From the IMG/VR virus record IMGVR_UViG_3300045988_119718, positions 96,001 through 160,000 of that record: a stretch of 64,000 nucleotides of DNA, one strand, 5' to 3'. The stretch is from a virus. The position numbers and the translations under genes were made by a program. The notes below the pieces were generated by a model. That model did no database searches, was not told where the DNA came from, and was given only the letters and a program-made list of their open reading frames with translations. Numbering within the stretch: the first letter of the stretch is position 1; each line of letters begins with the position of its first letter. Shown here one piece after another: positions 1-64,000 of this stretch.

Positions 1-1008
1 ACTATTAAACAAGTTAAGCATCAAACTATAGTGCTTACTTATAGAAATAAAAAGTACTATTCTGATACTATAGTTGAAAATAATGAAGATTATACTGTAG
101 AATTAATACCAGACCCTGGATATACTGCTACTTCATTAATTATTAATGGTAAAACTATAAATAGCTTAAAGTATACTGGTAAAGCTGCTGAAGATCTAAC
201 TATAACAGCAGTACAATCACAAGCAGGTACAGATTCTAACTATTTAGAATTTATATTTAAAGAATTTGATTCTAGAATAGAAAGATTTAGTAATAGTGAT
301 GGGAAATTATTAGTAGGTACTCTACAAGAGGTTACAACCATTATTAACCCAGATAAAAACATATGTGAAATTACTATTATACAGTCTGCTAATCAGACCA
401 TCCATGTATATATACCATACAAAGGCGGTACTGACCACACATCTTCCTTTACTTGTCCGTTAGGTACAACCTATGAAGTAGAGGTTATAGCTGATAAGGG
501 ATATATAGCTGGTACACCGAATACCAAGGTAGGAACAATTAATAGCAATATGTCTATTGATGCTAGCCCTGCTGTAAAGCCTCAAATATATATAGCTAAA
601 GGTAGTAGTGGTGGATGGTATAATAAAGTAAACGAAACAATGGAGTGGAAGGATAAATCTCATGTAATTAAAGTAGATGAATCTATACCAGGACAAGCTA
701 CAGTTATCTGTGATGGTAATATAACTAATATGAAGTATATGTTCTATGCATGTAACAACCTCACTTCAATAGACTTATCTAACTTTGATACATCTAATGT
801 AACTAACATGGGCATGATGTTCTTTGGCTGTGATAATCTTACTACTATTAAAGGTGTATTCGATATGAAGTCTTGCACAAATTATGCCGGTATGTTTGCG
901 ACATGTACTAAACTTACTAATGCTAAGATTAAAAATCCGCCAAAGGATACTGATTGGTGGAAAAATGCTGGATTTAACTCTACATCTCAGTTCACTATAG
1001 TATCATAA
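1..1008 (+). CDS. Tail-fibre / receptor-binding protein (5' end truncated by the window edge). Contains a beta-sandwich repeat module (IQSANQTIHVY..GGTDHTSSFTC..GTTYEVEVIA..GY.AG) followed by C-terminal BspA-type leucine-rich repeats.
   Basis: The frame is open back to position 1 (TIKQVKHQTIV...). The repeat module is shared with at least 6 other ORFs in the window. The LRR consensus NLTSIDLSNFDTSNVTNM.. is present. The C-terminus ...KIKNPP....QFTIVS matches ORF 44919..45674. Confidence 0.6.
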   Translation, partial: TIKQVKHQTIVLTYRNKKYYSDTIVENNEDYTVELIPDPGYTATSLIINGKTINSLKYTGKAAEDLTITAVQSQAGTDSNYLEFIFKEFDSRIERFSNSDGKLLVGTLQEVTTIINPDKNICEITIIQSANQTIHVYIPYKGGTDHTSSFTCPLGTTYEVEVIADKGYIAGTPNTKVGTINSNMSIDASPAVKPQIYIAKGSSGGWYNKVNETMEWKDKSHVIKVDESIPGQATVICDGNITNMKYMFYACNNLTSIDLSNFDTSNVTNMGMMFFGCDNLTTIKGVFDMKSCTNYAGMFATCTKLTNAKIKNPPKDTDWWKNAGFNSTSQFTIVS

Positions 1009-1040
1009 GTATAGATTTTTTTTAAAAGGATTTATAAATT

Positions 1041-1838
1041 ATGGCAACAGTAAATATTAAACAACCAAAGAATGCAACTATCCACGTATATACCCCTCAG
1101 AAAAATGGAGGGGTAGATCATACCTCTACTTTTACAGTAGATGAAAATACTGCATATGAAGCAGAGGTTATTGGTGATAGTGGATACTTACCTGGGGATT
1201 TAGGCGTAGGTATTGAAAGAGAAGTTGCTTCTAAAGATTTAAAATATATTTATCTATATAAAAAAAATAAAATTAAAACTACTCCATTATTATTTGGGCA
1301 TAATGATAATTTATTTGTATCTTCATTATATGACCCGAGTAATATAATTTATAGTGGTAACACTAATAACCCAAAGCTTACCAATAATAAATTTATACAA
1401 CCTGAGATATTGAAGTATTATGGGTTTGATTATTTATTTGGATACTTTGACGAATTAGAGGGAAGTTCTATTAGTAGTGCAACTGTTCCTGTTAAAAACT
1501 CTAATTATAGGCTAACTATAAGATTATTAGGGTTTAATCTATTTAAAATGAGTAAGAATTCTAATAAGAAAACTGGTAGATGGGTTATAGGATTTAATAA
1601 AATCGATAATCTGACTATTAATTCTATAACTATGCGTATAGCTGATAGTAATGGTAATGAAATAGCTGTAATTAAAGATTTTAGATATTTAAATGCTATT
1701 CCTGGGGATACCAATAATAGTAATAGAGTACAGATATATTGCACTAGCTCATCGATAAATAATGAATTAGACCCAACCTATTTATACTTATTAGCTAATA
1801 AATCTAATATAGTTAAAGTAGGGTTAGTAGTAGAATAA
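1041..1838 (+). CDS. Putative tail-fibre protein: N-terminal copy of the repeat module joined to an unrelated C-terminal domain.
   Basis: N-terminus NATIHVYTPQKNGGVDHTSTFTV..AYEAEVIGDSGYLPG. An AAAGGA ribosome-binding site lies upstream of the ATG. Confidence 0.45.
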   Translation: MATVNIKQPKNATIHVYTPQKNGGVDHTSTFTVDENTAYEAEVIGDSGYLPGDLGVGIEREVASKDLKYIYLYKKNKIKTTPLLFGHNDNLFVSSLYDPSNIIYSGNTNNPKLTNNKFIQPEILKYYGFDYLFGYFDELEGSSISSATVPVKNSNYRLTIRLLGFNLFKMSKNSNKKTGRWVIGFNKIDNLTINSITMRIADSNGNEIAVIKDFRYLNAIPGDTNNSNRVQIYCTSSSINNELDPTYLYLLANKSNIVKVGLVVE

Positions 1839-1849
1839 AGGAGGATTAA

Positions 1850-3838
1850 ATGGCTAAAAAAGATCTATATTATAATAATAATGAATCTACTAAACAAATT
1901 ATAACAGAAGTAGAATTAGATAACCATAATACTTCTGATAATGCTCATAAAGAAAAATTTGATAAATATACATTACATACTCCTACTGGAATATGGGATG
2001 CAGTATATCAATTAGGCCCAAATTATAGATTTACTGATCAATCTACTAAAGGATTTGCTAAGTTAGGATTATTTGCATCAGTATATGATACTAAAGACGT
2101 ATTTGAATATCAACCTTCTCAGTTTGGCACTTTATTAAATTTACCTACTACTATAAAAGATAGTAATTTTATTACAGTTACCCAGTTATGGTTTGACCAA
2201 TCTGGGGATTTATTTATTAGAACTGGTACTGTAAATAATCCTATTAATAAACTTCAATTTACTAAAGTAACTTTAATGACTGATGTATTTAATAAATATG
2301 GCAATGAATTCCCAGCTACTAATTTAGTTCCTGGTATGTTATTTTATAGGGCTGATGAAAATAAATTATATGTATATGTGCCTAGTGATAGTAACTCTAA
2401 CTGGAAGATGATTTATGATTTAAATAAAGATGCTAATATAGCAGATGGCTTGTCTCATGCTTGGTATAAATTAGACAATTCTACTAATGATACCAGTATA
2501 CCTAAACTAGCAGAGTCTGAAAACATGAATACGTATATTAAACCTGGTGTATACTCATGCATTTCTGGGCAGATAGCAGGTACTTTAGTAAATAAACCAT
2601 CTGGGGCAAATAGTAACTTTAGATTAATTGTAGAAGAAAATACTCCTGGATATGGAGTACAAAAAGTATTTACTAATAATCCTTGTAAAATTTTTATAAG
2701 AGGCTTTAATACTACTAATAATAAAACTACATTTACAGATTGGAAAACTTTAGTAAATAGCACAGATACAATTTTAAATGCAGAAACAGCAACTAGAGAT
2801 AGTGCTGGTAATGTAATAAAAGATACTTATGTTAAGAAATCTGGAGATATCATGACTGGTGGTATTATCTTTAGTAAATCTGCCACTGGTAATAACTATG
2901 TAGGCCCTGGTGAAGGGGATGTAAGTGATGCTGTAGTTGCTAATCAATCTAATTTAGCAATTAATGGATGGCAGACAGTTGGTGTTAGAAAATCTAGCAG
3001 TGACCCATATACAATTAGTATGAATACTAGAACTGGTGATATCCATACTAAAGGTAGCATCAAAGGAGATAGCACCGCTACATTTACTGGTGCTGTAACT
3101 GCACCTACATTTAATGGTCATGCATCTGAAGCTAGTAAAGTATTAGCAACCAATATTTCTCAAGATACAGTATTGATGGAATCTATCCAAACTGATGGGG
3201 ATGGCTCCAGAATTGTCATAACAGGCGTTGGAGACCATCATGATGGTTGTCATTTAAAATTTCAATTAAACAACTCCGATCCTGGTAATATTGGTAGTCA
3301 AGCAAGCTTCTACCTTGAGCAGTACCATGATAATTATCATACATTAGAAAGTAGGGCTACTCTATTAGATTATGCACATAATACGTCTTTCCCAGGGGTA
3401 TTAACCGCAGCTAGAGTAGTAAATGCTCAGTATAATGACTATGCAGAATTCTTTGAACGTGGCGAAGAAACTGAAGCTGGAGATATTATAGCTTTAGATT
3501 TATCATCTGATGAAGAAAGATATGTTAAAGCTACTCCAAAGAATAGAGTTATAGTAGGAATTCACTCTGATGAATATGCCCATATCATTGGTGGTGAAAA
3601 AGATAAAACCTTAGAAGAGAACTTAAAGAATTTCATTCCTGTTGCATTAGCAGGTCGTGTACATGTTAAAGTATCTGGTGTAGTATATAAAGGGGATAGA
3701 ATTGTTATTAGTAATGGTATGCCTGGTATTGGTATAGCTCTTACTAATAATTCTACTTCTAATAAACAAGTAATTGGTATAGCATTAGAGAATAAATATA
3801 ATCTTGGTATAGGTAAGATTAGATTATTGCTGAAGTGA
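1850..3838 (+). CDS. Tail-fibre protein (662 aa) with a conserved C-terminal domain shared with ORF 29345..30418.
   Basis: Strong RBS AAGGAGG. The C-terminal ~110 aa (YNDYAEFFERGEETEAGDIIALDL...HSDEYAHIIGG..EENLKNFIPVALAGRVHVK) is nearly identical in architecture to the C-terminus of 29345..30418. Confidence 0.55.
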   Translation: MAKKDLYYNNNESTKQIITEVELDNHNTSDNAHKEKFDKYTLHTPTGIWDAVYQLGPNYRFTDQSTKGFAKLGLFASVYDTKDVFEYQPSQFGTLLNLPTTIKDSNFITVTQLWFDQSGDLFIRTGTVNNPINKLQFTKVTLMTDVFNKYGNEFPATNLVPGMLFYRADENKLYVYVPSDSNSNWKMIYDLNKDANIADGLSHAWYKLDNSTNDTSIPKLAESENMNTYIKPGVYSCISGQIAGTLVNKPSGANSNFRLIVEENTPGYGVQKVFTNNPCKIFIRGFNTTNNKTTFTDWKTLVNSTDTILNAETATRDSAGNVIKDTYVKKSGDIMTGGIIFSKSATGNNYVGPGEGDVSDAVVANQSNLAINGWQTVGVRKSSSDPYTISMNTRTGDIHTKGSIKGDSTATFTGAVTAPTFNGHASEASKVLATNISQDTVLMESIQTDGDGSRIVITGVGDHHDGCHLKFQLNNSDPGNIGSQASFYLEQYHDNYHTLESRATLLDYAHNTSFPGVLTAARVVNAQYNDYAEFFERGEETEAGDIIALDLSSDEERYVKATPKNRVIVGIHSDEYAHIIGGEKDKTLEENLKNFIPVALAGRVHVKVSGVVYKGDRIVISNGMPGIGIALTNNSTSNKQVIGIALENKYNLGIGKIRLLLK

Positions 3839-3839
3839 G

Positions 3840-5228
3840 GTGAAACTAATAATGGCTGATGATAATATTAAAAGTACTGTAATAAGAAAAGCAAGAGTAT
3901 CATTTGTTAAAGATAATACCCAGAATATTATCCATTATGAAACCGATGCTGATTGTGTTAAAAATCTTAATACGGCTATAGTAAACGGTGTAACTAATGT
4001 ATTTAATAATGATGATACTATTAGAGATATTATTACTAATATAGCTTTAGGTGGTGCTGATTTAAAATCTTATGCTAAATTAGATTCACCTAGTTTTATA
4101 GGAGAACCTAAAGCTCCTACTCCTATTACTTCTGATAACTCTCTTAAAATAGCAAATACAAAATTTGTAAATAATAAGATAGCAGAAATACGTGGTAATA
4201 CTATTGACAGAAACGATTTAAATAATTATGTAAATAAAACTGGTAATGATACTATTACTGGGTTAAAAACTTTTAATACAGATATTAATACTTCTGATAC
4301 TAGTACTATATACTGGAAAACTGGTAATACTACGGTAGCTAGTATAAATAAGACAAATTACACTGGCACAGCTGATAAAGCAGTTAAAGATCAAAATGGA
4401 AATATCATTAATTCTACATATGCTACTAAGGCTGAATTAAATAATAAACAAAATACTTTAACTTTTGATACTACTCCTAAAGCTGGGAGTACTAATCCAG
4501 TAACTAGTGGTGGTATATATAATGCTATTAAAGCATCTGGCAGTATAAGCGGTGATAGTTTAGCTGTAGTAGCTAAAACTGGTAGTTATACAGACTTAAT
4601 TAATACTCCGAGTTTAGCTACAGATTCTACATTAGGATTTACTAAGTTATATAGTTCTTCTGGTTCTAGAAGTGATGGTACTATTACACAAGCTGGTATT
4701 ACTGAGCTTTTGTCATATAAATTAGATAGAGAAAACTTATCTCCTATAGCGTTAAGTGGTGAATGGTCAGATATTTACAATGTACCTGTAGCTAGTGATA
4801 CTACCCAAGGTATTACTAAGCTCTATTCTACAACAGGTACAAACACTGACGGTGCCATATCTCAATACGGTATAAATAATATATTAGCTAATTATGCTAA
4901 GCTAACTGATATTACAGCTGCATATAGATATAAAGGAACTGTAGATAATTATAGTAATTTACCAACTGCACATAAAATAGGTGATGTATATAATATCAAA
5001 AATGCAGATGCTGCTAATAATATTAAAGCTGGGGATAATGTAGTATGGAATGGTACTGAATGGGATAATTTATCTGGTGTTGTAGATTTATCTGCATACT
5101 GTACTAAAGCTGAGTTAGATAAAAAAGCTAACATAGAATCTCCTACATTTACTGGTACTGCAACTGCAAGTAATCTTACAGTTACTAACTCTCTTAATAT
5201 TCCAGGTGGCAAAATCTGGATAGAATGA
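3840..5228 (+). CDS. Tail-fibre protein (462 aa) with Thr/Ser/Asn-rich fibre repeats and the conserved C-terminal tip ...LNIPGGKIWIE.
   Basis: The C-terminal ~25 aa are shared with minus-strand ORF 27220..28506. The low-complexity composition is typical of fibre proteins. Confidence 0.55.
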   Translation: MKLIMADDNIKSTVIRKARVSFVKDNTQNIIHYETDADCVKNLNTAIVNGVTNVFNNDDTIRDIITNIALGGADLKSYAKLDSPSFIGEPKAPTPITSDNSLKIANTKFVNNKIAEIRGNTIDRNDLNNYVNKTGNDTITGLKTFNTDINTSDTSTIYWKTGNTTVASINKTNYTGTADKAVKDQNGNIINSTYATKAELNNKQNTLTFDTTPKAGSTNPVTSGGIYNAIKASGSISGDSLAVVAKTGSYTDLINTPSLATDSTLGFTKLYSSSGSRSDGTITQAGITELLSYKLDRENLSPIALSGEWSDIYNVPVASDTTQGITKLYSTTGTNTDGAISQYGINNILANYAKLTDITAAYRYKGTVDNYSNLPTAHKIGDVYNIKNADAANNIKAGDNVVWNGTEWDNLSGVVDLSAYCTKAELDKKANIESPTFTGTATASNLTVTNSLNIPGGKIWIE

Positions 5229-5243
5229 TAAAAAATAAAATAT

Positions 5244-5275
5244 ATTCTAGATAGCTCATATGAGCTATCTAGAAT
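5244..5275. terminator. Bidirectional rho-independent terminator between convergent genes.
   Basis: Perfect hairpin ATTCTAGATAGCTCATATGAGCTATCTAGAAT with A/T runs on both sides. Confidence 0.5.
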
Positions 5276-5298
5276 ATATAAGTTCAATTAATCGGAAA

Positions 5299-5715
5299 TT
5301 ATTTTTTTACAAGTTTAAATATACCATTTCTATTTTTTAAATTATACTCTTTGCATTTTTGTGCTAGCTCATTAAATTCGTCATCATATACTTGATAATC
5401 TAGTAATATAAGTTCTGCATAAACATTGCCTAGTGTCCATGTCGCACGCCTGTTTCTAAACTGTTTCATTATCCATCTTTGCTTGTCTTTAGACTCATTC
5501 ATTCCAAAAGCATTTCTCATTCTTTCATAAAAAGATGGAAATTCTTCTACTTCTTTCTTTGACATATGATAAGCTATAGACAAATTATAATGTCTAGGCT
5601 CAATATGCCGGTCAAGTAAACGTATATAAACCTTGATGTCATTATATTCTCTTTCGGTCATTAATAATTCAAAAACATAATGCTCTTTATCATATGACTC
5701 ATCTTTAATTATCAT
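5299..5715 (-). CDS. Hypothetical protein (138 aa).
   Basis: ORF only; no motif recognised. Confidence 0.4.
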   Translation of the reverse strand: MIIKDESYDKEHYVFELLMTEREYNDIKVYIRLLDRHIEPRHYNLSIAYHMSKKEVEEFPSFYERMRNAFGMNESKDKQRWIMKQFRNRRATWTLGNVYAELILLDYQVYDDEFNELAQKCKEYNLKNRNGIFKLVKK

Positions 5716-5762
5716 AGCATACCTTCCCTATAACTTAGTAAGTTTTAGCTTGCTTAATTAGT

Positions 5763-6311
5763 TTAATCGTATTCTCGCGATAGATCTAATCTTTTAAGAT
5801 CAATACAATAAATCTGATTTTTATCTACACTTTTATCTAAAAAATAGTATAAAGATTTATTATCAATATTTAATTGAAACTCATTATTATTTTGTAATTC
5901 ACTCATCAGTTTATCCTTATCAATATATTCACTTATATTTTTGAAGCATTTAGATGATACAATATAATCAACTAGATCTCCCCAATTTTTAAAATTGCTT
6001 TCATAAATTATATTATTATTAGTATTTATATTTAAAACACCAATTATGCTTTCACAGTTATATTTGTTTACTAGTTCTTTATGGATAAAATAAAAATCTG
6101 ATAATACAAATAATCTGATGGCATCAAAACTGTTCATACACTCTAATCGCTTAATTAACTCAAAAAAGCATTCATAATTATTACTATATACAAACGATTC
6201 TATATTGCATTTTATAGTTTTATCTTTATCCTCATTAGTAATATATAGAGTATTTGGTAAACCTACATCATAATCGCCTGTTTTGATATGCAACCCATTC
6301 ATAAAATGCAA
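5763..6311 (-). CDS. Hypothetical protein (182 aa).
   Basis: ORF only. Confidence 0.4.
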   Translation of the reverse strand: MHFMNGLHIKTGDYDVGLPNTLYITNEDKDKTIKCNIESFVYSNNYECFFELIKRLECMNSFDAIRLFVLSDFYFIHKELVNKYNCESIIGVLNINTNNNIIYESNFKNWGDLVDYIVSSKCFKNISEYIDKDKLMSELQNNNEFQLNIDNKSLYYFLDKSVDKNQIYCIDLKRLDLSREYD

Positions 6312-6320
6312 ATCAATATT

Positions 6321-6418
6321 TATGATGTTATTTTTGCCTTCATCGGTATTAACTTGAGATTTTTAGCAAAAACCTTAGCTGCGATTTCCCAATGTCCTTC
6401 TTGAAAAGTAGGAATCAT
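6321..6418 (-). CDS. Small ORF (32 aa, MIPTFQEGHWEIAAKVFAKNLKLIPMKAKITS) with a strong RBS.
   Basis: AAGGAGGG lies 7 nt upstream of the ATG in an otherwise non-coding gap. It is below the ORF-track length cutoff. Confidence 0.3.
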
Positions 6419-6444
6419 TATAAACCCTCCTTTATAAAATAATA

Positions 6445-6480
6445 ATATATATGAATAGCAATATTGCTATTCATATATAT
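6445..6480. terminator. Perfect 18+18 bp palindrome (ATATATATGAATAGCAAT|ATTGCTATTCATATATAT); terminator or operator.
   Basis: It lies immediately 3' of the minus-strand gene 6511..6960, in AT-rich context. Confidence 0.4.
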
Positions 6481-6510
6481 TATATGCAAATGAAAAAATA
6501 TTTTAAGAAA

Positions 6511-6960
6511 CTATTCTACAATGTACCAATCCTTAGACAACAAATCTGCTTGAGATGCTAACCATCCTAACTGTACTCCAGAAGTACCTACAAAAGCAAT
6601 TACTTTATTACCAGAAGTATCATGCTTAGCATTAATAAGATTACCATTACCATCGATATAGCTTGCATTATGTACTAATTCAATATACTGATTCTTGCCG
6701 TTCCATGCTTTTCTAGCACAACGTTCACCTACTTCAAGAGCAGTAATTGCTTCTCCAATACTCATACCAGTAGTTTTATCTTTTAAAGGAGTATAAAGTT
6801 CTTTAAAAATATCTGGCTTACATGGATACTGTTCTCCTTTAATACCTGTAATAATATAATCCCCTACACTAGCTTTCATATCTCCTTCTAATGTATGAAT
6901 AATCTTTTCTTCAAAAGTCTGATATGCTTCAATAATAAATGGTTTCTTTTGATATTTCAT
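6511..6960 (-). CDS. Hypothetical protein (149 aa).
   Basis: ORF only. Confidence 0.4.
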   Translation of the reverse strand: MKYQKKPFIIEAYQTFEEKIIHTLEGDMKASVGDYIITGIKGEQYPCKPDIFKELYTPLKDKTTGMSIGEAITALEVGERCARKAWNGKNQYIELVHNASYIDGNGNLINAKHDTSGNKVIAFVGTSGVQLGWLASQADLLSKDWYIVE

Positions 6961-6962
6961 GA

Positions 6963-8060
6963 TTAAACTCCTTTTGATACAATATCTTTCATAATCTTAT
7001 ATACTGTATTAGTAATTCTCTTAGTGCATTTATCACTCCTTTCAGATAATGTAGGAATATTTGAAATCATATACAAATTCATATTGATGAAATATGGTTC
7101 TACTACATCACCTGTAGATAAATCCATTGTATTAGAAGCTAAAGATAATAATACTACGATAGATCTAGAAAATCTATGGTCTTTATCATTCTTAATAATC
7201 CATTCAAATATATCTTTATCTTCAGGCTTATTCTTAGCCAATAAACCAATAATTAAAGAAGTATACAATGGAATATTATCACAATTTGTAGTTTTAGATT
7301 CTTTATCTGCAACGTCTTGTTTTAAATGATGCCTAATAAGCATATTAACTCTAGATACATGTCTCTTATATCTCTTATCAGAACATTCTTTAATAAGTTT
7401 ACTAAGAGTTATCTTTTTGACTTGTTCAATGAGAGATTCTAAAGTTAAAGCTCTCTTATAAGCTTCTCTACCAATAGAATATTCATTCTTTTCTTTTTCT
7501 TCCAAAAATTCCAAGTCTTCAGTAATACCAAATAAATCATTGTTATGATTAAACCAAGTTCTAAGAATTTCATCAGTATCTACATCGGTGGAAATATCTT
7601 TTACTTTATTAGCAAATTCCATGTTTTCATACATCATATAGGTACTATAAGCTCTAAATAAGATATAAGACTTAATAGCTTTATTTCTTTCTTTCTTATC
7701 TTTAATATCAGAAATATTAAGTTCTTCAGCAAGTATCTTAGCTAAGAAATCTTTATCAATATAATTTTCTACATCTAACTTATCTTCTTTATCATATTCT
7801 AGTTCTCTAGCAATTTTATAAACCTTAATGTCATCTTCGGTAGCTTCTACTTCTTTTAATTGCTCATCACTTAATTCTGGAATAGTAAAGTTTTCAATAT
7901 CTTTTTCAGTTAATGTTTTCTTAATAAGTTCATCAATTTCATCAGCATATTGAATTTTAACATCTTCTATTTCTTTATTACCCGCTTCAATAACATCTTT
8001 AATAGATTTGGTTTTAGTTACTTCTTCTTCCATAATAGTCTCCTTATAACTGTTTATCAA
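6963..8060 (-). CDS. Hypothetical acidic protein (365 aa).
   Basis: ORF, Glu/Asp/Lys-rich. It overlaps the stop of the upstream gene, consistent with translational coupling. Confidence 0.4.
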   Translation of the reverse strand: MINSYKETIMEEEVTKTKSIKDVIEAGNKEIEDVKIQYADEIDELIKKTLTEKDIENFTIPELSDEQLKEVEATEDDIKVYKIARELEYDKEDKLDVENYIDKDFLAKILAEELNISDIKDKKERNKAIKSYILFRAYSTYMMYENMEFANKVKDISTDVDTDEILRTWFNHNNDLFGITEDLEFLEEKEKNEYSIGREAYKRALTLESLIEQVKKITLSKLIKECSDKRYKRHVSRVNMLIRHHLKQDVADKESKTTNCDNIPLYTSLIIGLLAKNKPEDKDIFEWIIKNDKDHRFSRSIVVLLSLASNTMDLSTGDVVEPYFINMNLYMISNIPTLSERSDKCTKRITNTVYKIMKDIVSKGV

Positions 8061-8856
8061 AAATATTAGCTTTATTTATGGTGAAATTCTTTTGTAATTC
8101 CATTTTTACAGAGTTTACTAAGGATGGTGAAATTAAATCATTAGTAAGAATTGGTAGAATTAAAATTCTAAATAAATCAGCGGATGAATCAATATACTGA
8201 AGAAGATAATTCATTCTTACAATTTCATCAGCTGAAGTATAGATATAACTTAATGTAGTTCTAGAATCAAAATCTAACGCTGTAATAAAATCAATACAAG
8301 AATACAATTTAGCACTAATAATGGCTAAAGTATCATTAGAATAATATTGTCTATTATACATAGTAGATATATCTTTAGATTTCTTGTTCTTAATAAGATC
8401 TAATTGATTATAGATAAAATCTTTCTGATTTACAATAAAATTATATAAGAACTTGAATACATATTCATTATAATTAGAAATAAACAAATCAAAGATAATA
8501 GAGGCTAAATATCTTATGTCTACAGAATCTGTATCTTCAATAGTAAACTGAACTCCAGAATTATTAGAAATTCTACTAATAATTTCTAAATAAGTTTTAT
8601 TTCTAGTATAAATAATATTGTCTTTATCAGAAGGAAATTGATCTAATAGTTGTTTGAATGAATACTCTAATTCATCTATAAAATTAGGCTTAGAGATTAA
8701 AGAAAAAGAATTATATCTTTCTCTCATAAGATCATCAACCACATCATAAGTATATGATGAATTAAAATTCGACAGAATAGTAGACAGCTCGCCTTCTGCT
8801 ACTAATGAATATGCTTTATCGACACCATTGACTTCCATAATAAACCTCCATGCCAT
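8044..8856 (-). CDS. Hypothetical protein (270 aa).
   Basis: ORF only. Confidence 0.4.
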   Translation of the reverse strand: MAWRFIMEVNGVDKAYSLVAEGELSTILSNFNSSYTYDVVDDLMRERYNSFSLISKPNFIDELEYSFKQLLDQFPSDKDNIIYTRNKTYLEIISRISNNSGVQFTIEDTDSVDIRYLASIIFDLFISNYNEYVFKFLYNFIVNQKDFIYNQLDLIKNKKSKDISTMYNRQYYSNDTLAIISAKLYSCIDFITALDFDSRTTLSYIYTSADEIVRMNYLLQYIDSSADLFRILILPILTNDLISPSLVNSVKMELQKNFTINKANIFDKQL

Positions 8857-8940
8857 GTAAAGAAATCCTTCCCATTATAATATAGTAAAATAATGAATTA
8901 AAATGAATATAGAGATACCTCTATATGAGGTATCTCTAAT

Positions 8941-11220
8941 TTATCTTTCACCTTTAAAATTTTTAAAATTCATGTTTTTAGCTATTTGCTTCTTAGCTAT
9001 TTCCTCTGGGTCTTCTCCAAAGTTAGTAAACACTGAGTCTGGTATTTTAAACTTGTTAGCTTTATTAGTGGATATTAATTGTTCCTCTGGAATCTGAGAA
9101 TATTCAGCATATGCTTTTCTTACTGCTTTATTTTGAATCATATCCATAAGCATTTGTTCTTCTTGATTTCTTTGTTTTTTCATAAACTCAGAGAACATAG
9201 TACCCATACCAATCTTTAAAGTTTTTAAACACTCATCTACTTCTTTTCTAGTACTGTTTTCATCTTCTATAGGAATTTTAAACTCTTCTACTATTTCAGT
9301 GTACTTTTGTTCTAGGTCTTTACCTATATTATCATCAACAGAATCTTCTGTTTTAATTACACCTTTATCAATATTAAAGTTTTCTTTTAAATACTTACCT
9401 TCATACCAAACATATAATGCCATTAAATATGAGAATACTAAATCATCGTGAGAATTATCAGAGTGTTCTACTTTACCATTTTTCTTAACTACCATTTTAG
9501 ATAGTTCATCATACATAGTAGGAGAAGGCATTTTATCTTTATGCCTTTCCATTCTTTCTCTAAGTATTTCTATAAGTAAATCACGAGAACCTTTAGATGA
9601 ATCTAATCCATATACTTTAGTTTTTCTCTTTACTCTAATTGGTCTTCCTAATTCATCTGAAGTTTCTTCCATTACTCTTTCTTTGATTTCATAATAAAGA
9701 TTATCTTTAATTCCACCTGGTTCTTTTAATTTAGCAATAAGAGATGCTCCAAATCCTCCATTACGCTCGATATTTACTACCGCATTAGGCATCATTGCTT
9801 TAACCATCCAGATTAAAGTTCTTGCTAAATCAGGTATAGTCATATAGTTGCATTTTAAACCAGCGATAAATTGTGTAGTTTTAGAATCTATTACAGATAT
9901 TGCAGTATAGTCTCGTCTATATCCACCAGATACATCGACACCTATTATAGGAGGATTTATAGGTAACCCTGTAATAGATAATGGTATAGTATTATATATT
10001 TTGAATGGGTATTTATTTAATATTAATACTTCTCTTATAGGCTCATGTATCATACCTCTAAGAGTTTCTAAATCATCTTGACTAAATGGAGAATTTTCTG
10101 GAGTATCTATCCATTCGAGTAAAATTTCTCGACGTATATCTACCATCTTCCACATCATGTTTTTACATTGATCATAGAACCATTTTTCTCCCAATCCAAG
10201 TTGTTTATAAGAATACTTTATATATACAAATATGGAATTCATATTATTATTTATGATATCCATAATTTGTTCGTAAGTTAAGTCATACCATCGTTCATTA
10301 AATGGTGTAGCATTTTGTATCATATCATACGCAAATTGACCTTCAAAAGTAGACAATCTGCCTGGGGTAGTAGTTATAGTAATACCATATGGTACATTAG
10401 CTCTTTTAGCATTAATAAATGCTTTATTTAATGCTGGCATAGAGTTTACATAGATAGTAGAGTTAAATGCCGTGAATGCCCATTCGTCAGCCCACCACAT
10501 AGTAATGGTTTGACCTCTTAATAGGTTAGCTGCTGCTGTTTCATTTCTAGCACCAGGAACAGTTCTAATGATATTATGGTTTACTGGATGCTGTATAGTC
10601 TGTACAGTAGAAGGTAATTTCTTCTTTTTACCATTTATCACAGAGAACTCTTGAGATAATTGTAACCATGATGGTAATAAATCTCTAACAGCTTTAAATG
10701 ATTCCAAGTTTCGCTTAGCATCTTGATTCTGCTTATTCATAAATGTAATATTAGAATTAGCAGAAGCAAAGTTATATACATAAAGATATCTTACTATCGC
10801 TGCCATGGTTTTACCAACCTGACGAGGCATTTCAAAAAATAAATTCATATTATACATAGAGCAAAAATTAAAGGCTAAGTTGCCTCTATTAAGCTCATAT
10901 CTAACACCTCTAGGGTTACCATTAGCAGTTACTCTAACTACTTCTCTTAAGAAATACCAATAGTTTCTCTGTACTTCTCTATATATCTTCATTTTCATTT
11001 CCAAAGATAAGCTAGGATCATATGGATCTACACCAGCTAAATCTGGGTCAAATAAAGACAGCATAAATTTATTATTCTTAATACCAATACTCTTCAAATA
11101 ATAATGCATATTAATAAATGACTTATTAGCTGTAGACATTTGGTAATATATCTTTTGGGGAGCATATTGTATTTGCCTAGGTTGTTGCTGAGCAATTAAA
11201 TTAGATATTAAATCCGCCAA
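8941..11220 (-). CDS. Terminase large subunit, T4 gp17-like (759 aa).
   Basis: Walker A RQVGKT (compare T4 gp17 SRQLGKT). A Walker B-like hydrophobic stretch ends in ADEW. The C-terminal region has the character of an RNase-H-fold nuclease (GVDVSGG...D...). Confidence 0.65.
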   Translation of the reverse strand: MADLISNLIAQQQPRQIQYAPQKIYYQMSTANKSFINMHYYLKSIGIKNNKFMLSLFDPDLAGVDPYDPSLSLEMKMKIYREVQRNYWYFLREVVRVTANGNPRGVRYELNRGNLAFNFCSMYNMNLFFEMPRQVGKTMAAIVRYLYVYNFASANSNITFMNKQNQDAKRNLESFKAVRDLLPSWLQLSQEFSVINGKKKKLPSTVQTIQHPVNHNIIRTVPGARNETAAANLLRGQTITMWWADEWAFTAFNSTIYVNSMPALNKAFINAKRANVPYGITITTTPGRLSTFEGQFAYDMIQNATPFNERWYDLTYEQIMDIINNNMNSIFVYIKYSYKQLGLGEKWFYDQCKNMMWKMVDIRREILLEWIDTPENSPFSQDDLETLRGMIHEPIREVLILNKYPFKIYNTIPLSITGLPINPPIIGVDVSGGYRRDYTAISVIDSKTTQFIAGLKCNYMTIPDLARTLIWMVKAMMPNAVVNIERNGGFGASLIAKLKEPGGIKDNLYYEIKERVMEETSDELGRPIRVKRKTKVYGLDSSKGSRDLLIEILRERMERHKDKMPSPTMYDELSKMVVKKNGKVEHSDNSHDDLVFSYLMALYVWYEGKYLKENFNIDKGVIKTEDSVDDNIGKDLEQKYTEIVEEFKIPIEDENSTRKEVDECLKTLKIGMGTMFSEFMKKQRNQEEQMLMDMIQNKAVRKAYAEYSQIPEEQLISTNKANKFKIPDSVFTNFGEDPEEIAKKQIAKNMNFKNFKGER

Positions 11221-11261
11221 TATTGTTTCCTCCTTTCCTCTAAATTAATAAAATGTTTTAA

Positions 11262-11295
11262 ATAAAAAAAAAGAGAGGTCTAAACCTCTCTTTAT
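11262..11295 (-). terminator. Rho-independent terminator (hairpin AGAGAGGTCTAAACCTCTCT plus a U-run on the minus strand).
   Basis: Hairpin followed by T9 on the minus strand, 3' of gene 11340..11645. A near-identical copy lies at 11684..11713. Confidence 0.5.
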
Positions 11296-11339
11296 AAACG
11301 GCAGTTAATTATTGCCGTAAAAATAATTGAACACTTTTA

Positions 11340-11645
11340 CTAATTCTTTTTAGCACAAGCACTCTTAATAATGTTGAATGCTTCATGTGCTTTAGCACTA
11401 GATACATGATCTCTCTTACAGAGGAATTCACCATCATTAATAGCGTTGAATTCGATAGTATCATGAAACAGATTAACCGAAATCCAATATCCGTTACTAT
11501 TGATACTAAAGAATACTTCGCATATACCAAAATTAACAAAGAGAATTTTAGTACCCTCTCTACTAATTACTTGTTTGAGCAAGATAATCGTTTTATCCGC
11601 ACTGCTCAAATTATTTGGCGTTGCTTTCGGTAGTGTTTCTTTCAT
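11340..11645 (-). CDS. Hypothetical protein (101 aa).
   Basis: ORF bracketed by two near-identical terminator hairpins. Confidence 0.4.
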   Translation of the reverse strand: MKETLPKATPNNLSSADKTIILLKQVISREGTKILFVNFGICEVFFSINSNGYWISVNLFHDTIEFNAINDGEFLCKRDHVSSAKAHEAFNIIKSACAKKN

Positions 11646-11683
11646 AGTATTTTCCTCCTTCTAATAACATAGTAAATTATAGC

Positions 11684-11713
11684 AAAAAAAGAGAGATCTA
11701 AACCTCTCTTTAG
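11684..11713 (-). terminator. Rho-independent terminator; duplicate of the 11262..11295 hairpin.
   Basis: AGAGAGATCTAAACCTCTCT plus a U-run on the minus strand, 3' of the GC-rich ORF. Confidence 0.5.
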
Positions 11714-11718
11714 AATTG

Positions 11719-12042
11719 TCAGTCAATGACCGACAGTCCACGGCAGCCACATGGTCTGCCGTCCTCGCCACGAATCATCGGGCCAGGAACTAAAAGGTCT
11801 TTACGACCTTTTGCAGCCGACGCTACCAGTCGGCTGACAACCAGAAATGTTTCTGGCTGTGCTTCAGGGAGATTAATTACCTCCCCGAAGACTTGCTTAG
11901 TAACGGCAATGCCGTTAATAGAAGCTACATGAGCTTCTGTCTGAGTGCATCTAGGAACAATCCCAGATGCCTCAATAGTGAGGATGGTTCCATCCTCACA
12001 AACTACATCTAACTGATGAGGCGTGCAATTTACGATTTTCAT
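11719..12042 (-). CDS. Hypothetical protein (107 aa) encoded in a strongly GC-rich island (moron-like).
   Basis: Local GC is roughly 50% or more, against about 28-30% for its surroundings. The codon usage is foreign. It has its own RBS (GGAGGAAATCATTATG on the minus strand). Confidence 0.5.
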   Translation of the reverse strand: MKIVNCTPHQLDVVCEDGTILTIEASGIVPRCTQTEAHVASINGIAVTKQVFGEVINLPEAQPETFLVVSRLVASAAKGRKDLLVPGPMIRGEDGRPCGCRGLSVID

Positions 12043-12110
12043 AATGATTTCCTCCTTTGGAAAACTATATACATTATCATAGTTATAATATATAATACAA
12101 AAAATAAAAT

Positions 12111-12140
12111 ATTACACTACTCCATATGGAGTAGTGTAAT
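12111..12140 (-). terminator. Terminator hairpin ATTACACTACTCCATATGGAGTAGTGTAAT.
   Basis: Perfect inverted repeat 3' of the minus-strand gene 12156..12515. Confidence 0.45.
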
Positions 12141-12155
12141 ATTTATTATAACTTA

Positions 12156-12515
12156 TTATCTATCTACATAAACCATAGCTCGCTGAACACCAAATTCATA
12201 GCATTCAGCAAGACTATTCATATAGATATCAATAGCACCATCTGTACCACAGATATCATTCACTACATACCAATTATCATTAATCATAACTCTAGTTCCT
12301 AATGGTAAGAAGTTTGCTGCAACTCCTCCTACATAAGGAACCTCTCCTGTAGCAGTAAGCCCACTTGGTGAAGAATCTAACGTATACGCATATAATTCTA
12401 CTTCAATCCATTCAGCTGAAGTAGTATTATAATTCCCAAATAAACTAATAATCGTAAATAAAATAATCAAATACAATTTCTTCATCATAAAGCTTCCTTC
12501 CAATAAAATACACAA
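12156..12515 (-). CDS. Secreted 3D-domain (MltA/RlpA-like, Asp-Asp-Asp) protein; putative cell-wall-active protein.
   Basis: N-terminal signal peptide (MKKLYLIILFTIISLF). The 3D-domain consensus is present (...LPLGTRVMIND.WYVVNDICGTDGAIDIY). Confidence 0.55.
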   Translation of the reverse strand: MCILLEGSFMMKKLYLIILFTIISLFGNYNTTSAEWIEVELYAYTLDSSPSGLTATGEVPYVGGVAANFLPLGTRVMINDNWYVVNDICGTDGAIDIYMNSLAECYEFGVQRAMVYVDR

Positions 12516-12605
12516 AACAAAAACTTTTGAATAACTGATTACTGTAGTGTTATTAAAACTTTGATATCTATACCTACCTATACAGATAGGTATAGAGCAG
12601 CATTA

Positions 12606-13097
12606 TTATTCTAAAACACCATTATAGCAATACTCTTTAATACCCTTAATATAGTAATCATCCTTCACATCTAAAACTAAGAATCCATATTCTTTAAATA
12701 TTTTATCGTAGATTTCAAAGTATTTGCATTTACTAGATAAAGTAACTAAAGGCATATCTACCTTTAATTCAGTAATAGCCTTATCTATTAAAGCTCTTAT
12801 AATATCATCATACTCATTTTTGAACTTAGTATTTACCCAAATAGTGCAAATCTTTTTTTCACCTTGATAGTCTTTAATGATTAGACATCCTTTTTTAATA
12901 GTTTTTGTATCATCCATTAAAAATATAATTTTTCTTTTTCTTGAATTAACTTCAGGAATTACTTTCTCAAATAACCATTTTCTACTTTTAGGATATAATG
13001 ATACTAAAGAATTTATCATTTCTTTAGGCAAAATTTTATCTTTACCTCTTTCAGTAATTTTAATAAGTTCAACAAACAGTGTATTCTTATACTTCAT
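12606..13097 (-). CDS. Hypothetical protein (163 aa).
   Basis: ORF only. Confidence 0.4.
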   Translation of the reverse strand: MKYKNTLFVELIKITERGKDKILPKEMINSLVSLYPKSRKWLFEKVIPEVNSRKRKIIFLMDDTKTIKKGCLIIKDYQGEKKICTIWVNTKFKNEYDDIIRALIDKAITELKVDMPLVTLSSKCKYFEIYDKIFKEYGFLVLDVKDDYYIKGIKEYCYNGVLE

Positions 13098-14698
13098 CTC
13101 ATTCTACTCTCTCTTTCATTTTTAGTTTGTAATGCTGCCTGATAGTTTTCTTCTAGTACAGAATCATCGATGATATACTTTTCATTATCATCATCCCATA
13201 CAAACTTACTAAAATATGTTTCTTCTACAGAAGTAGCATATTTTTCAAATATAGATTTTTTGGATTCATAGCATCCTTTGCATGCATCAAATCCAATATC
13301 TACAAATTCCATATAAGTAGTATCACTATCTCTAGTTCTACCTAACGATTGTCTGGCTAATACTTTAGACTTAAATGGTTCAGCTAATACTACAGTCATT
13401 TTAAGACCTTTAATATCAATAGCTGCACCACAAGATTTAGTAGTAGATAAAATAATCATCTTATCTAATTGCTGTTCTTTGATAAACTTATTCTTCTCGA
13501 TAGAAGTATAAATACCAATATTATTACTCATATATGGATAATTAGCTACAATATAATCATAGACTATTTTAATAGCAGCATTAGTACCAATATATATTAA
13601 AGTCTTACTATTGGTACTAATAATGATTTCCATTAAGATAGTAATGATTTTAAACAAGTAGTCTTTACCTTGTTTAGTAGTAATAAAACTACAGTATTTG
13701 TTTCTATCGAATCCATATCTATTAGTACACCATCTCTGTTGACCTGGTGTAGGATGAGAGTTAAATAATACAGATACATATCTTGTATGAGGATCTGTTT
13801 CTTCATTAAATAAATCTATCTTAGGCATACATCTAAAAGTTTCTTGATATACAGCATCTTCTCCTCTATCAGATCTAGCAGGAGTAGCAGTTAGATATAA
13901 AGTCTTTCTAGTATTAGTATAGAAATCAGTCTTCCAAATATCATCAAACAATAAATGAGCTTCATCATAAATCTTTAAACCAACTCTAAGTTTCTTAAAT
14001 AATTCTGTAATCTTAGTCCAGTCTTCAGATTTACCATTTTCAGTAGCATATGCATGAATAGTTTGATGAGATGCTAAAAAGTATTTAATCTTAGAAATAT
14101 CTACCATACCATTTAAAATCATAGCAATACTAGTTCTACCAGTAATAATATAAATTTCAGATGGTTTGGTATCAGTATATTCTAAAATTCTATCTTTCCA
14201 CTGTTTAATCCACCCAGTAGAAGAAGTAATCATAATACTTCTCATACCAAAGTATGCAGATGAAAATATAGTTACAAAGGTTTTACCTGCACCAGTATTA
14301 AGATTAACTCCTAACTGAGTGAATCTAGCAGTATCAGCATATTCATCTTTACCTAAAATAAACTTAATAGCTTTAAGCTGTGTTTCATTTCTTGGTTGGT
14401 ATTTAAGATTAATCTGTAATCCATCATCATATGGATCCCATGATGTATGAAAGTTAGGAGCAGTATTAAGTTTATCCGCTAACCAAGCAATATCCATTGA
14501 TCTAGGCAAAGTAAGAATCTTATTCTTAGCATCATACCACATAGCTTTATTAGTATACTGATTTAAAGTTTTATCAAATACACTAAACATTTCTTGTACT
14601 TCAGGGCAATCATTTACTTCATAACCAATAAGTTGTATACAAGTATTATAAACCTCTATAGATACATTATGTGATAAAAACATAACTTCTCCTTTCAC
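13094..14698 (-). CDS. Superfamily-2 DNA/RNA helicase (DEAD/DEAH-box type).
   Basis: Motif I GAGKTF, motif II DEAH (KIYDEAHLL) and motif III TATP (LYLTATPARSD). Confidence 0.65.
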   Translation of the reverse strand: MKGEVMFLSHNVSIEVYNTCIQLIGYEVNDCPEVQEMFSVFDKTLNQYTNKAMWYDAKNKILTLPRSMDIAWLADKLNTAPNFHTSWDPYDDGLQINLKYQPRNETQLKAIKFILGKDEYADTARFTQLGVNLNTGAGKTFVTIFSSAYFGMRSIMITSSTGWIKQWKDRILEYTDTKPSEIYIITGRTSIAMILNGMVDISKIKYFLASHQTIHAYATENGKSEDWTKITELFKKLRVGLKIYDEAHLLFDDIWKTDFYTNTRKTLYLTATPARSDRGEDAVYQETFRCMPKIDLFNEETDPHTRYVSVLFNSHPTPGQQRWCTNRYGFDRNKYCSFITTKQGKDYLFKIITILMEIIISTNSKTLIYIGTNAAIKIVYDYIVANYPYMSNNIGIYTSIEKNKFIKEQQLDKMIILSTTKSCGAAIDIKGLKMTVVLAEPFKSKVLARQSLGRTRDSDTTYMEFVDIGFDACKGCYESKKSIFEKYATSVEETYFSKFVWDDDNEKYIIDDSVLEENYQAALQTKNERESRMR

Positions 14699-14964
14699 TA
14701 TTTAAGAATACTGTTTAACCAAATTACGAAATAATCATCTGCTGGAGAATTAATGAATCCTATAGTATAAAGAACACCTTTACAACTATTAAGAATCACT
14801 AGTGCAGCACATAACGCAATATACCATTTAGCTCCCAGCATAAACAAAGCATAGAATACAGAATCATTTTTATGCTTTGGATTTACTGGGGTATAAATAG
14901 TTACTTTAAAGAAAAGATAAGTAACCACAAATACAATCAAACCTTCAAGTACAATATATAGCAT
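14698..14964 (-). CDS. Small membrane protein (88 aa, 2-3 TM helices).
   Basis: Hydrophobic segments. It is translationally coupled to the helicase gene. Confidence 0.35.
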   Translation of the reverse strand: MLYIVLEGLIVFVVTYLFFKVTIYTPVNPKHKNDSVFYALFMLGAKWYIALCAALVILNSCKGVLYTIGFINSPADDYFVIWLNSILK

Positions 14965-14979
14965 ATTTTTTATCCTCTA

Positions 14980-17139
14980 TTAAGACTTAAAAATCGGTGT
15001 AATGAATTCTGGTTTCTTAGGCGCTTTTACTTCATTACTTAAAAATTCTTGTGGTTGTACCATAAAGAACATATCCATTCTAGATGATTCATCCTTAGCA
15101 TAAGTAATTGGATTAGTTAATGTGGATTTAAGATTCTTATATAAGAGACTAATAATAACTGATGGATTATTAGTAAGCGACTGATCTAATGAGAGAATCT
15201 GATATTCTTCATTATCATGCTCCCATTCTGGTAATTTCAATTTAGAATGCACACTTCTAATCTGATTCATAAGCATGCATTCTAGATGAACAGATTGAAT
15301 GGTAATCTTACCTTTAATAATCAGATTAATAAATTTCTTTAATAAAGAATCTTTATCCAAACCAATCAATTCATCTTTCTTGTTAATGAGACTTTCAATA
15401 TCTTTCAAGTTCTTATCGATATCGTTATTAATAATCTGGATATAGAATAATGCATTATCATTCAAAGTATTAATGAGATCTTCAATATCGATATGATACA
15501 TTCTATCACTAGCTAATGATAATCTTTTAAGATAATCAATAAAGTCTTCAGAGAAAAACATTTCAGTCATATTCTCAGAATGAATATCATATTTCTTACC
15601 ATTCGTATCTTCAAATACAAATGAAGTAATATAATTTGTAAACTGAGAAGAATCTGAGAAGGATGATTCCATATTATCTTCTTCATCAGAATCAGATTCT
15701 GTATTCTCCGTATTATCCATAATACTATTTGGATCGATAATAATATGACCAGCTTCAATATTATCATTGACATAGATCATATTTACATTATCTACATAGA
15801 AGAATTTATTAAAATTATCATTCCAATTAATCTTTTCAATTACAGTTTCAAGAAGATGTTTAGCTGACAACTGTTTCTGTGTAGTCTGTGAAGTCAACTG
15901 TTCTACCGCAAACTTACCTACTTTAAGATTAGAATTAATATAAGCAAGTTCTCCATAACATCTCTTACAAATACCATGACCATGTGCAGCGGATGCACAA
16001 GTCATTGGAGAGAAAAGATAAATTGTTTTACCAATAAGAAATGTATCAGTAGGATGAATTAAATAATCAATTCCATCTGGATTGGTTCTATAATATCTTC
16101 CTGTAAGCATACTAAGGATTTTGCTATTATCGATAGTAATCACAATAGGATTATGAGTATTACACTTATAATCCAAATCAGTGTTTAATACAGTATCAAT
16201 ATTATTAATACCCATGATACGAGCAAAGTTACCAGAAGATGATGTATTGTGCTTAACAATAATCTGTGCAACTCTAGAAGATGCAGAGTCTACAAACTGG
16301 TCTGCTACATGCTGTAAACCGCCCATAAGATAAGATCTATCAATGATATGAGGATGTACACCACCAGTACCATCTGGTTTAGAACCAATATGAATCGCAA
16401 ATTCTTTATACTGTCTAGGGCTAACACCTTCTCCAGTTTCAAAAGAATTCTTTAAACAATGATCGTATCCTAAAACAGATTTAGAATTCTTGATAATTTC
16501 GATGCTTCTATCTGCTTTATCCATACCAATATCTTTTACATCTTCGATACTTTTATCAATAAGTGATGTATGAACAAGATTATTGAATTCTGGAATATTA
16601 TTCATCAAATCGATAGTATCTTTAAGATTAATAGTATTAGCCAAGAAGAATGAAAAAGAATCTACATCAGAAAACTTAGATAAGGTATCATCGATAATAT
16701 TATTGAGAGAAATAGTGATTCTTTTCACATCCTGTTTATAGATATGACTAAACCTCTCTACAATAATAGGAATATATCTATCAAAATATTTTTTAATGCA
16801 TTTTCTATTAATTACTTTAGGACAGAATAGTGCTCTTCCATCCAAGGTAATACCACTCTTAACAACCAAATACCACATAATAATATTAAAATACAAATCG
16901 AAGATGGTTAAATCAACTACATCATTATTACCAAAATCTACAGTAATAATGAATCGTTTAATCTCTTCGGTTTCAATATTATCTTTAAGAATATTTAAGA
17001 TACCATCATAATATTCTTGCCAATTAGAACTAGTAATATCACTAGTTCTTAAATAGAATTTCCCAGTTCTAACTAAGTCTGCAAACATATAATAGTTTTG
17101 ATAGTTATTTAACATCTTACTCCTCCTTTTAAACAACAA
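14980..17139 (-). CDS. Large hypothetical protein (719 aa) with a Cys/His cluster (MTCASAAHGHGICKRCYGE) and an acidic Ser/Asp/Glu-rich linker.
   Basis: ORF; a possible zinc-binding motif. No confident family assignment. Confidence 0.4.
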   Translation of the reverse strand: MLFKRRSKMLNNYQNYYMFADLVRTGKFYLRTSDITSSNWQEYYDGILNILKDNIETEEIKRFIITVDFGNNDVVDLTIFDLYFNIIMWYLVVKSGITLDGRALFCPKVINRKCIKKYFDRYIPIIVERFSHIYKQDVKRITISLNNIIDDTLSKFSDVDSFSFFLANTINLKDTIDLMNNIPEFNNLVHTSLIDKSIEDVKDIGMDKADRSIEIIKNSKSVLGYDHCLKNSFETGEGVSPRQYKEFAIHIGSKPDGTGGVHPHIIDRSYLMGGLQHVADQFVDSASSRVAQIIVKHNTSSSGNFARIMGINNIDTVLNTDLDYKCNTHNPIVITIDNSKILSMLTGRYYRTNPDGIDYLIHPTDTFLIGKTIYLFSPMTCASAAHGHGICKRCYGELAYINSNLKVGKFAVEQLTSQTTQKQLSAKHLLETVIEKINWNDNFNKFFYVDNVNMIYVNDNIEAGHIIIDPNSIMDNTENTESDSDEEDNMESSFSDSSQFTNYITSFVFEDTNGKKYDIHSENMTEMFFSEDFIDYLKRLSLASDRMYHIDIEDLINTLNDNALFYIQIINNDIDKNLKDIESLINKKDELIGLDKDSLLKKFINLIIKGKITIQSVHLECMLMNQIRSVHSKLKLPEWEHDNEEYQILSLDQSLTNNPSVIISLLYKNLKSTLTNPITYAKDESSRMDMFFMVQPQEFLSNEVKAPKKPEFITPIFKS

Positions 17140-17368
17140 GGTTAAAAACCTTAATATGAAGTTCCCATGAACTTCATTATCAATTATATAATATATATTT
17201 GAGTAATACTTTTATTTGTAATTTATCTATGTTACCTTAGCGAAAGAAAGGAGAAATAAAGTGAATACCAAAAAGAGAGAGCGAGAGCCATATGACTCTC
17301 GCCAAAAAGTTTTATACTCGATAGCAATAATAAATTTTAAAATAGAGAGATAAAAATAAGAGATAAAA

Positions 17369-17788
17369 TTAATTGTTACCAAAAGTCGTTTTGGTATAAT
17401 AACGCGGATTAGTTTTAAGAATAGCTTTCTGTGCTTTAACAACATCACGCTTAACATTGTTACCATAACGCTTAACGATGTTAGCAATAGCAAGTTTCTT
17501 AAGCATATGAGCTTTCTTAAGTCTCTTCCAGTCAGAAGAATTCTGTTCTTTAGCTTTCTGCATAGCTGCAAGAGTAATACGTCTATTATAATCATCCTGT
17601 TTAGAAAGACGAACAATGGTTCTACGACCAATAGCTTTGGCTTCTACGAGAGCATTTACCTCATCAGATTCAAGGTACTGCTTACGTTCTTCATCGTCCA
17701 TATGGTTGACATAATCGACAAAAAAGGATTCAAATAAAGCGGTAGCATCTTGAATGCCAGCTTCTTGAGTATCATCAATATATGACAC
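17369..17788 (-). CDS. Hypothetical basic protein (139 aa).
   Basis: ORF. The overlapping hydrophobic minus-strand ORF 17227..17631 is judged spurious. Confidence 0.35.
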   Translation of the reverse strand: MSYIDDTQEAGIQDATALFESFFVDYVNHMDDEERKQYLESDEVNALVEAKAIGRRTIVRLSKQDDYNRRITLAAMQKAKEQNSSDWKRLKKAHMLKKLAIANIVKRYGNNVKRDVVKAQKAILKTNPRYYTKTTFGNN

Positions 17789-17937
17789 GATTATTCACCT
17801 CCATAATAATTTGGTTTTATCAGTTATTCATATACCACAAATAGATGTAGTTTATTTAGATGTTATAATATTAAAGTTAAAAATAAGTTTCGTAAGTACC
17901 TTAAAATAAGTATATTTAGGAAAGAGAGGAGAAAAAT

Positions 17938-20115
17938 ATGAACGAAAATTATGCAAAGATATTTAAAAAGTACAAAGATTCTATGAAAAGAAATATGAAA
18001 ATTTTAATGCCAGAATTAGGAGATAGTGAACTGGATAGAGCTATTGATTGGAGTATTAATAGAAGAATTAAAGACCATCAAATAGAGATTGATGATAACT
18101 ATCATAATCAAAGAACTAATATTAACCTAATCAAGTTGTATGAATATATTCAAGAGCGTAAACCAATATTAACATCTTACGGATGTTTATTTACACAACA
18201 TGGAGAAAGACCTAATCCATTATATGAAATGATTCAAGAATTTGCAGATAGACGAAACAACTTTAAAAAGAAGATGCTTCAATATCCAAAAGGGTCTGAA
18301 GAATATAATAGATATAATTTAAATCAGCTAGTTGCCAAAGTAGATACAAACGCAATTTATGGTTGTCTTGGAGCAGCATCTAGTGTATTCTATAATGTAT
18401 ATGTAGCTACATCTATTACCAGACAAGGTAGAAGTAGTATTACAGCATCCATTATGCTATTTGAATCATTCTTAGCCAATAATATTAAATTTGGTTCTTT
18501 AAATCAAATCATTGCTTTTATTGACCATGTACTACAGGAGAAACCAAATAGAAAATTTAGTGATAATGATATCTTAGATAATAGTGTATCTAAAGAATCT
18601 GTATTTGCAAAGCTTATGCTTAGTTGTGGATATAGATGGTTGCCTAATGATGAAGATATGGAAATCATTTGGAGAATGGTACAAAGATTAGATCAAGAAG
18701 ATTTAAATAGATTATATTATAAAAATAATCTATATAGCTTCTTTGATAATGAAGTACCGTTAGAAATAGTAACCGACATTCTAAAAGAATTAGATAGTCC
18801 ATTTATTGATCCTAATAATCCGCCTTCTAATATTCAAGATAAATTAGATGTATTAGTAGATATAGTAAAAGAATACGTTTATTATAGATACCAAATTATC
18901 GATAAGATTGAACGGGTAGAAACATTAATTAGACAAGTAGACTTAACTACTGATACTGATTCATGCATTATTACTCTTAATCCATGGTATACCTTTATTG
19001 CAGATAAAGTCAAAAATGAAGATATGAAAATTAAGCATTTTGATATTGATGCAGTAAAACTAATGGAAAAAGAAAATCTTAATGAAGCTGGAGATATTTT
19101 AAAGAAAGATGATAGCGAATTTATTTATGATTTTAAAAATGATGAAATTATTAAAAGAAAGAGAATGAGAAATCCATTAATGGTTATTCCAGAAGATAGT
19201 CTTAGACATTCTATTATTAATATCTTAGCATATGTAATTGGTAAATTGCTTAGAGATTACTTTGATAGAATTTCTATCATGAATAATGTAACTAATGAAG
19301 CTCATCCATTCTGTTTAATGAATATGAAAAATGAATTTTTATTTATGAAAATGCTTCTTAGTGATGCTAAGAAGCATTATGCTACCTTAGTAGAAGTACA
19401 GGAAGGTCATGTTATTCCAAATGACCCATCTAAACAATTAGACATTAAAGGGTTGGAAATGGATAAGTCTGTAATTCCTAAATCTACTAAAGAAGTATTA
19501 AGTAAGATTCTATATGAAGATATTCTAAAGTCTAAAAATATTGATCAGCTTAAAATCATTAATAAATTAGCAGTATTGGAAAAACAGATTAAAGAAGCCA
19601 TTGTTAATGGTAGTACAGAATACTTTAAACCAATGAAAGTAAAAAGTATTAGAAGTTACAAAAATCCTATGTCTACTCAGCAAGTTAAAGGAAGTATTAT
19701 ATATGATCTTCTTAGAGATAAAAATGAACCATATATAAACTTAGATGAGCAATGCCCAGTACTTGTGGTAAAGACTAAGATTAATAAAAGTATACTAGAA
19801 AGTAGTAGATTTAAAGATGAATACCCAGATAAATATAATCTCTTAATTAAAGCATTTTATGATAATAATAGCATAGTCTTTAAAGTCAGAGATCAAGAAT
19901 ATTTATTTAACTTCTTTAAAGCTACTACACCTAATAATGCTAGAGAAATAACTAGTGTAGCTATTCCATATACTATCCCTACACCAAAATGGCTAATTGA
20001 ATTTATTGATTATGATTCTATTATTAAAGAAAACATAGGAGCATTCCCATTAGAAAGTATTGGTATCACAAAGTTAGATACTAATAGTGCATATAGTGGA
20101 ATCATTCAGTTATAA
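17938..20115 (+). CDS. Family-B DNA polymerase, C-terminal portion only (fingers, palm motifs B and C, thumb). The N-terminal exonuclease and motif A are not encoded upstream.
   Basis: Fingers basic residues, then motif B KVDTNAIYG (Kx3NSxYG). Then ATSITRQGR (compare RB69 ATAITTFGQ). Then motif C LTTDTDS (YGDTDS). About 190 aa are inserted between motifs B and C. RBS GAGAGGAG. Confidence 0.55.
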   Translation: MNENYAKIFKKYKDSMKRNMKILMPELGDSELDRAIDWSINRRIKDHQIEIDDNYHNQRTNINLIKLYEYIQERKPILTSYGCLFTQHGERPNPLYEMIQEFADRRNNFKKKMLQYPKGSEEYNRYNLNQLVAKVDTNAIYGCLGAASSVFYNVYVATSITRQGRSSITASIMLFESFLANNIKFGSLNQIIAFIDHVLQEKPNRKFSDNDILDNSVSKESVFAKLMLSCGYRWLPNDEDMEIIWRMVQRLDQEDLNRLYYKNNLYSFFDNEVPLEIVTDILKELDSPFIDPNNPPSNIQDKLDVLVDIVKEYVYYRYQIIDKIERVETLIRQVDLTTDTDSCIITLNPWYTFIADKVKNEDMKIKHFDIDAVKLMEKENLNEAGDILKKDDSEFIYDFKNDEIIKRKRMRNPLMVIPEDSLRHSIINILAYVIGKLLRDYFDRISIMNNVTNEAHPFCLMNMKNEFLFMKMLLSDAKKHYATLVEVQEGHVIPNDPSKQLDIKGLEMDKSVIPKSTKEVLSKILYEDILKSKNIDQLKIINKLAVLEKQIKEAIVNGSTEYFKPMKVKSIRSYKNPMSTQQVKGSIIYDLLRDKNEPYINLDEQCPVLVVKTKINKSILESSRFKDEYPDKYNLLIKAFYDNNSIVFKVRDQEYLFNFFKATTPNNAREITSVAIPYTIPTPKWLIEFIDYDSIIKENIGAFPLESIGITKLDTNSAYSGIIQL

Positions 20116-20130
20116 TTAAGGAGGATTAAA

Positions 20131-20499
20131 ATGGTTATTTGTAAACAACAGAATGAGAAAAAAGAAAGGTTAATTGAGTTATTCAATACATCTGCTGAAA
20201 AAGCAAGGAAAGCTAAAGTTCCAGTCACTACAATTACTTTAGGTGGTAAATATAATTGTAAGGTTTTCGGATTTAGCTTAAAAGATAAATATTTTCAAAC
20301 ACATTTCATTGGAGTATGTGCAGATGACCATTGCATCTATTTTATAAGTGGTTCACTGAGTAGCGAGTTAGCAATTAAAAGCCAACTTAATAAAAATGAG
20401 TGGAAAGAAGTAATACAACGCATTATGTTTGAAGCGTTTATAAATGATAAATTAATCAACGCATTTGATAGTACGCCTACAACTGAGTTTAATATGTAA
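20131..20499 (+). CDS. Hypothetical protein (122 aa); tandem paralog of 20528..20902.
   Basis: MVICKQQNEKKERLIELFN.../...DHCIYFI is conserved in both copies. RBS AAGGAGGA. Confidence 0.45.
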   Translation: MVICKQQNEKKERLIELFNTSAEKARKAKVPVTTITLGGKYNCKVFGFSLKDKYFQTHFIGVCADDHCIYFISGSLSSELAIKSQLNKNEWKEVIQRIMFEAFINDKLINAFDSTPTTEFNM

Positions 20500-20527
20500 T
20501 ATGAATATTTTTAAAGGAGGATAAAAA

Positions 20528-20902
20528 ATGATTATTTGCAGACAGTGTGACGAGAAAAAAGAAAAATTAATTGAGTTGTTTAATGAAGCTGCTAAAAAAT
20601 CAGAGAAAACCAAGGTTCCATGTATTGTTTATCCTTTAAATAAAGGAAAATATAATCGCGAGGTTTCAGGATTTGCTTTAAAAGATACATATGGTAAAAC
20701 ACATATCATTGGAGGATGCATGGAAGACCATTGTATCTATTTTATAACTGATTTACTGGGTATTAAAAAAATAATTAAAAGTCAACTTAGTAAGAAAGAA
20801 TGGGAAACAGTGAGATATATTATTTTTAAAGCATATATGGATAAAGAAATAAACCACGCATTTGATGGTACACCTGTAACTTCCTTCTATAATAACAGAT
20901 AA
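20528..20902 (+). CDS. Hypothetical protein (124 aa); tandem paralog of 20131..20499.
   Basis: Same as the preceding gene. RBS AAGGAGGA. Confidence 0.45.
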   Translation: MIICRQCDEKKEKLIELFNEAAKKSEKTKVPCIVYPLNKGKYNREVSGFALKDTYGKTHIIGGCMEDHCIYFITDLLGIKKIIKSQLSKKEWETVRYIIFKAYMDKEINHAFDGTPVTSFYNNR

Positions 20903-20935
20903 TTGGTAATGTAAAAAAAAAGAATTGTATATTAT

Positions 20936-20976
20936 TGTATTGAAGCTAGATATCTAGCTTCAATACATTTTTATTT
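20936..20976 (+). terminator. Rho-independent terminator.
   Basis: Hairpin TTGAAGCTAGATATCTAGCTTCAA followed by a T-run. Confidence 0.45.
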
Positions 20977-21001
20977 ATATTTCTTAAGGAGGAAATATAC
21001 C

Positions 21002-21577
21002 ATGGCAACATCTCTTAGAAACGTTATTGAAAACTTCAAAATTAGCATGGACGAAATTGATAATCATCTTAATGCACAGGATGAATATATCAATGATCTG
21101 GCAAGGAAAGCTAAACAGGTTAGCTCTGCACTGAAACTGCTTAAAATTGCAGTAAGATCTAATGCAGATAAAATTGACGGATACTACTATGTGGATGAAA
21201 GGGATAAAGATGCATTTTTGAAAGATGATGATGTGTCTGGGCTTTATAATACCATAGCCGCTGAAGGAACGTATTCTATCATCATTCTTGATGATGAATC
21301 TCCATTGTTCCTTCAGGAGATTCCAGTCACGATTTCTCATGAGTACGATACGGCTAATGATGCTATGACGGCAAGAATTATCTCTTTCTATGCTGATGAA
21401 GAAGAGCATAACTACGTCAATAATACACTTGGCGAATACAAAGAAAACGCTTTCCCACCAATCGATGATACCATTATGATGTTTATCGAAGATACCAAAA
21501 AGAGAGCTAAAGAAATTGAAGATATTCGCAAAGCTACCAGTATTGAGAACCATCCTATTGGTAAAGAAGAAAAATAA
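21002..21577 (+). CDS. Hypothetical acidic protein (191 aa).
   Basis: Strong RBS TAAGGAGGA. The antisense ORF 20984..21607 is judged spurious. Confidence 0.45.
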   Translation: MATSLRNVIENFKISMDEIDNHLNAQDEYINDLARKAKQVSSALKLLKIAVRSNADKIDGYYYVDERDKDAFLKDDDVSGLYNTIAAEGTYSIIILDDESPLFLQEIPVTISHEYDTANDAMTARIISFYADEEEHNYVNNTLGEYKENAFPPIDDTIMMFIEDTKKRAKEIEDIRKATSIENHPIGKEEK

Positions 21578-21593
21578 CAAGGAAGGGTGAAAA

Positions 21594-21632
21594 TAAAAGG
21601 TACTCATATGAGTACCTTTTATTTTTTTTTTG
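21594..21632. terminator. Bidirectional terminator.
   Basis: Hairpin AAAGGTACTCATATGAGTACCTTT followed by T11. Confidence 0.5.
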
Positions 21633-21639
21633 CTATTTT

Positions 21640-21730
21640 CTATGATATTATAGTATATTGAGAAGAAGATAATCCAGCACCATTAAATCTTGATGGAGGA
21701 TTCTTAATCTTAACATTTTTAAGTTTATGG
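21640..21730 (-). pseudogene. Orphan 3' fragment of an LRR receptor-binding-protein gene. It encodes ...HKLKNVKIKNPPSRFNGAGLSSSQYTIIS*.
   Basis: About 90 nt are homologous at the DNA level to the 3' end of ORF 44919..45674. The remainder of the gene is absent. Confidence 0.5.
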
Positions 21731-21850
21731 TATTAGTATTTAACCATTACCATCATGTATACAAAATTATCAAATCTTATAGATTATAATTAAGGTACTA
21801 CAGTAAGCTTAAGCTTACTGTAGTTTTTCAGAATTAGAATTAAAGAAAAA

Positions 21851-22630
21851 TTAATATTTTATCAATAAATAAACTCCATCATCAGGAATATTTGTATTAG
21901 GATAGTATATAGTAATAGTACCAGCTCCACATACGGTTTTTAATATTTTATAGTTATCTAAATCACAAGCTGCGGCTTTATCGGAAGAAGTAATGTCCTT
22001 ATCATCTGTATATACATAATGTGCTGTCGTACCTTCTATTACCCAATCAGCTTTATCTGTACCTGTTCTAATACTACTTCCGCCGCATAAAAGAATCATT
22101 AATGATTGCTCATCAATAGATGATGATGAACCAGCGTTTTTTAAATCATCTTTTGTAGCTAATTCGCTACCTTTATAAGTGATAGTCTCACCTTCACCCA
22201 TATCCAATAATGTCTTAGTACCACTCTCTGTTATAGAGTTTACCTGTAAACCACCATTCATAATGATTTTAGACTGATTGGTCTGTTCTCCATGAGTGAT
22301 TACGGTTTCATTGTTGACCACAGGATGATTAAAAGTTGTATCAGAGTTTACCTGTATTTCTTTTACGTTAAAATCTAAAGCACCATTGAATTCGGTATGT
22401 CCGTTAAATGTTACTTGACCATCGAACTCTGCTAAACCTTCAGCAAATACATTATTACCATTTAAAGTATTATCACCAATTAAGTTTACTTTCTTGTCTA
22501 ATTCAGCTTTAATTACTTTATTTTGTACAGCATTAAGGCTGGTATCAGATAAAGATTCATCTAATTGTGTTGTTGGAGAGGAGTAAATATTCCCCCCCCC
22601 CACAATAACTCCAGATATTGTTTGTGACAT
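21851..22630 (-). CDS. Tail-fibre-like protein (259 aa) whose N-terminus belongs to the polyG family (MSQTISGVIVGGGN...). It is in frame (ON) as sequenced.
   Basis: A G10 tract sits at codons 10-14. The N-terminal motif is shared with the small paralog family. Confidence 0.5.
   Translation of the reverse strand: MSQTISGVIVGGGNIYSSPTTQLDESLSDTSLNAVQNKVIKAELDKKVNLIGDNTLNGNNVFAEGLAEFDGQVTFNGHTEFNGALDFNVKEIQVNSDTTFNHPVVNNETVITHGEQTNQSKIIMNGGLQVNSITESGTKTLLDMGEGETITYKGSELATKDDLKNAGSSSSIDEQSLMILLCGGSSIRTGTDKADWVIEGTTAHYVYTDDKDITSSDKAAACDLDNYKILKTVCGAGTITIYYPNTNIPDDGVYLLIKY
22592..22601 (-). repeat. Homopolymeric G10 tract (C10 on the plus strand) inside the 5' end of gene 21851..22630.
   Basis: Read directly from the sequence. 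Confidence 0.9.
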
Positions 22631-22667
22631 AATATTTCCTCCTTATTAAAAATATATTATATACTAA

Positions 22668-22904
22668 TTATATAGAACAATCAATGAACACAGAAGAATC
22701 CATAATACTGCTTACATCAGAACTATCAAAAATAGCTAAATCTGTAGAACTTATATTAGAACTGTCACTAAATATAGAATCTGCATCAGTTATTTCGGAA
22801 GAATCAAGGTAAAATGGATATATAGAAGCAGTATCAGTTACATTATCATCACATAAAATTTGGCCTTTAAATACATTTACTCGAGGTTTTAAAGTTGGGT
22901 TCAT
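22668..22904 (-). CDS. Hypothetical Ser/Asp-rich protein (78 aa).
   Basis: ORF only. Confidence 0.3.
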   Translation of the reverse strand: MNPTLKPRVNVFKGQILCDDNVTDTASIYPFYLDSSEITDADSIFSDSSNISSTDLAIFDSSDVSSIMDSSVFIDCSI

Positions 22905-22924
22905 AATTGATCTCTCCTATTTAC

Positions 22925-23356
22925 TTAATAATCAGTAACTGTTGGGGTATGAGTATTAATTTCAGGAGACCATGAAATTGTGAAACTGAGCCGATCGGCA
23001 CCATCTGCATTATACTCAGTCTCCCCGATCCAGTATACCAACTTATTTGTACCAGTAACTACGTTATACAAAACTGCATCCATATAGAATGATTCTTGTT
23101 CATCTTGCATTTTGTATTGCAATTCACCAGTAAGCCTATATTCACGGGAAGGTGTTACCCCCACGAAAGTGGTTTCATCAATTTCATTACCATAATAATC
23201 AATACCATACAACCTTGCTTTAACAACTTTTACATTTGGGAGGGGGTAAATACACCCATATGATTAAAATTAGTAGACCCAGTAGGTATACTTACAGTTG
23301 CTGGAGAGGCACTAAATACTACCCCCCCCCACTACTCCCTTAATCGTTGTTGCCAT
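22925..23356 (-). pseudogene. PolyG-family small protein (MATTIKGVVGGG...SPEINTHTPTVTDY) disrupted by two frame changes as sequenced.
   Basis: The true ATG at 23356 has RBS GGAGGAA. Frame is lost at the G9 tract (a G8 or G11 would be needed). It is lost again at CCCCCTCCC (23238-23246), where +1 C is needed. The annotated 95-aa ORF is only the 3' two-thirds, starting at TTG. Confidence 0.5.
23322..23330 (-). repeat. Homopolymeric G9 tract at the 5' end of the disrupted family gene.
   Basis: Read directly from the sequence. Confidence 0.9.
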
Positions 23357-23385
23357 AATAATATTCCTCCTATTATCTTCTATTA

Positions 23386-24750
23386 TTATTTAACACTTAA
23401 ATCACCTGGTAAGTATCCACTAGCAGCTACAACTTCTGCTTCGTAGGTAGTTCCTATTGGGCAGGTAAATGTGGACGTATGGTCTGTACCACCAGATTTT
23501 TGTGGAGTATAAACGTGAATAGTCTGGTTAGCAGACTGAACAATAGTTACAGTTGCTGTAGCTACTGTTGCTGCATTATGAGATACCGTAGTATTACCAT
23601 TTACAGTACCAGACTTTGCAGAACCTGGGTTATATCCACTATCAGCGGTATAGCTAATACTATAAGTAGTTCCGTAAGGAACACTTAAAGTTTGTGAACT
23701 CTTAGTAGCTGTTGTAGTATAAGACGGTAAGGTACCACCATATGAACTATTAGTTGCTAATCTAAGATTATAAGACTGATTTGCAGTAGCCGGAACAGTT
23801 AAAGTATAGTATCTTAATGAAGCACTAGCAGATTTAGCTGGGATAGATGTAGTATTTGTTACTGTACCACTTACTGAATTAGAAGCTGTATATGTATATG
23901 CATTTGTAGCACTATTAGCCGTATAAGCTACAGAGTACGTAGTACCATAATTTACGGTATAAGATGTAGCACTAGCAGTAGCTGCTTTAGCAACTCCATC
24001 TACAGTAGCTACATAAGTCTGGTTAGTAGTTGCTCCAAATGACAAGGTAAAGGTCTTAATAGCAGCAGCTGTAGCAGCTATAGTTACAGAATCAGTAATA
24101 GTACCACTAGTAGATGTTAATGTACCGGCATTATATCCAGTATCTGGAGTTATAGTAGCAGTCCATTTATCGCCATATGTAGCAGTAAATGTAGAAGTAT
24201 GTGCTACACCATTGCATGTTACAGTAATAGTCTGATGATCTGATTGATTAATATAAAATGTAAAAGTCTGTTTAGCAGCAGCGGTACAAGATAATGTAAA
24301 GCTACCAGCTTCAATATTAGCTTGAGTAATTCTATATGGGTTAGATACAGTAGTACCATTAATAGTTGGAGAAGATGCTTTATATCCTGTAGCTGGAGTA
24401 CAAGTAATAGTTAAAGCAGTATTCATTGGTAATAAAGTACCTGTAGATACAGCAGTACCAGAAGCATTAGTGACTCTAATAGTTTGGTTAGCTACTTGAG
24501 TAATATTCATAGCAGCTTGAGTCCATTTTAATATTGCATACTTAGTAGAAGAACCATTCTTCTGAATTCTAATACCAGAAGCATTATTAGCTGTAAGAGA
24601 AGTACCTAAACCAGCATATACATTAGCACCATCTACTTCTAAATTAATAGTAGAATATCCTGCACAGTCAGCTTTAGAAGTATATAAAGCACAAGTTCCT
24701 GAAGTACCATTTGTTTTCTGATAATGAAGAGATTTAGTTATCTTACTCAT
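23386..24750 (-). CDS. Ser/Thr/Ala-rich fibre or structural protein (454 aa) with a C-terminal copy of the repeat module.
   Basis: C-terminus IVQSANQTIHVYTPQKSGGTDHTSTFTCPIGTTYEAEVVAASGYLPG. Confidence 0.5.
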   Translation of the reverse strand: MSKITKSLHYQKTNGTSGTCALYTSKADCAGYSTINLEVDGANVYAGLGTSLTANNASGIRIQKNGSSTKYAILKWTQAAMNITQVANQTIRVTNASGTAVSTGTLLPMNTALTITCTPATGYKASSPTINGTTVSNPYRITQANIEAGSFTLSCTAAAKQTFTFYINQSDHQTITVTCNGVAHTSTFTATYGDKWTATITPDTGYNAGTLTSTSGTITDSVTIAATAAAIKTFTLSFGATTNQTYVATVDGVAKAATASATSYTVNYGTTYSVAYTANSATNAYTYTASNSVSGTVTNTTSIPAKSASASLRYYTLTVPATANQSYNLRLATNSSYGGTLPSYTTTATKSSQTLSVPYGTTYSISYTADSGYNPGSAKSGTVNGNTTVSHNAATVATATVTIVQSANQTIHVYTPQKSGGTDHTSTFTCPIGTTYEAEVVAASGYLPGDLSVK

Positions 24751-25003
24751 TTTCTATCCAAACCTTTCCACCATCTACATGGATAATAAATGAATCCTTT
24801 AGTTTAGATAAAGAATCCACTTGTGATTGTAATTTATTTATTTTTTCTGATAAATCAGTACTTTCTTTTTTAAGATGATCTATTTCATTATTCTTAGCAG
24901 CTAAGATATTATTAAGAGAATCTATCTCTAATGAAAGTTGATTATACTCAGATGAAGTATAACCACCTAATAAGTGTATTAAAAACTTAAACATAGTAAA
25001 CAC
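24743..25003 (-). CDS. Small coiled-coil protein (86 aa).
   Basis: Heptad-like Leu/Lys/Glu-rich sequence. Confidence 0.35.
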   Translation of the reverse strand: MFTMFKFLIHLLGGYTSSEYNQLSLEIDSLNNILAAKNNEIDHLKKESTDLSEKINKLQSQVDSLSKLKDSFIIHVDGGKVWIENE

Positions 25004-25011
25004 CTCCTATG

Positions 25012-25275
25012 TTAGATTGACACACCATCAATCTTTTGGTTTTCAAACTTCTTGTATGCGTCAAGGTATACTTCTTTCTTATCTCCGTTGTATGTAACCT
25101 CGTAGTACATACCATCGGGCAAGGTAGTTGACACCAATGCTTTCCAATTCTGCAAGGTTTTACAGAACCAAACAACGTAAACATTATCTAACGTAATCTG
25201 TACGTTGTCTGTTTTATCAATATGCTTGTTAGCGTAGTTCAAAACAATTTCTTTTGCAATTTCCTGATAGTTCAT
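25012..25275 (-). CDS. Hypothetical protein (87 aa).
   Basis: ORF only. Confidence 0.35.
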   Translation of the reverse strand: MNYQEIAKEIVLNYANKHIDKTDNVQITLDNVYVVWFCKTLQNWKALVSTTLPDGMYYEVTYNGDKKEVYLDAYKKFENQKIDGVSI

Positions 25276-25295
25276 AAATTATTCTCCTTATCTTG

Positions 25296-25698
25296 TTAAT
25301 AATCTGTTATTGTAGGTGTTTTTTTGTTAATTTCTGGTGACCATGATATACGATAGGTAAAGCTATTAAATTCTCTAAGCGGTACTCCATGCACCATCCA
25401 ACTCATATTATCATGTGTGCTGCATTGCACGCCAAAAACCATTGTCTGCCCCTGTCCATGAAAAAAACTTTTGGGTTTATGATATGATCCAGGAGTAACC
25501 CCTATATAAACAGGGTCTAAAGTAAAGATGCCACCACTAACATCCATTGTTAGGCTTAATGCAAGTATGTGAACATTAGCTGGGATAACAAAATTAGGTA
25601 AATCACCTTCATAACTCCCAGTAGGTACACTCACGGTAGCAGGACTAGCACTAAACGTCGTCCCCCCCCCCAATTATACCTTTTAATGTTGTAGCCAT
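25296..25698 (-). CDS. PolyG-family small protein (MATTLKGIIGGG|TTFSASPATVSVPTG...SPEINKKTPTITDY); phase-OFF as sequenced (G10).
   Basis: An upstream ATG with an RBS gives MATTLKGIIGGGDDV* at G10. G9 restores the full 134-aa protein. The ORF-track model starts at a TTG immediately 5' of the tract. Confidence 0.5.
25662..25671 (-). repeat. Homopolymeric G10 tract.
   Basis: Read directly from the sequence. Confidence 0.9.
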
Positions 25699-25719
25699 AT
25701 ACAACTACCTTCTTTCTTT

Positions 25720-26105
25720 TTAATAATCAGTATCGTCTGGTGTGTGAGTATTAATTTCAGGAGAATAATATATAGTTACCCCTTCTATATCATTTTCATC
25801 ATTAACATCCTCAATTTTCCAACTAGTAATTTGATGTATATTATGGGTAAAACAATAAATACCATATACCATAGTATGATGAGGTGGTATATAATCTGTT
25901 TGAAGTCCCCATACATGTGTTGAGCCAGGGGTAACACCCACGTAAAATCCACGTACATAAAGTACCTTTATTCCATTTGGAACTGTAAATCTTTCTGAGC
26001 TATCTGGGCCTATATATATGCTTCCACTCGGTATACTTGCAGTTGCTGGGGTGACACTAATAGTTACCCCCCCCCCCATATAGTTCCTTTTAAAGATTGT
26101 GACAT
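25720..26105 (-). CDS. PolyG-family small protein (MSQSLKGTIWGGG|VTISVTPATASIPSG...SPEINTHTPDDTDY); phase-OFF as sequenced (G11).
   Basis: The RBS-proximal ATG at 26105 reads MSQSLKGTIWGGG* at G11. G12 or G9 restores the frame. The ORF-track model starts at an internal ATG embedded in the tract. Confidence 0.5.
26067..26077 (-). repeat. Homopolymeric G11 tract.
   Basis: Read directly from the sequence. Confidence 0.9.
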
Positions 26106-26123
26106 AATATGATTCCTTTCTTT

Positions 26124-26544
26124 TTAATGATCAGTTACGGTAGGAGTTTGCTTATTTATTTCAGGAGAGTATTTTATATAAAATCTATCTATTTTGCAAT
26201 CTTCGCCTTCTCTGGTTTCAGCATTTACATAAGTATAGTATTTTTTATTTGGAATTACTCCAACGTATACTGTGTGACTAGTAATGCCTTCGCCAGTACT
26301 ATAGATCCATTGACCGCTACTACTATCTACGGTTAGAACTACAATATGTTCTGTACCACTACTAATATAGGCAGATGCATAAACTTCAATCACTTTTACA
26401 CCATTAGGAATTATAAAGTCATCATTAAGGCCGTTTTCATCATTAGATCTATCCACTAAATATCCAGTTGATACAACTATTTCAGTAGCGGGACTAGCTG
26501 TGAATGTTAGCCCCCCCGATTGTTCCCTTCATCGTTGTAGCCAT
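26124..26544 (-). CDS. PolyG-family small protein (MATTMKGTIGG...LTFTASPATEIVVSTGYLVDRSNDENG...SPEINKQTPTVTDH); phase-OFF as sequenced (G7).
   Basis: The upstream ATG at 26544 has RBS AGGAGA. G7 gives MATTMKGTIGGANIHS*. G9 or G6 restores the frame. Confidence 0.5.
26511..26517 (-). repeat. Homopolymeric G7 tract.
   Basis: Read directly from the sequence. Confidence 0.9.
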
Positions 26545-26557
26545 AATAAATCTCCTA

Positions 26558-26734
26558 TTAGTATAACATTACGTATACCACAATTAAACTAATTAAAGAA
26601 ATTATAGAATACTTAACAGAATTTTTAAGATATTCTTTGTAGTTTTCTTTTACGCTTTGTAAAGAAATAGTCTGCCCTACAAATGTTAATACAGCAGCCA
26701 CTACAAGAAATAAAACAAACGTTAATAAAGTCAT
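26558..26734 (-). CDS. Small two-TM membrane protein (58 aa, MTLLTFVLFLVVAAVLTFVGQTISLQSVKENYKEYLKNSVKYSIISLISLIVVYVMLY); holin-like.
   Basis: Strong RBS AAGGAGAT. Two hydrophobic helices. It is below the ORF-track cutoff. Confidence 0.35.
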   Translation of the reverse strand: MTLLTFVLFLVVAAVLTFVGQTISLQSVKENYKEYLKNSVKYSIISLISLIVVYVMLY

Positions 26735-26755
26735 TTTTTATCTCCTTATTATTTT

Positions 26756-27232
26756 CTACTTAGCAATCTTAGAAGCTGATTTCTCAGCTTCTGATTCTAT
26801 TTTTGATCTATTCATAATTACATATTCTTTATCATATTTACTTTGCTGCCATTTATGAACTAATTCATGACAAAGTATTTCTTTTTGTTTATTTATAGAT
26901 AATCCTGATTTATTAAGAAAAATCTTATTAGTATTCCATATTCCACATGCATATGAAGTTCTTACTAATCTATTAGCCATATCTTTAGAAAGTTTATTTT
27001 CTATTAATATTTCTCTATATTCTTTATCTGTATTGGAATAGTATACTTCTAAATCTTCAAATTTATAATTTAAACATGACTCAGTATTTGCAATACACCA
27101 TTCAAAAATAGCTTTATCTTGTGTATTAGCATTTATTAGATTATGAGCACTTATAGATATAAATTGCAAATTTAGTAGTAGAAATACTAATAAGATAATT
27201 CTAATAATTATAAATCTCATTATTCTATCCAA
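26756..27232 (-). CDS. Secreted or membrane-anchored putative zinc metallopeptidase (158 aa) with an HExxH motif.
   Basis: N-terminal hydrophobic signal or anchor. HELVH motif (CHELVHKWQQ). Confidence 0.45.
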   Translation of the reverse strand: MDRIMRFIIIRIILLVFLLLNLQFISISAHNLINANTQDKAIFEWCIANTESCLNYKFEDLEVYYSNTDKEYREILIENKLSKDMANRLVRTSYACGIWNTNKIFLNKSGLSINKQKEILCHELVHKWQQSKYDKEYVIMNRSKIESEAEKSASKIAK

Positions 27233-28506
27233 ATCTTACCACCAGGAATATTTAAAGTGGTAGTAGCAGTTACAGTAGCTGCACTAATTCCTGTGCAAGC
27301 AGTTGGTACACCATTAGTAAAGTATACAGGTTGAGTAGTGCTACCAGCATTAGAAGTTAATTTATTAGCAGCTGCTGCATTAGCAGTCTTACCTAAGTAA
27401 GTATTTGATGCGTCTGTTTTGGTTAAATATCCACTTAAGTCTAATTTCTGTGTTCCTAGCTGTTCCCATTTACTATTTACATAGATATATTCAGTATACA
27501 GGTTTTGAGTATCATTACCTGTCTTTTTCAAATAAATAGTAGTATCAGAAATATTAGTAGTTGGTAAATCATTTACTACAGCAATAGCAAATTTAGGAAT
27601 AGAAGAAATCTGAGCATTAACTTCACCCTTAGTATAGTAATTGCTTAAAGATTGATGGGAAGTAAGTGGAGTAATGCTATTAGCACCAAGAGTAATTACA
27701 CCATTAGCAATCTTAGCATCGGTAATACCATAACCAGATAATGTAGTAGGATTAGTACCAGCAGTTACATGCCCTTGAGCATTAACTGTTACAGATTTAT
27801 ATGTACCCGCAGTTACACCAGAATTAGGGTGAGTATATACTGTGTTAGTATCTGTACTTGAAATAGTAATTACACCATTAGCATCAGATGTAACTGTAGT
27901 AGCACCAGTACCTACAATCTTATGGGAATCTCTTACAGTGCAATTATCTAATACATTAAGGTATACATTGCCATTGCTAGCAATAGCATTAGATGTAGCG
28001 GAAGCAGTTGCACCTACTTTTAAACCAGTAGTATAATGGGTAAGATGAGCAGGAGGGGTATATCCTAAAGCACCAATTACATTATCCGCAGTAAGACTAA
28101 TAGTACCTGTATCTACAGTAATATTAGAGCCTACTTTAACACCACCCTTAGTAGTGGTGTTAGCATCAGGAAGAGAATATACTGTATCTGTAAATTTAGC
28201 ATTAGCTGGTACATTGCTTAATACAGTATGACCATTTACTGTACTAGCATTACCGCCATTAGCAGGTAGCGAAGTAGGAATAGCTACTGATACACTTTTA
28301 CTACCATCATAACTAGCTGTAGAACCACCAGTAAATGAAATAGCATTAGGATTTTTAAGTGAAGTAGGAGTTCCTTTTAAATCAGAGTAATTACCAGTTG
28401 TAGCTACTTTAGATAGTGAATCTTTGGTTGCATATTTGCTATCAGAATTAGTTACCAAACGCTTCAGTGTTTCTATAGTAGCAACAGGTTTAGATAATCT
28501 TGTCAT
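27220..28506 (-). CDS. Tail-fibre protein (428 aa) with a Thr/Gly/Asn-rich shaft and C-terminal ...TLNIPGGKIWIE.
   Basis: Shares its C-terminal tip with 3840..5228. Confidence 0.55.
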   Translation of the reverse strand: MTRLSKPVATIETLKRLVTNSDSKYATKDSLSKVATTGNYSDLKGTPTSLKNPNAISFTGGSTASYDGSKSVSVAIPTSLPANGGNASTVNGHTVLSNVPANAKFTDTVYSLPDANTTTKGGVKVGSNITVDTGTISLTADNVIGALGYTPPAHLTHYTTGLKVGATASATSNAIASNGNVYLNVLDNCTVRDSHKIVGTGATTVTSDANGVITISSTDTNTVYTHPNSGVTAGTYKSVTVNAQGHVTAGTNPTTLSGYGITDAKIANGVITLGANSITPLTSHQSLSNYYTKGEVNAQISSIPKFAIAVVNDLPTTNISDTTIYLKKTGNDTQNLYTEYIYVNSKWEQLGTQKLDLSGYLTKTDASNTYLGKTANAAAANKLTSNAGSTTQPVYFTNGVPTACTGISAATVTATTTLNIPGGKIWIE

Positions 28507-28639
28507 TATTTGTTTCCTTTCTTTTATAAAAAATTAAAAGTTGAAACTTTTATAGTATTGTTATCATTATTGAGTACGCTTATAAAAACAATATAGTAAT
28601 TTTATTTCCTATATTTTTATAGAAAGAGTTGATATTGTA

Positions 28640-29326
28640 ATGAATAAGCGTACCTCTATTTCTGATATTTATTCATCATCGTTAGTCATTAATAGTAAAG
28701 AATTAGACAGAGCTTACAAGAAATTAGATAAAGACCAATTAGATTATTTTAATTCTTTTTCTAATCATATCATCACTTGTGTAAATGCTGCATCTGGTTC
28801 TGGTAAAACGTTTGTAGCTGTGTTAGCAGCATTACAAGCATTTAACCAAGGAGAAGTGAATAAGATTTACTATATTAGAATACCAGATGATAGGTCATTA
28901 AGATTAGGATATCTTCCAGGGTCTTCAGATGATAAACAGTCTATTTATACAACTCCATTCTATAATGCATGTACTAGTTTAGGATTAAGAGAAGAAGATA
29001 TAGATATAGCAAGAGATAATAATGAAATAGTTCTATGTACTGATATAGTACTTAGAGGTACTAATATCTGTAATGCATTTGTTATTATAGATGAAGCACA
29101 AAATGGTAGATTATCTGATTTAAAACTTATATTAACTAGAATATCAGATAACTGTAAAGTAGCATTAATAGGTCACTCAGCTCAGTATGATAACTTTAAA
29201 GGAACTAATGAAAAAGCTTTTGAAAAATATATAGAGCATTTAACTAAGAAATCATGGGCTATAGAATGTAAACTTACTAAAAATTATAGAGGTAAACTTT
29301 CTTCATGGGCTGATGAATTATATTGA
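28640..29326 (+). CDS. phoH: PhoH-like P-loop ATPase.
   Basis: Walker A GSGKTF. Walker B / PhoH signature VIIDEAQN ... LIGHSAQYD. Confidence 0.65.
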   Translation: MNKRTSISDIYSSSLVINSKELDRAYKKLDKDQLDYFNSFSNHIITCVNAASGSGKTFVAVLAALQAFNQGEVNKIYYIRIPDDRSLRLGYLPGSSDDKQSIYTTPFYNACTSLGLREEDIDIARDNNEIVLCTDIVLRGTNICNAFVIIDEAQNGRLSDLKLILTRISDNCKVALIGHSAQYDNFKGTNEKAFEKYIEHLTKKSWAIECKLTKNYRGKLSSWADELY

Positions 29327-29344
29327 TAGAAAGAAGGAATATAG

Positions 29345-30418
29345 ATGGATCAAAACTCTACAGATTGGCGTTCACAACAATTCTTTGTTACTAAGAATGG
29401 TAAAAAAGAATTAATACATATAGAAACTGATACTAAAAATATTGTAGACTTCTATACAGGAGTAATAGCAATTATTAATAAATTAAAAGGCATAGCTAAT
29501 GGCTTAGCTACATTGGATGCAAATGGTCATGTACCGCAAGACCAATTAAACAATATTGAACAGCAATTAAAAGATTTAGAGAAAAAACTCACCAATCTTA
29601 TCAATAACAACAATACTAAGCTAAATACAGATTTAGCAAATGCAGTTAAAGAATTAAAAGGCTTAATATCTGCATTAGATGCAAAGTCTGATGGAGCTTA
29701 TGTTAAAAAAGTAGGGGATACAATGACTGGTTCATTAACATCCACTGTACAATCCACTACTTGGGTTAATGGTATGAAAAATGCGGCTTTAAATTGTAAC
29801 TTTAGTTCTTATTCTGCTATAGCTAATTCTCCTTCTAAAAATGGTAGATTTTCTATTTCTTCTTATCCTGACCAAAATAATAATTTCTATATTTCTTATA
29901 TGACGCAGGATAAAATAAATGCTGATACTAATGCTACTGATAAGCAATTAATTTGGAGTGGTGATACTGGTGTATTGACTTGTACTAAAGTAGTCAATTC
30001 AGTATATAACGACTATGCCGAATTATTCCCTAAAGGTGAAGAAACTGAACCAGGGGATTTAATTGTATTAGACTTAGATTCTAAAGAAGAAAAGTATGTT
30101 AAATCTAGTGCTAAAAATACTAGAGTAGTGGGTGTTCATTCAGATGAATATGCTCAACTTATTGGTGGAGATAATGTTTCATTAGAAGAAAATCTTAAAA
30201 ACTATATTCCTGTATCTTTAGCAGGACGTATTAGGGTTAAATTTATTGGTATATCAAAAAAGAATGAATATGTAGTAGCTGATACTCATAATCCTGGTGT
30301 AGCTAGATTATATTATAAGGATTTAAATAAACCAGAAGATATTATTGGAATACTTGTAGAGGAAGATTCTAATACCAATCCAAATGAAATTAGAAGATTA
30401 AAAATAAAACTTAAATAA
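29345..30418 (+). CDS. Tail-fibre-like protein (357 aa) with an N-terminal coiled coil and the conserved C-terminal domain shared with 1850..3838.
   Basis: C-terminus YNDYAELFPKGEETEPGDLIVLDL...HSDEYAQLIGG...EENLKNYIPVSLAGRIRVK. Confidence 0.5.
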   Translation: MDQNSTDWRSQQFFVTKNGKKELIHIETDTKNIVDFYTGVIAIINKLKGIANGLATLDANGHVPQDQLNNIEQQLKDLEKKLTNLINNNNTKLNTDLANAVKELKGLISALDAKSDGAYVKKVGDTMTGSLTSTVQSTTWVNGMKNAALNCNFSSYSAIANSPSKNGRFSISSYPDQNNNFYISYMTQDKINADTNATDKQLIWSGDTGVLTCTKVVNSVYNDYAELFPKGEETEPGDLIVLDLDSKEEKYVKSSAKNTRVVGVHSDEYAQLIGGDNVSLEENLKNYIPVSLAGRIRVKFIGISKKNEYVVADTHNPGVARLYYKDLNKPEDIIGILVEEDSNTNPNEIRRLKIKLK

Positions 30419-30420
30419 AA

Positions 30421-30458
30421 AAAATAAAGGTCTAGGCTATTTAGTCTAGACCTTTACT
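30421..30458. terminator. Bidirectional terminator.
   Basis: Hairpin AAAGGTCTAGGCTATTTAGTCTAGACCTTT between convergent genes. Confidence 0.5.
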
Positions 30459-30459
30459 A

Positions 30460-31248
30460 TTACTTCTTTTTCTTATTGTTATCAATTCTTACATACTGTA
30501 AAACTGAAATGAATACAATAGTAAGAATTGCAGAAGCAACAACCATTGGATAGCATTTAGTAATTCCATTGTAATATACTTCTGTTGCTATAATAGCAGC
30601 AGTTGCAATGAATACTAAAACACAAAGCACATTATAAAAGAAATCATTGTTGCACAAGAACAATTTCATTGGAATGGTAGTAGCAGGCTTTCTTTTGCTA
30701 ACCTTTTCTTTAGATGTAGTTCTTTTATAATTAGCTTCCGATTCTACAGCAGGATAGAGTTCTTCCTTATAGAAACTAATATTAACTATTCTAGATAATT
30801 TCTTTTTCTCATCTAAAGAAGAATAAACTGCTTTAGCTTCAGCAGTTGCAATATTGTAAGAAATCTTGTTAGATTTATTAGATACAAACAAAATATTCTT
30901 CATTAGTGTATCAATATCAGAAATAGTACTATCAGTTCTTTCCGCAATAACTAAGTAATCAATCTTTTCCAGATTGATATGCTTTAGCTTTTCAATATCT
31001 TCAATAGAGATATATGAATTGGTTGGAATAAACTTATTGCTAACAACTTTATCATTTTTAGCTGAATGATACAGAGAAATAATATATACAATAGATGGAT
31101 AACTCATAAGCATCTTAGCAGAAGTACCAAATTGTGTATCTGCAAAGATTAAAGAGTTATTCGCATTAATCTTAGTCTTATGGATAAGATTATAGTTGTA
31201 AAAGCTTAAAAAATCTACAATACTATTTTCGAGTAATTTAATATGCAT
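30460..31248 (-). CDS. Hypothetical protein (262 aa) with C-terminal transmembrane helices.
   Basis: Hydrophobic C-terminus (VLCVLVFIATAAIIATEVYY...VVASAILTIVFISVL). Confidence 0.4.
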   Translation of the reverse strand: MHIKLLENSIVDFLSFYNYNLIHKTKINANNSLIFADTQFGTSAKMLMSYPSIVYIISLYHSAKNDKVVSNKFIPTNSYISIEDIEKLKHINLEKIDYLVIAERTDSTISDIDTLMKNILFVSNKSNKISYNIATAEAKAVYSSLDEKKKLSRIVNISFYKEELYPAVESEANYKRTTSKEKVSKRKPATTIPMKLFLCNNDFFYNVLCVLVFIATAAIIATEVYYNGITKCYPMVVASAILTIVFISVLQYVRIDNNKKKK

Positions 31249-31280
31249 AATTTACCTCGTTTCGTATATAAATATCATCA

Positions 31281-31868
31281 TCAGTTGGTTTTAGCATGAC
31301 TCTTCTCTTCTTTAATAATCTCCTCTGTTTTTTTAGTATAAGCAGCATTATCATTTTTAATGAGTTTATCTATAGTTTCTGGAGAGATATTAAAACTAAG
31401 ATAAATAGAGTTTTTTTCTCTAATTACCTTTACATAAACAGAATTCTTATAAAAGCAAAAATAGCGATTATTGTCAATACCGATATTATACATGCTATTT
31501 GGCAGCAAAATAAAAGTATTATTTTGTGTAGTACCATTATCAGTACCAAATTCTTTAGAGATTAGTTTCTCGTAATGAGATCCATCATAAGAAGGGCTGG
31601 TAGTGTCTAATGCTTTAACAAAACGAATTTTGTTAGTATTACTTTTAAGTTTATAAGCCATTATACAGTCTTTAATCCATGCCAGCTGATATAATACTTC
31701 TAAACTAGTAGTTTCAAAATAACAATATTCTCCATCAACTTCTAACTCAACTGTAGCTTTATCTTTCTTAGACTTCATATACTCAGTAATACGAAAATCA
31801 GTAATTCTAATATCCTTACCTACCAATTCTCTCATCGTAACTTTTTTCATAATAACTTCTCCTTTCAA
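31281..31868 (-). CDS. Hypothetical protein (195 aa).
   Basis: ORF only. Confidence 0.4.
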   Translation of the reverse strand: MKGEVIMKKVTMRELVGKDIRITDFRITEYMKSKKDKATVELEVDGEYCYFETTSLEVLYQLAWIKDCIMAYKLKSNTNKIRFVKALDTTSPSYDGSHYEKLISKEFGTDNGTTQNNTFILLPNSMYNIGIDNNRYFCFYKNSVYVKVIREKNSIYLSFNISPETIDKLIKNDNAAYTKKTEEIIKEEKSHAKTN

Positions 31869-31979
31869 AATAAATAATATATTAAATCTGTCATAAATAT
31901 AGTATATCTTTAAAAATGAATTTGTAATTATCTATTTTAACTTTATTATAAGTATAATATTTCATATAGGAGGTTTATT

Positions 31980-32618
31980 ATGAAATGGAAACACTCAAAA
32001 ACTTTATTAAAAGTATCCCTAGGCGTATTATTACTATTACCATTATCTGCCTCATCATCATTGGCATCGGATGGTACTACACAAACAACGTCAACTATGA
32101 TGATAGCACAACAGTTAGAGATGAAATTAAATCAGCAGAGTCAACAGTTGATACAGTTCAAGGAGAGGTATCAGACTCTCTTGACACAATTCGAGATGCT
32201 GGAAGCACAGCTACAAGCATCGCAAACACAAATAGAGAATTACAAGCAGAAGGACACAGAACAGCAGAAGGAATTTCAAAACTTGGTGAATCAATACAAT
32301 CAGCTAAAGGAACAGTTGATAGTATGGGAGACAGTATATCAAGAATTGACCAACTCCAATCAGACAAGTCAGAACTTATTGACTCAGCAACAAAGTCAAA
32401 TAACGACGCTTCAATCACTGCTGAAAACATCAGAGAAGAGCTTGCAGCAAGCAAATCTGAACTTGATCAACTTACAACTACAGATGAAGAAATTAGAGGA
32501 CTCCTTCAACAGCTACGTGAAACATGCAAAGAGAACTGAACGTAGATTAAAAAGACAAAAAGTTACAACTGGTATTGTAGCTGGTTTATTTGGATACGAA
32601 GTGGGTAAACATATATGA
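31980..32618 (+). CDS. Signal-peptide protein (212 aa) with a Gln/Leu-rich coiled coil. It overlaps an alternative +1-frame ORF.
   Basis: N-terminal signal MKWKHSKTLLKVSLGVLLLLPLSASS. It has no Cys. RBS GGAGG. Confidence 0.35.
   Translation: MKWKHSKTLLKVSLGVLLLLPLSASSSLASDGTTQTTSTMMIAQQLEMKLNQQSQQLIQFKERYQTLLTQFEMLEAQLQASQTQIENYKQKDTEQQKEFQNLVNQYNQLKEQLIVWETVYQELTNSNQTSQNLLTQQQSQITTLQSLLKTSEKSLQQANLNLINLQLQMKKLEDSFNSYVKHAKRTERRLKRQKVTTGIVAGLFGYEVGKHI
31985..32539 (+). CDS. Alternative-frame ORF (184 aa) with an N-terminal TM anchor plus coiled coil. It is fully embedded in 31980..32618.
   Basis: TM segment IITITIICLIIIGIGWYY followed by Ser/Thr/Asp/Glu-rich coiled coil. Which frame is expressed cannot be decided from the sequence alone. 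Confidence 0.3.
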   Translation: METLKNFIKSIPRRIITITIICLIIIGIGWYYTNNVNYDDSTTVRDEIKSAESTVDTVQGEVSDSLDTIRDAGSTATSIANTNRELQAEGHRTAEGISKLGESIQSAKGTVDSMGDSISRIDQLQSDKSELIDSATKSNNDASITAENIREELAASKSELDQLTTTDEEIRGLLQQLRETCKEN

Positions 32619-33136
32619 GTACAGAAATTATAAACAAAGCTTTATATAGCTTTCCTGTAAAAAATGATTGTACTATTACCCCTATAGTAAAACCTATACC
32701 AACCTTTCAAACTTTAGAATGGCCATTATCTATGCATACTGATATGGATGGTAATAATACATATTTATTTCAAAAAAGCTATGATATAATATTCCCTACT
32801 TGGTGCGAATACGTAAAAATAGAGATGCCTATAATAAAAATAAATGGAGTTGATACTCCATTAAGCACTATTAGTATTACATCAGATTCTAATGTAGTAT
32901 GGTTTGATAATATAACAGAAACAAATAAATTAGTATCTTATGTTAGAGTAACCAGTTATATCGAAAGACCTGATTCTAATAATGTCAATGTTCAATATTC
33001 GTTGATGATTAGTCCTATATCTATTCTTTCTTCTGATAAATATACTATAAAATTTACTATAGGAAATGATATTAACACATATTGTAGAACTAGTCTTTCT
33101 AGTAAAGATATAATCTCAGATATCAAAAATGCATAA
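32615..33136 (+). CDS. Hypothetical protein (173 aa).
   Basis: ORF only. Confidence 0.4.
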   Translation: MSTEIINKALYSFPVKNDCTITPIVKPIPTFQTLEWPLSMHTDMDGNNTYLFQKSYDIIFPTWCEYVKIEMPIIKINGVDTPLSTISITSDSNVVWFDNITETNKLVSYVRVTSYIERPDSNNVNVQYSLMISPISILSSDKYTIKFTIGNDINTYCRTSLSSKDIISDIKNA

Positions 33137-33140
33137 AATA

Positions 33141-33172
33141 TTAGACTAGCTCTTTAATAGAGCTAGTCTAAT
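33141..33172. terminator. Bidirectional terminator.
   Basis: Hairpin TTAGACTAGCTCTTTAATAGAGCTAGTCTAA. Confidence 0.5.
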
Positions 33173-33243
33173 AAGTTGTTGTTAATGTCTTTGATTGAGT
33201 ATATTGCTTCTCTATTTATAGTAGTTTTAAAAATGATTGATTA

Positions 33244-33642
33244 TTAATTCAAAGTAAGGTATTTATAACCTGGATGGAGTTTAGAATTACGCTGTACTAC
33301 TGTAGCTTTGCAAGGGAATACAAGGTTATCACCTTTGTTTTCGATTGCAGAACGAATACCAGAAGAGCCTGTAGAAGTATAGCATTCTTCACCATTTTCA
33401 TCAGTGTATTCAAGAACAAGATATTCTTTATTATCGCCGTAGTTAGACTTTCTATAGTTTACTGCGGTAATAGTAATCGGCTGATCAATAATTTCATCAA
33501 TACGATTTTTCTTCTTATTGTTGTAATTTTTGTTCTGCTGAGCTGGTTCACTACCATCTTTGTTTTTAAAGCTAGAGAAGCTTGGAATAGAAGAAGTTGT
33601 AGTAGTTTCGTTAGAATTATTGAAGTTAAAATTTTCGCTCAT
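33244..33642 (-). CDS. Hypothetical protein (132 aa) with a low-complexity N-terminus.
   Basis: ORF only. Confidence 0.4.
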   Translation of the reverse strand: MSENFNFNNSNETTTTSSIPSFSSFKNKDGSEPAQQNKNYNNKKKNRIDEIIDQPITITAVNYRKSNYGDNKEYLVLEYTDENGEECYTSTGSSGIRSAIENKGDNLVFPCKATVVQRNSKLHPGYKYLTLN

Positions 33643-33735
33643 AATTAAGCACCTAGTTACCTTTCATTTTAAGAGATATAAATATTAGTGTATAAAAAGT
33701 ACTATAAATAGATTACATATAAGTTGTACTATAAA

Positions 33736-36573
33736 TCATTTTTTATTTTTATACTCTATCTCATAATGATCGAAATAGTAACCAGCTTTAGGCTTAGTTG
33801 AGATATTAGCTATTCTATTTCTGATAATAGAATACTTAGTATCAGATACTTTATCTACATTAGTTACGTCTATCTTAGCTTCATTAGCTTCAGAATTATC
33901 TATAGTAATATATACAACATCTGGAACAACTTTAGTAGCACCTATAGTAATATCCTCTGTAACTTGAATAGAAGATACTATATCATGCTTAACTCCATCT
34001 TTACCATAATAATACAAGCTACCAGCTATATAACCATCTTTAATAGATTTAACCGATACTCTGCAATATTTATTATAACCAATAGTAAATTTATTAATAC
34101 CTTTGCTATTAGTTCTAGGAATACCTTCAGCAGTAACTGTAATCAATTCATCTATGGTAGCTTCAATGGTAATATTATATCTTATATCAGTAATCTTAGT
34201 AGAATATATTATAGTATCTTCAGTTACATCTGCTTCAGTTATATTCAATACCCCTTTATTAAACCCTTCTGCAATATAAGTTATTTCAGCTCTTATATGA
34301 GGATATCTAGAGTTTACTACAAATGAGGCTGTATGCGATTCTTCTACACCATCCTTTAAATTATAGACAGTAATAATCTGATTTTGTACCTGATTAATAA
34401 TTACATTGTATTCTTTATAAGATGCAGGAGTAGCAGTTAAAGTAGTATTGCTAGTAATAACTGCTTTAGTAACACTAGGTGTACCTGGAGTATATTTATA
34501 CTTTCCATCTATAGCTTCAGTTCTTACTGTAATTAATGAATACTCAGGTACTTCAAAAGATTCAGTATAAGTTTTACCATTACATTCTACTATAATTCTC
34601 TGATTTGTGTATTTAGTTATATTTACTTTATAAATAGGGATATTAGAGTAGTCTATATCTAAAGAACGTTCTTTATGGGTTAGTATTAATCCATTATTTT
34701 CTTTTCTAATAAGTTCGTTTAATTCATTCATTCCATCAGTATCGAATTCAAAATAATGAGCATAGAAGTCATCTACATTATTGTTTGATAATATCATATC
34801 ATTCAAACCTTCATATTTAACATCTACGACTCTATTTATATTTAGATATGAATCTATAAACTTACTTACTATCTTTTCAGCGTTAATATTTACAGTACAA
34901 TTTAAATCCTTAGATATAATTCTTCTTTTATCTACAGTATAAAAGTCATATAAACTTTTATAACCTTTTGGAATTTTACTATCAAACTTAGATTCTCCAA
35001 AATTAAATGTGCCTGTTACTTTATTATTAAATACACCTTCATCGTGTATAAAGAAATATGGATATTGTATTTTACCATTATCATCTTTATTAAAATCAGA
35101 GAAGTCTATATTCTCTTTGGTGTACTTTAAATTTAGAGAAGCTAGTTTAATACCTTCTATATAAATATCCATAAGATTATTACCTAAATCTAAAGCTACT
35201 CCTATAGTATTCCCTTGTTCTGGAGATATAGAAGTTTCTACATTCTCTAGATAATGTAAATCGTTCTTATCAGAATTTTGCGTAGAATGTCTTACTAAAT
35301 GAAATAAATAAAATCCACCAGAATTATCCAATCCATTAGGAATAAAACAATTACCTCTATATAGATTTACTCTAATAGATTCAGTCATTATAGTATTAGG
35401 ATTAGTAACTTTTTCTTGACTAGGTTCACCTACTAAAGGAACACTAGTTATACCCATAGCAATAGGTATACCTACTATTCTATCCTTTAATTCCCCTTCT
35501 TTAACTGTATATTCAAAGTATACTTTATCTGTAGTAGGTATAGGATAATTTATATATACATTACCACCTACTTTATAAGAGTTCGTAATACCATACTTAT
35601 TATCTTCACCTGTTTCAAAATCATAATCAGCTTTGATATAAGTATTAGCATTCATATTATATTTATTACTTTTAGTAGTAATAAATTCTGGATCATCTGT
35701 TACTAAAGTTAAATTATCTGTATCTGGTTCTAATTCATTTTCTACAGATAATTCTCCATCCCATTGGATACTATAGGGGTTAAATATATCACCACTTATA
35801 TAAACATAGCATGGATTATCATCTGACCCTAATTCTGCATGTATTTCTTGGTCAGCCATACGTTCATAATATGCTTTATATAATGAATCATATCCTGGTA
35901 CTGGATGGGTTAATCCATTCTTACCAAAATTTACATATCCTGAAATATGTTTTAAATCATCCATAGAAGCTATTCTAAAATTATAATCTTCTTCTATATA
36001 TTTATAATTTATATTACTATATATACAAAAATACATATTAGGTTGTTCAGCTAAGTTAAATGGAGGTGTATATGAATAAAATGGTTTATCATATTCTCCA
36101 TCATAAGGATACTCATTGTTATAGTTTACAAACAGTTTAATTTTATTAGTATGATAATCTACTGCTACTCCTATAGTGTCTCCGATACCAGGTTTTCTTG
36201 TTCCTATAACACTATTACCATCAGCATCTATGCTGCTACCATCTATATACAGTACATTATCTGGTATTTCATTAGACAGTATTTCATATCTAGGGTCAGT
36301 TACATCATAGAATAAAGATGATATAGCATAATCTGCTATTAATACACCCAATGAAGGCTCTCTACTAATTCCTACATATAACGGAATGTGTTGTATTTTA
36401 TTTATAGGGTAATAATCAGTTATATTTATTTCAAACATTGTTTTATTTTTAATAGGGAGATTAGCTATTAAAAAGAATGGTTTATCATAATCAAAGTGTA
36501 ACCCATCACTAGATAAAACATTATCTAATGGAGAGCTATTTAAATCATATGACTTCATTAATATATTATTCAT
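33736..36573 (-). CDS. Large structural protein (945 aa) with C-terminal tandem divergent copies of the repeat module; a baseplate or fibre candidate.
   Basis: C-terminal NQIITVYNLKDGVEESHTASFVVNS...AEITYIAEGFNKG and further degenerate copies. Confidence 0.5.
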   Translation of the reverse strand: MNNILMKSYDLNSSPLDNVLSSDGLHFDYDKPFFLIANLPIKNKTMFEINITDYYPINKIQHIPLYVGISREPSLGVLIADYAISSLFYDVTDPRYEILSNEIPDNVLYIDGSSIDADGNSVIGTRKPGIGDTIGVAVDYHTNKIKLFVNYNNEYPYDGEYDKPFYSYTPPFNLAEQPNMYFCIYSNINYKYIEEDYNFRIASMDDLKHISGYVNFGKNGLTHPVPGYDSLYKAYYERMADQEIHAELGSDDNPCYVYISGDIFNPYSIQWDGELSVENELEPDTDNLTLVTDDPEFITTKSNKYNMNANTYIKADYDFETGEDNKYGITNSYKVGGNVYINYPIPTTDKVYFEYTVKEGELKDRIVGIPIAMGITSVPLVGEPSQEKVTNPNTIMTESIRVNLYRGNCFIPNGLDNSGGFYLFHLVRHSTQNSDKNDLHYLENVETSISPEQGNTIGVALDLGNNLMDIYIEGIKLASLNLKYTKENIDFSDFNKDDNGKIQYPYFFIHDEGVFNNKVTGTFNFGESKFDSKIPKGYKSLYDFYTVDKRRIISKDLNCTVNINAEKIVSKFIDSYLNINRVVDVKYEGLNDMILSNNNVDDFYAHYFEFDTDGMNELNELIRKENNGLILTHKERSLDIDYSNIPIYKVNITKYTNQRIIVECNGKTYTESFEVPEYSLITVRTEAIDGKYKYTPGTPSVTKAVITSNTTLTATPASYKEYNVIINQVQNQIITVYNLKDGVEESHTASFVVNSRYPHIRAEITYIAEGFNKGVLNITEADVTEDTIIYSTKITDIRYNITIEATIDELITVTAEGIPRTNSKGINKFTIGYNKYCRVSVKSIKDGYIAGSLYYYGKDGVKHDIVSSIQVTEDITIGATKVVPDVVYITIDNSEANEAKIDVTNVDKVSDTKYSIIRNRIANISTKPKAGYYFDHYEIEYKNKK

Positions 36574-36610
36574 TCGATACCCTCCTTTTTAAGATAATGT
36601 TAAAATACGC

Positions 36611-36640
36611 AATATAACCATGTATGGTTATCCATACATG
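36611..36640 (-). terminator. Terminator hairpin AACCATGTATGGTTATCCATACATGGTT.
   Basis: Inverted repeat 3' of the minus-strand gene 36652..37812. Confidence 0.4.
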
Positions 36641-36651
36641 GTTAATGCACA

Positions 36652-37812
36652 TCATAAAGCTAAATTCTGATTACCTGATAAGAATCTTTTAGAATAGTAA
36701 TCTAAATTAAATTCTCTAGTATCTTTATCTAAATATTCTCTACTAATATACTTATCAAAACATTCTTTTTCAATATCATAGATGACTTTTCTAGATATAC
36801 ATTTATTGTATGAGTTAAATATGTATCTAGTTTCTAATGGGCATTCTGTGCAATATGAAACATGATTACACTGAATACATCTATCAATGTTTTCATTTAA
36901 AAGATTAGTATATAGATTAGTAAAATTAGACATTGATTTAGAATCAAACCCAGTAGAAATATTTCCTAGTACTAAATCATTATTATTATCTAATAATCCA
37001 TCTATTTCTTTTAAAAGTAAACATGGATAAATATCCCCATTAGGCACTACCATAAACATCTTTCCGATATATCTGCATTTATGGTCATAAATAAAATCAG
37101 GGTTTATAAATTTATTATAAATCATATATGTAAGATTATCCAAATCAAAATCATACTGATTATACAGCATATATATTTTATGCAGCTGATGTATAAAGAT
37201 AGTTTTAAACTCTTCAGTATTATAATATTTAGAGTATTCATCATTAAAAATAAAATAGTAAGATAACTTCTTACACCCTTGTTCTAGTGCATATTGAATA
37301 GAGTCAGCTAAATAACAAATATTGTCTTTAGTAACTGCTATAGCTATCATAACTTCATTATTATACTTAGAACAGCCTACTTTATCAACAATAGTAGACA
37401 ACTGTTTATCAGTAAGATGAGTTTGGGCTATTTCAGAAGCATGAATACCATCCCATGATATTTTAACTGATTCAGGAGAAATTATCTTTATTAAATCATT
37501 CATAATAAAGTTGTGATTAGTACCATTAGATACTATACCAATCTTAACTGTTGTATCTTTATATCGCTCAATCTTTTTTAACTCTTTGCATAGATTATAA
37601 AGCTCATTAGGATATATAGTTATCTCTCCCCCTAATAAGTTTATATATAACTTAGGGCCGATATTTAAGGTCTTTAAAAACTCTACCAGCTCTTTGCCTT
37701 TATTGAATACATTGTGCCTAGACCTAGAGTTATTAGTCTCAAAGCAATATTTACAATTCAAATTACAATAGTCATTAAATTTTATCCCTAAGAAATCAAT
37801 TTGCTCATACAT
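36652..37812 (-). CDS. Radical SAM / SPASM-domain enzyme (386 aa), putative peptide maturase number 3.
   Basis: Radical-SAM cluster motif CNLNCKYC (CxxxCxxC). C-terminal SPASM-like cysteines: C..GDIYPC ... CIQCNHVSYCTECP. Confidence 0.7.
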   Translation of the reverse strand: MYEQIDFLGIKFNDYCNLNCKYCFETNNSRSRHNVFNKGKELVEFLKTLNIGPKLYINLLGGEITIYPNELYNLCKELKKIERYKDTTVKIGIVSNGTNHNFIMNDLIKIISPESVKISWDGIHASEIAQTHLTDKQLSTIVDKVGCSKYNNEVMIAIAVTKDNICYLADSIQYALEQGCKKLSYYFIFNDEYSKYYNTEEFKTIFIHQLHKIYMLYNQYDFDLDNLTYMIYNKFINPDFIYDHKCRYIGKMFMVVPNGDIYPCLLLKEIDGLLDNNNDLVLGNISTGFDSKSMSNFTNLYTNLLNENIDRCIQCNHVSYCTECPLETRYIFNSYNKCISRKVIYDIEKECFDKYISREYLDKDTREFNLDYYSKRFLSGNQNLAL

Positions 37813-38992
37813 TTTTCATACCTAATAGCTTAATAAAATTGCTTACTAATTCGGCTTCTTCATCATTTTTCTGTATTGCTTCTATATTATTAATTCTATT
37901 AAAAGTATAATTATCCATCTTAGTAGTGGAGATATCAGTAGATAATGCAAACTTCAAATCTTCTGGTGAAGTATTAATAATCTTACCATTTAAAATTTTT
38001 TCATTATTAATTGCAATAGTAGCATATTTTCTTAACAATACTGCATACTTAATAACTTTAGATCTATCATAATAAGATAATCCTCTAAGAAGAGTCGGCA
38101 TATTGGTAAGACCATCATTGAACAAGTCGATGATCTTGTTCAATAATTTTTTACAAGTTGTAATTCTTTCTGCTCTATTTGTATTACTGATAGAAAATAA
38201 TAAGTACATCAGCATAGTATCACAGAATCTGAGATAACCATAGTTATACTTCTTATATTGATAATCTCCTATTTCACTATATAAGAAATTATCAAGCTTA
38301 TTATACAAATCCTGAAGATCTATTTTAATTCTATTATCTTCTAAAAGTTGATTGATATTATGAATATAGAAGCATACCCAATCACAGAATTGGGAGTTAA
38401 TATTATCTTTATCACTAGAATACTCTAAAGTCTTATTATAATACTTTTTAATAGTATTCATGCATTTGGATGTAATATCTTCTTCTGACATAGAATTTGT
38501 AATAAAGTCTTTAGAGATACTGTCTATAAGAATCTTGTAAGCAATATAGTTATAATAAATAAATTTACTATAGTTTTTAGATTCATGAGATTCAAAATAT
38601 TTAATAAAGGTTTTCATATAAGAGAAATAAACATCTTTTTTATTAGAATCATTAAAATCTATAAATGCAATTAATAATGCTAAATAGTTTTCATCATCTA
38701 ATGCTTTAGTATTATGAATATATTCTTCTCCAATAAAATCTTTACTAATTATTTCAAATTCTTGAAGTAAAATTGGTTCATTTTTTAATGATTCTTCAAT
38801 AGAAGATTTAATATCAGAGTATACTTTCTTATTATCTTCATTTTCTATAAACAAAGAAGAATATTTAATATATTCTTCAAATGTAGTAAAAGAATTATAT
38901 TTATCAGATAGAGCGTTAAGTTTATCTATTACATCAGATACTTTATTCTCTAATATATAATTATAAATTCTTTCTGGTAAAAAATATATCAT
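37805..38992 (-). CDS. Hypothetical protein (395 aa) embedded in the radical-SAM cluster.
   Basis: ORF. Translationally coupled to its neighbours. Confidence 0.4.
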   Translation of the reverse strand: MIYFLPERIYNYILENKVSDVIDKLNALSDKYNSFTTFEEYIKYSSLFIENEDNKKVYSDIKSSIEESLKNEPILLQEFEIISKDFIGEEYIHNTKALDDENYLALLIAFIDFNDSNKKDVYFSYMKTFIKYFESHESKNYSKFIYYNYIAYKILIDSISKDFITNSMSEEDITSKCMNTIKKYYNKTLEYSSDKDNINSQFCDWVCFYIHNINQLLEDNRIKIDLQDLYNKLDNFLYSEIGDYQYKKYNYGYLRFCDTMLMYLLFSISNTNRAERITTCKKLLNKIIDLFNDGLTNMPTLLRGLSYYDRSKVIKYAVLLRKYATIAINNEKILNGKIINTSPEDLKFALSTDISTTKMDNYTFNRINNIEAIQKNDEEAELVSNFIKLLGMKNV

Positions 38993-38993
38993 A

Positions 38994-40046
38994 TTAAACC
39001 TCCATATCTACATTATTAACCTTATATAACCAATTCTTATATCGCATAATTATTTTATAAAGTTCTGCTAATTCTTCATGATTAAGACTTGCTAAATATT
39101 TAGTAATAAGATTATCATAAACTTTCATAAGTTTACATGTTTCTGGTAAATAATTATCTAACCATTTATCACCAAACTTTAGCATTCTTTCATATCTACA
39201 TCCACCATCGCAAAGGTAAAAATATTTACAATTTTCTATCTGACAATCTTTACTGGTACAACGCTTCTGTATTTTATCAAAGTCTTCATATTTCTGTTCA
39301 GTAAATGCGATAGAAGTGCATGATGACATAGTTTTATCTGTAAGATAAGACTGTTCTTTACCTGCTGCGCATGACTGCATTGGTGCTCTATTAATATATG
39401 CCATTATCTTATTAAGATTTTCTGTATATGGATGCTCTAATGTACCTTCAAAAGTACAATAAAGATTCTCTTCTAAATCTTTAAACCATTGATCGTCATG
39501 GTCTTCACCTCTAGCAATACAGTATTGACCATTAATATGAAACTCTTTATCTAATCTATGGAATAACTTATTAAGTCTAGGTATATCTTTTACATTAGCA
39601 TTATTAATTACAGTCTTAATATCAAAGTGGTCTAGTCCTTCAGATATAGCATAATTAATATTATTCAATACTCTATCGGCAATACTTCTACCAGAAGTAT
39701 CTACTCTAGAATCTTTAAATCCATCCCAAGAAATTTGTAATTCTATATGCCATTTCTTTTGGAACTTAATAAACTCTTTCCAATTAGCCATACTAGAAGT
39801 TATAACTTGAAAGTTCATTTGATCGTGATACTTTTCTAAGGTGTATTCCATTAAGTCTAATCTCATTAATGGTTCTCCACCAAAGAATACCACTCTATTT
39901 GGTTTATTTTGCTCTATACACTCATCTATATCTTTTTCTGTAAGACAATCATTATTATACTTGATATAACAATAATGGCATCTATTAGGACATTGATTGG
40001 TTAAAAATAAATATATTTCTTTATACATTAGAATCCACCACCACAT
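38994..40046 (-). CDS. Radical SAM / SPASM-domain enzyme, putative peptide maturase number 2. The start is probably MYKEIYLF at 40031.
   Basis: CPNRCHYC (CxxxCxxC), FFGGEPL, and a C-terminal Cys cluster: CAAG...C...CTSKDCQIENCKYFYLCDGGC. Confidence 0.7.
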   Translation of the reverse strand: MWWWILMYKEIYLFLTNQCPNRCHYCYIKYNNDCLTEKDIDECIEQNKPNRVVFFGGEPLMRLDLMEYTLEKYHDQMNFQVITSSMANWKEFIKFQKKWHIELQISWDGFKDSRVDTSGRSIADRVLNNINYAISEGLDHFDIKTVINNANVKDIPRLNKLFHRLDKEFHINGQYCIARGEDHDDQWFKDLEENLYCTFEGTLEHPYTENLNKIMAYINRAPMQSCAAGKEQSYLTDKTMSSCTSIAFTEQKYEDFDKIQKRCTSKDCQIENCKYFYLCDGGCRYERMLKFGDKWLDNYLPETCKLMKVYDNLITKYLASLNHEELAELYKIIMRYKNWLYKVNNVDMEV

Positions 40047-40519
40047 TTCTTATCATGACATGTACCACCATGGCATGATTGGCAAGATATTTGGCAAGTA
40101 GACTGACAAGATGCTTGACATACAAGTTTGCATGGGCCTGCCCAATAATCATCAGACTTAGAATTCATTTGCTGTAGTAAAAGTTTTGCTATATTATAAA
40201 TAATACCTATATCATTAGCTGTAATTATTTTTTGTTTTTGAACTTTATTGTTGATATCTTTTAATTGATTATAGTTTGCTGAAGTAGTTCTAGAAAGCTG
40301 TGTAATAGTTTTACTATAACCATTACCACCTTTTCTACTTATTTCGTTATCAGTAACAGCATTAATAGAATCTAATTCTGTAATATTTGTAAGCAAACAA
40401 TTTATCGTATTATTAAAGAAATCATTTGTAATGAAATGATCTTTAGCAGGAGAATCTGGTAAATAATATTTTACAGATTGTCTAATTACTTCTGTAGCCA
40501 TTAGAAACCACCCCCACAT
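40028..40519 (-). CDS. Cys-rich precursor protein B (about 157 aa from MATEV...) with a SCIFF/ranthipeptide-like C-terminal core, LVCQASCQSTCQISCQSCHGGTCHDKKCGGGF.
   Basis: Seven Cys with C-x3-C spacing at the extreme C-terminus. The core is identical to that of precursor A. It lies immediately upstream of a radical-SAM/SPASM gene. Confidence 0.65.
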   Translation of the reverse strand: MWGWFLMATEVIRQSVKYYLPDSPAKDHFITNDFFNNTINCLLTNITELDSINAVTDNEISRKGGNGYSKTITQLSRTTSANYNQLKDINNKVQKQKIITANDIGIIYNIAKLLLQQMNSKSDDYWAGPCKLVCQASCQSTCQISCQSCHGGTCHDKKCGGGF

Positions 40520-40911
40520 TTCTTATCATGACATGTACCACCATGGCATGATTGGCAAGATATTTGGCAAGTAGACTGACAAGATGCTTGACAGACTAAT
40601 CCACATGTACCATTGTTATTCCAATATTTCCAAGAATGTTCTTGCAATACATTGGAAATAGATTTACATAAATTATATATAGCTTTAGCATCATCTGCTT
40701 TAATAACATCACCTTGACTGATTAAGCTAATAATAGAATGAACAGTTTTAGGAACACCAATTCTAGAATATTCTATAATCTGTTTCTTTCTATATTCGTC
40801 TTTCTCTAATTCATCTATATTAGATAACATAGTCTCAATCATGTTATCATAAATAGTCTTACTAGAATTGACTAAATTATAGTGTATACCATTATTTACT
40901 ATCTTTTCCAT
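40501..40911 (-). CDS. Cys-rich precursor protein A (136 aa) with the identical C-terminal core, LVCQASCQSTCQISCQSCHGGTCHDKKCGGGF.
   Basis: Same as precursor B. The N-terminal roughly 100 aa are unrelated to precursor B. Confidence 0.65.
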   Translation of the reverse strand: MEKIVNNGIHYNLVNSSKTIYDNMIETMLSNIDELEKDEYRKKQIIEYSRIGVPKTVHSIISLISQGDVIKADDAKAIYNLCKSISNVLQEHSWKYWNNNGTCGLVCQASCQSTCQISCQSCHGGTCHDKKCGGGF

Positions 40912-42322
40912 TATCTTCTACACCACCTTTATTATTCAATGAATATAAAATCATAGTCATAAGAATTTCAGATTTCTTTCTAAAGTATTCTTCAAATGTA
41001 GGGAATACATTATCAGAACCCAAATTATTAATCATTTCTTTAAGATGAATCAATCTAAGCTTTAATGCAAAAGTATTAGATAAATCCGCAGTATCCATAA
41101 TCATATCGATATACTTCTTAATCTCTAAATTAGTCTTAAGAATATTTAAGTATCTACTTCTAATATTAGTAGCATTAAGAATCTCAGCTTGCTTAATAAT
41201 AATTACATCGGTCATAATCTTATGAAGATCACAATAAGATTGTAAGACTTTATTCTCATCACCATTTTCTCTAAGGTTTTCTTCAGGGCAACCATTCTTA
41301 CAATTTCCTTTAGCTTTACAAGTTTCACATTCTTCTTTTTGATATACTGCTTGTTTTTCTTTTCTATCAGTATGGACTTTGGTTTCATCTACGTCAGTAT
41401 AGATATTACCAATCTTCTGTACTAATTTAATTTCATCCTTAGAAGTTGGTAATTGATGGCATGGATAGATATCCCCATTATAATCAATAGTACACCATTT
41501 ATTCAATCCAATAGGGCAAAGTAAATCATCAGATACTTCTGGTTCCATAACCTGTCTCATAAAGTCATCTATATTCTTAATAGCTATATTTCTCTTAGAA
41601 CCTTCTTCATTAAGTTTATCGACATACATATCCACTAATTCAATATAGTTTTCTTTATAGTCATTCAGTTGTTCTTCTGTCCACTCTACATCAGTTACTG
41701 GCATAGGACAAATAGAATCTATTCCTAAAGTATTTACTAAGTAATCTACACCATCATACATATACTTTGCATCTTCTGGTAAGATAGTCATTCTAGCTTC
41801 AATAAATACTTTCAATCCATTAGTAATAAGAATCTTTAAGTTCTTTACTACTTGATTCCATGAATTAGAACGGTTCTTATCATGAACATGTTTAATACCA
41901 TCAATAGATACTAATAAACCAATATTATTATCATCTACGTATTGAATGAAGTCTTTTGGCAAGAATGATAAGTTAGTAGTCATACCATAATCTACTAATC
42001 TATGATGCTTATTATTATCATCTATAACTGCTTTAATACATTCCCAATTCAATAATGGCTCTCCACCAAAGAAATTGACTTGGAACCTTCTATTAAAACC
42101 AGATAAATCATTATATGCCAGTCTCATAGCATCTACTGCTACTTCTGGCTTCATATATTTTTTATTTTTATCTTTTTCAAAACAATAGATACATTTAAAA
42201 TTACAATCATTAGTAATATCCAATGTGATAGAATCACAATCATAGACTTCTCTAAATGGTTTCATAATTATTCCTCCTAAAAAATAAATTATTATAATGT
42301 AAAAAAGATTATTAGTAGCCAT
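40892..42322 (-). CDS. Radical SAM / SPASM-domain enzyme, putative peptide maturase number 1. The start is probably MKPFREVY.
   Basis: CNFKCIYC (CxxxCxxC), FFGGEPLL, and a SPASM cluster: CPIGLNKWCTIDYNGDIYPCHQL...CETCKAKGNCKNGCP. Confidence 0.7.
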   Translation of the reverse strand: MATNNLFYIIIIYFLGGIIMKPFREVYDCDSITLDITNDCNFKCIYCFEKDKNKKYMKPEVAVDAMRLAYNDLSGFNRRFQVNFFGGEPLLNWECIKAVIDDNNKHHRLVDYGMTTNLSFLPKDFIQYVDDNNIGLLVSIDGIKHVHDKNRSNSWNQVVKNLKILITNGLKVFIEARMTILPEDAKYMYDGVDYLVNTLGIDSICPMPVTDVEWTEEQLNDYKENYIELVDMYVDKLNEEGSKRNIAIKNIDDFMRQVMEPEVSDDLLCPIGLNKWCTIDYNGDIYPCHQLPTSKDEIKLVQKIGNIYTDVDETKVHTDRKEKQAVYQKEECETCKAKGNCKNGCPEENLRENGDENKVLQSYCDLHKIMTDVIIIKQAEILNATNIRSRYLNILKTNLEIKKYIDMIMDTADLSNTFALKLRLIHLKEMINNLGSDNVFPTFEEYFRKKSEILMTMILYSLNNKGGVEDNGKDSK

Positions 42323-42350
42323 ATAAACGGCTACTAATATTTTCTACTAA

Positions 42351-42962
42351 TTATTCTTCATCATCATCATCTTTATGCTCACGAATATAAATAGCATTCC
42401 CTCTGATGGTATCTCCACCAGAACGCCATTCATCTCCATCTTTAAGAATAGCTAAATCCCATCTAGTAATACCATCACTAGGCTGTGGATCAGACCATAC
42501 TGCATATGGTTCATGAAGATACAATCCATCTTCATTATCAGCAGCTTCACCATGAGTCATAATTCTATCTAAATCAATAGTTAAATCTAAAGCATCTGCT
42601 GCTGCTTCAGTCAATGCACATAAAGACCAAATCTGAGCATCAGTTGGGGGGTATGGCCCTAAGTCATATCTACCATCTGGCCAGCACATAGCATTATAAG
42701 CACAACAAAGAGCTATTGCAATAGATCCAGAGTTTCTCTTATATGTAGCAGCTACAGGCTCATTTACATCGCCAGTATAATGAATATTACCTTCACCATC
42801 AATACAGAAATTATAGTCATCATAAACGTTCGTATAATTATCAGCAGTCCAGTGTAAATAAATTTTTGCGTCTCTATCATACGCTTTAGCGTTTTCCCAA
42901 ATATAAGAATATGCATCAGAAATAATTTGCTTAGCTTCTTCTATAGATACTATTCTATCCAT
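42351..42962 (-). CDS. N-acetylmuramoyl-L-alanine amidase (Amidase_2 / T7-lysozyme-like); an endolysin or virion lysin candidate.
   Basis: IYLHWTAD, NSGSIAIALC and THGEAAD align to the T7 lysozyme motifs IFVHCSAT, NHNSIGVCLVGG and AHHEVAP. Confidence 0.65.
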   Translation of the reverse strand: MDRIVSIEEAKQIISDAYSYIWENAKAYDRDAKIYLHWTADNYTNVYDDYNFCIDGEGNIHYTGDVNEPVAATYKRNSGSIAIALCCAYNAMCWPDGRYDLGPYPPTDAQIWSLCALTEAAADALDLTIDLDRIMTHGEAADNEDGLYLHEPYAVWSDPQPSDGITRWDLAILKDGDEWRSGGDTIRGNAIYIREHKDDDDEE

Positions 42963-43297
42963 TCTTTTCCCTTTCTTTTTGTTAATAGATTATATAAAGC
43001 ATTTTTCATAGCAGAATAAGAAGAATAAGTTTGTGTATAGATAGCATCTTTGTTTTCAACTGTAATAGTACTAATTTTAGACTTTTTATTGTAAGTTTTA
43101 TATTCAGTATTATTTACTTTTTTGAATAATGCATTAGGATAATTAAAGAATACATCACATGGATTCGTATTAATAATAAATTGATTTAGTGATAAAACGA
43201 TGTCATTTAGTGTAAGTTCATTATACTTAGATAGTATAAACTTAACCCAAACATAGTTATCATTATCATTCTTTACTTCAATATAGAAATATTTCAT
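42950..43297 (-). CDS. Hypothetical protein (115 aa).
   Basis: ORF only. Confidence 0.35.
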   Translation of the reverse strand: MKYFYIEVKNDNDNYVWVKFILSKYNELTLNDIVLSLNQFIINTNPCDVFFNYPNALFKKVNNTEYKTYNKKSKISTITVENKDAIYTQTYSSYSAMKNALYNLLTKRKGKEWIE

Positions 43298-43337
43298 TAT
43301 TATTTATACCCCTAATCTATACACAAACTAAAATAAA

Positions 43338-44444
43338 TTATCTCATATTATTCATATCTAAAATATAGTTAATCACTGGAGCAATAGCAGCAGCTTTAGC
43401 TTCTGCTTTCTCTTCTTCTTCTTTTTTAACGTATTCTTCTGTTTTCCAGTTCTGAGGAATTGTAGTATCTTTATAAACTTCGTTTACAAATTTACCACCA
43501 TTGATAGTAATAGAAGCTGTATCTTTATTGGTTACACCAGAAAGTTCAATATCGAAAGTACCATTCTCAATCGTAATCTTAGCTGATTCAGTCCATTTAG
43601 TACTTGTTCCTGGAAGAGTTTCAGGAGCTGAGGAAGATTTATCATATTCTACAGCACCTACTACTTTACCAGTGAAGTCCTTACCAAAAGTAATTACTGG
43701 AGCAGCATTATAATACTTCTTTAATAATCCATAATAGCAGTCAAATGCTACTCTACGGAATCCATCAGTATTAGGTGCATTGATAATTGTATTACCTTTG
43801 CAAGTTAATCCACCATAGTTATTGGATACTGCATATGCACACTGAGTTCCTTTAGAAATATCTACAGTTACATCTTCTAATACTAATTCAGAATAGTTCT
43901 GAATAAACATTTTGCAATTTGCAAAGTTAGTAGTAAGAGTACCATTCTTAAAAGTAACTTTACAACCTTCCATAAGTCTAAATGCAATAGTCTGATATTT
44001 AACACTAGCACCTACTAATGGAAGTTTAGAAACATTTACGGTATGACCATTTAAATCAAATGTAATGTATCTATCTTGAGTATGGTCATTTTCTACACCA
44101 ACTTGAGTACCACAAGTATCAATATCTTCTAAAAGAGTAATTGTAGTTTCAGTCTTAGGTTTAGCTGCATTTACTGCTTCTTGGAAAGTAGCATATTTTA
44201 CACCATTAGATTCAATTACATATTTTACAGCTTCAGTAGCACTAAATTCAACAGTAGTATCTGATTCTGCTACAGTATAAGTCTCTTTATTTAAAGTACC
44301 AGCTTTATAGCCTTCACTAGCTACAATAGAAGCAATGAGTTCTTTACCAGTTTCTACAGTATCACCATCATGATAAGTTTTAGAATCTAAATCTGAAACT
44401 GTAATAACCTGATTAGCAGATTGAATAATTTTTAAAGTTGCCAT
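43338..44444 (-). CDS. Tail-fibre-like protein (368 aa) with an N-terminal repeat module.
   Basis: LKIIQSANQVITVSDLDSKTYHDGDTVETGKELIASIVASEGYKAGTLN. The C-terminus is acidic and Ala-rich. Confidence 0.45.
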   Translation of the reverse strand: MATLKIIQSANQVITVSDLDSKTYHDGDTVETGKELIASIVASEGYKAGTLNKETYTVAESDTTVEFSATEAVKYVIESNGVKYATFQEAVNAAKPKTETTITLLEDIDTCGTQVGVENDHTQDRYITFDLNGHTVNVSKLPLVGASVKYQTIAFRLMEGCKVTFKNGTLTTNFANCKMFIQNYSELVLEDVTVDISKGTQCAYAVSNNYGGLTCKGNTIINAPNTDGFRRVAFDCYYGLLKKYYNAAPVITFGKDFTGKVVGAVEYDKSSSAPETLPGTSTKWTESAKITIENGTFDIELSGVTNKDTASITINGGKFVNEVYKDTTIPQNWKTEEYVKKEEEEKAEAKAAAIAPVINYILDMNNMR

Positions 44445-44464
44445 AATTTATAAATCCTTTCTTT

Positions 44465-44893
44465 TTAATAATCGGTTAAAGTAGGAGTTTTATTATTTAT
44501 TTCAGGAGAATATTTTATATAAAATCTGTCTATATAAGATTCACCACCACGAACACCAACGTACACCCTAATAGAGTATCGCTTATTCGGAGTTACACCA
44601 ATATATCCTAGAAATGAAATCGTCTCGCCATAATCACCACCACGGTACCATTGTTTGTTATTACTAAATACAGTCATACAAACTGGGTAATCCTCCTCGT
44701 GAGACGAACTAGCACTTGCATATACTTCAATCACATGTATACCATTAGGAATTGTGATAGTTCTAGTAATATCATCATTATAAGTATTTTGTTCATTTAC
44801 CAAATACCCTGTTGGTATGCTTACGGTTGCTGGGCTAGCCGTGAATGTTAGCCCCCCCCCAATTATACCTTTCATTGTTGTAGCCATATACAA
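44465..44893 (-). CDS. PolyG-family small protein (142 aa, MYMATTMKGIIGGGLTFTASPATVSIPTG...YSPEINNKTPTLTDY); phase-ON as sequenced (G9).
   Basis: Intact ORF with the family N- and C-terminal motifs. Confidence 0.55.
   Translation of the reverse strand: MYMATTMKGIIGGGLTFTASPATVSIPTGYLVNEQNTYNDDITRTITIPNGIHVIEVYASASSSHEEDYPVCMTVFSNNKQWYRGGDYGETISFLGYIGVTPNKRYSIRVYVGVRGGESYIDRFYIKYSPEINNKTPTLTDY
44852..44860 (-). repeat. Homopolymeric G9 tract.
   Basis: Read directly from the sequence. Confidence 0.9.
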
Positions 44894-44918
44894 CTACCTT
44901 CTTTCTTTTTAATCGTAT

Positions 44919-45674
44919 TTATGATACTATAGTGTATTGTGATGCAGATAATCCAGCACCATCGAATCCTGCTGGTGGATTCTTAATCTTAACATTTCTA
45001 AGTTTATGAGAATAGTTAAACATTTCATTCCAATGCTTGCATGATTTCATATCAATTACACCTTTAATGGTAGTAAGATTATAGCATTTATAGAACATCA
45101 AGACCATATCAGTTACTTTAGAAGTATCAAAATTAGATATGTTCAATGTGGTAAGATTATCACAGTTAGAGAACATAGAGGCCATACTTTCTACATTAGA
45201 AGTATCGAAGTTGGATAAGTCTAACGATGTAAGATTACGACAATCCCAAAACATACCTTCCATAGTATACACATTAGAAGTATCAAAGCTAGATACATCT
45301 AATGAAATAAGTTTAGAGCAGTTAGAGAACATAAATTCCATATCTATTGCATTAGAAGTATCGAAATTAGATACGTTTATTGAAGTGAGTTTAGGGTGAC
45401 CATAGGCATTTTTAAACATACCTTCCATAGTATATACTTTAGAAGTACTAAAATTAGATAAGTCTAATGAAGTAAGATTATCAGTGCAGTGACCAAACAT
45501 ATAGCTCATACTCATTACAAAACCATCACATGTAACTGTAGCTTGACCTGGGACTGATGTATCTATTTTATCCACACAGGATTTATCATCCCAATTATCA
45601 TTATACCATGGACTAGAACCTTTAGCTATAAAAATTTGATCTTTGAAGGCTGCATAGCTAACAGTAATAGTCAT
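44919..45674 (-). CDS. BspA-type leucine-rich-repeat receptor-binding module (251 aa). As sequenced it is a separate ORF lacking an N-terminal anchor domain.
   Basis: Tandem LRRs (LTSLDLSNFDTSNV..M..MF). Collinear with the C-terminal half of ORF 1..1008. There is no Shine-Dalgarno site other than the G-tract itself. Confidence 0.55.
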   Translation of the reverse strand: MTITVSYAAFKDQIFIAKGSSPWYNDNWDDKSCVDKIDTSVPGQATVTCDGFVMSMSYMFGHCTDNLTSLDLSNFSTSKVYTMEGMFKNAYGHPKLTSINVSNFDTSNAIDMEFMFSNCSKLISLDVSSFDTSNVYTMEGMFWDCRNLTSLDLSNFDTSNVESMASMFSNCDNLTTLNISNFDTSKVTDMVLMFYKCYNLTTIKGVIDMKSCKHWNEMFNYSHKLRNVKIKNPPAGFDGAGLSASQYTIVS

Positions 45675-45685
45675 ATCACTATTAA

Positions 45686-46708
45686 TTACCCCCCCCCACT
45701 AACGTTCAATGCTCCTGGTTTATACCCACTATCAGCTATAACTTCAGCTTCATATGTAGTTCCCCTTGGACAAGTAAAGGTAGAAGTATGATCGGTTCCT
45801 CCATTCTTTTGAGGTGTATAAACGTGAATAGTCTGGTTAGCAGACTGAACAATAGTTACTGTAGCATTAGCTACTGTTGCAGCTTTAGCACTAATAATCA
45901 TATTGCTATTAAATGTACCACCCTTGGTATTTGGTGTACCTGCTATATAATTATTAGCAGCTATAACTTCTACTTCATAAGTAGTACCTACAGAGCAGGT
46001 GAATGATGAAGTGTGGTCAGTACCACCAGATTTTCTAGGTGTATATACATGGATAGTCTGATTATCACTTTGAACTATAGTTATTTTAGCATAGGATATA
46101 GCAGGGTTAGCATTAATAGACATATCACTATTAATTGTACCATTCTCATTAACATTTAATGACCCTGCTGTATAACCATTTTCAGCTATAACTTCAGCTT
46201 CATATGTAGTTCCCCTTGGACAAGTAAATGTAGAGGTATGATCTGTTCCACCAGACTTCTTAGGAGTATACACATGAATAGTTTGATTAGCAGATTGGGT
46301 AATAGTTACAGTAGCATTAGATTTTGTAGCAGAAGTAGCATTGATAGTTTTATTTTTAGTAAATGTACCACTTCTGCTAATATTTAGTGTTCCTGCCTTA
46401 TAACTATTTTCAGCTATAACTTCAGCTTCATAAGTAGTTCCTGCTAGACAGGTAAAGGTAGAAGTATAATCTATACCACCAATCTTTTTCGGTACATATA
46501 CATGAATAGTTTGATTATCTGACTGATTAATAGTAATTGTAATATTCTTTTTTTCATTATGAGTTTTCTTATAAAGGTCATCTATTAGATCTTGTAATTT
46601 CTTCCAAGTAGGGTCATCTTTAGAGATTCTTTTTAGAAGAATATTTTGAAGAGAAGCATCTAAATCTTCTAATCTTATTCTTCTAATTTCCTTTTTGTTA
46701 TCATTCAT
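45686..46708 (-). CDS. Protein with four tandem ~68-aa repeat modules (340 aa). It ends ...LNVSGGG* directly in a G9 tract.
   Basis: Four near-identical repeats: QSxNQTIHVYTPxKxGGTDHTSTFTC.xGTTYEAEVIAxxGYxAG. Confidence 0.55.
   Translation of the reverse strand: MNDNKKEIRRIRLEDLDASLQNILLKRISKDDPTWKKLQDLIDDLYKKTHNEKKNITITINQSDNQTIHVYVPKKIGGIDYTSTFTCLAGTTYEAEVIAENSYKAGTLNISRSGTFTKNKTINATSATKSNATVTITQSANQTIHVYTPKKSGGTDHTSTFTCPRGTTYEAEVIAENGYTAGSLNVNENGTINSDMSINANPAISYAKITIVQSDNQTIHVYTPRKSGGTDHTSSFTCSVGTTYEVEVIAANNYIAGTPNTKGGTFNSNMIISAKAATVANATVTIVQSANQTIHVYTPQKNGGTDHTSTFTCPRGTTYEAEVIADSGYKPGALNVSGGG
45689..45697 (-). repeat. Homopolymeric G9 tract at the junction of ORFs 45686..46708 and 44919..45674.
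   Basis: Read directly from the sequence. A +1 or -2 shift fuses the two ORFs. Confidence 0.9.
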
Positions 46709-46719
46709 AATATCACCTA

Positions 46720-47742
46720 TTATGAAACTCTATACCAAGCTGCTAATACTGCACCATATGGATTATTTGGTAATGGAGTAGATTTACAATTTGGTGATAA
46801 AGTTGAAGAGATAGTATGTCTATGAGCACCATCAGTAGATGTATTAGGTAAAACATCATCCTTGTCAGATTTTCCGCAGCCTAAATTTTTATTACTACTG
46901 TCATACACCCCCCATTTGCATCTATCAGGCCAATGCTCACCAAATACGGTTCCATGATGATGATCGCCGGTTGTATTAGTTGAACTACCGTTATGACTAT
47001 GCGGAGGCAAATTAGCCTCTGTAAACTTTAATGTGCTACTACCAGTCTTAGTAGTTATATCTGAAGTAGAATTCTTAATATTAACTTCCTCTACACTAGG
47101 ACTACCAATCTTTACATATGCATCACTAATTCTTACCCAATGTGTTCCTGGATATTCTGTACTAGGATTTACATTATAAGCATAGAATATAACTCTGCCT
47201 ACAGCTGGTACACCACTTACATCATCACTAGTCATTACTCTCTTAAATTTGGTATTATTTATATTACCATTACTAGCTCGAATGTATAATTTTCCATCTG
47301 GTTGAGAGATAAATAATTGTGTAGAATAATTTGTGTCTTTATCATAAGGCATATTTATTAATTGACCAGAACTAGCAGGTTGATTAGAAATAGTAGGTCT
47401 ATTGTAATTTGAAATATACATGCCTTGACTATTCCAATCAGCATCACTTGTTCCAGGATTATAGTTATCTTCTAATTTATGGAATGCTTCCCATACTTCA
47501 GTTTTCTTAACAAATTGATCAGTTATATTACCTAAATTATCTGCAATAAAATTTAGCTTTTTTACTAATTCATCATAACTATCTTTAGTTACTGTATTCT
47601 TAAATAGCTCTTGTAATGATGGAGCTAATTCTTCAAAGGTGATCTTATTTTCATTATCAACTTCAGCCATTAAAAAACCTCCAATCTTATTGATTCTAAT
47701 AGGTTTACGCCTATAGGTTACTAGTATGTTAATGTGCTCCAT
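46720..47742 (-). CDS. Tail-fibre protein with a phage tail-collar-type C-terminal domain and His-rich (HxH) motifs.
   Basis: VIFYAYNVNPSTEYPGTHWVRISDAYVKIG (tail-collar-like), LPPHSHNG...GDHHHG...GAHRHT. Confidence 0.5.
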   Translation of the reverse strand: MEHINILVTYRRKPIRINKIGGFLMAEVDNENKITFEELAPSLQELFKNTVTKDSYDELVKKLNFIADNLGNITDQFVKKTEVWEAFHKLEDNYNPGTSDADWNSQGMYISNYNRPTISNQPASSGQLINMPYDKDTNYSTQLFISQPDGKLYIRASNGNINNTKFKRVMTSDDVSGVPAVGRVIFYAYNVNPSTEYPGTHWVRISDAYVKIGSPSVEEVNIKNSTSDITTKTGSSTLKFTEANLPPHSHNGSSTNTTGDHHHGTVFGEHWPDRCKWGVYDSSNKNLGCGKSDKDDVLPNTSTDGAHRHTISSTLSPNCKSTPLPNNPYGAVLAAWYRVS

Positions 47743-47795
47743 TTTGCTTCGACATTACATTAAATATTATAAATACAAAATGGGGTGTTAAAAAA

Positions 47796-48752
47796 ATGAA
47801 TAAAGATAGTAAAAAATTTCATCTTTTATTAGTTCTGATTCCTATTTTTTGCTTTATTATAATTTCAGATATATTTGTATCTGATATAAGAGCTATAAAA
47901 CAAGATACATCAGAAAATATACAGACACTAGAAGAAAAGAAAACTGAATCTATCCATTATATAGTTGATAATAGAATTAGACAAGCCAGATTGCAAAATG
48001 CTTATATAGAAAGTGCTTTTAAATCTTATATAGCAGATTATGATACATCTCAATTACAAAAAGAAATGAACTCTGATGTATTGGATAATAAAATTATAAA
48101 TATACTTTCTAATATAATCATTTATGATACAAAAATAACAAGTATTTTTGAAACACATTATTCGGATCATATCTTGTTTATTAGTAATAAGAATGGTATA
48201 ATTAATATATGCAATTTATCTTCTAATAATCCAGAGATAATGTTTACTAATTGGGATGATTATATTGCTAAGAAGAATAATACCCAACTTACTTCTTCTG
48301 CTATAGATAAGCTTATTAATAAAGAAGAATCTGTTTTAGTATGGGAATCTAGTATAGCTACTAAAAATAATATACTCAATACAGAGTATACTACTTCTTC
48401 TGAAGAAACTATAGATAAGATTATACAGACTGATAATAGTTTTGAATATAGATATTATAATATTCTTGTACCTACTTATGTAAATATAAATAACCAAGAT
48501 GATACTTATGATTTCATAATAGTAAGAGAAATAAACTTATATAAAACTTTAGAACCACTTAGCTATAATATAAATAAGTATGATACGATAATAGAAGATT
48601 ATAAACATGAAATGAGTAACTTGCTATACATAACTATTCTTTTCTCTATTTCAATTACCATCTCGTTGTCTATCAGTATAATCATTGGGGTTCTTAAAAC
48701 CAATAATTATATAAAATATAAATTTAAGTTTAAGAAAGATGGTGATAAATAA
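47796..48752 (+). CDS. Membrane-anchored hypothetical protein (318 aa).
   Basis: N-terminal TM (LLLVLIPIFCFIIISDIFV) and a C-terminal TM. Confidence 0.4.
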   Translation: MNKDSKKFHLLLVLIPIFCFIIISDIFVSDIRAIKQDTSENIQTLEEKKTESIHYIVDNRIRQARLQNAYIESAFKSYIADYDTSQLQKEMNSDVLDNKIINILSNIIIYDTKITSIFETHYSDHILFISNKNGIINICNLSSNNPEIMFTNWDDYIAKKNNTQLTSSAIDKLINKEESVLVWESSIATKNNILNTEYTTSSEETIDKIIQTDNSFEYRYYNILVPTYVNINNQDDTYDFIIVREINLYKTLEPLSYNINKYDTIIEDYKHEMSNLLYITILFSISITISLSISIIIGVLKTNNYIKYKFKFKKDGDK

Positions 48753-49183
48753 TGCTAAAAGATGTGGTATTAGATGAAGAATTATTATTAATTCTTATAA
48801 TAATTACCATATCATTGATTGGAAGCCTAGTAAAAAATTATTATGAATTATTATATCATCATAAACGTATGAAGGTTGGACTTATAATTTTATCCACGGT
48901 ATCAACTTCTATACTAGATTATTCCATAAGCTCCCATCTATTAAAATTTTTAGGGTATAGACCTTTCATAGGAGTAACTTTCTTTTTAGGGTTAATAAGT
49001 ATGGAGCTTTTAGGAAAGCTTTCAAACCTAAATGATGTGTTTTTAATTATAAAAGTTATAATTTTTCGAGATAAAGATGACATAAAAAAATTACTAGATG
49101 ATAAAACTAGCAAAGATAAAAACAATCAAAACCACACCGATAATAGCACGAATAACAACATAAATATCACTATTAAGAAATAA
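48752..49183 (+). CDS. Small membrane protein (143 aa).
   Basis: Multiple hydrophobic helices. Overlaps the stop of the upstream gene. Confidence 0.35.
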   Translation: MLKDVVLDEELLLILIIITISLIGSLVKNYYELLYHHKRMKVGLIILSTVSTSILDYSISSHLLKFLGYRPFIGVTFFLGLISMELLGKLSNLNDVFLIIKVIIFRDKDDIKKLLDDKTSKDKNNQNHTDNSTNNNINITIKK

Positions 49184-49224
49184 ACATTATTATAATATTT
49201 TAAAAAGGAGGAGCTAATATTCCA

Positions 49225-50529
49225 ATGGCATACTTAAAGACATTGTGGCTTGTTGACGGTATTAGAAATAAACTGTACAAATATGAAGATAATGAATTAC
49301 AGCAAGAAAGTTATACCATTCCTGTTGTAAATACATGTGTACCAGTTGGTGATTGTAAGGTCTTAGTTTCAACTGACCAATCCAATGTATACATCTTATC
49401 TCCTACTGGATATTTATTTAAGTTTAATACCAAAGCAGAAACCTTCGTTAAAACTATTCGTCTTACTGATGGTTCTTCTGGTATAGCTCAAGGTGTTTTA
49501 CATGAGTGTAACACTTCACCTATTTTCGTCTCTAACTATAACGAAAATACAGTATCTGTAATCATGGATGACACTATTAAATATGATATTCCAGTTGGTT
49601 TAGGCCCTACAAATATCATAGTAGATAGTAATGGGTCAGCATATGTTTGTAATAGTATCGAAAATACTATTTCCATTATTTCTTACCAAAACTGTAAATA
49701 TATATGCTATAAAAAGATTAGATTACTTTCTAATCCTATAGACGTATGTGTTGATAAGCATAATACTTTATATGTATTATGCAAAGATTCTAAGATATAC
49801 AAACTTATGGCTAATGATAAATCATGCAAACGTTTATCATTTGACGTAGGAGAACAGCCTAGTGCTATTACTGTAGATAATCAAAATAATATTATCGTTA
49901 CAAACTATGGTGAAGGAACTATTACTATTATTGATCCAAACTCTATTATTAAAACAGTTGGATTACAAGAATTCCATCCTATAGCGGTAGATGGTGATAT
50001 TGACGATAATATCTTTGTAATTACTTCTCATAATATTATCATTGAGATCAATCAGGCTGGTAGAATTATTAATAAATTCTATGCTAATATTCCAGCATCT
50101 ATTACTACATTAAATGACTTTACTGGTATGAAAACCAGTAAGGCATTATATGCTGCTAACAATCCTGGTGGCAAACCAACTACCAAAGATGACCTTGATG
50201 AATTAAAAAAACAACTTGATAATAAAATTCAGAATTATCCTAATAAGGATGCATTCCCATATCCATCATCTAATCCAGACAGTAAAGCTCTGTATATTGA
50301 TGATGAAAATGGAACTATTTATAGATTCGATAAAGATAAAAAAGAATACAAAGTTCTATACGGAACTAGTATAGTAAATGCTAGATATGATGATAGTTCT
50401 GAAACATCATTGTCATTAGTATCAGTTAATGGCACTGTAAAACCATTAGAACTCAAGGATATTACTAATACCGTTTTATCTAAATATAATACAATCTTGG
50501 ATTCTGAGATTGATAAGGTGTTTGAATAA
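49225..50529 (+). CDS. YVTN/NHL-type beta-propeller repeat protein (434 aa); a receptor-binding or fibre-associated candidate.
   Basis: Repeated ~40-aa units (..YVCNSIENTISIIS.., ..IIVTNYGEGTITIIDPNS..). RBS AAGGAGG. Confidence 0.5.
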   Translation: MAYLKTLWLVDGIRNKLYKYEDNELQQESYTIPVVNTCVPVGDCKVLVSTDQSNVYILSPTGYLFKFNTKAETFVKTIRLTDGSSGIAQGVLHECNTSPIFVSNYNENTVSVIMDDTIKYDIPVGLGPTNIIVDSNGSAYVCNSIENTISIISYQNCKYICYKKIRLLSNPIDVCVDKHNTLYVLCKDSKIYKLMANDKSCKRLSFDVGEQPSAITVDNQNNIIVTNYGEGTITIIDPNSIIKTVGLQEFHPIAVDGDIDDNIFVITSHNIIIEINQAGRIINKFYANIPASITTLNDFTGMKTSKALYAANNPGGKPTTKDDLDELKKQLDNKIQNYPNKDAFPYPSSNPDSKALYIDDENGTIYRFDKDKKEYKVLYGTSIVNARYDDSSETSLSLVSVNGTVKPLELKDITNTVLSKYNTILDSEIDKVFE

Positions 50530-50530
50530 A

Positions 50531-50570
50531 ATGGTTATTATTAATATATATACATAACCATATTTTTTTA
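50531..50570 (+). terminator. Rho-independent terminator.
   Basis: Hairpin ATGGTTAT...ATAACCAT followed by T8. Confidence 0.4.
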
Positions 50571-50589
50571 TAAAAGGGGACATACAATT

Positions 50590-51831
50590 ATGCCAGAAAC
50601 TAAATATTTTCTTGATGCGGCTGGTTTAGCTCGTTTTAAAACAAAGCAGGATGCAGCTAATGAAGGCAAATTCTTAGGTATTAATGCTAAAGCTAAGACT
50701 GCTGGTGCAGCAGATACCGCTGCAAAGCTTGCTGCTGCTGTAGCTATCAACGGTGTACTCTTTGATGGTTCTAAGGCTATTACTATTGAAGATGGCACTA
50801 AGCTTTCTCTCGCTGATGCTGAAAAGCTTTATCTCAAGAAGGCTACTGCTGATACCACCTATCTTCCGCTCCATGGTACTGCCGATAAAGCAACCAAGCT
50901 TGCTAATCAGGTAAAGATCAATGGTGTACTCTTTGATGGCTCTGCTGATATCACTGTAGAAGATGCTACCAAGTTACCGCTCCATGGTAAGGCTGATACC
51001 GCTGGTACTGCTGACACTGCTGCTGAAGCTACTCATGCTGCTGCCGCAGATACTGCAACCAAACTTGCAGCTGCTGTAACGATTAACGGTGTTGACTTCG
51101 ATGGTTCTAAAGCTATCACTATCAATGCTGTAGATTCAACTGCTCGTATCGCTGAATCTGAGAAGGGTGTTGCAAACGGTGTTGCTACCCTTGATACTGC
51201 TGGTAAGGTTCCGGCTGCTCAGTTACCGTCTTACGTTGATGACGTAAAAGAATATGAAAACAAGGCTGCTTTCCCTGAAACTGGTGAAGCTGATAAGATT
51301 TATGTAGATATTGATACCGGTAGCATTTATCGTTGGTCTGGTACGCAGTATATTCAGATTAATACTTCTGTAGCATCTGCTGATACTGCTGTCAAACTTG
51401 CAACGGCTCGCAAGATTGCTGGTGTTCCGTTTGATGGTTCTGCTGATATCACCATTCCGGCTGGTAACGTCGGTGCTTTCACCAAAGAAGAAACCACTAC
51501 TACCTTCCTTTCCAAAGCTGATGCTACGACTACTTATGTTGCTATTACTCCAGGCAAAGACCTCTCTGATAACAACTTCACGACTGAACTTCTCACCAAA
51601 CTTAACGGTATTGAAGAAGGTGCTAACAAGTATGATCTTCCGCAGGCTTCCTCTACCACCCTCGGCGGTGTAACGGTTGGCAGCAACATTACCGTAAAGA
51701 CTGGTACTATTTCTTTAGCTAAGGAAAATGTAATTGCAGCTCTCGGTTATACTCCGTCTGATTCCGCAGCAGAAGTACCGGTAGAAGCTATTTCCGATAC
51801 CGAAATCGATAAGCTCTTTGCTACTGAATAA
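50590..51831 (+). CDS. Tail-fibre protein (413 aa) with classical phage tail-fibre repeats (ATKLA..V.INGV.FDGS..ITI).
   Basis: At least 5 copies of the K(L)A..V.INGV.FDGSA.IT motif. GC content and codon usage are noticeably different from neighbouring genes. Confidence 0.55.
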   Translation: MPETKYFLDAAGLARFKTKQDAANEGKFLGINAKAKTAGAADTAAKLAAAVAINGVLFDGSKAITIEDGTKLSLADAEKLYLKKATADTTYLPLHGTADKATKLANQVKINGVLFDGSADITVEDATKLPLHGKADTAGTADTAAEATHAAAADTATKLAAAVTINGVDFDGSKAITINAVDSTARIAESEKGVANGVATLDTAGKVPAAQLPSYVDDVKEYENKAAFPETGEADKIYVDIDTGSIYRWSGTQYIQINTSVASADTAVKLATARKIAGVPFDGSADITIPAGNVGAFTKEETTTTFLSKADATTTYVAITPGKDLSDNNFTTELLTKLNGIEEGANKYDLPQASSTTLGGVTVGSNITVKTGTISLAKENVIAALGYTPSDSAAEVPVEAISDTEIDKLFATE

Positions 51832-51868
51832 TAAATAATTATATTTATGAACTAGCAAAGGAGGATAT

Positions 51869-52375
51869 ATGGCAAGTGCTACACCAATTATCACTATTTG
51901 TGATAGGGATGATAGAGAAATCAGTTCTCCTTGGGGAGTAGGAACCTTAGATGTAAATAATGGCTCTGCTGTACCTCAGTCCGAAACTAAGGAAATCCAT
52001 ATATGGAATAATAAGGGTGGCATTGAAAGTGCAGCTGACTTAGTAAGTTCTTATATCACCACTAAGAATATTAATGGTGATAACTTGAATGAACAGTTAG
52101 TTACTGATAAATGGGTACAAGCTAATTATAAGAATGAATCTATCTCAGCTCTTAACGGCTTCCATGCTATTGGTGGGGATGATATATTAGAAATTTGCTC
52201 TGATAGTGCTACTGGTATAGACAAAGAAAATCATGTAATTTCTGGTACTGCTAACTCCGGTTCTACAACTGATATGTCTAACTTTGCTACTGTTCGTTTA
52301 AAAGTAGTTCCTAAAATAAATGCATTAAAAGGTCTACATCAGTTTAAAGTAAGAATATCAGGGTATTATACTTAA
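51869..52375 (+). CDS. Hypothetical protein (168 aa).
   Basis: ORF with RBS AAGGAGG. Confidence 0.4.
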   Translation: MASATPIITICDRDDREISSPWGVGTLDVNNGSAVPQSETKEIHIWNNKGGIESAADLVSSYITTKNINGDNLNEQLVTDKWVQANYKNESISALNGFHAIGGDDILEICSDSATGIDKENHVISGTANSGSTTDMSNFATVRLKVVPKINALKGLHQFKVRISGYYT

Positions 52376-53025
52376 TGATGGTATATGAATTAAAATCTAT
52401 TCCATTATATACTAATTCATCTGAACAATCTTATGGTTGGTTTATTATTTACAATAATCATTCCATTGTATATGAGCATACTAGCTATGCTCATATACAA
52501 TATTCAACTATTTCTAAAGATAATATCAATCTATTTGGATTATATGGGAATGATTTTAAATTAGTTTCCAACTTCTCAGATGGATCTATGTATATTTATT
52601 GGAAAGATAATCTGATTACTAAATTTAATTTTCTATTGTCAAATAAAGCAATAGAAACGAATTTAAACTCACATGTATACCATTGTAGACCATTTCATTT
52701 AAAAAGTTTTATTTATGATTTCAATATGTTTAATGCCATTAATTCTAATGGATATATGACTAATAAATATTACTCTGGGTATAATGGGTTGATTTTAGCC
52801 AATAATTATCCATTAAAAGTAAAGCAGTACTTCTCTATAGACTTAATGGATCATCCTAAGGAGTTAGCTATAATAACTAAATTAGAAAAAATAAAAGATA
52901 TTGAATATCCAAAAGATAATTTTATATTCTCAGTAATTAAGAATGATAAAATTTCTAAAGACAATTCTCAATTAAACTTATTAAATGATAATGTATTTAA
53001 ACATAAAACTATTTTTAAACTCTAA
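52375..53025 (+). CDS. Hypothetical protein (216 aa).
   Basis: ORF. Overlaps the upstream stop (ATGA). Confidence 0.4.
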   Translation: MMVYELKSIPLYTNSSEQSYGWFIIYNNHSIVYEHTSYAHIQYSTISKDNINLFGLYGNDFKLVSNFSDGSMYIYWKDNLITKFNFLLSNKAIETNLNSHVYHCRPFHLKSFIYDFNMFNAINSNGYMTNKYYSGYNGLILANNYPLKVKQYFSIDLMDHPKELAIITKLEKIKDIEYPKDNFIFSVIKNDKISKDNSQLNLLNDNVFKHKTIFKL

Positions 53026-53068
53026 AGATAGGTGGTGTGCTTAAATTCATATAAGATCATCAGTATAT

Positions 53069-53350
53069 ATGCACATTTTCTATGCATTAATGGCTATTTC
53101 ACTGTTACTAATATCATTATATAAGCTTCAATATAGTAATATAAATGATAGCTTAAAGGAAAATGCTTCTATTAGAGGAAATGCAAATTTATTATATCTT
53201 CAATCCAGCATAAAAAAAGAAAATAGTGTATTAACGTCCATCTATTCTAATAATACTAATAGTAACTTTGATAAAGCCGCTATACAAGCTATTATCAATG
53301 AGCCTAAGATCGTTGGTAATGTGATAGAAACAAAAATATTAGCAAGATAA
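53069..53350 (+). CDS. Small protein with an N-terminal signal or TM segment (93 aa).
   Basis: ORF only. Confidence 0.35.
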   Translation: MHIFYALMAISLLLISLYKLQYSNINDSLKENASIRGNANLLYLQSSIKKENSVLTSIYSNNTNSNFDKAAIQAIINEPKIVGNVIETKILAR

Positions 53351-53378
53351 TTGGATAGCTCTTTATAGAGCTATCCAA
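53351..53378. terminator. Bidirectional terminator.
   Basis: Hairpin TTGGATAGCTCTTTATAGAGCTATCCAA. Confidence 0.5.
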
Positions 53379-53380
53379 TT

Positions 53381-54715
53381 CTATATATTGTTATTTTGGT
53401 CTTTTACTCTATTAGAATATCCTTTTTGAGTATTAATAGCATAGTTATTAATAAACTCTAAGTCTATATAGAATACTAGCTCTGAAGTTCTTTCTACTAA
53501 TGGTTGGTTAGTACTAATTGTATAGGTATTCCAATCTATTTGTATAGGAACTTCTGATAATCCATTAAATAGTTTTACATCCATAAATACTGATGGAGAT
53601 ATAAATATAGACTTAGTGTATTCAGCTATGTCAAATAATGAATTTTCATTTCTAGATTGTATGAGTTCTTTAAAGTGAATTGTAGAAGGTTTATGTTGCT
53701 CATATATATCGTTATCTTCTATATAATCAGTAGTCATATACTGATTCCAGCCTTTATCATTCTTAAATGGTATTGCTCCAATATAGAGATTATAAATAGT
53801 ACATTTTAATGCTTTATCTATTAAAGCAAAATCATGTTTATCTTTAGCATAATAAGCATAGAATTTAGGAGCTGGGAATAAACATTCTATCTGAGTAGAT
53901 ACAACAAAGTTATTGTCTGTTTGACCTTCTCTTTCTCCTTCATCTACTTCTATATCACCACATCTAAGATGTACATACATATCTGTAAGCTTAATAAAGT
54001 ATTCATATTCTCCTTTAGTTCCTCTAAACTTACAAACAAATGGTAATCTAGAGTTCTTATTTAAGAATGATAAGAATTTACAATTATCAACTACCTGTTC
54101 ATTTCTTATCTCGAATCCAGAATCTTTAGCTATAGCCAGCATCAATGCTTTAGGAACATTAAAGTCTATTTCTGCATATCTAGTTTCAGTAGCATTAGCT
54201 CTACATGCAATTTGCATAAACTTGTATAAATCCATAGCGGTATTAAATGAAGATACTTTAATTCTAAATTCAAAATCTACTTTCCATTGTTCTAAAGTAA
54301 GAGAAACCATATTCTTATTAGTAGGGTTTACAAAGAAACAATCTTTAAATCTAGTTCTATTATTAATGATATTTCTTCCTAGTAAGTATAAATCAGTATT
54401 TTCTCTATTAAAAGTATAATCCATTCTAGGTCTAATAGCTAAAGCTGGTTTATTCTTTCTAATATTATTAATCATATCATTAGATAAAAAATCTCTAAGT
54501 ATATTTCTACCAGCTATATATTCTGATTTAAAGAAATCAGGTTGAAATTTATTTTTAAACCATTTTCTCATATATTCTACACAAATAGAATATGATGAAG
54601 AAACCGATGGAATACATAATGACATAGCATATTCATTCTTAAATCGCTTTAAATCTTTTATTGGAGAATCATGAGTAGTTACTAAATATTGAGGGTTATC
54701 ATGATTAAATCCCAT
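53381..54715 (-). CDS. Hypothetical protein (444 aa).
   Basis: ORF only. Confidence 0.4.
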   Translation of the reverse strand: MGFNHDNPQYLVTTHDSPIKDLKRFKNEYAMSLCIPSVSSSYSICVEYMRKWFKNKFQPDFFKSEYIAGRNILRDFLSNDMINNIRKNKPALAIRPRMDYTFNRENTDLYLLGRNIINNRTRFKDCFFVNPTNKNMVSLTLEQWKVDFEFRIKVSSFNTAMDLYKFMQIACRANATETRYAEIDFNVPKALMLAIAKDSGFEIRNEQVVDNCKFLSFLNKNSRLPFVCKFRGTKGEYEYFIKLTDMYVHLRCGDIEVDEGEREGQTDNNFVVSTQIECLFPAPKFYAYYAKDKHDFALIDKALKCTIYNLYIGAIPFKNDKGWNQYMTTDYIEDNDIYEQHKPSTIHFKELIQSRNENSLFDIAEYTKSIFISPSVFMDVKLFNGLSEVPIQIDWNTYTISTNQPLVERTSELVFYIDLEFINNYAINTQKGYSNRVKDQNNNI

Positions 54716-54750
54716 ATTAACTCCTCCTTTCTAAAATTAATGATATGTCC

Positions 54751-54790
54751 AAAAAATAAAGAGATGCTGAATAATCAGCATCTCTTTATA
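54751..54790 (-). terminator. Rho-independent terminator 3' of RNAP beta-prime exon 2.
   Basis: Hairpin AAAGAGATGCTGAATAATCAGCATCTCTTT plus T-run on the minus strand. Confidence 0.5.
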
Positions 54791-54792
54791 GA

Positions 54793-55032
54793 TTAATCAA
54801 TATGGTATTTTTCTTTCAACTGTTGTATCTTCTGTTTCTGCCCTATAGAATAATTATCTCTTCCAATATTGATTAAACCATTAGCATTAATAATCATATC
54901 TTTAAAAATATTCATATCATTGTTAAAGGTTCCATCATTTCTAGAAATCATCATAGAATTTCTTGGATTAAATACTTCCATAGCAGATTCCCAAAACTTT
55001 TTATTTGGCACATAGATAATATTCAAGCAATC
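54793..55032 (-). CDS. rpoC: RNA polymerase beta-prime subunit (N-terminal-half gene), exon 2. It resumes at D of NADFDG|D, then CLNIIYVP...PRNSMMISRNDGTF.
   Basis: After removal of the intron the junction reads AADFDG|DCLNIIYVP. Downstream, NSMMISRNDGTF matches E. coli ALMMSTNNILSPANGEP. The ORF-track entry 54793..55095 extends spuriously into the intron. Confidence 0.6.
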   Translation of the reverse strand, partial: DCLNIIYVPNKKFWESAMEVFNPRNSMMISRNDGTFNNDMNIFKDMIINANGLINIGRDNYSIGQKQKIQQLKEKYHID

Positions 55033-55399
55033 CTTTTTCTTTACATAGGTCGTTAGTCTATGCAGTTCTCTTAAGAACGTCTTATGCGTTAGCATAAGTA
55101 GAGACTATATCTACATCTCATAGAGATGATACGCACTTCGGATACACTTGTATCCTACTCCTTACGGATAGTCGTTGAACAGAATTAGAAATTCATATTT
55201 CTAAAACTTGCTGCTGATTGTACATTGCATATACTTTTAGGATTTCTCCATGAGTAATCTTATAGATTTTTTCTGTATTTCTACTGCATTCACACTTATA
55301 CTTTCTATCGTATTATGTTGTAGCTCTATAAGCTTTAGCACTTTCCAGCAATTCACGTATTTTAAATTACACTATCGCTAGTATAATTGGCAATTATTT
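55033..55399 (-). mobile_element. Group I self-splicing intron (367 nt, no internal ORF) inserted in the NADFDGD codons of the RNAP beta-prime gene.
   Basis: On the minus strand: P AATTGCTGGAAA, Q AATCAGCAGC, R GTTCAACGACTA, S TAGATATAGTC. P7 pairs GACTA with TAGTC. The exon ends in U (GGU) and pairs with the IGS GCCA. The intron ends in G before GAT. Splicing restores an in-frame DFDGD. Confidence 0.7.
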
Positions 55400-56773
55400 A
55401 CCATCGAAGTCTGCTGCCATAGTTGCAAGAATCTGTAAAGGCATACCCATTGTGTAGTCATCATTAATAGCTACACATTGTACTGCCAGAATAGAACCAT
55501 AATTAATTGTAGGATTACGATTAATCAATACATTAATACCAGAAGTATCGATGATATTTTGAATAATATCTCTAATACGTTTATCCTCTTTCAGTAATCC
55601 TTGCTTATATCTCATATATGCTGTATTATATGAAATATTATAAGTTCTTACTAAAATATTAATTACAGTCTGTTGAAGTAATTCCAATAATGTAAAATAA
55701 GATAATGTAACCTGATCTACTCTAAGTTTAGGGTCGGGAACAATAACTGATCTAGATGTAAATCCACATCTACCACCAATCAGTCTTTTAATAACACCAT
55801 TCTTATCTTTGCAGATATTAATTACTTCAGTATACAGCTCCAGATATCTCTGTTGAAGATTCCACAATAGTACATTTCTATGTTTTGGAATTCTGTAAAT
55901 AGACAATGTGTCATCATTAATCTTAGCTGCTAACTTAGCCATCATATTATAGATACCATTGGTTTTTTCATATGTAAATCTACCATCTCTTCTATCAAAT
56001 GGTCTAAGAGCTGTAGAATACACTGGAATACTATGAATAAAGATTTTATCTCTATTCTCTAAGATATCTTGATAATAATCAGGTTTCTTATTTTTATTCT
56101 TCTTATGAAAATATTCTAGGATTTCATCAAATCTATGATAAAATTCAATCAATCCAATTCCTTTATACTTTTCATCTAACTTAGTCTTTCTAGTAGACCT
56201 CTTAGCTGTAGATTTAATAATTTTAGAAGAATACTTTTGTACTGGTTTACCATTTTCATCGAGATCAATAATTGGTTCTACAATAGAAGCAAACTGATCT
56301 TTACCAATATAGCTTTCCAATACATAGAATAAATTCGGATGAATAATTGGATATCCTTCTTTAAGAGTAATCCAACCAGTCATCTCAAAATCTTCACCTA
56401 CATAGATTACTCTGGAATGACAATATGGGCAGATCATTCCTTCATAATTCTTCCCTTGTGTTCTTTTGCATTTACAAGAATATCTATCTGTAAATGCATC
56501 AGGGTCTTGCATAGTTTTTGTAAACTTGGATGAGAAAATAGAATTATCGCTTTTTAATCCTACATCAATAGCTTTCTTATCATCCTCAGGTTCATCAATA
56601 ATAAACCCTTTTCCCGATATCAGGTCTTTTGCTTTCTCTTCATCTAGATTTAATCGTAACAACCTAGTTTGGAAAGTAAACTTCTTTGATACTGGATAAT
56701 TAACGGTTAAGTTTAATTCCATATTACTCTCCTTCTCTTTAAAAACAAATAAAAAAGAATGAGTCAAGCTCAT
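55400..56773 (-). CDS. rpoC: RNA polymerase beta-prime subunit (N-terminal-half gene), exon 1 (458 aa, ending ...AADFDG).
   Basis: Zn-finger CKCKRTQGKNYEGMICPYCHSRV (E. coli [23 protein letters not shown]). VLINRNPTINYGSILAV aligns with VLLNRAPTLHRLGIQAF. The ORF stops one codon after DFDG. Confidence 0.7.
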
Positions 56774-56784
56774 TCTTTTTTATA
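56741..56784. terminator. Bidirectional terminator.
   Basis: Hairpin AAGAATGAGTCAAGCTCATTCTT with A/T runs on both sides. Confidence 0.45.
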
Positions 56785-56788
56785 TTAT

Positions 56789-57085
56789 CTACTTGTTTTT
56801 ATCTTTGTCAATCTTAATATGAATACCGCTATCATCTTTTTTAAATTTTATTTTAAGATCAAACAGTATATTTGCAATATCACTAAGTACTCCAGCTACA
56901 CCACTACTTTCTGTTGGGCTATCATCTGGATAATAGTTTCTCTTAATTCTATGAGTATTGGATTTATCAATACGATTAACGACATGTCTCAATTCTTTCT
57001 TTTCATCTGTCATAATAAACATCCTTCCCATAAAAATAATTGTTACTGAATATGATGAGGCATGGTATTCATAGCAAAAATACAA
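56789..57085 (-). CDS. Hypothetical protein (98 aa).
   Basis: ORF only. Confidence 0.35.
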   Translation of the reverse strand: MYFCYEYHASSYSVTIIFMGRMFIMTDEKKELRHVVNRIDKSNTHRIKRNYYPDDSPTESSGVAGVLSDIANILFDLKIKFKKDDSGIHIKIDKDKNK

Positions 57086-57351
57086 CCGTCATCATATGAG
57101 CACTCAGGTATTCCTTTAAGATTGATATCTACATGAGTTAAAGCTTCATTGAAAATATCAAATAAATGCATAATTTTACCGTCTGGATATTTGATTTTCC
57201 AATCCAGCATTCGTCTTATATCAACATTCATCTCGATATCATTATCATTATATAAGGTATATACTTCTTTACCTTTCTCATCGATAATCTTTAACTCATA
57301 ATCAGTATTGTTTTGTATCATCATTATTATCACCTTCTTTACTAACAACAA
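57043..57351 (-). CDS. Hypothetical protein (102 aa).
   Basis: ORF only. Confidence 0.35.
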   Translation of the reverse strand: MLLVKKVIIMMIQNNTDYELKIIDEKGKEVYTLYNDNDIEMNVDIRRMLDWKIKYPDGKIMHLFDIFNEALTHVDINLKGIPECSYDDGCIFAMNTMPHHIQ

Positions 57352-57754
57352 TAGACTGATTATGCCACAACTTAATCATTCTTTTATAAAGCAAATTAAG
57401 CCTTCTTACTTTGTTATACCTTTTAGAAAAAGTATAGTACAAACTAAGAATACAAATATTAGATGGCTTAGGAATGGCAGCAAAATCACTTTCTTGTTTC
57501 GCATCACGTACCATATTCATAATAACCTCAGAATTCCAAACAAGATTTCCATGATTATCGTAAATGTCACTCATTGGATTATCAATAATTTGTTTATCGA
57601 AATCATACAACGCATTATAAACCTCAGGTTTATAATTACCATTAGCATCTTTACATACGCTAAAGAAATACCTTTCAATAGCTGTTGTAGGAATAGCGAT
57701 AACGTTTGTAGGCAAACGATCATTAGAACCTTTTTTATCAAATACTAATTTCAT
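57302..57754 (-). CDS. Hypothetical protein (150 aa); paralog of 57941..58378.
   Basis: Shared core ..PTT..E...F......GN.KP.VYN.LY.....I.DN...D.Y. Confidence 0.4.
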   Translation of the reverse strand: MKLVFDKKGSNDRLPTNVIAIPTTAIERYFFSVCKDANGNYKPEVYNALYDFDKQIIDNPMSDIYDNHGNLVWNSEVIMNMVRDAKQESDFAAIPKPSNICILSLYYTFSKRYNKVRRLNLLYKRMIKLWHNQSIVVSKEGDNNDDTKQY

Positions 57755-57797
57755 TTTAATTACTCCTTTACTTCATACAAAATAAGTGCTACAAAAT

Positions 57798-57953
57798 TCA
57801 TATACACATGATCCCCAGTAGATGAAGTTTTATATCAATAATTTTACCTTTATCCTCTGCTTGAATTTCTGTAATACGTTCATTAATTAAACTTTCTATA
57901 GAATAATCACGATCAGTTACAGTATTATATTTAACGCACGCTACTTGTACCAT
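57798..57953 (-). CDS. Small ORF (51 aa, MVQVACVKYNTVTDRDYSIESLINERITEIQAEDKGKIIDIKLHLLGIMCI) with a strong RBS.
   Basis: GGAGGAAG lies 6 nt upstream of the ATG in an unannotated gap. Confidence 0.3.
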   Translation of the reverse strand: MVQVACVKYNTVTDRDYSIESLINERITEIQAEDKGKIIDIKLHLLGIMCI

Positions 57954-58378
57954 TTTTCTTCCTCCGTATCTTTGAGTAAAATATCTATACCAGCCTTAAT
58001 AATTTTATCTGTCATTTCACGATTATTATTAATAGTATAGAATAAGTCGATCAAGCACAAAGTACTAGGCTTTAGAAATGGTAATTTTTTTATAGTCCAC
58101 TTATCTTCTTCTTTATCACGCAACCTTTCTACTTCATCCTTAATAATTTGGGATGCAATATATGCATCCCTATTGTCATCACCATAACTATCATGAAAAA
58201 TATTATCAACAATACCATCTCTGTAATTGTATAACATATTATACACAGATGGTTTAATATTTCCATGCTCATCAGTGGACTTCTTAATAAATTCTTTCTC
58301 CTCTTCTGTTGTTGGAACACAACAGATTCGATTTTTTTCAAATAATAAGCATTCATCATCATCAACACGAATTATCAT
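57941..58378 (-). CDS. Hypothetical protein (145 aa); paralog of 57302..57754.
   Basis: See above. Confidence 0.4.
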   Translation of the reverse strand: MIIRVDDDECLLFEKNRICCVPTTEEEKEFIKKSTDEHGNIKPSVYNMLYNYRDGIVDNIFHDSYGDDNRDAYIASQIIKDEVERLRDKEEDKWTIKKLPFLKPSTLCLIDLFYTINNNREMTDKIIKAGIDILLKDTEEEKWYK

Positions 58379-58460
58379 TTAATATTACTCCTTTCTTAAA
58401 TACAATCTGAAGATTTCAGATTATTATACATTCAATAATATAATATACAATTATTTTTAA

Positions 58461-58488
58461 TTTTTAAAATATACTGAGCCTAATATTA
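58461..58488 (-). terminator. Terminator hairpin ATACTGAGCCTAATATTAGGCTCAGTAT.
   Basis: Perfect inverted repeat 3' of gene 58503..58751. Confidence 0.45.
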
Positions 58489-58502
58489 GGCTCAGTATAG
58501 TA

Positions 58503-58751
58503 TTATCTATTTTTATATTTAACCATCAAGATATTACCAATTCTTATAGGCAATACATTAGCATATACTCTAGATTCAGCATCTATAGATATATTAAGTT
58601 TAACCCCTCTAGGGCCTATCATTTTATAGTCTGACTGTTTTACTCTAGTACCATTAATATCTATTGATATAATACGTGCATTCATTCTATACTTATAGTT
58701 ATTAGAGAAGTAAAATTCATTACCGTTCTTTCTTACTAGTTCTATTCTCAT
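58503..58751 (-). CDS. Hypothetical protein (82 aa).
   Basis: ORF only. Confidence 0.35.
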   Translation of the reverse strand: MRIELVRKNGNEFYFSNNYKYRMNARIISIDINGTRVKQSDYKMIGPRGVKLNISIDAESRVYANVLPIRIGNILMVKYKNR

Positions 58752-58755
58752 AATA

Positions 58756-60012
58756 TCACTTCTTTAATCCGAATGCTTTCCATACATCTATTTCATGAAG
58801 TTTAACTGTAGAGTCATGGAATGCCTTTAATGCTTTAAGCTTTAATGCTGATGCTACTTGTGGCATAGCAACACCAATATCTTTAAATCCCGCTCTATAG
58901 AATAGATTTCCTGCACATACATTACAAATCTTATTAGGTTCTTTATATTCACATAAAGAAGAGAATCTCATTCTAACTGTTTTACCTAAATATTTATCTT
59001 TATTAGTAGAATTCAATTCTATAAGTTTATTTCCTTCTACTATATAAGAATACATCATAAGTTTAATATTATACTTATCTAATGTAATTTCTATAGTTCT
59101 CTTAGTACCACAATCAGTTCCTTTAGGAGCTAAAGTAAGATGCTGAAATGCTCTTAATAATAGTTTTTCATTGTACCCGCCTTCAGGGGTCTTCTTAGAT
59201 CTAGAATATGGGCCAGCTGCTAATGCTTTAGCTAATTTAGAATAATCATCTCTAGAAATACCATCAATGTAACTTGACATAGCTACGTCATAACCCTTAG
59301 TAGGGTCTGGGTCTTTAATAGCACCTTTCATTACAAAGATATTTTTAAAGTTATTAGCAAAAGAACCTTTAGCTTTGGAATCATACATATCCATAGATAT
59401 ATCATCTTTAAGTTCTTTTTTAGCATAGTCTAATAATTCTTTTTCTATCTTATCCGCAGCATACATATTTCTTTCTGGATCTGCTAATTCATCTGCATAT
59501 TTCTTTTCTAATTGTTTTTTCATTTTATCAATCTTATAAGAAATAGTAAGCATGTTTGTAGTAAATCCAGAGCATAGTATATTACAATAAGGCTGGAATT
59601 TCTGCTGTCTCATTAAATATCTTTTTAATGCAGACAATGGTAATCTATCTTCCATAATAGCATATGAAATCTGATCATTCATATCGCCTAATACATCTTT
59701 ATTTATAGGCTTATTGATATAATGGAATAAATCAAATAAGTCTTGTTCTATAAAACACTTATTGAACCACCATCTACCTAAAGTAGTAGTAAAAGTATTT
59801 TTATTCTTCTTATTACCAATACCATAAGAATTAGGTGGAATAGTAATAATATCATATGTATTATACTTTGGTGCTTTACCATTTAAAGTACCAAAAGTTT
59901 CCATAAGTTTAGAAAGAGATTCTACATCTTTTTGAGATAAATTTAAAAAATAATCTACTTCATCTTTGTTTGTAATCTTTCTAGCAACACGTTTGTTAGT
60001 AGATACTGCCAT
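58756..60012 (-). CDS. Hypothetical protein (418 aa).
   Basis: ORF with its own RBS AAGGTGG inside the 3' end of the HNH gene. Confidence 0.4.
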   Translation of the reverse strand: MAVSTNKRVARKITNKDEVDYFLNLSQKDVESLSKLMETFGTLNGKAPKYNTYDIITIPPNSYGIGNKKNKNTFTTTLGRWWFNKCFIEQDLFDLFHYINKPINKDVLGDMNDQISYAIMEDRLPLSALKRYLMRQQKFQPYCNILCSGFTTNMLTISYKIDKMKKQLEKKYADELADPERNMYAADKIEKELLDYAKKELKDDISMDMYDSKAKGSFANNFKNIFVMKGAIKDPDPTKGYDVAMSSYIDGISRDDYSKLAKALAAGPYSRSKKTPEGGYNEKLLLRAFQHLTLAPKGTDCGTKRTIEITLDKYNIKLMMYSYIVEGNKLIELNSTNKDKYLGKTVRMRFSSLCEYKEPNKICNVCAGNLFYRAGFKDIGVAMPQVASALKLKALKAFHDSTVKLHEIDVWKAFGLKK

Positions 60013-60015
60013 TTA

Positions 60016-61068
60016 TTAGCTCACCACCTTTTTATATATTCTACCTTTATAAACATTAGAGGCAACTATACCATTTAATCTATTTTTTATATTGCCTCTA
60101 TCTTTTTCAACATAATTATTAGCTCTAAGATATTTATTTAACCCTCTATATTTTCCTATAAATTCATTAGTGGCTTCGTCATATACTTCAAATTCAAGAT
60201 TATACCTTCTATTATTAGATTGCTCTTCTTGTGTTGCCCATGTACAATTTTCAGGAGAATAGTCTTTATTTACATCTATTCTATCCATAGTTGTATTTAT
60301 TAATCCATGTTTATCAGCAAATTCTTTAAAAGAGTTCCAATTATCTAAAAAATAATTATGGAAATCATGCCATCTATCACAAACTTTTATACCTCTCCCG
60401 CCATATAACTTGTAACGATTATTAGATGGATTATAACGTTGCATCATACCTCTCCATCTTTTATAAAAAGCTCTATATGAAGGATCAGTTCTATCCTCGA
60501 TTTCGTTGTAAATTAAATGAGAATATTCATCATGCTTAGTTCCATGCCTTTTACAAAAATTACTGTAATATATTTCTTTTGTATATCCGCAAATTTTACA
60601 TTTAGCTAAAAATCTAGGCATATTATTTTTATATCCTAAAAATTTAATTAATACCATATCTTCAATAGTTTCTCCGACTTTTTCTTTATAATAATCTTCT
60701 TCACAATTTAGCCTATTGTGAAAATAATTATATTTTATAAAATTACTTTTTAATACTTTTTTTATATGCCCACATTTAGTGCATTGAATATTGCAGTATT
60801 GCTCATTACGATCTGTATACTCATCTAAAAGCTCTTTAAACTTATAATCAGTTCTAACTACATTTTTCAAAAAATCTTCATTGCAAGTATCTAGCGAATG
60901 CTTATAATGATATAACGTAATACTCTGCTTTGTTATATGTTTAATATGACCGCATTTAGTGCATTGAATAGTATAAACAGGGGCATAATGTTTATTTCTT
61001 CCATCATACGATATAATTTGGTAATCACCGATTATTTCTCCGACTAAATCTGAATAATTAGTTTTCAT
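60016..61068 (-). CDS. HNH homing endonuclease (350 aa) with three N-terminal Zn-ribbon-like repeats (C.KCGHIK).
   Basis: HNH_3-type motif: FYKRWRGMMQRY...GGRGIKVCDRWHDF...DRIDVNKDYSPENCTWATQEEQSNN. Strong RBS AAAAGGAG. Confidence 0.7.
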   Translation of the reverse strand: MKTNYSDLVGEIIGDYQIISYDGRNKHYAPVYTIQCTKCGHIKHITKQSITLYHYKHSLDTCNEDFLKNVVRTDYKFKELLDEYTDRNEQYCNIQCTKCGHIKKVLKSNFIKYNYFHNRLNCEEDYYKEKVGETIEDMVLIKFLGYKNNMPRFLAKCKICGYTKEIYYSNFCKRHGTKHDEYSHLIYNEIEDRTDPSYRAFYKRWRGMMQRYNPSNNRYKLYGGRGIKVCDRWHDFHNYFLDNWNSFKEFADKHGLINTTMDRIDVNKDYSPENCTWATQEEQSNNRRYNLEFEVYDEATNEFIGKYRGLNKYLRANNYVEKDRGNIKNRLNGIVASNVYKGRIYKKVVS

Positions 61069-61557
61069 ATGCTAATATCTCCTTTTATTTTTATATTAAT
61101 ATAAGTGCTATAAAAACTAATTATTAATTTTTGGTTTTATTGTATTTTTAGAAGTAAATACTATAGTTAATAGTTATTGACTTACGTAAATCGATCAATG
61201 CATTTTTATTCGCTTAGAGTCGTTAATTCTAAACCGCTTATTTAAAGCCGCTTTATGTCTCCATAAAGAGTAGATCATATCATAATCTCTATTAAAGAGA
61301 TTTCTCCCATTTCCACCCACTTGGATGTACGTCATAAAGACTGATCGTTGAACCTTCTCTATAAAAGAGCTTGGCTGCTGATTGTGCATTGTTTATACCT
61401 TTTAGGTTTTAGCCATGAGGCATCATAAAGATTGTTTCTGTTTTTCAACAACCTATGTTTAAAATATAGGTTCTTTATGCTTTAGCAGTTTCCAGCAATT
61501 AAGGAGATTTGCAAATCTATATCGCTATAGACTGGAACCATTGAATAATAATATAGC
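61069..61557 (-). mobile_element. Second group I intron-like element, homologous to 55033..55399. Its boundaries and exons are not resolved.
   Basis: P AATTGCTGGAAA, Q AATCAGCAGC, R GTTCAACGATCA, S TATGATATGATC. The P7 pairing has co-varied to GATCA/TGATC. The embedded ORF 61195..61389 is probably spurious. Confidence 0.5.
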
Positions 61558-62394
61558 TTAACGCTTGTTATTATCGCTTAATTCATTTGGTATGTTTAAC
61601 CTAGTTACAGGTCTGATATTCATATATTCAGCATTATCCACTGTATCAGACAATTTACCATCTGTTTTTACATAACCAGTACAAAGAGAGATAGAGTTAA
61701 TTCTAGCATCATTCAATCCTGTACCATAAAAGAAAAAGTCTCTACAATCGTCTTTGGTAATAGACATCTGCATTGAAACTATAGATTCTACTTCCATATC
61801 AGTAGACTCTTGTGTTGTATATACATTAGCGTCTATAGGAGTACCATCTGTAAATTGCTGTGTAAATACTGGATTAGAATCAAACTTCTTAAAGTAATAT
61901 GCGATTCTATCTGATTTCTCTTTTCTACCAAAGTAAGTACCAGTCTTAGTATAGTCTCTCTGTACTGGGGTTAAATCAGTATCTGGAGTGGTGTATCTAA
62001 ATGGAACAATACCACCATAAGTATCTGTATAAGCTGGATTAATCCATGAAGCATATTTAGCTGCATATACTTGTGAATTTTCTCTACCGCAGCCATCTGT
62101 ACCTACACAGAACAAGCATACTTTTTCTAGTTTATTTTCAGTATTAGATTCTTCAGAATTAGCAAAAGTAAAATCAAGCATAGAATTATAGTTCGGTGTC
62201 TTTTCAGGTTCATCAATATCAAATAACAACCTAGCTATAAATCCACCACCAGCTAATGTCATAATATTATGAGTTGTGAATAATACTTCCCCAGTATCAG
62301 TATACCATGCTTTAATAACTGTTTTAAAATTAGTACGTTCACCAGTTATACCCATGGTATCTTTTAGAGATAAAGGTTTATTTATAATAGACAT
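61558..62394 (-). CDS. Hypothetical protein (278 aa). It lies immediately 5' of the intron-like element, so its 3' end may be misdefined.
   Basis: ORF only. Confidence 0.4.
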   Translation of the reverse strand: MSIINKPLSLKDTMGITGERTNFKTVIKAWYTDTGEVLFTTHNIMTLAGGGFIARLLFDIDEPEKTPNYNSMLDFTFANSEESNTENKLEKVCLFCVGTDGCGRENSQVYAAKYASWINPAYTDTYGGIVPFRYTTPDTDLTPVQRDYTKTGTYFGRKEKSDRIAYYFKKFDSNPVFTQQFTDGTPIDANVYTTQESTDMEVESIVSMQMSITKDDCRDFFFYGTGLNDARINSISLCTGYVKTDGKLSDTVDNAEYMNIRPVTRLNIPNELSDNNKR

Positions 62395-62448
62395 AAAATC
62401 CTCCTTTTTATCAATACAATATTATAGTAAAGTTGGAGGTTATAAATA

Positions 62449-62490
62449 CAAAAAAAAATAAAAGGTCGTAAGACCTTTTATTTTTAAATG
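62449..62490 (-). terminator. Rho-independent terminator (AAAGGTCGTAAGACCTTT flanked by A9 and T9).
   Basis: 3' of gene 62503..62970. A near-duplicate lies at 63057..63092. Confidence 0.55.
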
Positions 62491-62502
62491 ATGAATCAAA
62501 GC

Positions 62503-62970
62503 TTAATATAGTTTTGTTGCATTCAGAAGTTGTTTCAACAGGTCTTTCTGCTGCTGCATATCATCCTGTAGGTGTTGCAGATCCATAGTAACCTCATCTC
62601 TCATATTGCTAATATGCTGATATATCGCATTTAATGCAGCAATACCAGGATGTGCTGCGTCACTAGAGAATTTATCTCTAGTAGAAGAACAAAAAGTTTC
62701 ATAGGGGTAAAGTTTTTCCCATTTATTTTCTACGAATGCATAAACCCTTTTCGTTACAAATTTCATCTCATCGAATGAGATTACATGGTTCCACCATAAA
62801 TCGGTGGCAACCTGAGTGACTTTCACCCAAGCTTTAGTTAAAAGTTCTTCGGCTTCTGAGTAGTGACCTTCTTTAATCGTTTTTTCAAACTCCGCATCTA
62901 ACCGATTAATTACTACATTGATTACGTCTGCAATTAATTCTTTCTGTTCACTATTGTTATTGTTTTCCAT
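62503..62970 (-). CDS. Hypothetical protein (155 aa); paralog of 63101..63628.
   Basis: Shared ...LW(W/I)(N/H)(H/N)(V/H)ISF(D/A)(E/K)M... core and duplicated flanking regulatory sequence. Confidence 0.45.
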   Translation of the reverse strand: MENNNNSEQKELIADVINVVINRLDAEFEKTIKEGHYSEAEELLTKAWVKVTQVATDLWWNHVISFDEMKFVTKRVYAFVENKWEKLYPYETFCSSTRDKFSSDAAHPGIAALNAIYQHISNMRDEVTMDLQHLQDDMQQQKDLLKQLLNATKLY

Positions 62971-63056
62971 GATGTTCCTCCTTTAGGAAAATGGTAGAAT
63001 TATAGTCCACCTTGATTCACTATTATATTATATAGCTAAGTATTATTTTAAGAATT

Positions 63057-63092
63057 ACAAAAAATAAAAGGTCTTATGACCTTTTATTTCTA
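63057..63092 (-). terminator. Rho-independent terminator (AAAGGTCTTATGACCTTT).
   Basis: 3' of gene 63101..63628. Confidence 0.55.
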
Positions 63093-63100
63093 ACGATGCA

Positions 63101-63628
63101 TTACTTCATAATGATAATGATTGTGGAAAGTTTAGAAGACTTCATGCTCTTCTGCATTTCATCATACTCACGATATATCTCCTGAAGCTTCTCATTGATA
63201 TGACGATCAAATTCATCATAGTCAATGGATTCATGTTCTTTTACGCTTCTCTGATAGGTACCTTCAAACTCATGCCTTCTCTGTTCAGCTTCTCTATTGA
63301 ATTCTTCATCATCCTTTCTAGAAGCTTTATCCCAAAGCTCATCTCTCTTTACCTCTGCAAAACTGTGAAATCGATTTTTTAATTCTATCATTTTCGCAAA
63401 TGAGATATGGTTGTGGATCCACAACGAATCCACAAACGTAATAACAGTTGCCTCAAGTCGAGAAACAACTGTACGAGCTTTTCTAAACTCACCTTCATCG
63501 ATGAGTTCATAAAACTCTTCAGCTAATCTTCTCATGCTCTTTTCAAACATGGGAACATCAGGATGATTTGCAAGACCTAATTTGGCAACTTCGTTCATCA
63601 CTGCATTTACTAAATTTTCGCTTTTCAT
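63101..63628 (-). CDS. Hypothetical protein (175 aa); paralog of 62503..62970.
   Basis: See above. Confidence 0.45.
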   Translation of the reverse strand: MKSENLVNAVMNEVAKLGLANHPDVPMFEKSMRRLAEEFYELIDEGEFRKARTVVSRLEATVITFVDSLWIHNHISFAKMIELKNRFHSFAEVKRDELWDKASRKDDEEFNREAEQRRHEFEGTYQRSVKEHESIDYDEFDRHINEKLQEIYREYDEMQKSMKSSKLSTIIIIMK

Positions 63629-63753
63629 GATTGTTTTCCTCCTTTAGGAAACTGACTGGAGTAATCTTCTCCAGTAACATAGATAAATGAATACACTTAT
63701 ATATGTATTCATTGTTATAGTACATAAGTATAGATTATAAGTATTACAAAATA

Positions 63754-63779
63754 TACCCTACCTAATATTAGGTAGGGTA
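63754..63779 (-). terminator. Terminator hairpin TACCCTACCTAATATTAGGTAGGGTA.
   Basis: Perfect inverted repeat 3' of the partial gene at the window end. Confidence 0.45.
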
Positions 63780-63795
63780 ATATAATAAATTAATA

Positions 63796-64000
63796 ATCTG
63801 TAACAGTAGGAGGTATTTTATTTATTTCAGAAGACCAAGACATAACGACACTAACACCACCAACTTCTTCACCAAAGTCGGATTCGTATGTAAGTTGTAA
63901 CTCATATGTTTTTTTAGGTGTCACACCAACATAGCTAATACTAGTAGCTGAGTCACCATAACCAGTAACAGATGCCCAGATATTACTAGAACCACCAAGC
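63796..64000 (-). CDS. 3' portion of another polyG-family small protein (...MSWSSEINKIPPTVTDY*); its 5' end lies beyond the window.
   Basis: C-terminal family motif S.EIN...PT.TDY. Confidence 0.45.

Follow-up and report, generated by a model that had tools for sequence, protein, structure and literature searches.

We describe a phage gene cluster in which two small paralogous proteins (carriers A and B), each ending in a Cys/Gln-rich tail, are encoded together with three radical SAM enzymes (rSAM1, rSAM2 and rSAM3). Our preferred reading, which we consider somewhat probable, is that of a phage-specific modification system in which the three enzymes act on the C-terminal module of the carriers and the tail is kept on the protein. 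The same module is found in about ten phage lineages on proteins of 71–950 residues, and it therefore appears to represent a phage-specific, undescribed tail-cross-linking system and not an ordinary secreted peptide cluster. Judging from sequence, there is a strong case that the tails are the enzymes' substrates. Thioether chemistry on the tails is proposed with moderate confidence, and retention of the modified tail on the protein, in a structural role, with weak to moderate confidence.

Locus organization and gene neighbourhood

The window (the whole 64,000-nucleotide stretch of DNA that was analysed) is from a jumbo phage infecting low-GC gut or oral bacteria. Its phage origin, part of the original prediction, was confirmed by the presence of terminase, DNA polymerase and split phiKZ/AR9-type RNA polymerase beta subunit genes, and a relationship to AR9/PBS1 is seen through TerL. 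The cluster is on the minus strand and runs from 42265 to 36652 in the order rSAM1, carrier A, carrier B, rSAM2, a 395-aa helical protein and rSAM3. The features are as follows:

42351..42962, minus strand: Amidase_2 peptidoglycan hydrolase, directly upstream (Pfam 1.3e-7; phrog_5867 4.2e-26; context)
42310..42339: hairpin resembling a terminator, located between rSAM1 and the amidase gene; its 13-bp stem precedes a T-run on the minus strand
40892..42265, minus strand: rSAM1, radical SAM/SPASM enzyme, 457 aa, CteB/PapB/QhpD-like
40501..40911, minus strand: carrier A, 136 aa, with a helical N-domain ahead of the Cys/Gln-rich tail; its first 20 nt are shared with the end of rSAM1
40504..40626, minus strand: carrier A tail module, YW-NNNGT-C-GLV-CQAS-CQST-CQIS-CQSC-HGGT-CHDKKC-GGGF
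40028..40501, minus strand: carrier B, 157 aa, paralog of A; TAATG stop/start overlap with A
40031..40132, minus strand: carrier B tail module, last 32 aa identical to the carrier A tail
38994..40028, minus strand: rSAM2, divergent radical SAM enzyme, 344 aa, SPASM-like C-terminus; TAATG overlap with carrier B
37805..38992, minus strand: 395-aa all-alpha helical-repeat protein, conserved partner, 1–3 copies per cluster in relatives
36652..37812, minus strand: rSAM3, radical SAM/SPASM-like enzyme, 386 aa, CX2CX5CX2C variant (NCBIfam, Pfam, PHROG)
33736..36573, minus strand: 945-aa neighbour with a weak SPRY match, directly downstream (context, outside the core)

All five ORFs originally predicted are present on the minus strand at the coordinates given for them, but three of the real starts (rSAM1, carrier B and rSAM2) lie downstream of the listed ORF starts. 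rSAM1 begins with MKPFREVY at 42265 (the listed ORF reaches 42322), and carrier B begins at 40501 (the listed ORF reaches 40519; homologs begin MATEV). The corrected products of 457, 157 and 344 aa match those of the public gene calls exactly. The carrier A start is preceded by AAAGGTGGTG. At the starts of carrier B (40501) and rSAM2 (40028), the stop and start codons overlap as TAATG and the GGGF codons serve as the Shine-Dalgarno sequence. The carrier genes are translationally coupled to rSAM1 and rSAM2. The hairpin at 42310..42339 is the upstream boundary of the transcription unit.

The neighbours of the cluster include Gp10_C baseplate, BspA-type LRR, adhesin, tail-fibre and amidase genes, and its earlier placement close to tail-fibre genes and an amidase is correct. 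Both the 945-aa neighbour and the Amidase_2 gene adjoin the cluster in close relatives only. The 395-aa protein belongs to a family of 130 ORFs in 86 loci with two conserved positions (iterated HMM). It has no match in Pfam, NCBIfam, PHROG or PDB sequences, nor among known structural phage proteins. Its AF2 model is all helices (pLDDT 61), with a best Foldseek match to the PDB of E = 0.2, and it is predicted to be a scaffold or chaperone.

Radical SAM enzymes

The CxxxCxxC motif is found in all three enzymes (NDCNFKCIYC in rSAM1, NQCPNRCHYC in rSAM2 and DYCNLNCKYC in rSAM3), each of which scores above threshold for Pfam Radical_SAM (6.7e-13 for rSAM2), and each has, as had been proposed, a C-terminal Cys cluster; the Cys ligands are kept in orthologs. 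An alignment of rSAM1 with CteB covers all SPASM cysteines. Pfam SPASM scores for rSAM1 (18.2) and rSAM3 (20.2) are just under the gathering threshold of 21.5, and rSAM2 has no match to this model.

rSAM1 aligns with CteB (PDB 5WGG; phmmer, 8.6e-27) across the radical SAM core and the full SPASM domain. The alignment spans residues 31–373 and CteB residues 98–444, and rSAM1 is without the N-terminal RRE-type region of CteB (the first ~97 CteB residues). Its conserved cysteines are at positions 21/25/28, then 250, 269, 313, 316, 322, 326 and 345; the seven SPASM cysteines are 100% conserved in orthologs of 41–89% identity. Using a six-residue catalytic-site predictor (PMC10288494), the proximity residues of rSAM1 were found to be F-F-T-S-H-Q, identical to all six of CteB and also present in most orthologs. 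The best curated NCBIfam model is PapB (1.6e-61, 208 bits; cut-off 340), followed by the QhpD-type model (3.2e-41, 141 bits; cut-off 453), the SCIFF maturase (4.7e-38, 131 bits; cut-off 425) and the CXXX-repeat maturase TIGR04115 (99; cut-off 350). These comparisons identify rSAM1 as a canonical SPASM enzyme, with PapB, QhpD and the SCIFF maturase as its closest counterparts.

rSAM2 and rSAM3 are more divergent, scoring weakly against a wide range of families, among them cyclophane formers, sactisynthases and the anaerobic sulfatase maturase. IMG annotates rSAM2 as a 'radical SAM protein with 4Fe4S-binding SPASM domain'; its C-terminus has a match to the SPASM region of DarW (4.2e-7), and its eight C-terminal cysteines, spaced CX4CX5CX3C, are kept in orthologs. 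For rSAM3, the best curated model is again PapB (6.2e-22, 78 bits), with further matches to TIGR04115 (2.3e-15), to SPASM TIGR04085 (25.8 bits vs 27) and to phrog_1802 (8.1e-23). It has seven C-terminal cysteines in the window, spaced CX2CX5CX2C; distant orthologs keep C246, C264, C321 and C324 plus the upstream C180. The catalytic-site profiles of rSAM2 (Y,F,?,S,A,A) and rSAM3 (F,L,?,S,L,L) are unlike that of CteB. All of the maturases score below every curated cut-off of the NCBIfam equivalog models. The enzymes are supported as predicted SPASM-type peptide or protein maturases, the nearest known enzymes being the ranthipeptide-type thioether formers PapB, QhpD and the SCIFF maturase.

Tail module and its distribution

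The N-terminal regions of the two carriers had been called unrelated, which is wrong: the proteins are paralogs that share 39% identity from end to end (E = 7e-31). In this phage, both consist of the N-domain and the tail and nothing further. The tail is indeed identical in both, but over 32 aa (LVCQ...GGGF) and not the 33 reported, and the module has eight cysteines when the one two residues upstream is counted. Only 2 nt differ in the last 90 nt of the tail DNA, and paralog tails evolve in concert within genomes (five genomes). Carrier A has no significant family in Pfam, NCBIfam or PHROG, no curated family is significant for the tail or carriers, and the N-domain has no match among known structural phage proteins. 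AF2 gave no confident fold from a 19-sequence alignment (pLDDT 54.6 overall, 31–43 in the tail).

A profile search defined the tail as an amphipathic helix followed by W-x-D-x-N-G-x-C-x3-(CQxx)3-CQxC-x4-CH(D/N)Q-x-CG. This profile matches 106 representative proteins of 46–1940 aa, most matches being limited to the last helix and tail at the extreme C-terminus. Roughly 90 of these representatives bear the tail (71–950 aa), which is C-terminal in about 100 protein families in all, and the central domains of some of the relatives' carriers match F5/8-type C and the PHROG 'tail protein' 17517. The suggestion that the tails sit on protein-sized carriers, which might be cross-linked proteins, is strongly reinforced by these relatives, whose tails end proteins of up to 950 aa. 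Eight Cys and one His are invariant in the family; Gln follows Cys 2, 3 and 5 in at least 90% of 40 aligned tails and Cys 4 in most, and the CQxx arrays contain between 4 and 37 Cys. In one lineage, paralog B is without any tail, and Cys7 and Cys8 have been lost from one carrier, indicating that the tail is dispensable for some carriers.

Synteny is strongly conserved. Among 80 viral loci, a radical SAM gene lies within 500 nt upstream of the tail gene in 72 of 73 cases and within 5 kb downstream in all 67. About 10 phage lineages carry the enzyme-plus-tail module (clustering at 60% identity gives 12 groups, two being fragments), and this recurrence places the arrangement beyond chance. Each system has three to five radical SAM enzymes, and extra cluster ORFs are further radical SAM genes or HNH endonucleases. 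The module is restricted to phages: in 185,579 species genomes the tail pattern gave five matches, of which two are chance and three are on phage-like contigs in MAG bins, with no credible match on a bacterial chromosome. The carrier sequences had no match in deposited phage genomes, and no paper on the tail system was found.

Known systems and competing explanations

Assignment of the tails to SCIFF was not supported by HMM searches (14.8 bits, cut-off 50; 14.3 bits, cut-off 27): at E ≤ 0.1 the SCIFF model picks up only 3 of 40 family tails, all far below its cut-off. The phage system shares with SCIFF (CteA/CteB, Tte1186a; TIGR03973/TIGR03974) the C-Q-x-x-C-Q-x-x-C type of Cys spacing as well as the CteB-like features of rSAM1 described above. 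It differs in that SCIFF precursors are ~45-aa peptides with 6 Cys, encoded on clostridial chromosomes with one enzyme, whereas the presumed phage substrates are 136–950-aa proteins with at least 8 Cys.

In the freyrasin system (PapA/PapB, NF047865), a ladder of small thioether rings is made from a repeated Cys motif, and the PapB model, like rSAM1, lacks a separate N-terminal region of RRE length. PapA carries the motif C-x3-D, in which Asp is the acceptor (PMC8326336, PMC12373016); in the phage tail, by contrast, the residue at i+4 is the following Cys, and Gln at i+1/i-3 is the conserved partner. QhpD is a SPASM radical SAM enzyme that forms Cys-to-Asp/Glu beta/gamma thioethers in a retained protein subunit, QhpC (PMC8326336). 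The phage locus differs from QhpC/QhpD (TIGR03906) in having multiple, phage-encoded enzymes, no dehydrogenase context, and an unrelated substrate motif and carrier. The CXXX-repeat system (TIGR04115/TIGR04117, Syntrophobotulus), on which no paper was found, also has a target Cys at every fourth residue. Its target model TIGR04117 is touched by 14 of 40 tails (best E = 3.9e-4), far below the cut-off (18 vs 50), and only the phage family has the invariant C-terminal C-x4-CH(D/N)QxCG cap and the helix before it. In NxxcA/NxxcB, the acceptor carboxamide is three positions ahead of the donor Cys (N-x-x-C) and a beta-carbon thioether is formed (PMC8326336). The Q-x-x-C and (N/D)-Q-x-C motifs of the phage tails are alike in position, although in NxxcA/NxxcB the substrate is a short streptococcal peptide that receives just one ring. 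The literature surveyed contains no report of Gln acting as a thioether acceptor.

It is possible, though unlikely, that the cluster encodes a long-leader RiPP, with the N-domain (~100–120 aa) as leader and a ~35-aa thioether core cut by a host or unrecognised protease and freed at lysis as a bacteriocin, signal or anti-competitor peptide. Leaders of this kind occur in NHLP/Nif11-type precursors, but the carriers have no Nif11/NHLP Pfam match. The identical cores of tandem precursors, the resemblance of the enzymes to ranthipeptide maturases, the local likeness of the tail to the SCIFF core and the N-domain-plus-tail carriers of this phage fit this explanation, and lysis would make an exporter unneeded; yet the same tail ends 300–950-aa proteins with their own domains, no peptidase, protease or transporter gene is near the cluster in any of about 10 lineages, no double-Gly or other cleavage motif is conserved ahead of the first Cys, and a tailless paralog B persists in one lineage. 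The quorum-sensing role listed for SCIFF ranthipeptides (PMC8326336) is counted for a released peptide.

There is a small chance that the tail is modified by other radical chemistry, such as Cys-to-formylglycine/dehydro (anSME-like), sactionine (S-C-alpha), C-C cross-links or epimerisation, with ranthipeptide-type thioethers absent or one of several marks. The profiles and scattered scores of rSAM2 and rSAM3, and the five radical SAM genes of some lineages, point this way, while the universally adjacent rSAM1 has the full CteB profile and best matches thioether formers, and the substrate is dominated by Cys. Improbable, in our view, is a tail that folds by itself as a metal-binding (Zn or Fe-S, 8 Cys + 1 His) or disulfide-knotted domain, the enzymes acting elsewhere, for example on nucleotides or DNA in an AR9-like phage or on a cofactor. 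Metal sites typically show the kind of invariant, fixed-spacing Cys8-His1 set seen here, the AR9/PBS1 phages to which this phage is related have unusual DNA, and phage radical SAM genes without a known role are common (e.g. phrog_1802). Such a domain is difficult to reconcile with the near-perfect adjacency and translational coupling of tail genes and enzymes across lineages, with enzymes nearest to peptide/protein maturases and not to nucleotide-modifying ones, with 4 to 37 CQxx units that suit a repeated ring ladder over a discrete metal site, or with a conserved Gln/Glu/Met after each Cys that has no obvious ligand role.

In the preferred modification system, rSAM1 would most likely take a hydrogen atom from a side-chain carbon and join that carbon to a Cys sulfur, giving non-alpha thioether rings like those of ranthipeptides and QhpC. 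The candidate acceptor is Gln, or Asn/Asp, three residues before each Cys. rSAM2 and rSAM3, with their different active-site profiles, may add further cross-links or another modification; the 395-aa protein could be an accessory scaffold or chaperone, and the helix just upstream of the tail may take the leader role as a recognition element. The product is probably kept on the carrier and not cut out and exported. The role we favour is that of a hardened tip or anchor, resistant to proteases and redox change, on a virion-associated protein, because carriers in relatives include receptor-binding-like domains and the genes around the cluster are of baseplate, fibre and adhesin type; assignment to the virion from gene neighbourhood is made with weak to moderate confidence.

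The short carriers of this phage (136 and 157 aa), with a helical N-domain only, are also compatible with a long-leader RiPP.

Gene organization and the radical-SAM enzymes

The region from 36652 to 42322 contains six co-directional minus-strand genes with hardly any intergenic space. These genes encode three radical-SAM enzymes (rSAM1 to rSAM3), two small proteins ending in a Cys/Gln-rich tail (carriers A and B), and a helical protein.

Genes of the cluster and the adjacent hairpin
42339-42310: terminator-like hairpin between the upstream amidase gene and rSAM1
start at 42265, minus strand: rSAM1, ORF of 476 aa, product of 457 aa; this start (MKPFREVY), common to all homologs, is the most likely one
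start at 40911, minus strand: carrier A, 136 aa, start behind AAAGGTGGTG; overlaps the rSAM1 stop
start at 40501, minus strand: carrier B, ORF of 163 aa, product of 157 aa; its ATG overlaps the preceding TAA by one nt (TAATG)
start at 40028, minus strand: rSAM2, ORF of 350 aa, product of 344 aa; its ATG overlaps the preceding TAA by one nt (TAATG)
37805-38992, minus strand: helical protein, 395 aa, between rSAM2 and rSAM3
ending at 36652, minus strand: rSAM3, 386 aa, last gene of the cluster

These product lengths match independent gene calls in public assemblies exactly. The junction sequences place the ribosome-binding sites of carrier B and rSAM2 in the GGGGGTGG codons of the GGGF ending of the preceding ORF. 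IMG annotates rSAM2 and rSAM3 as 'radical SAM protein with 4Fe4S-binding SPASM domain' and lists each of the carriers as 'hypothetical protein'.

All three enzymes score above the cut-off of the Pfam Radical_SAM model (PF04055; 54.5, 49.6, and 36.8 bits vs. 29.5), and the Cys residues of the CxxxCxxC cluster motif are kept in orthologs of each. The original prediction described all three as SPASM enzymes, a domain (PF13186/TIGR04085) defined by two auxiliary clusters and the seven-Cys motif CX9-15GX4C ... CX2CX5CX3C ... C. This holds in full for rSAM1, which carries the motif at C250, C269 (GDIYPC), C313-X2-C316-X5-C322-X3-C326, and C345: these seven residues are 100% conserved in orthologs (41-89% identity) and align with the SPASM Cys of CteB, the SCIFF maturase of solved structure (5WGG). 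The Pfam SPASM score of rSAM1 is 18.2 (cut-off 21.5). The description may also apply to the more divergent rSAM2 and rSAM3, whose C-terminal Cys are conserved only in part among distant orthologs. rSAM2 has CX4CX5CX3C plus three or four more conserved Cys (eight C-terminal Cys in all) and no SPASM HMM match, with its C-terminus matching the SPASM region of DarW (4.2e-7); rSAM3 has GX4C and CX2CX5CX2C, and scores just below the cut-offs of TIGR04085 (25.8 vs. 27) and Pfam SPASM (20.2 vs. 21.5).

Among curated models, rSAM1 is closest to PapB (1.6e-61), followed by the QhpD-type (3.2e-41), SCIFF (4.7e-38), and CXXX-repeat (3.4e-28) maturases, in each case below the equivalog cut-off. Its alignment with CteB (8.6e-27) spans CteB residues 98-444 and covers the radical-SAM core and the entire SPASM domain; rSAM1 has no counterpart to the N-terminal region of CteB. 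The QhpD-like ranthisynthase group is distinguished by six residues in proximity to the catalytic site, CteB F112, F152, T186, S210, H363, and Q364 (PMC10288494). At the aligned positions (PDB chain numbering offset by +3, as deduced from the motif position), rSAM1 has F-F-T-S-H-Q, identical to CteB and placing it with this group. Most rSAM1 orthologs share this profile, some having H-N or P-D at positions 5-6. This family similarity and active-site identity with CteB lend moderate support to rSAM1 as a predicted former of non-alpha thioethers. rSAM2 and rSAM3 do not fit the six-residue profile (A-A and L-L, respectively, at positions 5-6), and they may act by a chemistry different from that of rSAM1.

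The carriers and their C-terminal tail

Carriers A and B were originally predicted to have unrelated N-terminal regions; they are instead paralogs, with 39% identity over their full length (E = 7e-31). The identity of their tails was correctly noted, but it extends over the last 32 rather than 33 residues; the conserved tail has eight Cys in all, one of them upstream of the identical stretch. At the nucleotide level, the last 90 nt of the two genes differ at 2 positions. In the five genomes with both paralogs, A and B tails of one genome differ at 2-14 of 90 nt, while orthologous tails of equal length from four genomes differ at 9-21 of 90 nt, and lineage-specific endings are common to both paralogs (GGGF vs. 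GW; CH..KKC vs. CY..KHC). Judging from these comparisons, the A and B tails undergo concerted evolution, via gene conversion, co-adaptation to shared enzymes, or both.

A word-indexed search with the carriers returned 20 close clusters only, and one with the tail alignment returned 6 short proteins only. When 1.84 billion representatives were searched exhaustively with a profile, 106 proteins matched, 30 with E-values below 1e-10. Most of these matches are confined to the last ~75 positions of the profile, comprising a final amphipathic helix and the tail, which always lie at the extreme C-terminus of proteins of 71-950 aa. Across the 91 representatives with a tail, the consensus reads W(W/F)-D-x-N-G-x-C-x3-CQ(V)x-CQxx-CQ(L/V)(S/A)-CQxC-x4-CH(N/D)Q(N/K/H)CG, with 2-4 further residues at the end. 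An alignment of 40 tails shows eight invariant Cys and one invariant His, and at least 90% of these tails have Gln after Cys 2, 3, and 5; Gln follows Cys 4 in about three quarters of representatives. Within the tail, the unit C-[Q 91%, M, E, L]-[V/T/L/I]-[S/A/G/T] is repeated, with five Cys at spacing 4 in 86 of 96 representatives and arrays of 9, 14, 15, or 37 in others. These expanded CQxx arrays occur in P0145, P0144, P0163, and P0165 and at L086:6885-8105; P0145 (323 aa) contains ~145 residues of C-[Q/E/M]-x-x repeats.

Many carriers combine the helical N-terminal region found in the window (N-domain; 'MANRG.V.Y.EP ... NLNERDSI ... QLSGI') with large inserts, and another subfamily has a different N-terminus. 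A galactose-binding-like central domain of two large carriers matches PHROG 17517 'tail protein' (2.1e-13 and 4.8e-10); weak F5/8 type C Pfam matches are found in two large carriers, one of which also has the PHROG match. The window carriers have no PHROG match, and a profile of their shared N-domain matches nothing significantly in PDB, Pfam, or PHROGs; a Nif11/NHLP leader was considered for the N-domain and rejected, as it has no Pfam match. An AlphaFold2 model of carrier A (19-sequence alignment; pLDDT 54.6), left out of the fold search, shows a beta-hairpin and helices in the N-domain at low confidence and a tail without a fold. The N-domain persists without the tail, since in one lineage sampled three times (L001:10421-10783, also L002 and L003) paralog B is 120 aa in length, ends in '...KSDWR*', and has no Cys tail; rSAM2 starts 5 nt after this gene in the L001 lineage. 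The first of two carriers at another locus (L008:6612-8177) has a degenerate cap, '...CQDCQYYTAHNQNSGGWV', in which Cys7 is Ala and Cys8 is Ser.

Scanning IMG/VR with the alignment of the tails gave 126 confirmed sites; the neighbourhoods of 80 retrieved loci were analysed by local ORF calling and phmmer with the window proteins. A radical-SAM gene lies within 500 nt upstream of 72 of the 73 tail genes for which 1.6 kb or more of upstream sequence is available, the sole exception being a second carrier in the same cluster, and within 5 kb downstream of all 67 with at least 5.5 kb of downstream sequence. At 60% identity the tail proteins form 12 clusters, from ~10 lineages. The genes are typically arranged as rSAM1, carrier(s), an optional helical protein, rSAM2, a helical protein, and one or two more radical-SAM genes, with five radical-SAM genes in some lineages. 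We consider it well supported that the radical-SAM enzymes work together with the tails as a single functional unit, in which the helix and tail are jointly recognised and modified.

The 395-aa protein family has 130 members in the retrieved loci, located at two conserved places in the clusters, and no significant relative in Pfam, NCBIfam, PHROG, or PDB. The protein is predicted to be all-helical (AlphaFold2 pLDDT 61), and Foldseek against PDB returns generic helical repeats only, none significant (best E = 0.2). Identities as a LanC-like protein or a peptidase were rejected, as no motif or match for either was found. The remaining cluster ORFs are HNH homing endonucleases or extra radical-SAM genes. 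In several lineages, HNH/NUMOD4 homing-endonuclease genes lie between the carrier and rSAM2 (L007:8292-9164, L084:8333-9214, and similar).

In 185,579 species, one genome each, a degenerate DNA pattern for the tail end occurs at five sites: two are chance matches without an ORF, and three are on phage-like contigs binned into metagenome-assembled genomes (MAGs). From the nature of these sites, the module appears to be restricted to phages. One of the three contigs (283 kb, 25% GC) encodes rSAM1, a 534-aa carrier, and, downstream of the latter, a radical-SAM/SPASM gene (L090:120-1793) with an intein near its N-terminus (Intein_splicing 1.5e-11, Hint).

Relationship to known systems and proposed product

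The cluster probably works like four known systems, SCIFF/CteB, freyrasin PapA/PapB, QhpC/QhpD, and the uncharacterised CXXX-repeat system, but reaches the membership threshold of none of the corresponding models. The original prediction likened the carriers to SCIFF precursors, which have ~45 residues, six Cys, and a score above the cut-off (TIGR03973/PF13165). The carriers differ in length (136 and 157 aa) and in having eight tail Cys, and they score 14.8 bits vs. 50 and 14.3 vs. 27, with only 3 of 40 family tails at E <= 0.1. The maturase side of this assignment likewise fails, at 131 bits vs. 425 for TIGR03974 in an alignment that begins at model position 98 (CteB residue 98) and so leaves out the N-terminal peptide-recognition region. 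With the PapB/freyrasin model (NF047865), rSAM1 scores 208 bits vs. 340, and unlike the C-x3-D repeats of the PapB substrate, the tail has no Asp at i+4, its repeat being C-[Q/M/E]-x-x. The Cys spacing fits the CXXX-repeat system (TIGR04115/TIGR04117), with an array of 5 Cys at spacing 4 in the window and as many as 37 Cys in relatives, but the scores are below the cut-offs (18.2 vs. 50, 99 vs. 350, and 57 vs. 350). The phage system differs from all four in being phage-encoded, in its distinct invariant tail with a CH(D/N)QxCG cap, in the attachment of this tail to proteins of many sizes, in its three to five paralogous enzymes and dedicated helical partner, and in its variable repeat number. 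No description of such an enzyme-plus-tail system in phages was found in the literature searched; surveys of phage biosynthetic clusters mostly report bacteriocins of temperate phages (bioRxiv 10.1101/2020.10.01.322628).

In up to four places of the tail consensus (Q-x-x-C preceding Cys 3, 4, and 5, and a terminal (N/D)-Q-x-C), a residue with a carboxamide or carboxylate group lies three positions before a Cys. These candidate acceptors are in the same register as in NxxcA, where Asn20 is linked to Cys23 through the beta carbon (PMC8326336). The residue after each Cys is Q, E, M, or L only, all with an unbranched beta-gamma chain, which would fit either an acceptor role or a helical constraint.

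Several observations hint that the product may stay on its carrier, in a structural or adsorption-related role: the modularity of the tail on large proteins, the tail-protein-like central domains, the lack of any peptidase or transporter/exporter in the clusters of the ~10 lineages, and the cluster neighbours in the window (a Gp10_C baseplate protein, a DUF285/BspA-LRR protein, a tail-fibre protein, and an amidase). Possible points against a retained structural product are the short carriers of this phage, the lineage with a tailless paralog B, and the carrier without Cys7 and Cys8. A RiPP in the strict sense would have its leader cut off and its modified core set free as a peptide; the clusters without protease or exporter genes and the tail-bearing proteins of up to 950 aa bear on this only indirectly. 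In its fullest form, the proposal is that jumbo phages of one clade dedicate a set of radical-SAM enzymes to stapling the C-terminal ends of their virion proteins (baseplate, fibre, or adhesin) with a Cys-to-Gln thioether ladder, which we regard as possible but rather unlikely. If true, this would be a new cross-link chemistry with a tunable number of rings (4 to >30) and the first case of viral structural proteins being cross-linked by radical-SAM enzymes; demonstrating thioether ladders linked through Gln on virion proteins would make the system categorically new.

Previously known radical-SAM thioether chemistry concerns small bacterial peptides and one bacterial enzyme subunit, whereas here similar enzymes form a conserved multi-enzyme module of lytic-type jumbo phages, with a transferable C-terminal tag that has come to sit, in the course of evolution, on a wide variety of proteins. 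Confirmed links would add a phage chapter, and possibly a new acceptor (Gln), to RiPP and radical-SAM biology, and might account for the way in which exposed proteins are hardened by phages of anaerobes living in reducing habitats rich in proteases. A possible use is as a compact, genetically encoded stapling tag (about 60 aa plus enzymes) for arbitrary proteins. Peptide-centred genome mining misses protein-sized substrates, and viral contigs are rarely examined.

The phage and other features of the window

The window encodes a large terminase (TerL; 8941-11139), a DNA polymerase, a helicase, and two split phiKZ/AR9-type RNA polymerase beta subunits (14980-17115 and 58756-60012). TerL is closest to those of the Bacillus jumbo phages AR9, PBS1, and Goe21 (37-39% identity), followed by Staphylococcus (S6-type) jumbo phages (32%). 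Contigs bearing identical proteins are about 252-268 kb in length. Based on the polymerase subunits, TerL kinship, and contig sizes, this is an uncultured AR9-like jumbo phage of ~250 kb. The window has a GC content of ~29% and no tRNAs, and the host is probably a low-GC Firmicute. Among GenBank phages, the cluster has no megablast match, carrier A, P0161, and P0159 have no tblastn match, and rSAM1 has tblastn matches at 23-27% identity only. The radical-SAM neighbourhood of the recoded phage Phass-1 was inspected and contains no Cys-rich substrate. Many related contigs are IMG/VR entries with identifiers resembling Human Microbiome Project samples. A fragment of a phage cluster on a 5-kb contig (L087; CALISH010000122.1), with genes for rSAM1, a carrier of 572 aa, and the helical protein, has been assigned to an 'uncultured Solobacterium sp.' MAG, which may reflect mis-binning or hint at a host.

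Amid the fibre and baseplate genes, a 251-aa protein (44919-45674) has DUF285/BspA-type leucine-rich repeats (1.8e-35) and a cell-surface adhesin-like fold. A GC peak of 0.39 (vs. ~0.29) at 50001-52000 corresponds to a 413-aa tail-fibre-like gene (50590-51831). A bidirectional terminator-like hairpin with a perfect 15-bp stem (33139-33173) marks the junction between the minus-strand block and the plus-strand genes, which end at 33136. Immediately after the DNA polymerase gene lie tandem paralogous ORFs of ~123 aa (20131-20499, MVICKQQNEKKERLIELFN..., and 20528-20902, MIICRQCDEKKEKLIELFNE...).

Follow-up and report, generated by a model that had tools for sequence, protein, structure and literature searches.

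A poly-G tract at a stalk-tip junction likely toggles a fibre protein between tip-less and LRR-tipped forms in a human-gut jumbo phage

In an AR9/PBS1-like jumbo phage of ~253 kb recovered from human gut metagenomes, a run of nine G residues within the gene of a fibre stalk is probably a hypermutable contingency tract. It would switch the stalk between a tip-less form and a form carrying a leucine-rich repeat (LRR) tip, as part of a multi-tract 'phasome' of alternative tips; the switching rate, its reversibility and its effect on host range are inferred. The 64,000-nt stretch of this phage that was analyzed is referred to here as the window. The proposal is carried by the position of the tract and its frame logic, the homology of the junction, naturally fused and truncated relatives, conservation of the tract at one junction only, length polymorphism restricted to the tracts, and purifying selection on the tip.

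The G9 tract and its reading frames

The features at the junction, together with the neighboring gene and the two other stalk proteins of the window, are the following:

46720..47742, minus strand: gene upstream of the stalk; PHROG match to a tail protein (3.3e-16) and a T4 Gp10 C-terminal (baseplate) domain, PF21939, at 28.3 bits against a Pfam cut-off of 27
45686..46708, minus strand: 340-aa fibre stalk ('anchor') as encoded with the tract out of frame, with an N-terminal helical segment and four ~75-aa beta-sandwich modules
45689..45697, minus strand: tract 7, G9, sited between strand E and strands F/G of the fourth Ig-like module of the stalk
44919..45689, minus strand: C-terminal tip module, consisting of linker strands VINSDMTITVS, then QIFIAKGSS, then a DUF285/BspA-type LRR domain; read only at G7/G10
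23386..24750, minus strand: second stalk protein of 454 aa; lacks a G run, is terminated by a hard stop at the position homologous to the junction (...GYLPGDLSVK*), and has a tip cassette directly after it
1..1008, plus strand: paralogous stalk-LRR protein in one chain, its 5' end cut by the window, without a G run at the junction (KVG)

The stalk ORF at 45686..46708 ends AGT GGG GGG GGG TAA on the minus strand, so that G9 occupies 45689-45697 and the stop codon follows directly. The ORF at 44919..45674 encodes 251 aa in a different frame, with its ATG 11-12 nt past the stalk stop, and the apparent gap between the two ORFs codes for VINSDMTITVS in the fused frame, a sequence homologous to the stalk linkers TINSDMSINA and TFNSNMIISA. 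At tract lengths of G7 and G10 the stalk is in frame with the LRR tip, opening proteins of 595 and 596 aa, respectively; at G8, G9, G11 and G12 a stop is reached 0-2 codons past the tract. The G10 translation of the junction reads ...NVSGGG-VINSDMTITVSY with three glycines, the peptide spanning the stalk-LRR junction would be NVSGGGVINSDMTITVSYAAFK, and a 'locked' allele of the tract, if engineered, would read GGAGGTGGA. The expected masses are ~64 kDa for the stalk-LRR product and 37 kDa for the stalk alone.

The tract is not explained by chance. Seven poly-G runs of 7-11 nt are present in the window (30% GC), on a single strand and every one in a stalk or tip gene; counted as C runs on the plus strand, three are of 5 nt, one of 6, one of 7, three of 9, two of 10 and one of 11, while the plus strand of the window holds no G run above 6. 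For runs of at least 9 nt, 0.0065 are expected under a first-order Markov model and six are observed, and GGG is a rare glycine codon (8% of Gly codons). One criterion for a contingency locus, a homopolymer of at least 7 nt within coding sequence and overrepresented for composition, is thereby met. The tract 7 locus is a minus-strand coding feature. No supported Pfam family was found in the plus-strand ORFs 45139..45399, 45636..45791 and 45788..46006, an Rfam search of 44000-48000 on both strands (E <= 1) gave no match, and a promoter and terminator scan of 43200-48000 was indistinguishable from shuffled sequence.

The stalk modules share the motif TVTIVQSANQTIHVYTP..GGTDHTS.FTC..GTTYEAEVIA..GY..G.LNV, and the exact stalk protein is present on 6 contigs. 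In the AlphaFold2 (AF2) model of a natural fused homologue (P0001; pLDDT 85.7), four modules of seven strands are resolved, and the residues after the tract are modeled with confidence (pLDDT 83-92) as strands that correspond to the final two of every earlier module. A fold search with the whole fused homologue yielded no hits beyond generic tandem Ig-like pilins and adhesins, which say nothing about function. The tip matches DUF285 best (PF03382, 1.8e-35, 121.7 bits, cut-off 25) and BspA-type LRR_5 second (PF13306, 6.3e-8, 33 bits, cut-off 27.7), and its homologues are labeled 'BspA family leucine-rich repeat surface protein' by NCBI. When compared with an in-frame copy in a related contig (L011), the LRR module shows a dN/dS of 0.28 at a dS of 0.24 over 256 codons without an indel or stop; the silent module is under purifying selection. 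The product of 46720..47742, a gene that is syntenic throughout the jumbo relatives, is probably the attachment partner of the stalk.

Two fixed arrangements of the same junction occur in the window. The second stalk at 23386..24750 and its cassette constitute a natural 'split' version of the stalk-tip junction, a layout of split stalk and tip cassette that is also found in L028, L017 and L039, while the plus-strand ORF 1..1008, whose junction reads ...KVGTINSNMSIDASPAVKPQIYIAKGSS...LRR, is a fixed fused form. A sequence-only reading that preceded this analysis had proposed the toggle. Its placement of G9 at 45689-45697, the ...NVSGGG-TAA end, the ORF coordinates and the LRR ORF lying 12 nt on in another frame all held, as did the statement that adding one G or removing two fuses the stalk to the LRR (596 or 595 aa), except that G10 encodes three glycines and not four. 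Likewise, the claim that the LRR ORF lacks an independent Shine-Dalgarno site held (none usable precedes ATG 45674), and so did the single-chain repeat-linker-LRR architecture of ORF 1..1008, with no G run there; the BspA-LRR label held in part, DUF285 being the best match.

Tract states in close assemblies, relatives and other tip genes

Assemblies that match the window at 99.92-100% identity, with 0-11 mismatches over 2.3-18.5 kb, have no indels outside the poly-G tracts. Tract 7 is G8 in L007 and G9 in the window, the former being 99.94% identical over 18.5 kb with no other indel; across these assemblies tract 7 varies as G8/G9, tract 6 as G9/G10 and tracts 1-4 by +/-1, and the G6 and C6 runs of the same loci do not vary; control G6/C6 runs lie at 9796-9801 and 14058-14063 of L008. 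In contigs L040-L044, which carry 0-3 mismatches, every indel lies in a poly-G tract. Such length polymorphism between otherwise near-identical genomes satisfies another criterion for a contingency locus. These lengths are those of consensus assemblies and not of reads; some of the +/-1 differences may stem from Illumina or assembler errors in long G runs. Tract 7 is out of frame in each of the eight contigs of this strain (G9 in six, G8 in two), and neither G10 nor G7 was seen among them.

In relatives 70-90% identical, the junction is either fused (G7, G10 or interrupted), truncated (G8, G9, G11, G12), or joined to a different tip. P0001 (595 aa, 86% identical), P0002-4, P0006, P0214, P0224 and P0225 are fused, running through ...NVSG[GRV]GVIN[SG]D... 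directly into LRR tips, and truncated members of the same clusters (>=90% identity) end SGGG*, SGGGN*, SGGGGN* and SGGGG*, the ends predicted for G9, G8, G11 and G12, respectively. At the DNA level, L011 is in frame with GGGAGGGGGG, L014 is in frame with G7, and L012/13 are out of frame with G8AGG. Tracts homologous to tract 7 are present in L003-L006 and L011-L037, and poly-G is found at the homologous last-module junction in distant phages of 43-50% GC and in a Dialister prophage; internal module junctions carry no poly-G run in any case. The prophage of Dialister sp. i34-0019-2H8 has an in-frame G7. Of the distinct contigs in the set of distant phages and prophage, about 10 keep the frame open across the junction and about 15 do not, and each of the latter has an intact downstream ORF. 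A further contingency-locus criterion, that length classes switch the frame on and off while the downstream coding sequence is preserved, is met. In the medium-GC clade, an out-of-frame G8 is repeated in seven contigs of only ~97% identity or less, a recurrence that possibly reflects more stability than very fast switching predicts, and among the loci fetched from this clade no near-identical pair with unlike tract lengths was found.

The remaining tracts lie in free-standing tip genes and a fibre-like gene:

44465..44887, minus strand: free-standing tip cassette 6, 140 aa, in frame, with its own Shine-Dalgarno site; MATTMKGII-GGG-LTFTASPATVSIPTGY...YSPEINNKTPTLTDY
44852..44860, minus strand: tract 6, G9, codons 10-12 of cassette 6
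26124..26544, minus strand: tip cassette 5, out of frame; G7 tract at 26511-26517, frame restored by G6/G9
25720..26105, minus strand: tip cassette 4, out of frame; G11 tract at 26067-26077, in frame with G9/G12
25296..25698, minus strand: tip cassette 3, out of frame; G10 tract at 25662-25671, in frame with G9
22925..23356, minus strand: tip cassette 2, out of frame; G9 tract at 23322-23330, with a second frameshift at ACCCCCTCCCAAATG, about 23240-23254
21851..22630, minus strand: fibre-like gene, 259 aa, in frame; G10 tract at 22592-22601, codons 10-13

These tracts also differ between assemblies. Two 99.8%-identical contigs, both of which also end at tract 6, have it as an out-of-frame G10; the cassette 4 tract is G10 in L040 and L042; that of cassette 3 is G9 in L040 and L044, and in L041 an A>G change next to G10 brings it to 11 G's; that of cassette 2 is G8 in L040; and that of the 259-aa gene is G11, out of frame, in L041. 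Cassette 2, which has an intact orthologue in P0207, is probably a decayed copy. The cassette genes carry AGGAG/GAAGG 7-11 nt before their starts, and the free tips share a conserved N-terminal leader, MATTxKG-II-GGG-LTFTASPAT, that is predicted by AF2 to be disordered when alone and is homologous to the two beta-strands (G-VI-NSD-KTINATSAT) absent from the truncated stalk.

These data bear on the remaining claims of the sequence-only reading. The full-length fusion it proposed is supported, since the fused form is natural in relatives (P0001 and others), and a fixed G9 in all genomes, which it had named, together with independent translation of the LRR protein, as refuting the toggle, is not the case, given G8 and G9 in 99.94%-identical assemblies. 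The toggle itself is supported, but the description of the truncated form as 'fibre-less' is perhaps wrong, the truncated end being the natural hard-stop end of stalks with free tips; moreover, that reading treated one tract, which is in fact one of seven.

Alternative explanations

RNA-level recoding, in which the genome stays out of frame and a fixed fraction of stalk-LRR protein arises by transcriptional slippage or ribosomal frameshifting, as in lambda G/GT or T7 10A/10B, is considered unlikely. In its favor, the 0-frame stop of G9 abuts a formally slippery G GGG GGG heptamer (then UAA) with the fused frame at -1, no contig of this strain is in frame, out-of-frame consensus lengths occur often and are in some cases shared by diverged relatives, and a hairpin is predicted 5 nt downstream of the tract. 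However, the shift needed varies (-1 for G9, +1 for G8 and G11), many relatives are in frame, no single conserved signal exists, and differences in tract length are seen directly in DNA. The hairpin was dropped as a frameshift stimulator: its z of -1.39 against shuffles is unremarkable, it is a by-product of self-complementary INS..TIN codons, and it is absent in the medium-GC relatives. Of the criteria for a programmed -1 frameshift, the slippery heptamer is met only formally, and neither a conserved downstream structure nor a conserved frame relation is met. A further rival is decay, by which the LRR tip would be a fragment of a pseudogene that lost its function recently, and the G runs leftovers of mutation that serve no role. 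All contigs of the strain are indeed out of frame, and cassette 2, with its second frameshift, looks decayed; yet the dN/dS of 0.28 over 256 codons free of stops and indels, the intact downstream ORFs in all ~15 out-of-frame relatives, and the retention of the run at one specific junction over phages of 30-50% GC although GGG is a rare codon leave this explanation very little room.

It is also highly improbable that these are two ordinary genes, with the LRR protein made independently from ATG 45674, for instance by termination-reinitiation, and tract length irrelevant. The ATG does lie 11-12 nt past the G9 stop, in the medium-GC relatives the conserved Met of INSDMTF follows the out-of-frame stop by a few nt, and free-standing tip genes are known in this phage family. 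Against this, no usable Shine-Dalgarno site precedes the ATG, unlike in every free-standing cassette; the 12-nt 'spacer' is coding sequence homologous to an inter-module linker; the ORF lacks the conserved MATTxKG leader of genuine free tips; and independent initiation is not a conserved feature, because most relatives of the jumbo clade have K, I, R or E in place of the Met. A sequencing or assembly artefact, in which the true tract is G10, the gene is intact and a short-read homopolymer error gave G9, could draw on the error-proneness of long G runs, on three contigs that break at tracts, and on the A>G change adjoining two tracts, which resembles homopolymer-edge noise. It is nevertheless scarcely tenable, as six contigs from different samples and assemblers all give G9, those contigs show tract 6, which is also a G9 and lies 840 nt away, in frame, and assemblies from ENA, Logan and JGI, together with the genome of a Dialister isolate, have tracts at these same sites.

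Recombination or deletion between the G runs of stalk and cassette was considered separately and rejected: the predicted ...NVSGGG-LTFTAS... protein was not found, and the fusions of stalk to a small domain retain the VINGDK linker.

Proposed mechanism and related systems

In the mechanism favored here, the gene product would be a stalk that consists of four Ig-like modules and attaches to the baseplate; in the ancestral state it would have run on into a C-terminal DUF285/BspA-type LRR tip. The G run codes for a Gly-rich loop of the last stalk module. Slipped-strand mispairing during phage DNA replication, which is inferred, would alter the run by +/-1. At G7/G10 the 595/596-aa stalk-LRR protein would be produced, and at G8, G9, G11 and G12 the stalk would end 0-2 codons later and the LRR tip, having no start of its own, would not be made. 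At least five of the window's free-standing tip genes have the same device at their codons 10-12; because it would gate these further tip genes as well, the phage population may hold a heritable, reversible mix of tip combinations, a form of host-range bet-hedging. Replication slippage as the cause, its reversibility and rate, incorporation of the products into virions, and any effect on adsorption or host range are inferred, and no experiment links these proteins to adsorption.

A bolder reading, which remains only a possibility, is that the out-of-frame state represents tip exchange and not 'off', tract 7 picking between the covalent LRR tip and non-covalent TNF-like or LRR tips. The truncated stalk end coincides exactly with the hard-stop ends of other stalks that are followed by free-standing tip genes, namely the 454-aa protein (...DLSVK*) and a Megasphaera prophage stalk (...TLSVN*). 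Docking of free tips on tip-less stalks, giving the missing beta-strands in trans, is proposed because the free-tip leader is homologous to the strands that the truncated stalk lacks, and the free tips would themselves be gated by their own poly-G runs. If true, tip swapping would be combinatorial, driven by slippage, and conserved from Dialister prophages to gut jumbo phages.

The contingency-tract reading has its closest counterpart in Campylobacter Fletchervirus phages, in which poly-G tracts are reported to occur in receptor-binding-protein genes (Sorensen et al., Cell Rep 2021, 35:109214); poly-G variation in Campylobacter phage receptor-binding proteins is summarized in PMC10579305. Both systems have several poly-G runs in tail-fibre or receptor-binding genes, tract length that sets the frame, and a proposed role in host-recognition diversity, and the criterion of such a system is met here by seven tracts in the stalk and tip genes of one phage. 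They differ in that tract 7 is internal, at the boundary of stalk and tip, which leaves a complete stalk as the 'off' product instead of a short peptide, and in that the other tracts of this phage gate an array of interchangeable tip cassettes. Membership in or homology with Fletchervirus/Eucampyvirinae is not met. A megablast search of 44400-47800 against 50,697 phage records gave no match, which excludes identification as a simple known phage, and the terminase is closest to those of the Bacillus AR9/PBS1 and Staphylococcus S6 jumbo phages (32-39%). Campylobacter is an improbable host, given that related modules occur in Dialister and Megasphaera genomes and prophages, the only host lead.

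Other known systems share parts of this logic. With bacterial contingency loci (Campylobacter, Neisseria, Haemophilus) and loci of coliphages T2/T4 it has in common a homopolymer within an ORF, +/-1 polymorphism in near-identical genomes, and frame switching. Contingency loci have been reported in T2/T4, with repeats of at least 6 bases under-represented in coliphage tail-fibre genes (bioRxiv 10.1101/2025.10.21.683753), whereas in this phage the repeats are concentrated in tail-fibre genes, are longer (7-11), and are kept at a defined structural position across distant phages. As with lambda G/GT and T7 10A/10B, one locus gives a short and a C-terminally extended structural protein; those systems rely on a fixed slippery site and a fixed ratio, while here the frame relation varies among relatives and the DNA length varies. 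The invertible segments of Mu Gin and P1 Cin and the Bordetella BPP-1 retroelement also place alternative C-terminal receptor-binding ends on a constant base, with spare tips adjacent, but switching here would use homopolymer slippage; no invertase, inverted repeats or reverse transcriptase was seen in the genes examined around the locus.

The junction provides a natural allele series comprising tract lengths G7-G12, interrupted 'locked' alleles, and junctions fixed as either fused or split. Because gene callers break these fibres in two and place the cassette starts wrongly (yielding 'MGGG...' proteins), public catalogues mis-annotate the tip repertoires of such phages. To our knowledge, poly-G phase variation of phage receptor-binding proteins is not known outside Campylobacter phages. 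The same principle has probably arisen independently in an unrelated human-gut jumbo phage and in Negativicutes prophages, with switching itself inferred; if this is confirmed, slippage-based host-range bet-hedging would be wider among phages than thought.

The stalk-tip junction and its frame logic

The stalk, or tail-fibre anchor, is encoded by the minus-strand ORF 45686..46708 (340 aa), whose 3' end reads ...GAC GTT AGT GGG GGG GGG TAA, and the tip module lies just beyond it.

45689-45697, minus strand: G9 tract (tract 7), directly before the TAA stop of ORF 45686..46708
44919..45674, minus strand: LRR ORF, beginning 12 nt beyond the stalk stop in a different frame

Gain of one G (G10) or loss of two (G7) yields a single open frame of 596 or 595 codons, respectively, the G10 junction reading ...GALNVSGGG-VINSDMTITVSYAAFKDQIFIAKGSSPWY.... 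The sequence-only reading had proposed both this layout and this fusion, and both held; its four junction glycines failed, as G10 gives three. Its assignment of the downstream module to BspA-type LRRs held in part, DUF285 being the best Pfam match (PF03382, 1.8e-35) and BspA-type LRR_5 the second (6.3e-8). Its single-chain precedent also held: the partial plus-strand ORF 1..1008 has the stalk-linker-LRR layout in one chain, without a G run.

Linker homology, a structural model of a fused homologue and the position of a methionine show that stalk and LRR form a single coding sequence across the junction. Read in the fused frame, the apparent spacer between the two ORFs codes VINSDMTITVS, homologous to the stalk inter-module linkers TINSDMSINA and TFNSNMIISA and to TINSNMSIDA of ORF 1..1008. 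AlphaFold models P0001, a naturally fused homologue, with a pLDDT of 85.7, as an N-terminal helical segment followed by four seven-strand modules and the LRR; it places the tract position after strand E of module 4, and the post-tract residues are predicted to form two confident strands (338-341, 345-349) equivalent to those closing each earlier module. As had been claimed, no Shine-Dalgarno sequence precedes ATG 45674; every cassette gene (the small free-standing tip genes, cassettes 2-6) has AGGAG/GAAGG 7-11 nt 5' of its start. Most jumbo-clade orthologues have K, I, R or E in place of this methionine, and we read ATG 45674 as a conserved linker methionine, not a start codon. Internal module-module junctions never carry a G run, using AAT GAG AAT GGT or AAG GGT GGT.

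Poly-G tracts and their length variants

The window has a GC content of 30%, and its plus strand carries C runs of length 5 (three), 6 (one), 7 (one), 9 (three), 10 (two) and 11 (one), with no G run longer than 6. A first-order Markov model predicts 0.0065 runs of at least 9, so the tracts are not due to chance; GGG makes up 8% of glycine codons. All seven tracts belong to minus-strand genes and are poly-G when read on the coding strand.

22592-22601, 23322-23330, 25662-25671, 26067-26077, 26511-26517, 44852-44860, minus strand: six further poly-G runs (G7-G11), each near a tip-gene start and varying by +/-1 in length between assemblies at least 99.9% identical to the window
44888-44912, 25699-25724, 26106-26125 and cassette 3' ends: shared cassette flanks

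Tracts 2-6 occupy codons 10-12 of a set of small paralogues (MATTMKGII-GGG-LTFTASPATVSIPTG...YSPEINxxTPxxTDY), and tract 1 occupies codons 10-13 of a fibre-like gene of 259 aa. In the window, only tracts 1 and 6 of the seven are in frame.

The cassettes share a near-identical 5' flank (...GATTATTAA-AAAGAAAGAAGGTAGTTGTAT-ATGGCTACAAC...GGTATAATT-Gn) and a 3' flank (TCTCCTGAAATAAATAA..ACTCC...GATTATTAA), with 97% identity between cassettes 6 and 3 over 62 nt; boundaries this well conserved could favour the exchange of cassettes through recombination. Cassette 2 (22925-23356) needs two frame corrections, at its G9 run and at ACCCCCTCCCAAATG (about 23240-23254), the latter site being TPPPNVK in P0207, an intact orthologue; cassette 2 may be a decayed cassette or carry a second (poly-C) slippery site. 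Many database proteins of this family (P0122, P0126-P0129, P0148 etc.) begin MGGG... or further downstream, because gene callers use the TTG inside ATTGGGG when the tract is out of frame; public annotations of these tips are therefore systematically wrong.

Length polymorphism within the strain, compared in consensus assemblies only, without reads, is restricted to the tracts. Contig L007 comes from another sample; over 18.5 kb it matches the window at 99.94% identity (11 mismatches), and its sole gap is G8 in place of G9 at tract 7. L009 and L010 (99.8%) have G9 at tract 7 and G10 at tract 6, where both contigs end. Over window 21.8-28.7 kb, L040-L044 are 99.92-100% identical (0-3 mismatches), with indels only in tracts 1-4; alleles including the window's are G10/G11 (tract 4), G9/G10/G11 (tract 3), G8/G9 (tract 2) and G10/G11 (tract 1). 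The G6 and C6 runs of these loci show no length variation. Tract 7 is out of frame in 8/8 contigs of the window strain, none showing an in-frame allele. The silent LRR module is nonetheless being maintained: against the in-frame copy in L011, its 256 codons contain no indels or stops, with dS = 0.24, dN = 0.068 and dN/dS = 0.28.

Some features concern the assemblies themselves. L040 differs from window 19385-28752 by zero mismatches in 9.4 kb and exactly three 1-nt deletions, in tracts 2, 3 and 4; it nevertheless carries the same ENA contig label as L008, which is 100% identical to the window. The window seemingly comes from a sister assembly or version. L043 is a public contig ending in Illumina adapter sequence (AGATCGGAAGAGCGT). 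The short contigs L009, L010 and L043 start or stop exactly at poly-G tracts, suggesting assembly breaks from tract heterogeneity or poor read-through.

Relatives and free-standing tips

A homologue search with the fused stalk-LRR protein returned three classes. Full-length fusions comprise P0001 (86%, junction SGRG), P0002-4 (SGGG), P0006 (SGG) and P0007/8. Truncated stalks end in SGGG, SGGGN, SGGGGN or SGGGG before the stop, exactly as predicted for G9, G8, G11 and G12. The third class (P0010, 11, 13, 15, 20, 27) joins the same stalk to a small SPEIN...TDY domain homologous to the free cassettes. Fused and truncated members co-occur within single clusters of at least 90% identity. At the DNA level, the junction is GGGAGGGGGG in L011 (in frame, interrupted run), G7 in L014 (in frame) and G8AGG in L012/13 (out of frame, LRR intact in the other frame). 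A one-module stalk with poly-G at the homologous point occurs in phages of 43-50% GC, in a Dialister isolate genome and in a Fusicatenibacter MAG, the motif in this group being LNV[NS]x-G7/8-[VRI]IN[SG]DMTFSA. Counting distinct contigs, the tract is in frame in about 10 and out of frame in about 15, and all keep an intact downstream ORF.

The truncated end coincides with the point where other stalk genes have a hard stop, with a free-standing tip gene coming next in each case. Examples are the 454-aa fibre of the window (...DLSVK), L028, which is its IMG/VR homologue, and the prophage of Megasphaera cerevisiae (...TLSVN).

L028 (IMG/VR UViG_3300045988_127829), 3319-3464: jumbo relative, 454-aa fibre homologue ending DLSVK before the stop

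The next gene in L028 encodes an LRR tip on its own, MATTLKGIIGVGMITISATPAVKLKPQVYIAKGSSPW; it shares the leader (MATTLKGII), and its G run has degenerated to GGGGTTGGG. Few parts of the cassette family are as conserved as this leader type, which AF2 predicts to be disordered alone and which aligns with the two strands following the tract in fused proteins. Because of this alignment and the shared stalk end, a stalk in the out-of-frame state may not stay bare but receive trans-docking tips, an alternative to the fibre-less off state of the sequence-only reading; docking is inferred, without interface data.

Source phage, rival explanations and known systems

The source is a jumbo phage whose large terminase shares 32-39% identity with those of Bacillus AR9/PBS1-like and Staphylococcus S6-like phages; its genes include a phiKZ-type RNA polymerase subunit, a family B DNA polymerase and several radical-SAM genes, and a 252,690-bp ENA metagenome contig matches the window. 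The gene 5' of the stalk has a T4 Gp10 C-terminal baseplate domain, and the order Gp10C-like, stalk, tips, 368-aa protein, 115-aa protein, amidase, radical SAM is kept in all jumbo relatives. Three or four radical-SAM/SPASM-type genes cluster at 36652-42322, immediately downstream of the fibre and lysis genes, likewise in all jumbo relatives; the cluster contains a direct repeat of ~111 bp (93.7% identity; 40010-40120 and 40484-40593) in small genes just 3' of radical-SAM gene 40892..42322. An intergenic motif, an A7-9 run then GAGAGGTCTAAACCT-like sequence, recurs at 11264-11287, 11684-11705 and 30417-30439; on the minus strand a short hairpin precedes a T run, and these are therefore likely intrinsic terminators. 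The same stalk module occurs in Negativicutes prophage-like regions, L015 (Dialister sp. i34-0019-2H8; stalk module, then tip genes, a holin-like membrane protein and a lysin) and L017 (Megasphaera cerevisiae DSM 20462). These regions are the only host lead for the stalk-module family, and the phage host is not established.

RNA-level recoding could instead yield the fusion and is not excluded, G GGG GGG adjoining UAA being formally slippery; however, the shift required differs between relatives, and the hairpin predicted downstream of the tract lacks both significance and conservation. That the LRR ORF is translated independently is unlikely given the missing Shine-Dalgarno site and the substituted methionine, and decay of the tip is also unlikely in view of purifying selection over an intact reading frame. 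An assembly artefact is unlikely too, G9 recurring in six contigs from different samples and assemblers.

The best-supported reading, as first proposed, remains that tract 7 is a contingency tract. The frame logic, natural alleles, tract-restricted polymorphism and purifying selection are shown; slippage as the cause, switching rate, reversibility and phenotype are inferred, as is receptor-binding function, from homology and position. Replication slippage would alter run length, toggling the stalk between tip-less and LRR-tipped forms, while parallel tracts would switch the free-standing tips.

Among known systems the nearest is that of the Campylobacter Fletchervirus phages, whose receptor-binding proteins show poly-G variation (Sorensen 2021, summarised in PMC10579305), and a 2025 preprint describes contingency loci in T2/T4, with repeats depleted in tail-fibre genes of coliphages. 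The full-text literature searched gave no description of such a poly-G tip system in gut jumbo phages or in DUF285 tips. The principle is shared with Fletchervirus; what differs is the lineage, the probable host and the architecture, with a tract at an internal domain junction and an array of gated tip cassettes.

Follow-up and report, generated by a model that had tools for sequence, protein, structure and literature searches.

Several RNA polymerase (RNAP) genes of jumbo phages carry introns, the closest example being g270 of phage AR9, the gene for the β′ N-terminal subunit (β′N) of the non-virion RNAP (nvRNAP). In GenBank, g270 is a joined CDS with the HNH homing endonuclease gene g271 inside; in the structure of the enzyme, which has been solved, residues 370–374 of its product (gp270) make up the catalytic motif DYDGD (PMC9209446). 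The virion RNAP β′N gene of AR9/PBS1 is likewise invaded by self-splicing introns and homing endonucleases (PMC12350094). In phage PhiPA3, a putative group I intron with an HNH nicking endonuclease (the gp210 intron) is located in the virion RNAP β gene gp211/209, and a competitive advantage conferred by this intron has been shown experimentally (Birkholz et al. 2024, PMC11620839). Classical phage introns of subgroup IA2 include those of the SPO1/SP82 DNA polymerase gene, Bastille and Twort, which go with I-HmuI-type HNH nickases, and those of T4 td/nrdB/sunY (PMC12908238). Furthermore, gut jumbo "Jug" and crAss-like phages contain many short ORF-less group I introns that split essential genes, and the splicing of some of them was confirmed by metatranscriptome reads (PMC12880540).

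Here, we describe an intron at the AR9 insertion site in an uncultivated, gut-type jumbo phage of ~250 kb, of which a stretch of 64,000 nt (hereafter, the window) was analyzed. A megablast search with the locus found no match among 50,697 phage records. The host gene is orthologous to AR9/PBS1 g270 (29% amino acid identity, E = 5e-30), and comparison of AR9 with its intron-less relative Goe21 shows that the AR9 intron has the same insertion point and phase as the window intron: both separate the Gly codon from the third Asp codon of D(F/Y)DG/D (the last slash, as in all junctions below, marks the insertion point). In both phages, exon 1 ends in GGT and exon 2 starts with GAY, the internal guide sequence (IGS) being GCCGU in AR9 vs GCCA in the window. 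The AR9 endonuclease (NUMOD4 + HNH_3) lies between the P4-P6 region and P7, as does its homolog in sibling copies of the window intron (E = 2e-11). However, the AR9 intron measures 897 nt and contains an ORF, whereas the window copy is ORF-less and 367 nt long; AR9 is a Bacillus phage; and no nucleotide similarity between the two ribozymes was detectable by blastn, indicating that the same site is held by different ribozyme lineages. Self-splicing of AR9 introns has reportedly been demonstrated.

In comparison, PhiPA3 shares with the window a jumbo-phage multisubunit RNAP gene that is broken just after conserved acidic residues and has intron-minus relatives, but the subunit is β instead of β′, the motif is another one, the endonuclease resides inside the intron, and the competitive advantage of the intron was demonstrated by experiment (PMC11620839). 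The virion RNAP of AR9/PBS1 provides a second jumbo-phage β′N-type gene invaded by introns, although it is a virion-RNAP paralog and its endonucleases belong to the CapR/EDxHD family (PMC12350094). Similar to the window intron, the classical IA2 introns are inserted where the gene of an essential nucleic-acid enzyme is best conserved, possess an early in-frame stop and P7.1/P7.2 (candidate helices in the window intron) and are present or absent among close relatives; one of their peripheral loops contains an endonuclease of the HNH_3 type, as in the window's siblings; they differ in occupying DNA-metabolism genes rather than an RNAP gene, and the window copy is without an endonuclease. The Jug phages represent another clade (360–402 kb, Bacteroides), and the available text on them and the crAss-like phages does not mention introns in RNAP subunit genes (PMC12880540). 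With its insertion site already annotated in AR9, the window intron is one more case of something known before and not a novel type of element. An earlier note on this DNA had regarded introns in phage RNAP β′ genes as not commonly reported, a view contradicted by AR9 g270 and the other published cases.

The interrupted polymerase gene

Exon 1 (Table 1) encodes the Zn-finger CKCKRTQGKNYEGMICPYCHSRV and the stretch ...NRNPTINYGSILAV..., in agreement with its earlier description as a bacterial-type β′ N-terminus. Its product matches Pfam RNA_pol_Rpb1_2 (4.3e-09) and PHROG 2987 (RNAP beta subunit; 5.6e-57), and is homologous to AR9 g270 and phiR1-37 g274 by tblastn. The gene as a whole has the signatures of a multisubunit RNAP β′, namely a CX2C...CX2C Zn-binding site, an NR.P motif and the Mg2+-binding D.D.D loop. 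In these enzymes, the D.D.D loop sits within the double-psi beta-barrel. The start of exon 1 had been placed 51 nt too far upstream, at position 56773; this first ATG of the raw ORF lies inside the upstream terminator-like hairpin and, therefore, is not the start codon. Since terminator-like hairpins occur at both ends of the gene with none within, exon 1, intron and exon 2 form a single transcription unit. Past ...AADFDG, the open frame of exon 1 continues with one Lys codon and a stop (GGT/AAA TAA), and judging from this sequence, the protein made from unspliced RNA would be truncated ahead of the third Asp. The first codon of exon 2 (GAT) is this third catalytic Asp, and joining of GGT/GAT keeps the frame to give AADFDG/DCLNIIYVP, which is the reading of the uninterrupted homologs P0001–P0003 (520 aa) and the one predicted before.

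Near-identical phage genomes from metagenomes possess an uninterrupted 520-aa gene that reads ...AADFDGDCLNIIYVP..., and the insertion point can be read from their DNA with single-base precision. Specifically, P0001 (520 aa, 98% identical) reads ...MAADFDGDCLNIIYVPNKKFW..., and its contig (L010; flanks 93–95% identical at the nucleotide level) aligns colinearly with the window, the sole exception being precisely the 367 nt at 55399..55033; eight further contigs (L199–L206) are likewise without exactly these 367 nt. Exon 1 terminates with T55400 and the intron with G55033. The location in the NADFDGD-type motif, the length, the lack of an ORF and the terminal U and G proposed in the earlier note all proved accurate.

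In a focused Rfam scan, the element produced a full-length match to Intron_gpI (RF00028, model positions 1–253) at 55409..55081 (−), with a score of 50.0 bits (E = 1.4e-11) that falls exactly at the gathering score of 50. No Intron_gpI match was obtained when the whole window was scanned against Rfam (gathering threshold; E ≤ 0.01) or when eight loci, AR9 among them, were scanned together; this is a speed-filter artefact because scans of ~900 nt recover both introns of the window. Accordingly, the Infernal check that had been suggested succeeded in the focused scan and failed in the default whole-window scan, the latter being a false negative. A 1-kb scan of the AR9 intron core returned two sub-threshold pieces. 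The Rfam model ends at 55081, and the true 3′ splice site lies 48 nt beyond, past two extra hairpins (P9.1 and P9.2). Splicing at G55081 would also be in frame, but the resulting DFDG-TFLREL... occurs in no homolog and is excluded by the intron-less DNA. We further rejected an intein (no in-frame ORF runs through the element), a group II intron (no such match, and a group I core is present) and translational bypass (a gap of 367 nt is much too large for it and is accounted for by the fold). With its sequence features, exact excisability, structural covariation and three-state polymorphism, the element is very probably a group I intron without an ORF, functional and possibly of subgroup IA, in a phage nvRNAP-type β′N gene.

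Table 1. Features of the β′N locus and of neighboring elements in the window
Feature	Position	Strand	Details
Terminator-like hairpin 5′ of gene	56783..56749	−	15-bp stem and T run
Ribosome-binding site AAGGAGAG	56734..56727	−	4 nt 5′ of ATG 56722
Start codon ATG	56722	−	Protein MELNL...; homologous proteins also begin MELNL
Exon 1, RNAP β′ N-terminal subunit gene (non-virion type)	56722..55400	−	441 codons, ends ...MAADFDG
Group I intron, ORF-less	55399..55033	−	367 nt; Rfam Intron_gpI, insertion vs L010, fold, covariation
P1 with internal guide sequence	55403..55388	−	6 bp: UGGU/AA (55403..55398) with UUGCCA (55393..55388)
In-frame TAA	55396..55394	−	Two codons inside intron
P3		−	3′ strand GCGUAU (55134..55129) with AUACGU (55360..55355)
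P element AATTGCTGGAAA	55353..55342	−	
P4		−	UGCUGG (55350..55345) with UCAGCA (55217..55212) within Q element
Q element AATCAGCAGC	55219..55210	−	
P6 hairpin UUAGAAAU-AUGA-AUUUCUAA	55204..55185	−	Loop 55196..55193
Catalytic core 3′ domain	55180..55103	−	
R element GTTCAACGACTA	55180..55169	−	
P7		−	5′ strand GACUAU (55173..55168); 3′ strand AUAGUC (55108..55103)
P7.1	55167..55160	−	CC-GUAA-GG
P7.2	55155..55140	−	GGAUAC-AAGU-GUAUCC
P8	55128..55114	−	
S element TAGATATAGTC	55113..55103	−	
P9	55098..55081	−	
P9.1	55078..55065	−	
P9.2	55062..55044	−	
3′ tail UAAAGAAAAAG		−	Terminal omega-G 55033
Predicted spliced exon junction			...GACTTCGATGGT/GATTGCTTGAAT...; unspliced exon 1 end runs into AAATAATTGCC
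Exon 2	55032..54793	−	79 codons and stop; DCLNIIYVPNKKFW...KYHID, then stop
Terminator-like hairpin	54789..54756	−	Directly 3′ of stop codon
Free-standing endonuclease gene	61068..60016		CapR domain; outside β′N intron
Second related group I intron	61580..61201		Found in ~900-nt Rfam scan; predicted spliced junction ...AATGAAT/CATTGATCG...

Secondary structure, covariation and proposed splicing

Every helix of a group I core was located, including the P3-P8 and P4-P6 domains and the P, Q, R and S elements on the (−) strand that had been recognized earlier. The 5′ splice site is marked by the P1 wobble U55400.G55391 (read from the sequence; P1 is also present in the minimum free energy [MFE] fold), the 3′ splice site by omega-G 55033. 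The earlier note had paired UGGU with GCCA, which is correct except that the helix spans 6 bp rather than 4. Adjoining P1, P10 is formed by intron AAUU (55395..55392) and exon 2 GAUU (55032..55029), and the GGT codon preceding the intron was found in 9/9 intron-plus alleles. P7.1 (only 2 bp) and P7.2 are found where extra helices are expected in subgroup IA, in the segment that links P7 to the 3′ strand of P3; by our own reading of P7.1/P7.2, together with P9.1/P9.2, the intron may be IA-like (IA2-like). An unconstrained MFE fold recovered P1, P2, P3, P4-P6, P7.1, P7.2, P8, P9, P9.1 and P9.2, with a z-score of −3.3 and none of 100 shuffles as stable.

Covariation was analyzed by RNAalifold and by pair counting on MAFFT alignments. 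Among nine related introns, P4 was unvarying and RNAalifold revealed double changes in 29 of the 57 pairs. The P4/P5 motif of this family is present at >120 loci. In the P7-P9.2 model, from which the NAD/F introns were left out owing to poor MAFFT alignment in their 3′ half, 82% of the cells were paired vs 30–46% with slid partners, 15 pairs had compensatory changes and the observed value was reached in 0/500 shuffles. The helices with compensatory changes among related introns are P7, P7.2, P8, P9 and P9.2. The intron of one relative (L004) differs from that of the window at 13 of 367 nt, five of them in P9, where pairing is kept in 5/5. These compensatory changes provide qualitative support for the base-paired structure, given that the 7–9 introns compared comprise ~4–5 lineages related by descent and the shuffle statistics, therefore, overstate the significance.

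We propose that the gene would be transcribed whole, as one RNA, in which the guide AAUU-GCCA would align UGGU of exon 1 (with the U.G wobble at U55400) and GAUU of exon 2. An external guanosine would attack after U55400, omega-G 55033 would dock in the P7 pocket and the exons would be ligated, with GGU/GAU ligation restoring the Mg-binding triad of DFDGD and giving a protein of 520 aa. On unspliced RNA, translation would end at the TAA two codons into the intron. As far as its sequence can tell, the window intron would be expected to splice in vivo and to self-splice in vitro. Many group I introns depend on proteins for splicing in vivo, and a very AT-rich RNA (33% GC) with short helices (P1, 6 bp; P7.1, 2 bp) might splice efficiently only with the assistance of a maturase-like activity of the sibling HNH protein or of a host or phage RNA chaperone, i.e., as a true but not autonomous group I intron. 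We consider this dependence improbable, as self-splicing in vitro is a property of phage introns of the IA2 type (T4 td, nrdB, SPO1, Twort) and the endonuclease-less form is common, so that the intron cannot depend on a protein of its own.

Alleles of the locus in the phage population

Three forms of the β′N gene co-circulate: intron-less, intron with endonuclease, and intron only, as in the window. Intron-less alleles show two junction haplotypes, GGT GAT and GGA GAC. Three contigs (L192, L195 and L197) carry a 1060-nt form of the intron, with a ribozyme 99–100% identical to that of the window and a 693-nt insert in the P6 loop that encodes a 229-aa HNH_3 endonuclease (positions 2742–3428 of L195). 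The intron-only form recurs on L198, which is identical to the window (100%) over 3.7 kb, and the exact exon 1 product (P0121) was found on 116 contigs, which reach lengths of 267 kb, indicating a circulating allele and no assembly artefact. Candidate samples containing this phage are ENA ERZ27229725 (its contig k119_143398 is 100% identical to the window), ERZ28579133 and GCA_902731155.1. Among the listed members of one 90%-identity protein cluster, intron-plus products of 442 aa (one of 441 aa) occur on ~144 contigs and intron-less products of 520 aa on ~60.

This presence/absence polymorphism at a single site among close relatives bears out the homing intron suggested earlier, and the window intron is the endonuclease-less form of such a mobile element. 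The window copy contains no ORF, and tblastn with the three HNH_3 endonucleases found no gene of this type within the 64-kb window, which leaves any mobility of this copy conjectural; the free-standing endonuclease gene (Table 1) is unrelated to these three. The window copy is no longer capable of homing unaided, and it may have persisted by vertical descent, by recombination or through an endonuclease acting in trans during co-infection. We infer, rather than observe, the direction of endonuclease gain or loss among the forms. The active-site region of the β′N gene is an intron hot spot, with related introns at no fewer than five sites within ~120 nt (NRN/P, PSI/N, NAD/F, DFD/G and DFDG/D). 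In some relatives, two introns stand in tandem around a micro-exon of 8–9 nt. An unusual intron at site A in L006/L007 may have A, rather than G, as its final nucleotide.

The lack of an endonuclease in the intron, along with an Rfam score at threshold, might also be expected of a decayed relic that no longer splices, leaving β′N a pseudogene or a catalytically dead truncated subunit. This is very improbable: every core helix is intact and the differences from relatives are compensatory, the identical allele is present on the 116 contigs mentioned above, and no second nvRNAP-type β′N gene that could act as a replacement was seen within the 64-kb window (part of the genome only). Moreover, the exons differ from the intron-less allele of L010 by 64 synonymous vs 8 non-synonymous codon differences, a pattern suggesting that they are under purifying selection. 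Even more remote is a natural gene split, with residues 1–441 and the exon 2 product translated separately and then assembled: the N and C parts of jumbo-phage β and β′ do have genes of their own (PMC7598289) and ATG 55095 opens a 100-aa ORF in the exon 2 frame, but the split would break the three-Asp loop holding one Mg2+, this ATG lies in the P9 hairpin without a ribosome-binding site and would add 21 unrelated residues, and the sequence between the two parts matches the group I intron model, while sibling genomes show no trace of it.

Implications for gene annotation and phage competition

The group I intron affects how the β′N gene is annotated: gene callers break it into a fragment of 442 or 459 aa plus a spurious ORF of 62 to 100 aa, and the truncated form is found in protein databases on >100 contigs. 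Since default Rfam scanning misses the intron, RNAP subunits of metagenomic jumbo phages are systematically mis-annotated. The locus also offers a natural snapshot of the homing-intron cycle (unoccupied site, endonuclease-bearing intron, endonuclease-less intron), with all three states in one closely related phage population and at the catalytic center of a viral RNAP.

By analogy, the endonuclease-less intron may be more than a selfish remnant and represent one state of an ongoing interference contest between co-infecting gut jumbo phages, a reading that we regard as possible but on balance doubtful. Because an occupied DFDG/D site would destroy the target of the sibling HNH nickase, the ORF-less intron (perhaps also the GGA GAC haplotype) would be an immunity allele and the endonuclease form a weapon, a role that has been shown for PhiPA3 against PhiKZ (PMC11620839). 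Such a contest would be in line with the intron hot spot in the β′N active-site region, and the locus could serve to test intron-mediated competition between phages.

A split beta' gene and its intron-less alleles

The exon 1 open reading frame on the (−) strand terminates in ...GCA GCA GAC TTC GAT GGT AAA TAA (AADFDG-K-stop), and its product contains the beta' zinc-binding motif and an NRNPTINYGS segment, matching RNA_pol_Rpb1_2 in Pfam (4.3e-09) and PHROG 2987, 'RNA polymerase beta subunit' (5.6e-57). A shorter ORF in a different frame (54793..55095) includes ...KKK-DCLNIIYVPNKKFW..., and all four core strings (P, Q, R, and S) reported in the earlier note were located between the two ORFs. 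In the raw ORF, the first ATG (56773), previously taken as the start, falls within the upstream one of two terminator-like hairpins, between which no other such hairpin was found; because every homolog starts MELNL or MDLDL, we placed the start of this beta' N-terminal subunit (beta'N) of the non-virion RNA polymerase (nvRNAP) at ATG 56722, preceded by AAGGAGAG.

Used as a database query, the predicted spliced protein retrieved three uninterrupted homologs, P0001 (520 aa, 98% identical), P0002 (520 aa, 89%), and P0003 (521 aa, 82%), all containing ...MAADFDGDCLNIIYVPNKKFW... P0001 is encoded on the metagenomic contig L010, where its gene has the same neighbours as in the window. The contig is colinear with the window (blastn) across 58000..55401 and 55032..53001 at 93-95% identity; therefore, the insertion is exactly 55399..55033 (intron 1), and eight further intron-less contigs confirmed these limits. 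Uninterrupted proteins and intron-less DNA thus agree with the in-frame splice GGT|GAT proposed from the sequence. The same comparison ruled out splicing at G55081, where the Rfam model ends and the frame would also be kept.

An AR9 g264 homolog lies ~2 kb upstream of beta'N, so that subunits of both phage polymerases occur within 6 kb. Elsewhere in the window, a sub-threshold Rfam match to cow-rumen-4 RNA (RF02948) at 20937..20998 (+) (44.8 bits, below the gathering score of 48.5; E 2.9e-4) is in keeping with a phage of gut or rumen-type origin.

Features of the beta'N locus and its surroundings (window positions) and introns of beta'N relatives (contig positions)
Feature	Coordinates	Strand	Remarks
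Terminator-like hairpin	56783..56749		Upstream of beta'N
Exon 1	56722..55400	−
Intron 1	55399..55033	−	367 nt, ORF-less
P string	55353..55342	−
Q string	55219..55210	−
R string	55180..55169	−
S string	55113..55103	−
Exon 2	55032..54793	−
Terminator-like hairpin	54789..54756		Downstream of beta'N
444-aa conserved protein	53381..54715	−	Function unknown (PHROG 21946); downstream flank
AR9 g264 homolog	58756..60012	−	Virion RNAP subunit, 33% identity
Free-standing endonuclease gene	61068..60016	−	350 aa; PHROG 374 'HNH endonuclease' (5e-36); Pfam CapR domain
Second group I intron	61580..61201	−	380 nt; Rfam Intron_gpI 64.0 bits, E 8.6e-16, at 61556..61251
L005 introns	4194-4570, 4668-5022		PSI|N and NAD|FDGD sites
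L006 introns	4186-4571, 4677-5034		NRN|P and NAD|FDGD sites
L007 introns	4186-4570, 4579-4931		NRN|P and PSI|N sites
L186 introns			NRN|P and NAD|FDGD sites
L188 intron			NRN|P site
L190 intron	2442-3447		DFD|GD site; carries NUMOD4+HNH_3 endonuclease homologous to AR9 g271

Anatomy and conservation of the intron 1 ribozyme

The Rfam/Infernal check suggested for the group I core gave different answers by scale: a 901-nt scan revealed a full-length Intron_gpI match at 55409..55081 (−) (E 1.4e-11), its 50.0 bits being exactly the gathering score, whereas the default scan of the whole window returned no match and a permissive scan of the 64 kb did not find Intron_gpI. This disagreement is due to Infernal's speed filters, and the same loss affected the window's second intron (64 bits) and the annotated intron of Bacillus phage AR9. 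Across long stretches (the window, L001, and L004-L010), both default and permissive scans missed the two window introns and the AR9 intron, the second window intron despite lying 14 bits above threshold, and scans of ~1 kb alone detected such introns; the absence of such introns therefore cannot be concluded from a large-scale Intron_gpI scan that finds nothing.

The predicted splice-site anatomy is canonical. In P1, UGGU of the exon and AA of the intron pair with UUGCCA, with U55400.G55391 at the cleavage site, while in P10 the four bases immediately 5' of G55391 (AAUU) pair with the GAUU that starts exon 2; the last intron base is G55033. Hence, the exon-final U in P1 and the intron-final G claimed earlier can both be read in the sequence. 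An unconstrained fold (z = -3.3) yields P1, P2, P3, P4-P5-P6 (P5 being much extended), P7.1, P7.2, P8, P9, P9.1, and P9.2. P3 and P7 (GACUAU/AUAGUC) together form the usual pseudoknot. The presence of P7.1/P7.2 between P7 and P3' would point to subgroup IA, an assignment that is our reading rather than model-based.

Covariation was analyzed across related introns of the same gene in IMG/VR relatives together with the window's second intron. RNAalifold revealed changes on both sides in 29 of 57 pairs, and an explicit model of P7, P7.1, P7.2, P8, P9, P9.1, and P9.2 had 82% of cells paired (versus 30-46% with slid partners), with compensatory changes at fifteen pairs. Intron 1 in its nearest other copy (contig L004) has 13 differences over 367 positions; the five that fall in P9 keep all pairs, through double changes at two of them and replacement of G-C by G.U at one. 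The exons differ from the intron-less allele by 64 synonymous and 8 non-synonymous codons. Both the beta'N gene and the ribozyme look functional, and on sequence evidence the element is a genuine group I intron; the structural reading of the earlier note was right, apart from its start codon and its claim of novelty.

Related introns in the window and in beta'N relatives

The second intron of the window belongs to the sequence family of intron 1 and detaches the last 17 codons from a 278-aa ORF of unknown function (61558..62394). Its junction was predicted from P1 (GAAU/GUUC) and P10 (CAUUGA/UCAAUG), with the 5' splice site after T61581, omega-G at 61201, exon 2 at 61200..~61148, and a spliced product ending ...RLNIPNE|SLIDLRKSITINYSIYF-stop, and was confirmed by intron-less IMG/VR homologs (L136: ...NFPNESLIDLRKSITISYAIYF-stop). 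The L004/L136 genome has intron 1 and lacks the second intron. The CapR endonuclease gene lies ~80 nt downstream of exon 2 of the second intron, with the AR9 g264 homolog following directly downstream. It also occurs in the L136 genome without that intron and shows no relationship to the HNH_3 endonucleases encoded in beta'N introns; by collaborative homing, it could target a nearby site in trans.

Four further sites within ~120 nt are occupied by related group I introns in relatives of beta'N (about 50-60% aa identity), and truncated database proteins (...PLQVLPG, ...PLGVLSG) suggest still more insertion sites. In L007, tandem introns surround an 8-9-nt micro-exon (CCTTCGAT). The NRN|P intron of L006 and L007 has the 3' end ...GAAGATAAGA|CCTTCT (L006 4560-4580; L007 4559-4579) and seems to need a final A, not the near-universal G, because the reading frame, the invariant NRNPSI, a P1 U.G (GAAU/GUUC), and an adjacent P10 (CCUU/AAGG) are then kept. 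If it ended at the G one base upstream, the 5' splice site would lack its U and the product would read NRK. The P7 pairs at its G-binding position are unchanged, and the introns of L186 and L188 at this site are canonical omega-G introns. Lastly, L009 contains a hybrid intron (4198-4579) with a 5' half of NRN|P type and a 3' half of PSI|N type, and lacks the three PSI codons found between these sites in relatives; L008 is 100% identical to it across the shared 1364 nt, to the end of L008. Either the assembly collapsed over homologous introns in tandem, or the hybrid is a true recombinant minus three conserved residues.

Known phage polymerase introns and polymorphism at DFDG|D

When phage genomes were searched with the spliced protein (tblastn), it matched nvRNAP beta'N of phiR1-37, AR9/PBS1, BpSp, and Staphylococcus jumbo phages, and the AR9 match ended at the intron junction. 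In GenBank, the AR9 gene (g270) is a two-piece join with the HNH homing endonuclease g271 inside, and intron-less Goe21 aligns with AR9 in segments 1-1119 and 1120-1281; therefore, an 897-nt AR9 intron lies between GGT (Gly373) and GAC (Asp374) of DYDGD (370-374), the catalytic motif in the structure of AR9's nvRNAP (PMC9209446). Codon boundary and phase are the same as for intron 1, but the AR9 ribozyme has no detectable nucleotide similarity to it by blastn; g271 is homologous to the HNH_3 endonuclease of sibling genomes (E 2e-11). Other published cases are the PhiPA3 RNAP gene gp211/209, with an intron and the HNH nickase gp210 (PMC11620839), and the AR9/PBS1 virion beta'N, with group I and II introns (PMC12350094); an exon junction is also predicted in the RNAP beta gene of Staphylococcus phage MarsHill. 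Contrary to the suggestion that such introns are not commonly reported in phage beta' genes, the kind of element and even its exact site were already known; the new aspects here are the lineage of intron 1, its lack of an ORF, and its polymorphism in the population.

In the protein collection, 116 contigs (the longest 267 kb) encode exactly the 442-aa exon 1 product, which falls in one 90% cluster with 520-aa intron-less forms; L198 (ENA ERZ27229725) matches the window over 3.7 kb at 100% identity. In L192, L197, and L195 (= GCA_902731155.1), the intron 1 site is occupied by a 1060-1061-nt version of this intron: its ribozyme parts are 99-100% identical to those of the window, and its P6 loop contains a 693-nt insert (at window 55196..55193) whose product is a 229-aa HNH_3 protein. 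The window itself has no HNH_3 gene. Judged from these alleles, three states co-circulate (empty site, intron with endonuclease, and intron alone), the pattern expected of a homing intron (which the first reading had taken it to be) that gains and loses its endonuclease.

All nine intron-plus alleles have the junction GGT|GAT. Intron-less alleles of the cluster (at least 90%) carry either GGT GAT, equal to the spliced junction (L199-L202), or GGA GAC, in which both wobble bases next to the site are altered (L010, L203-L206). In more distant alleles the junction is GGA GAT (L131) or GGT GAT (L133). The GGA GAC haplotype would weaken P1 and P10, and the two haplotypes are candidates for susceptible and for resistant homing sites or, alternatively, may be the trace of precise intron loss.
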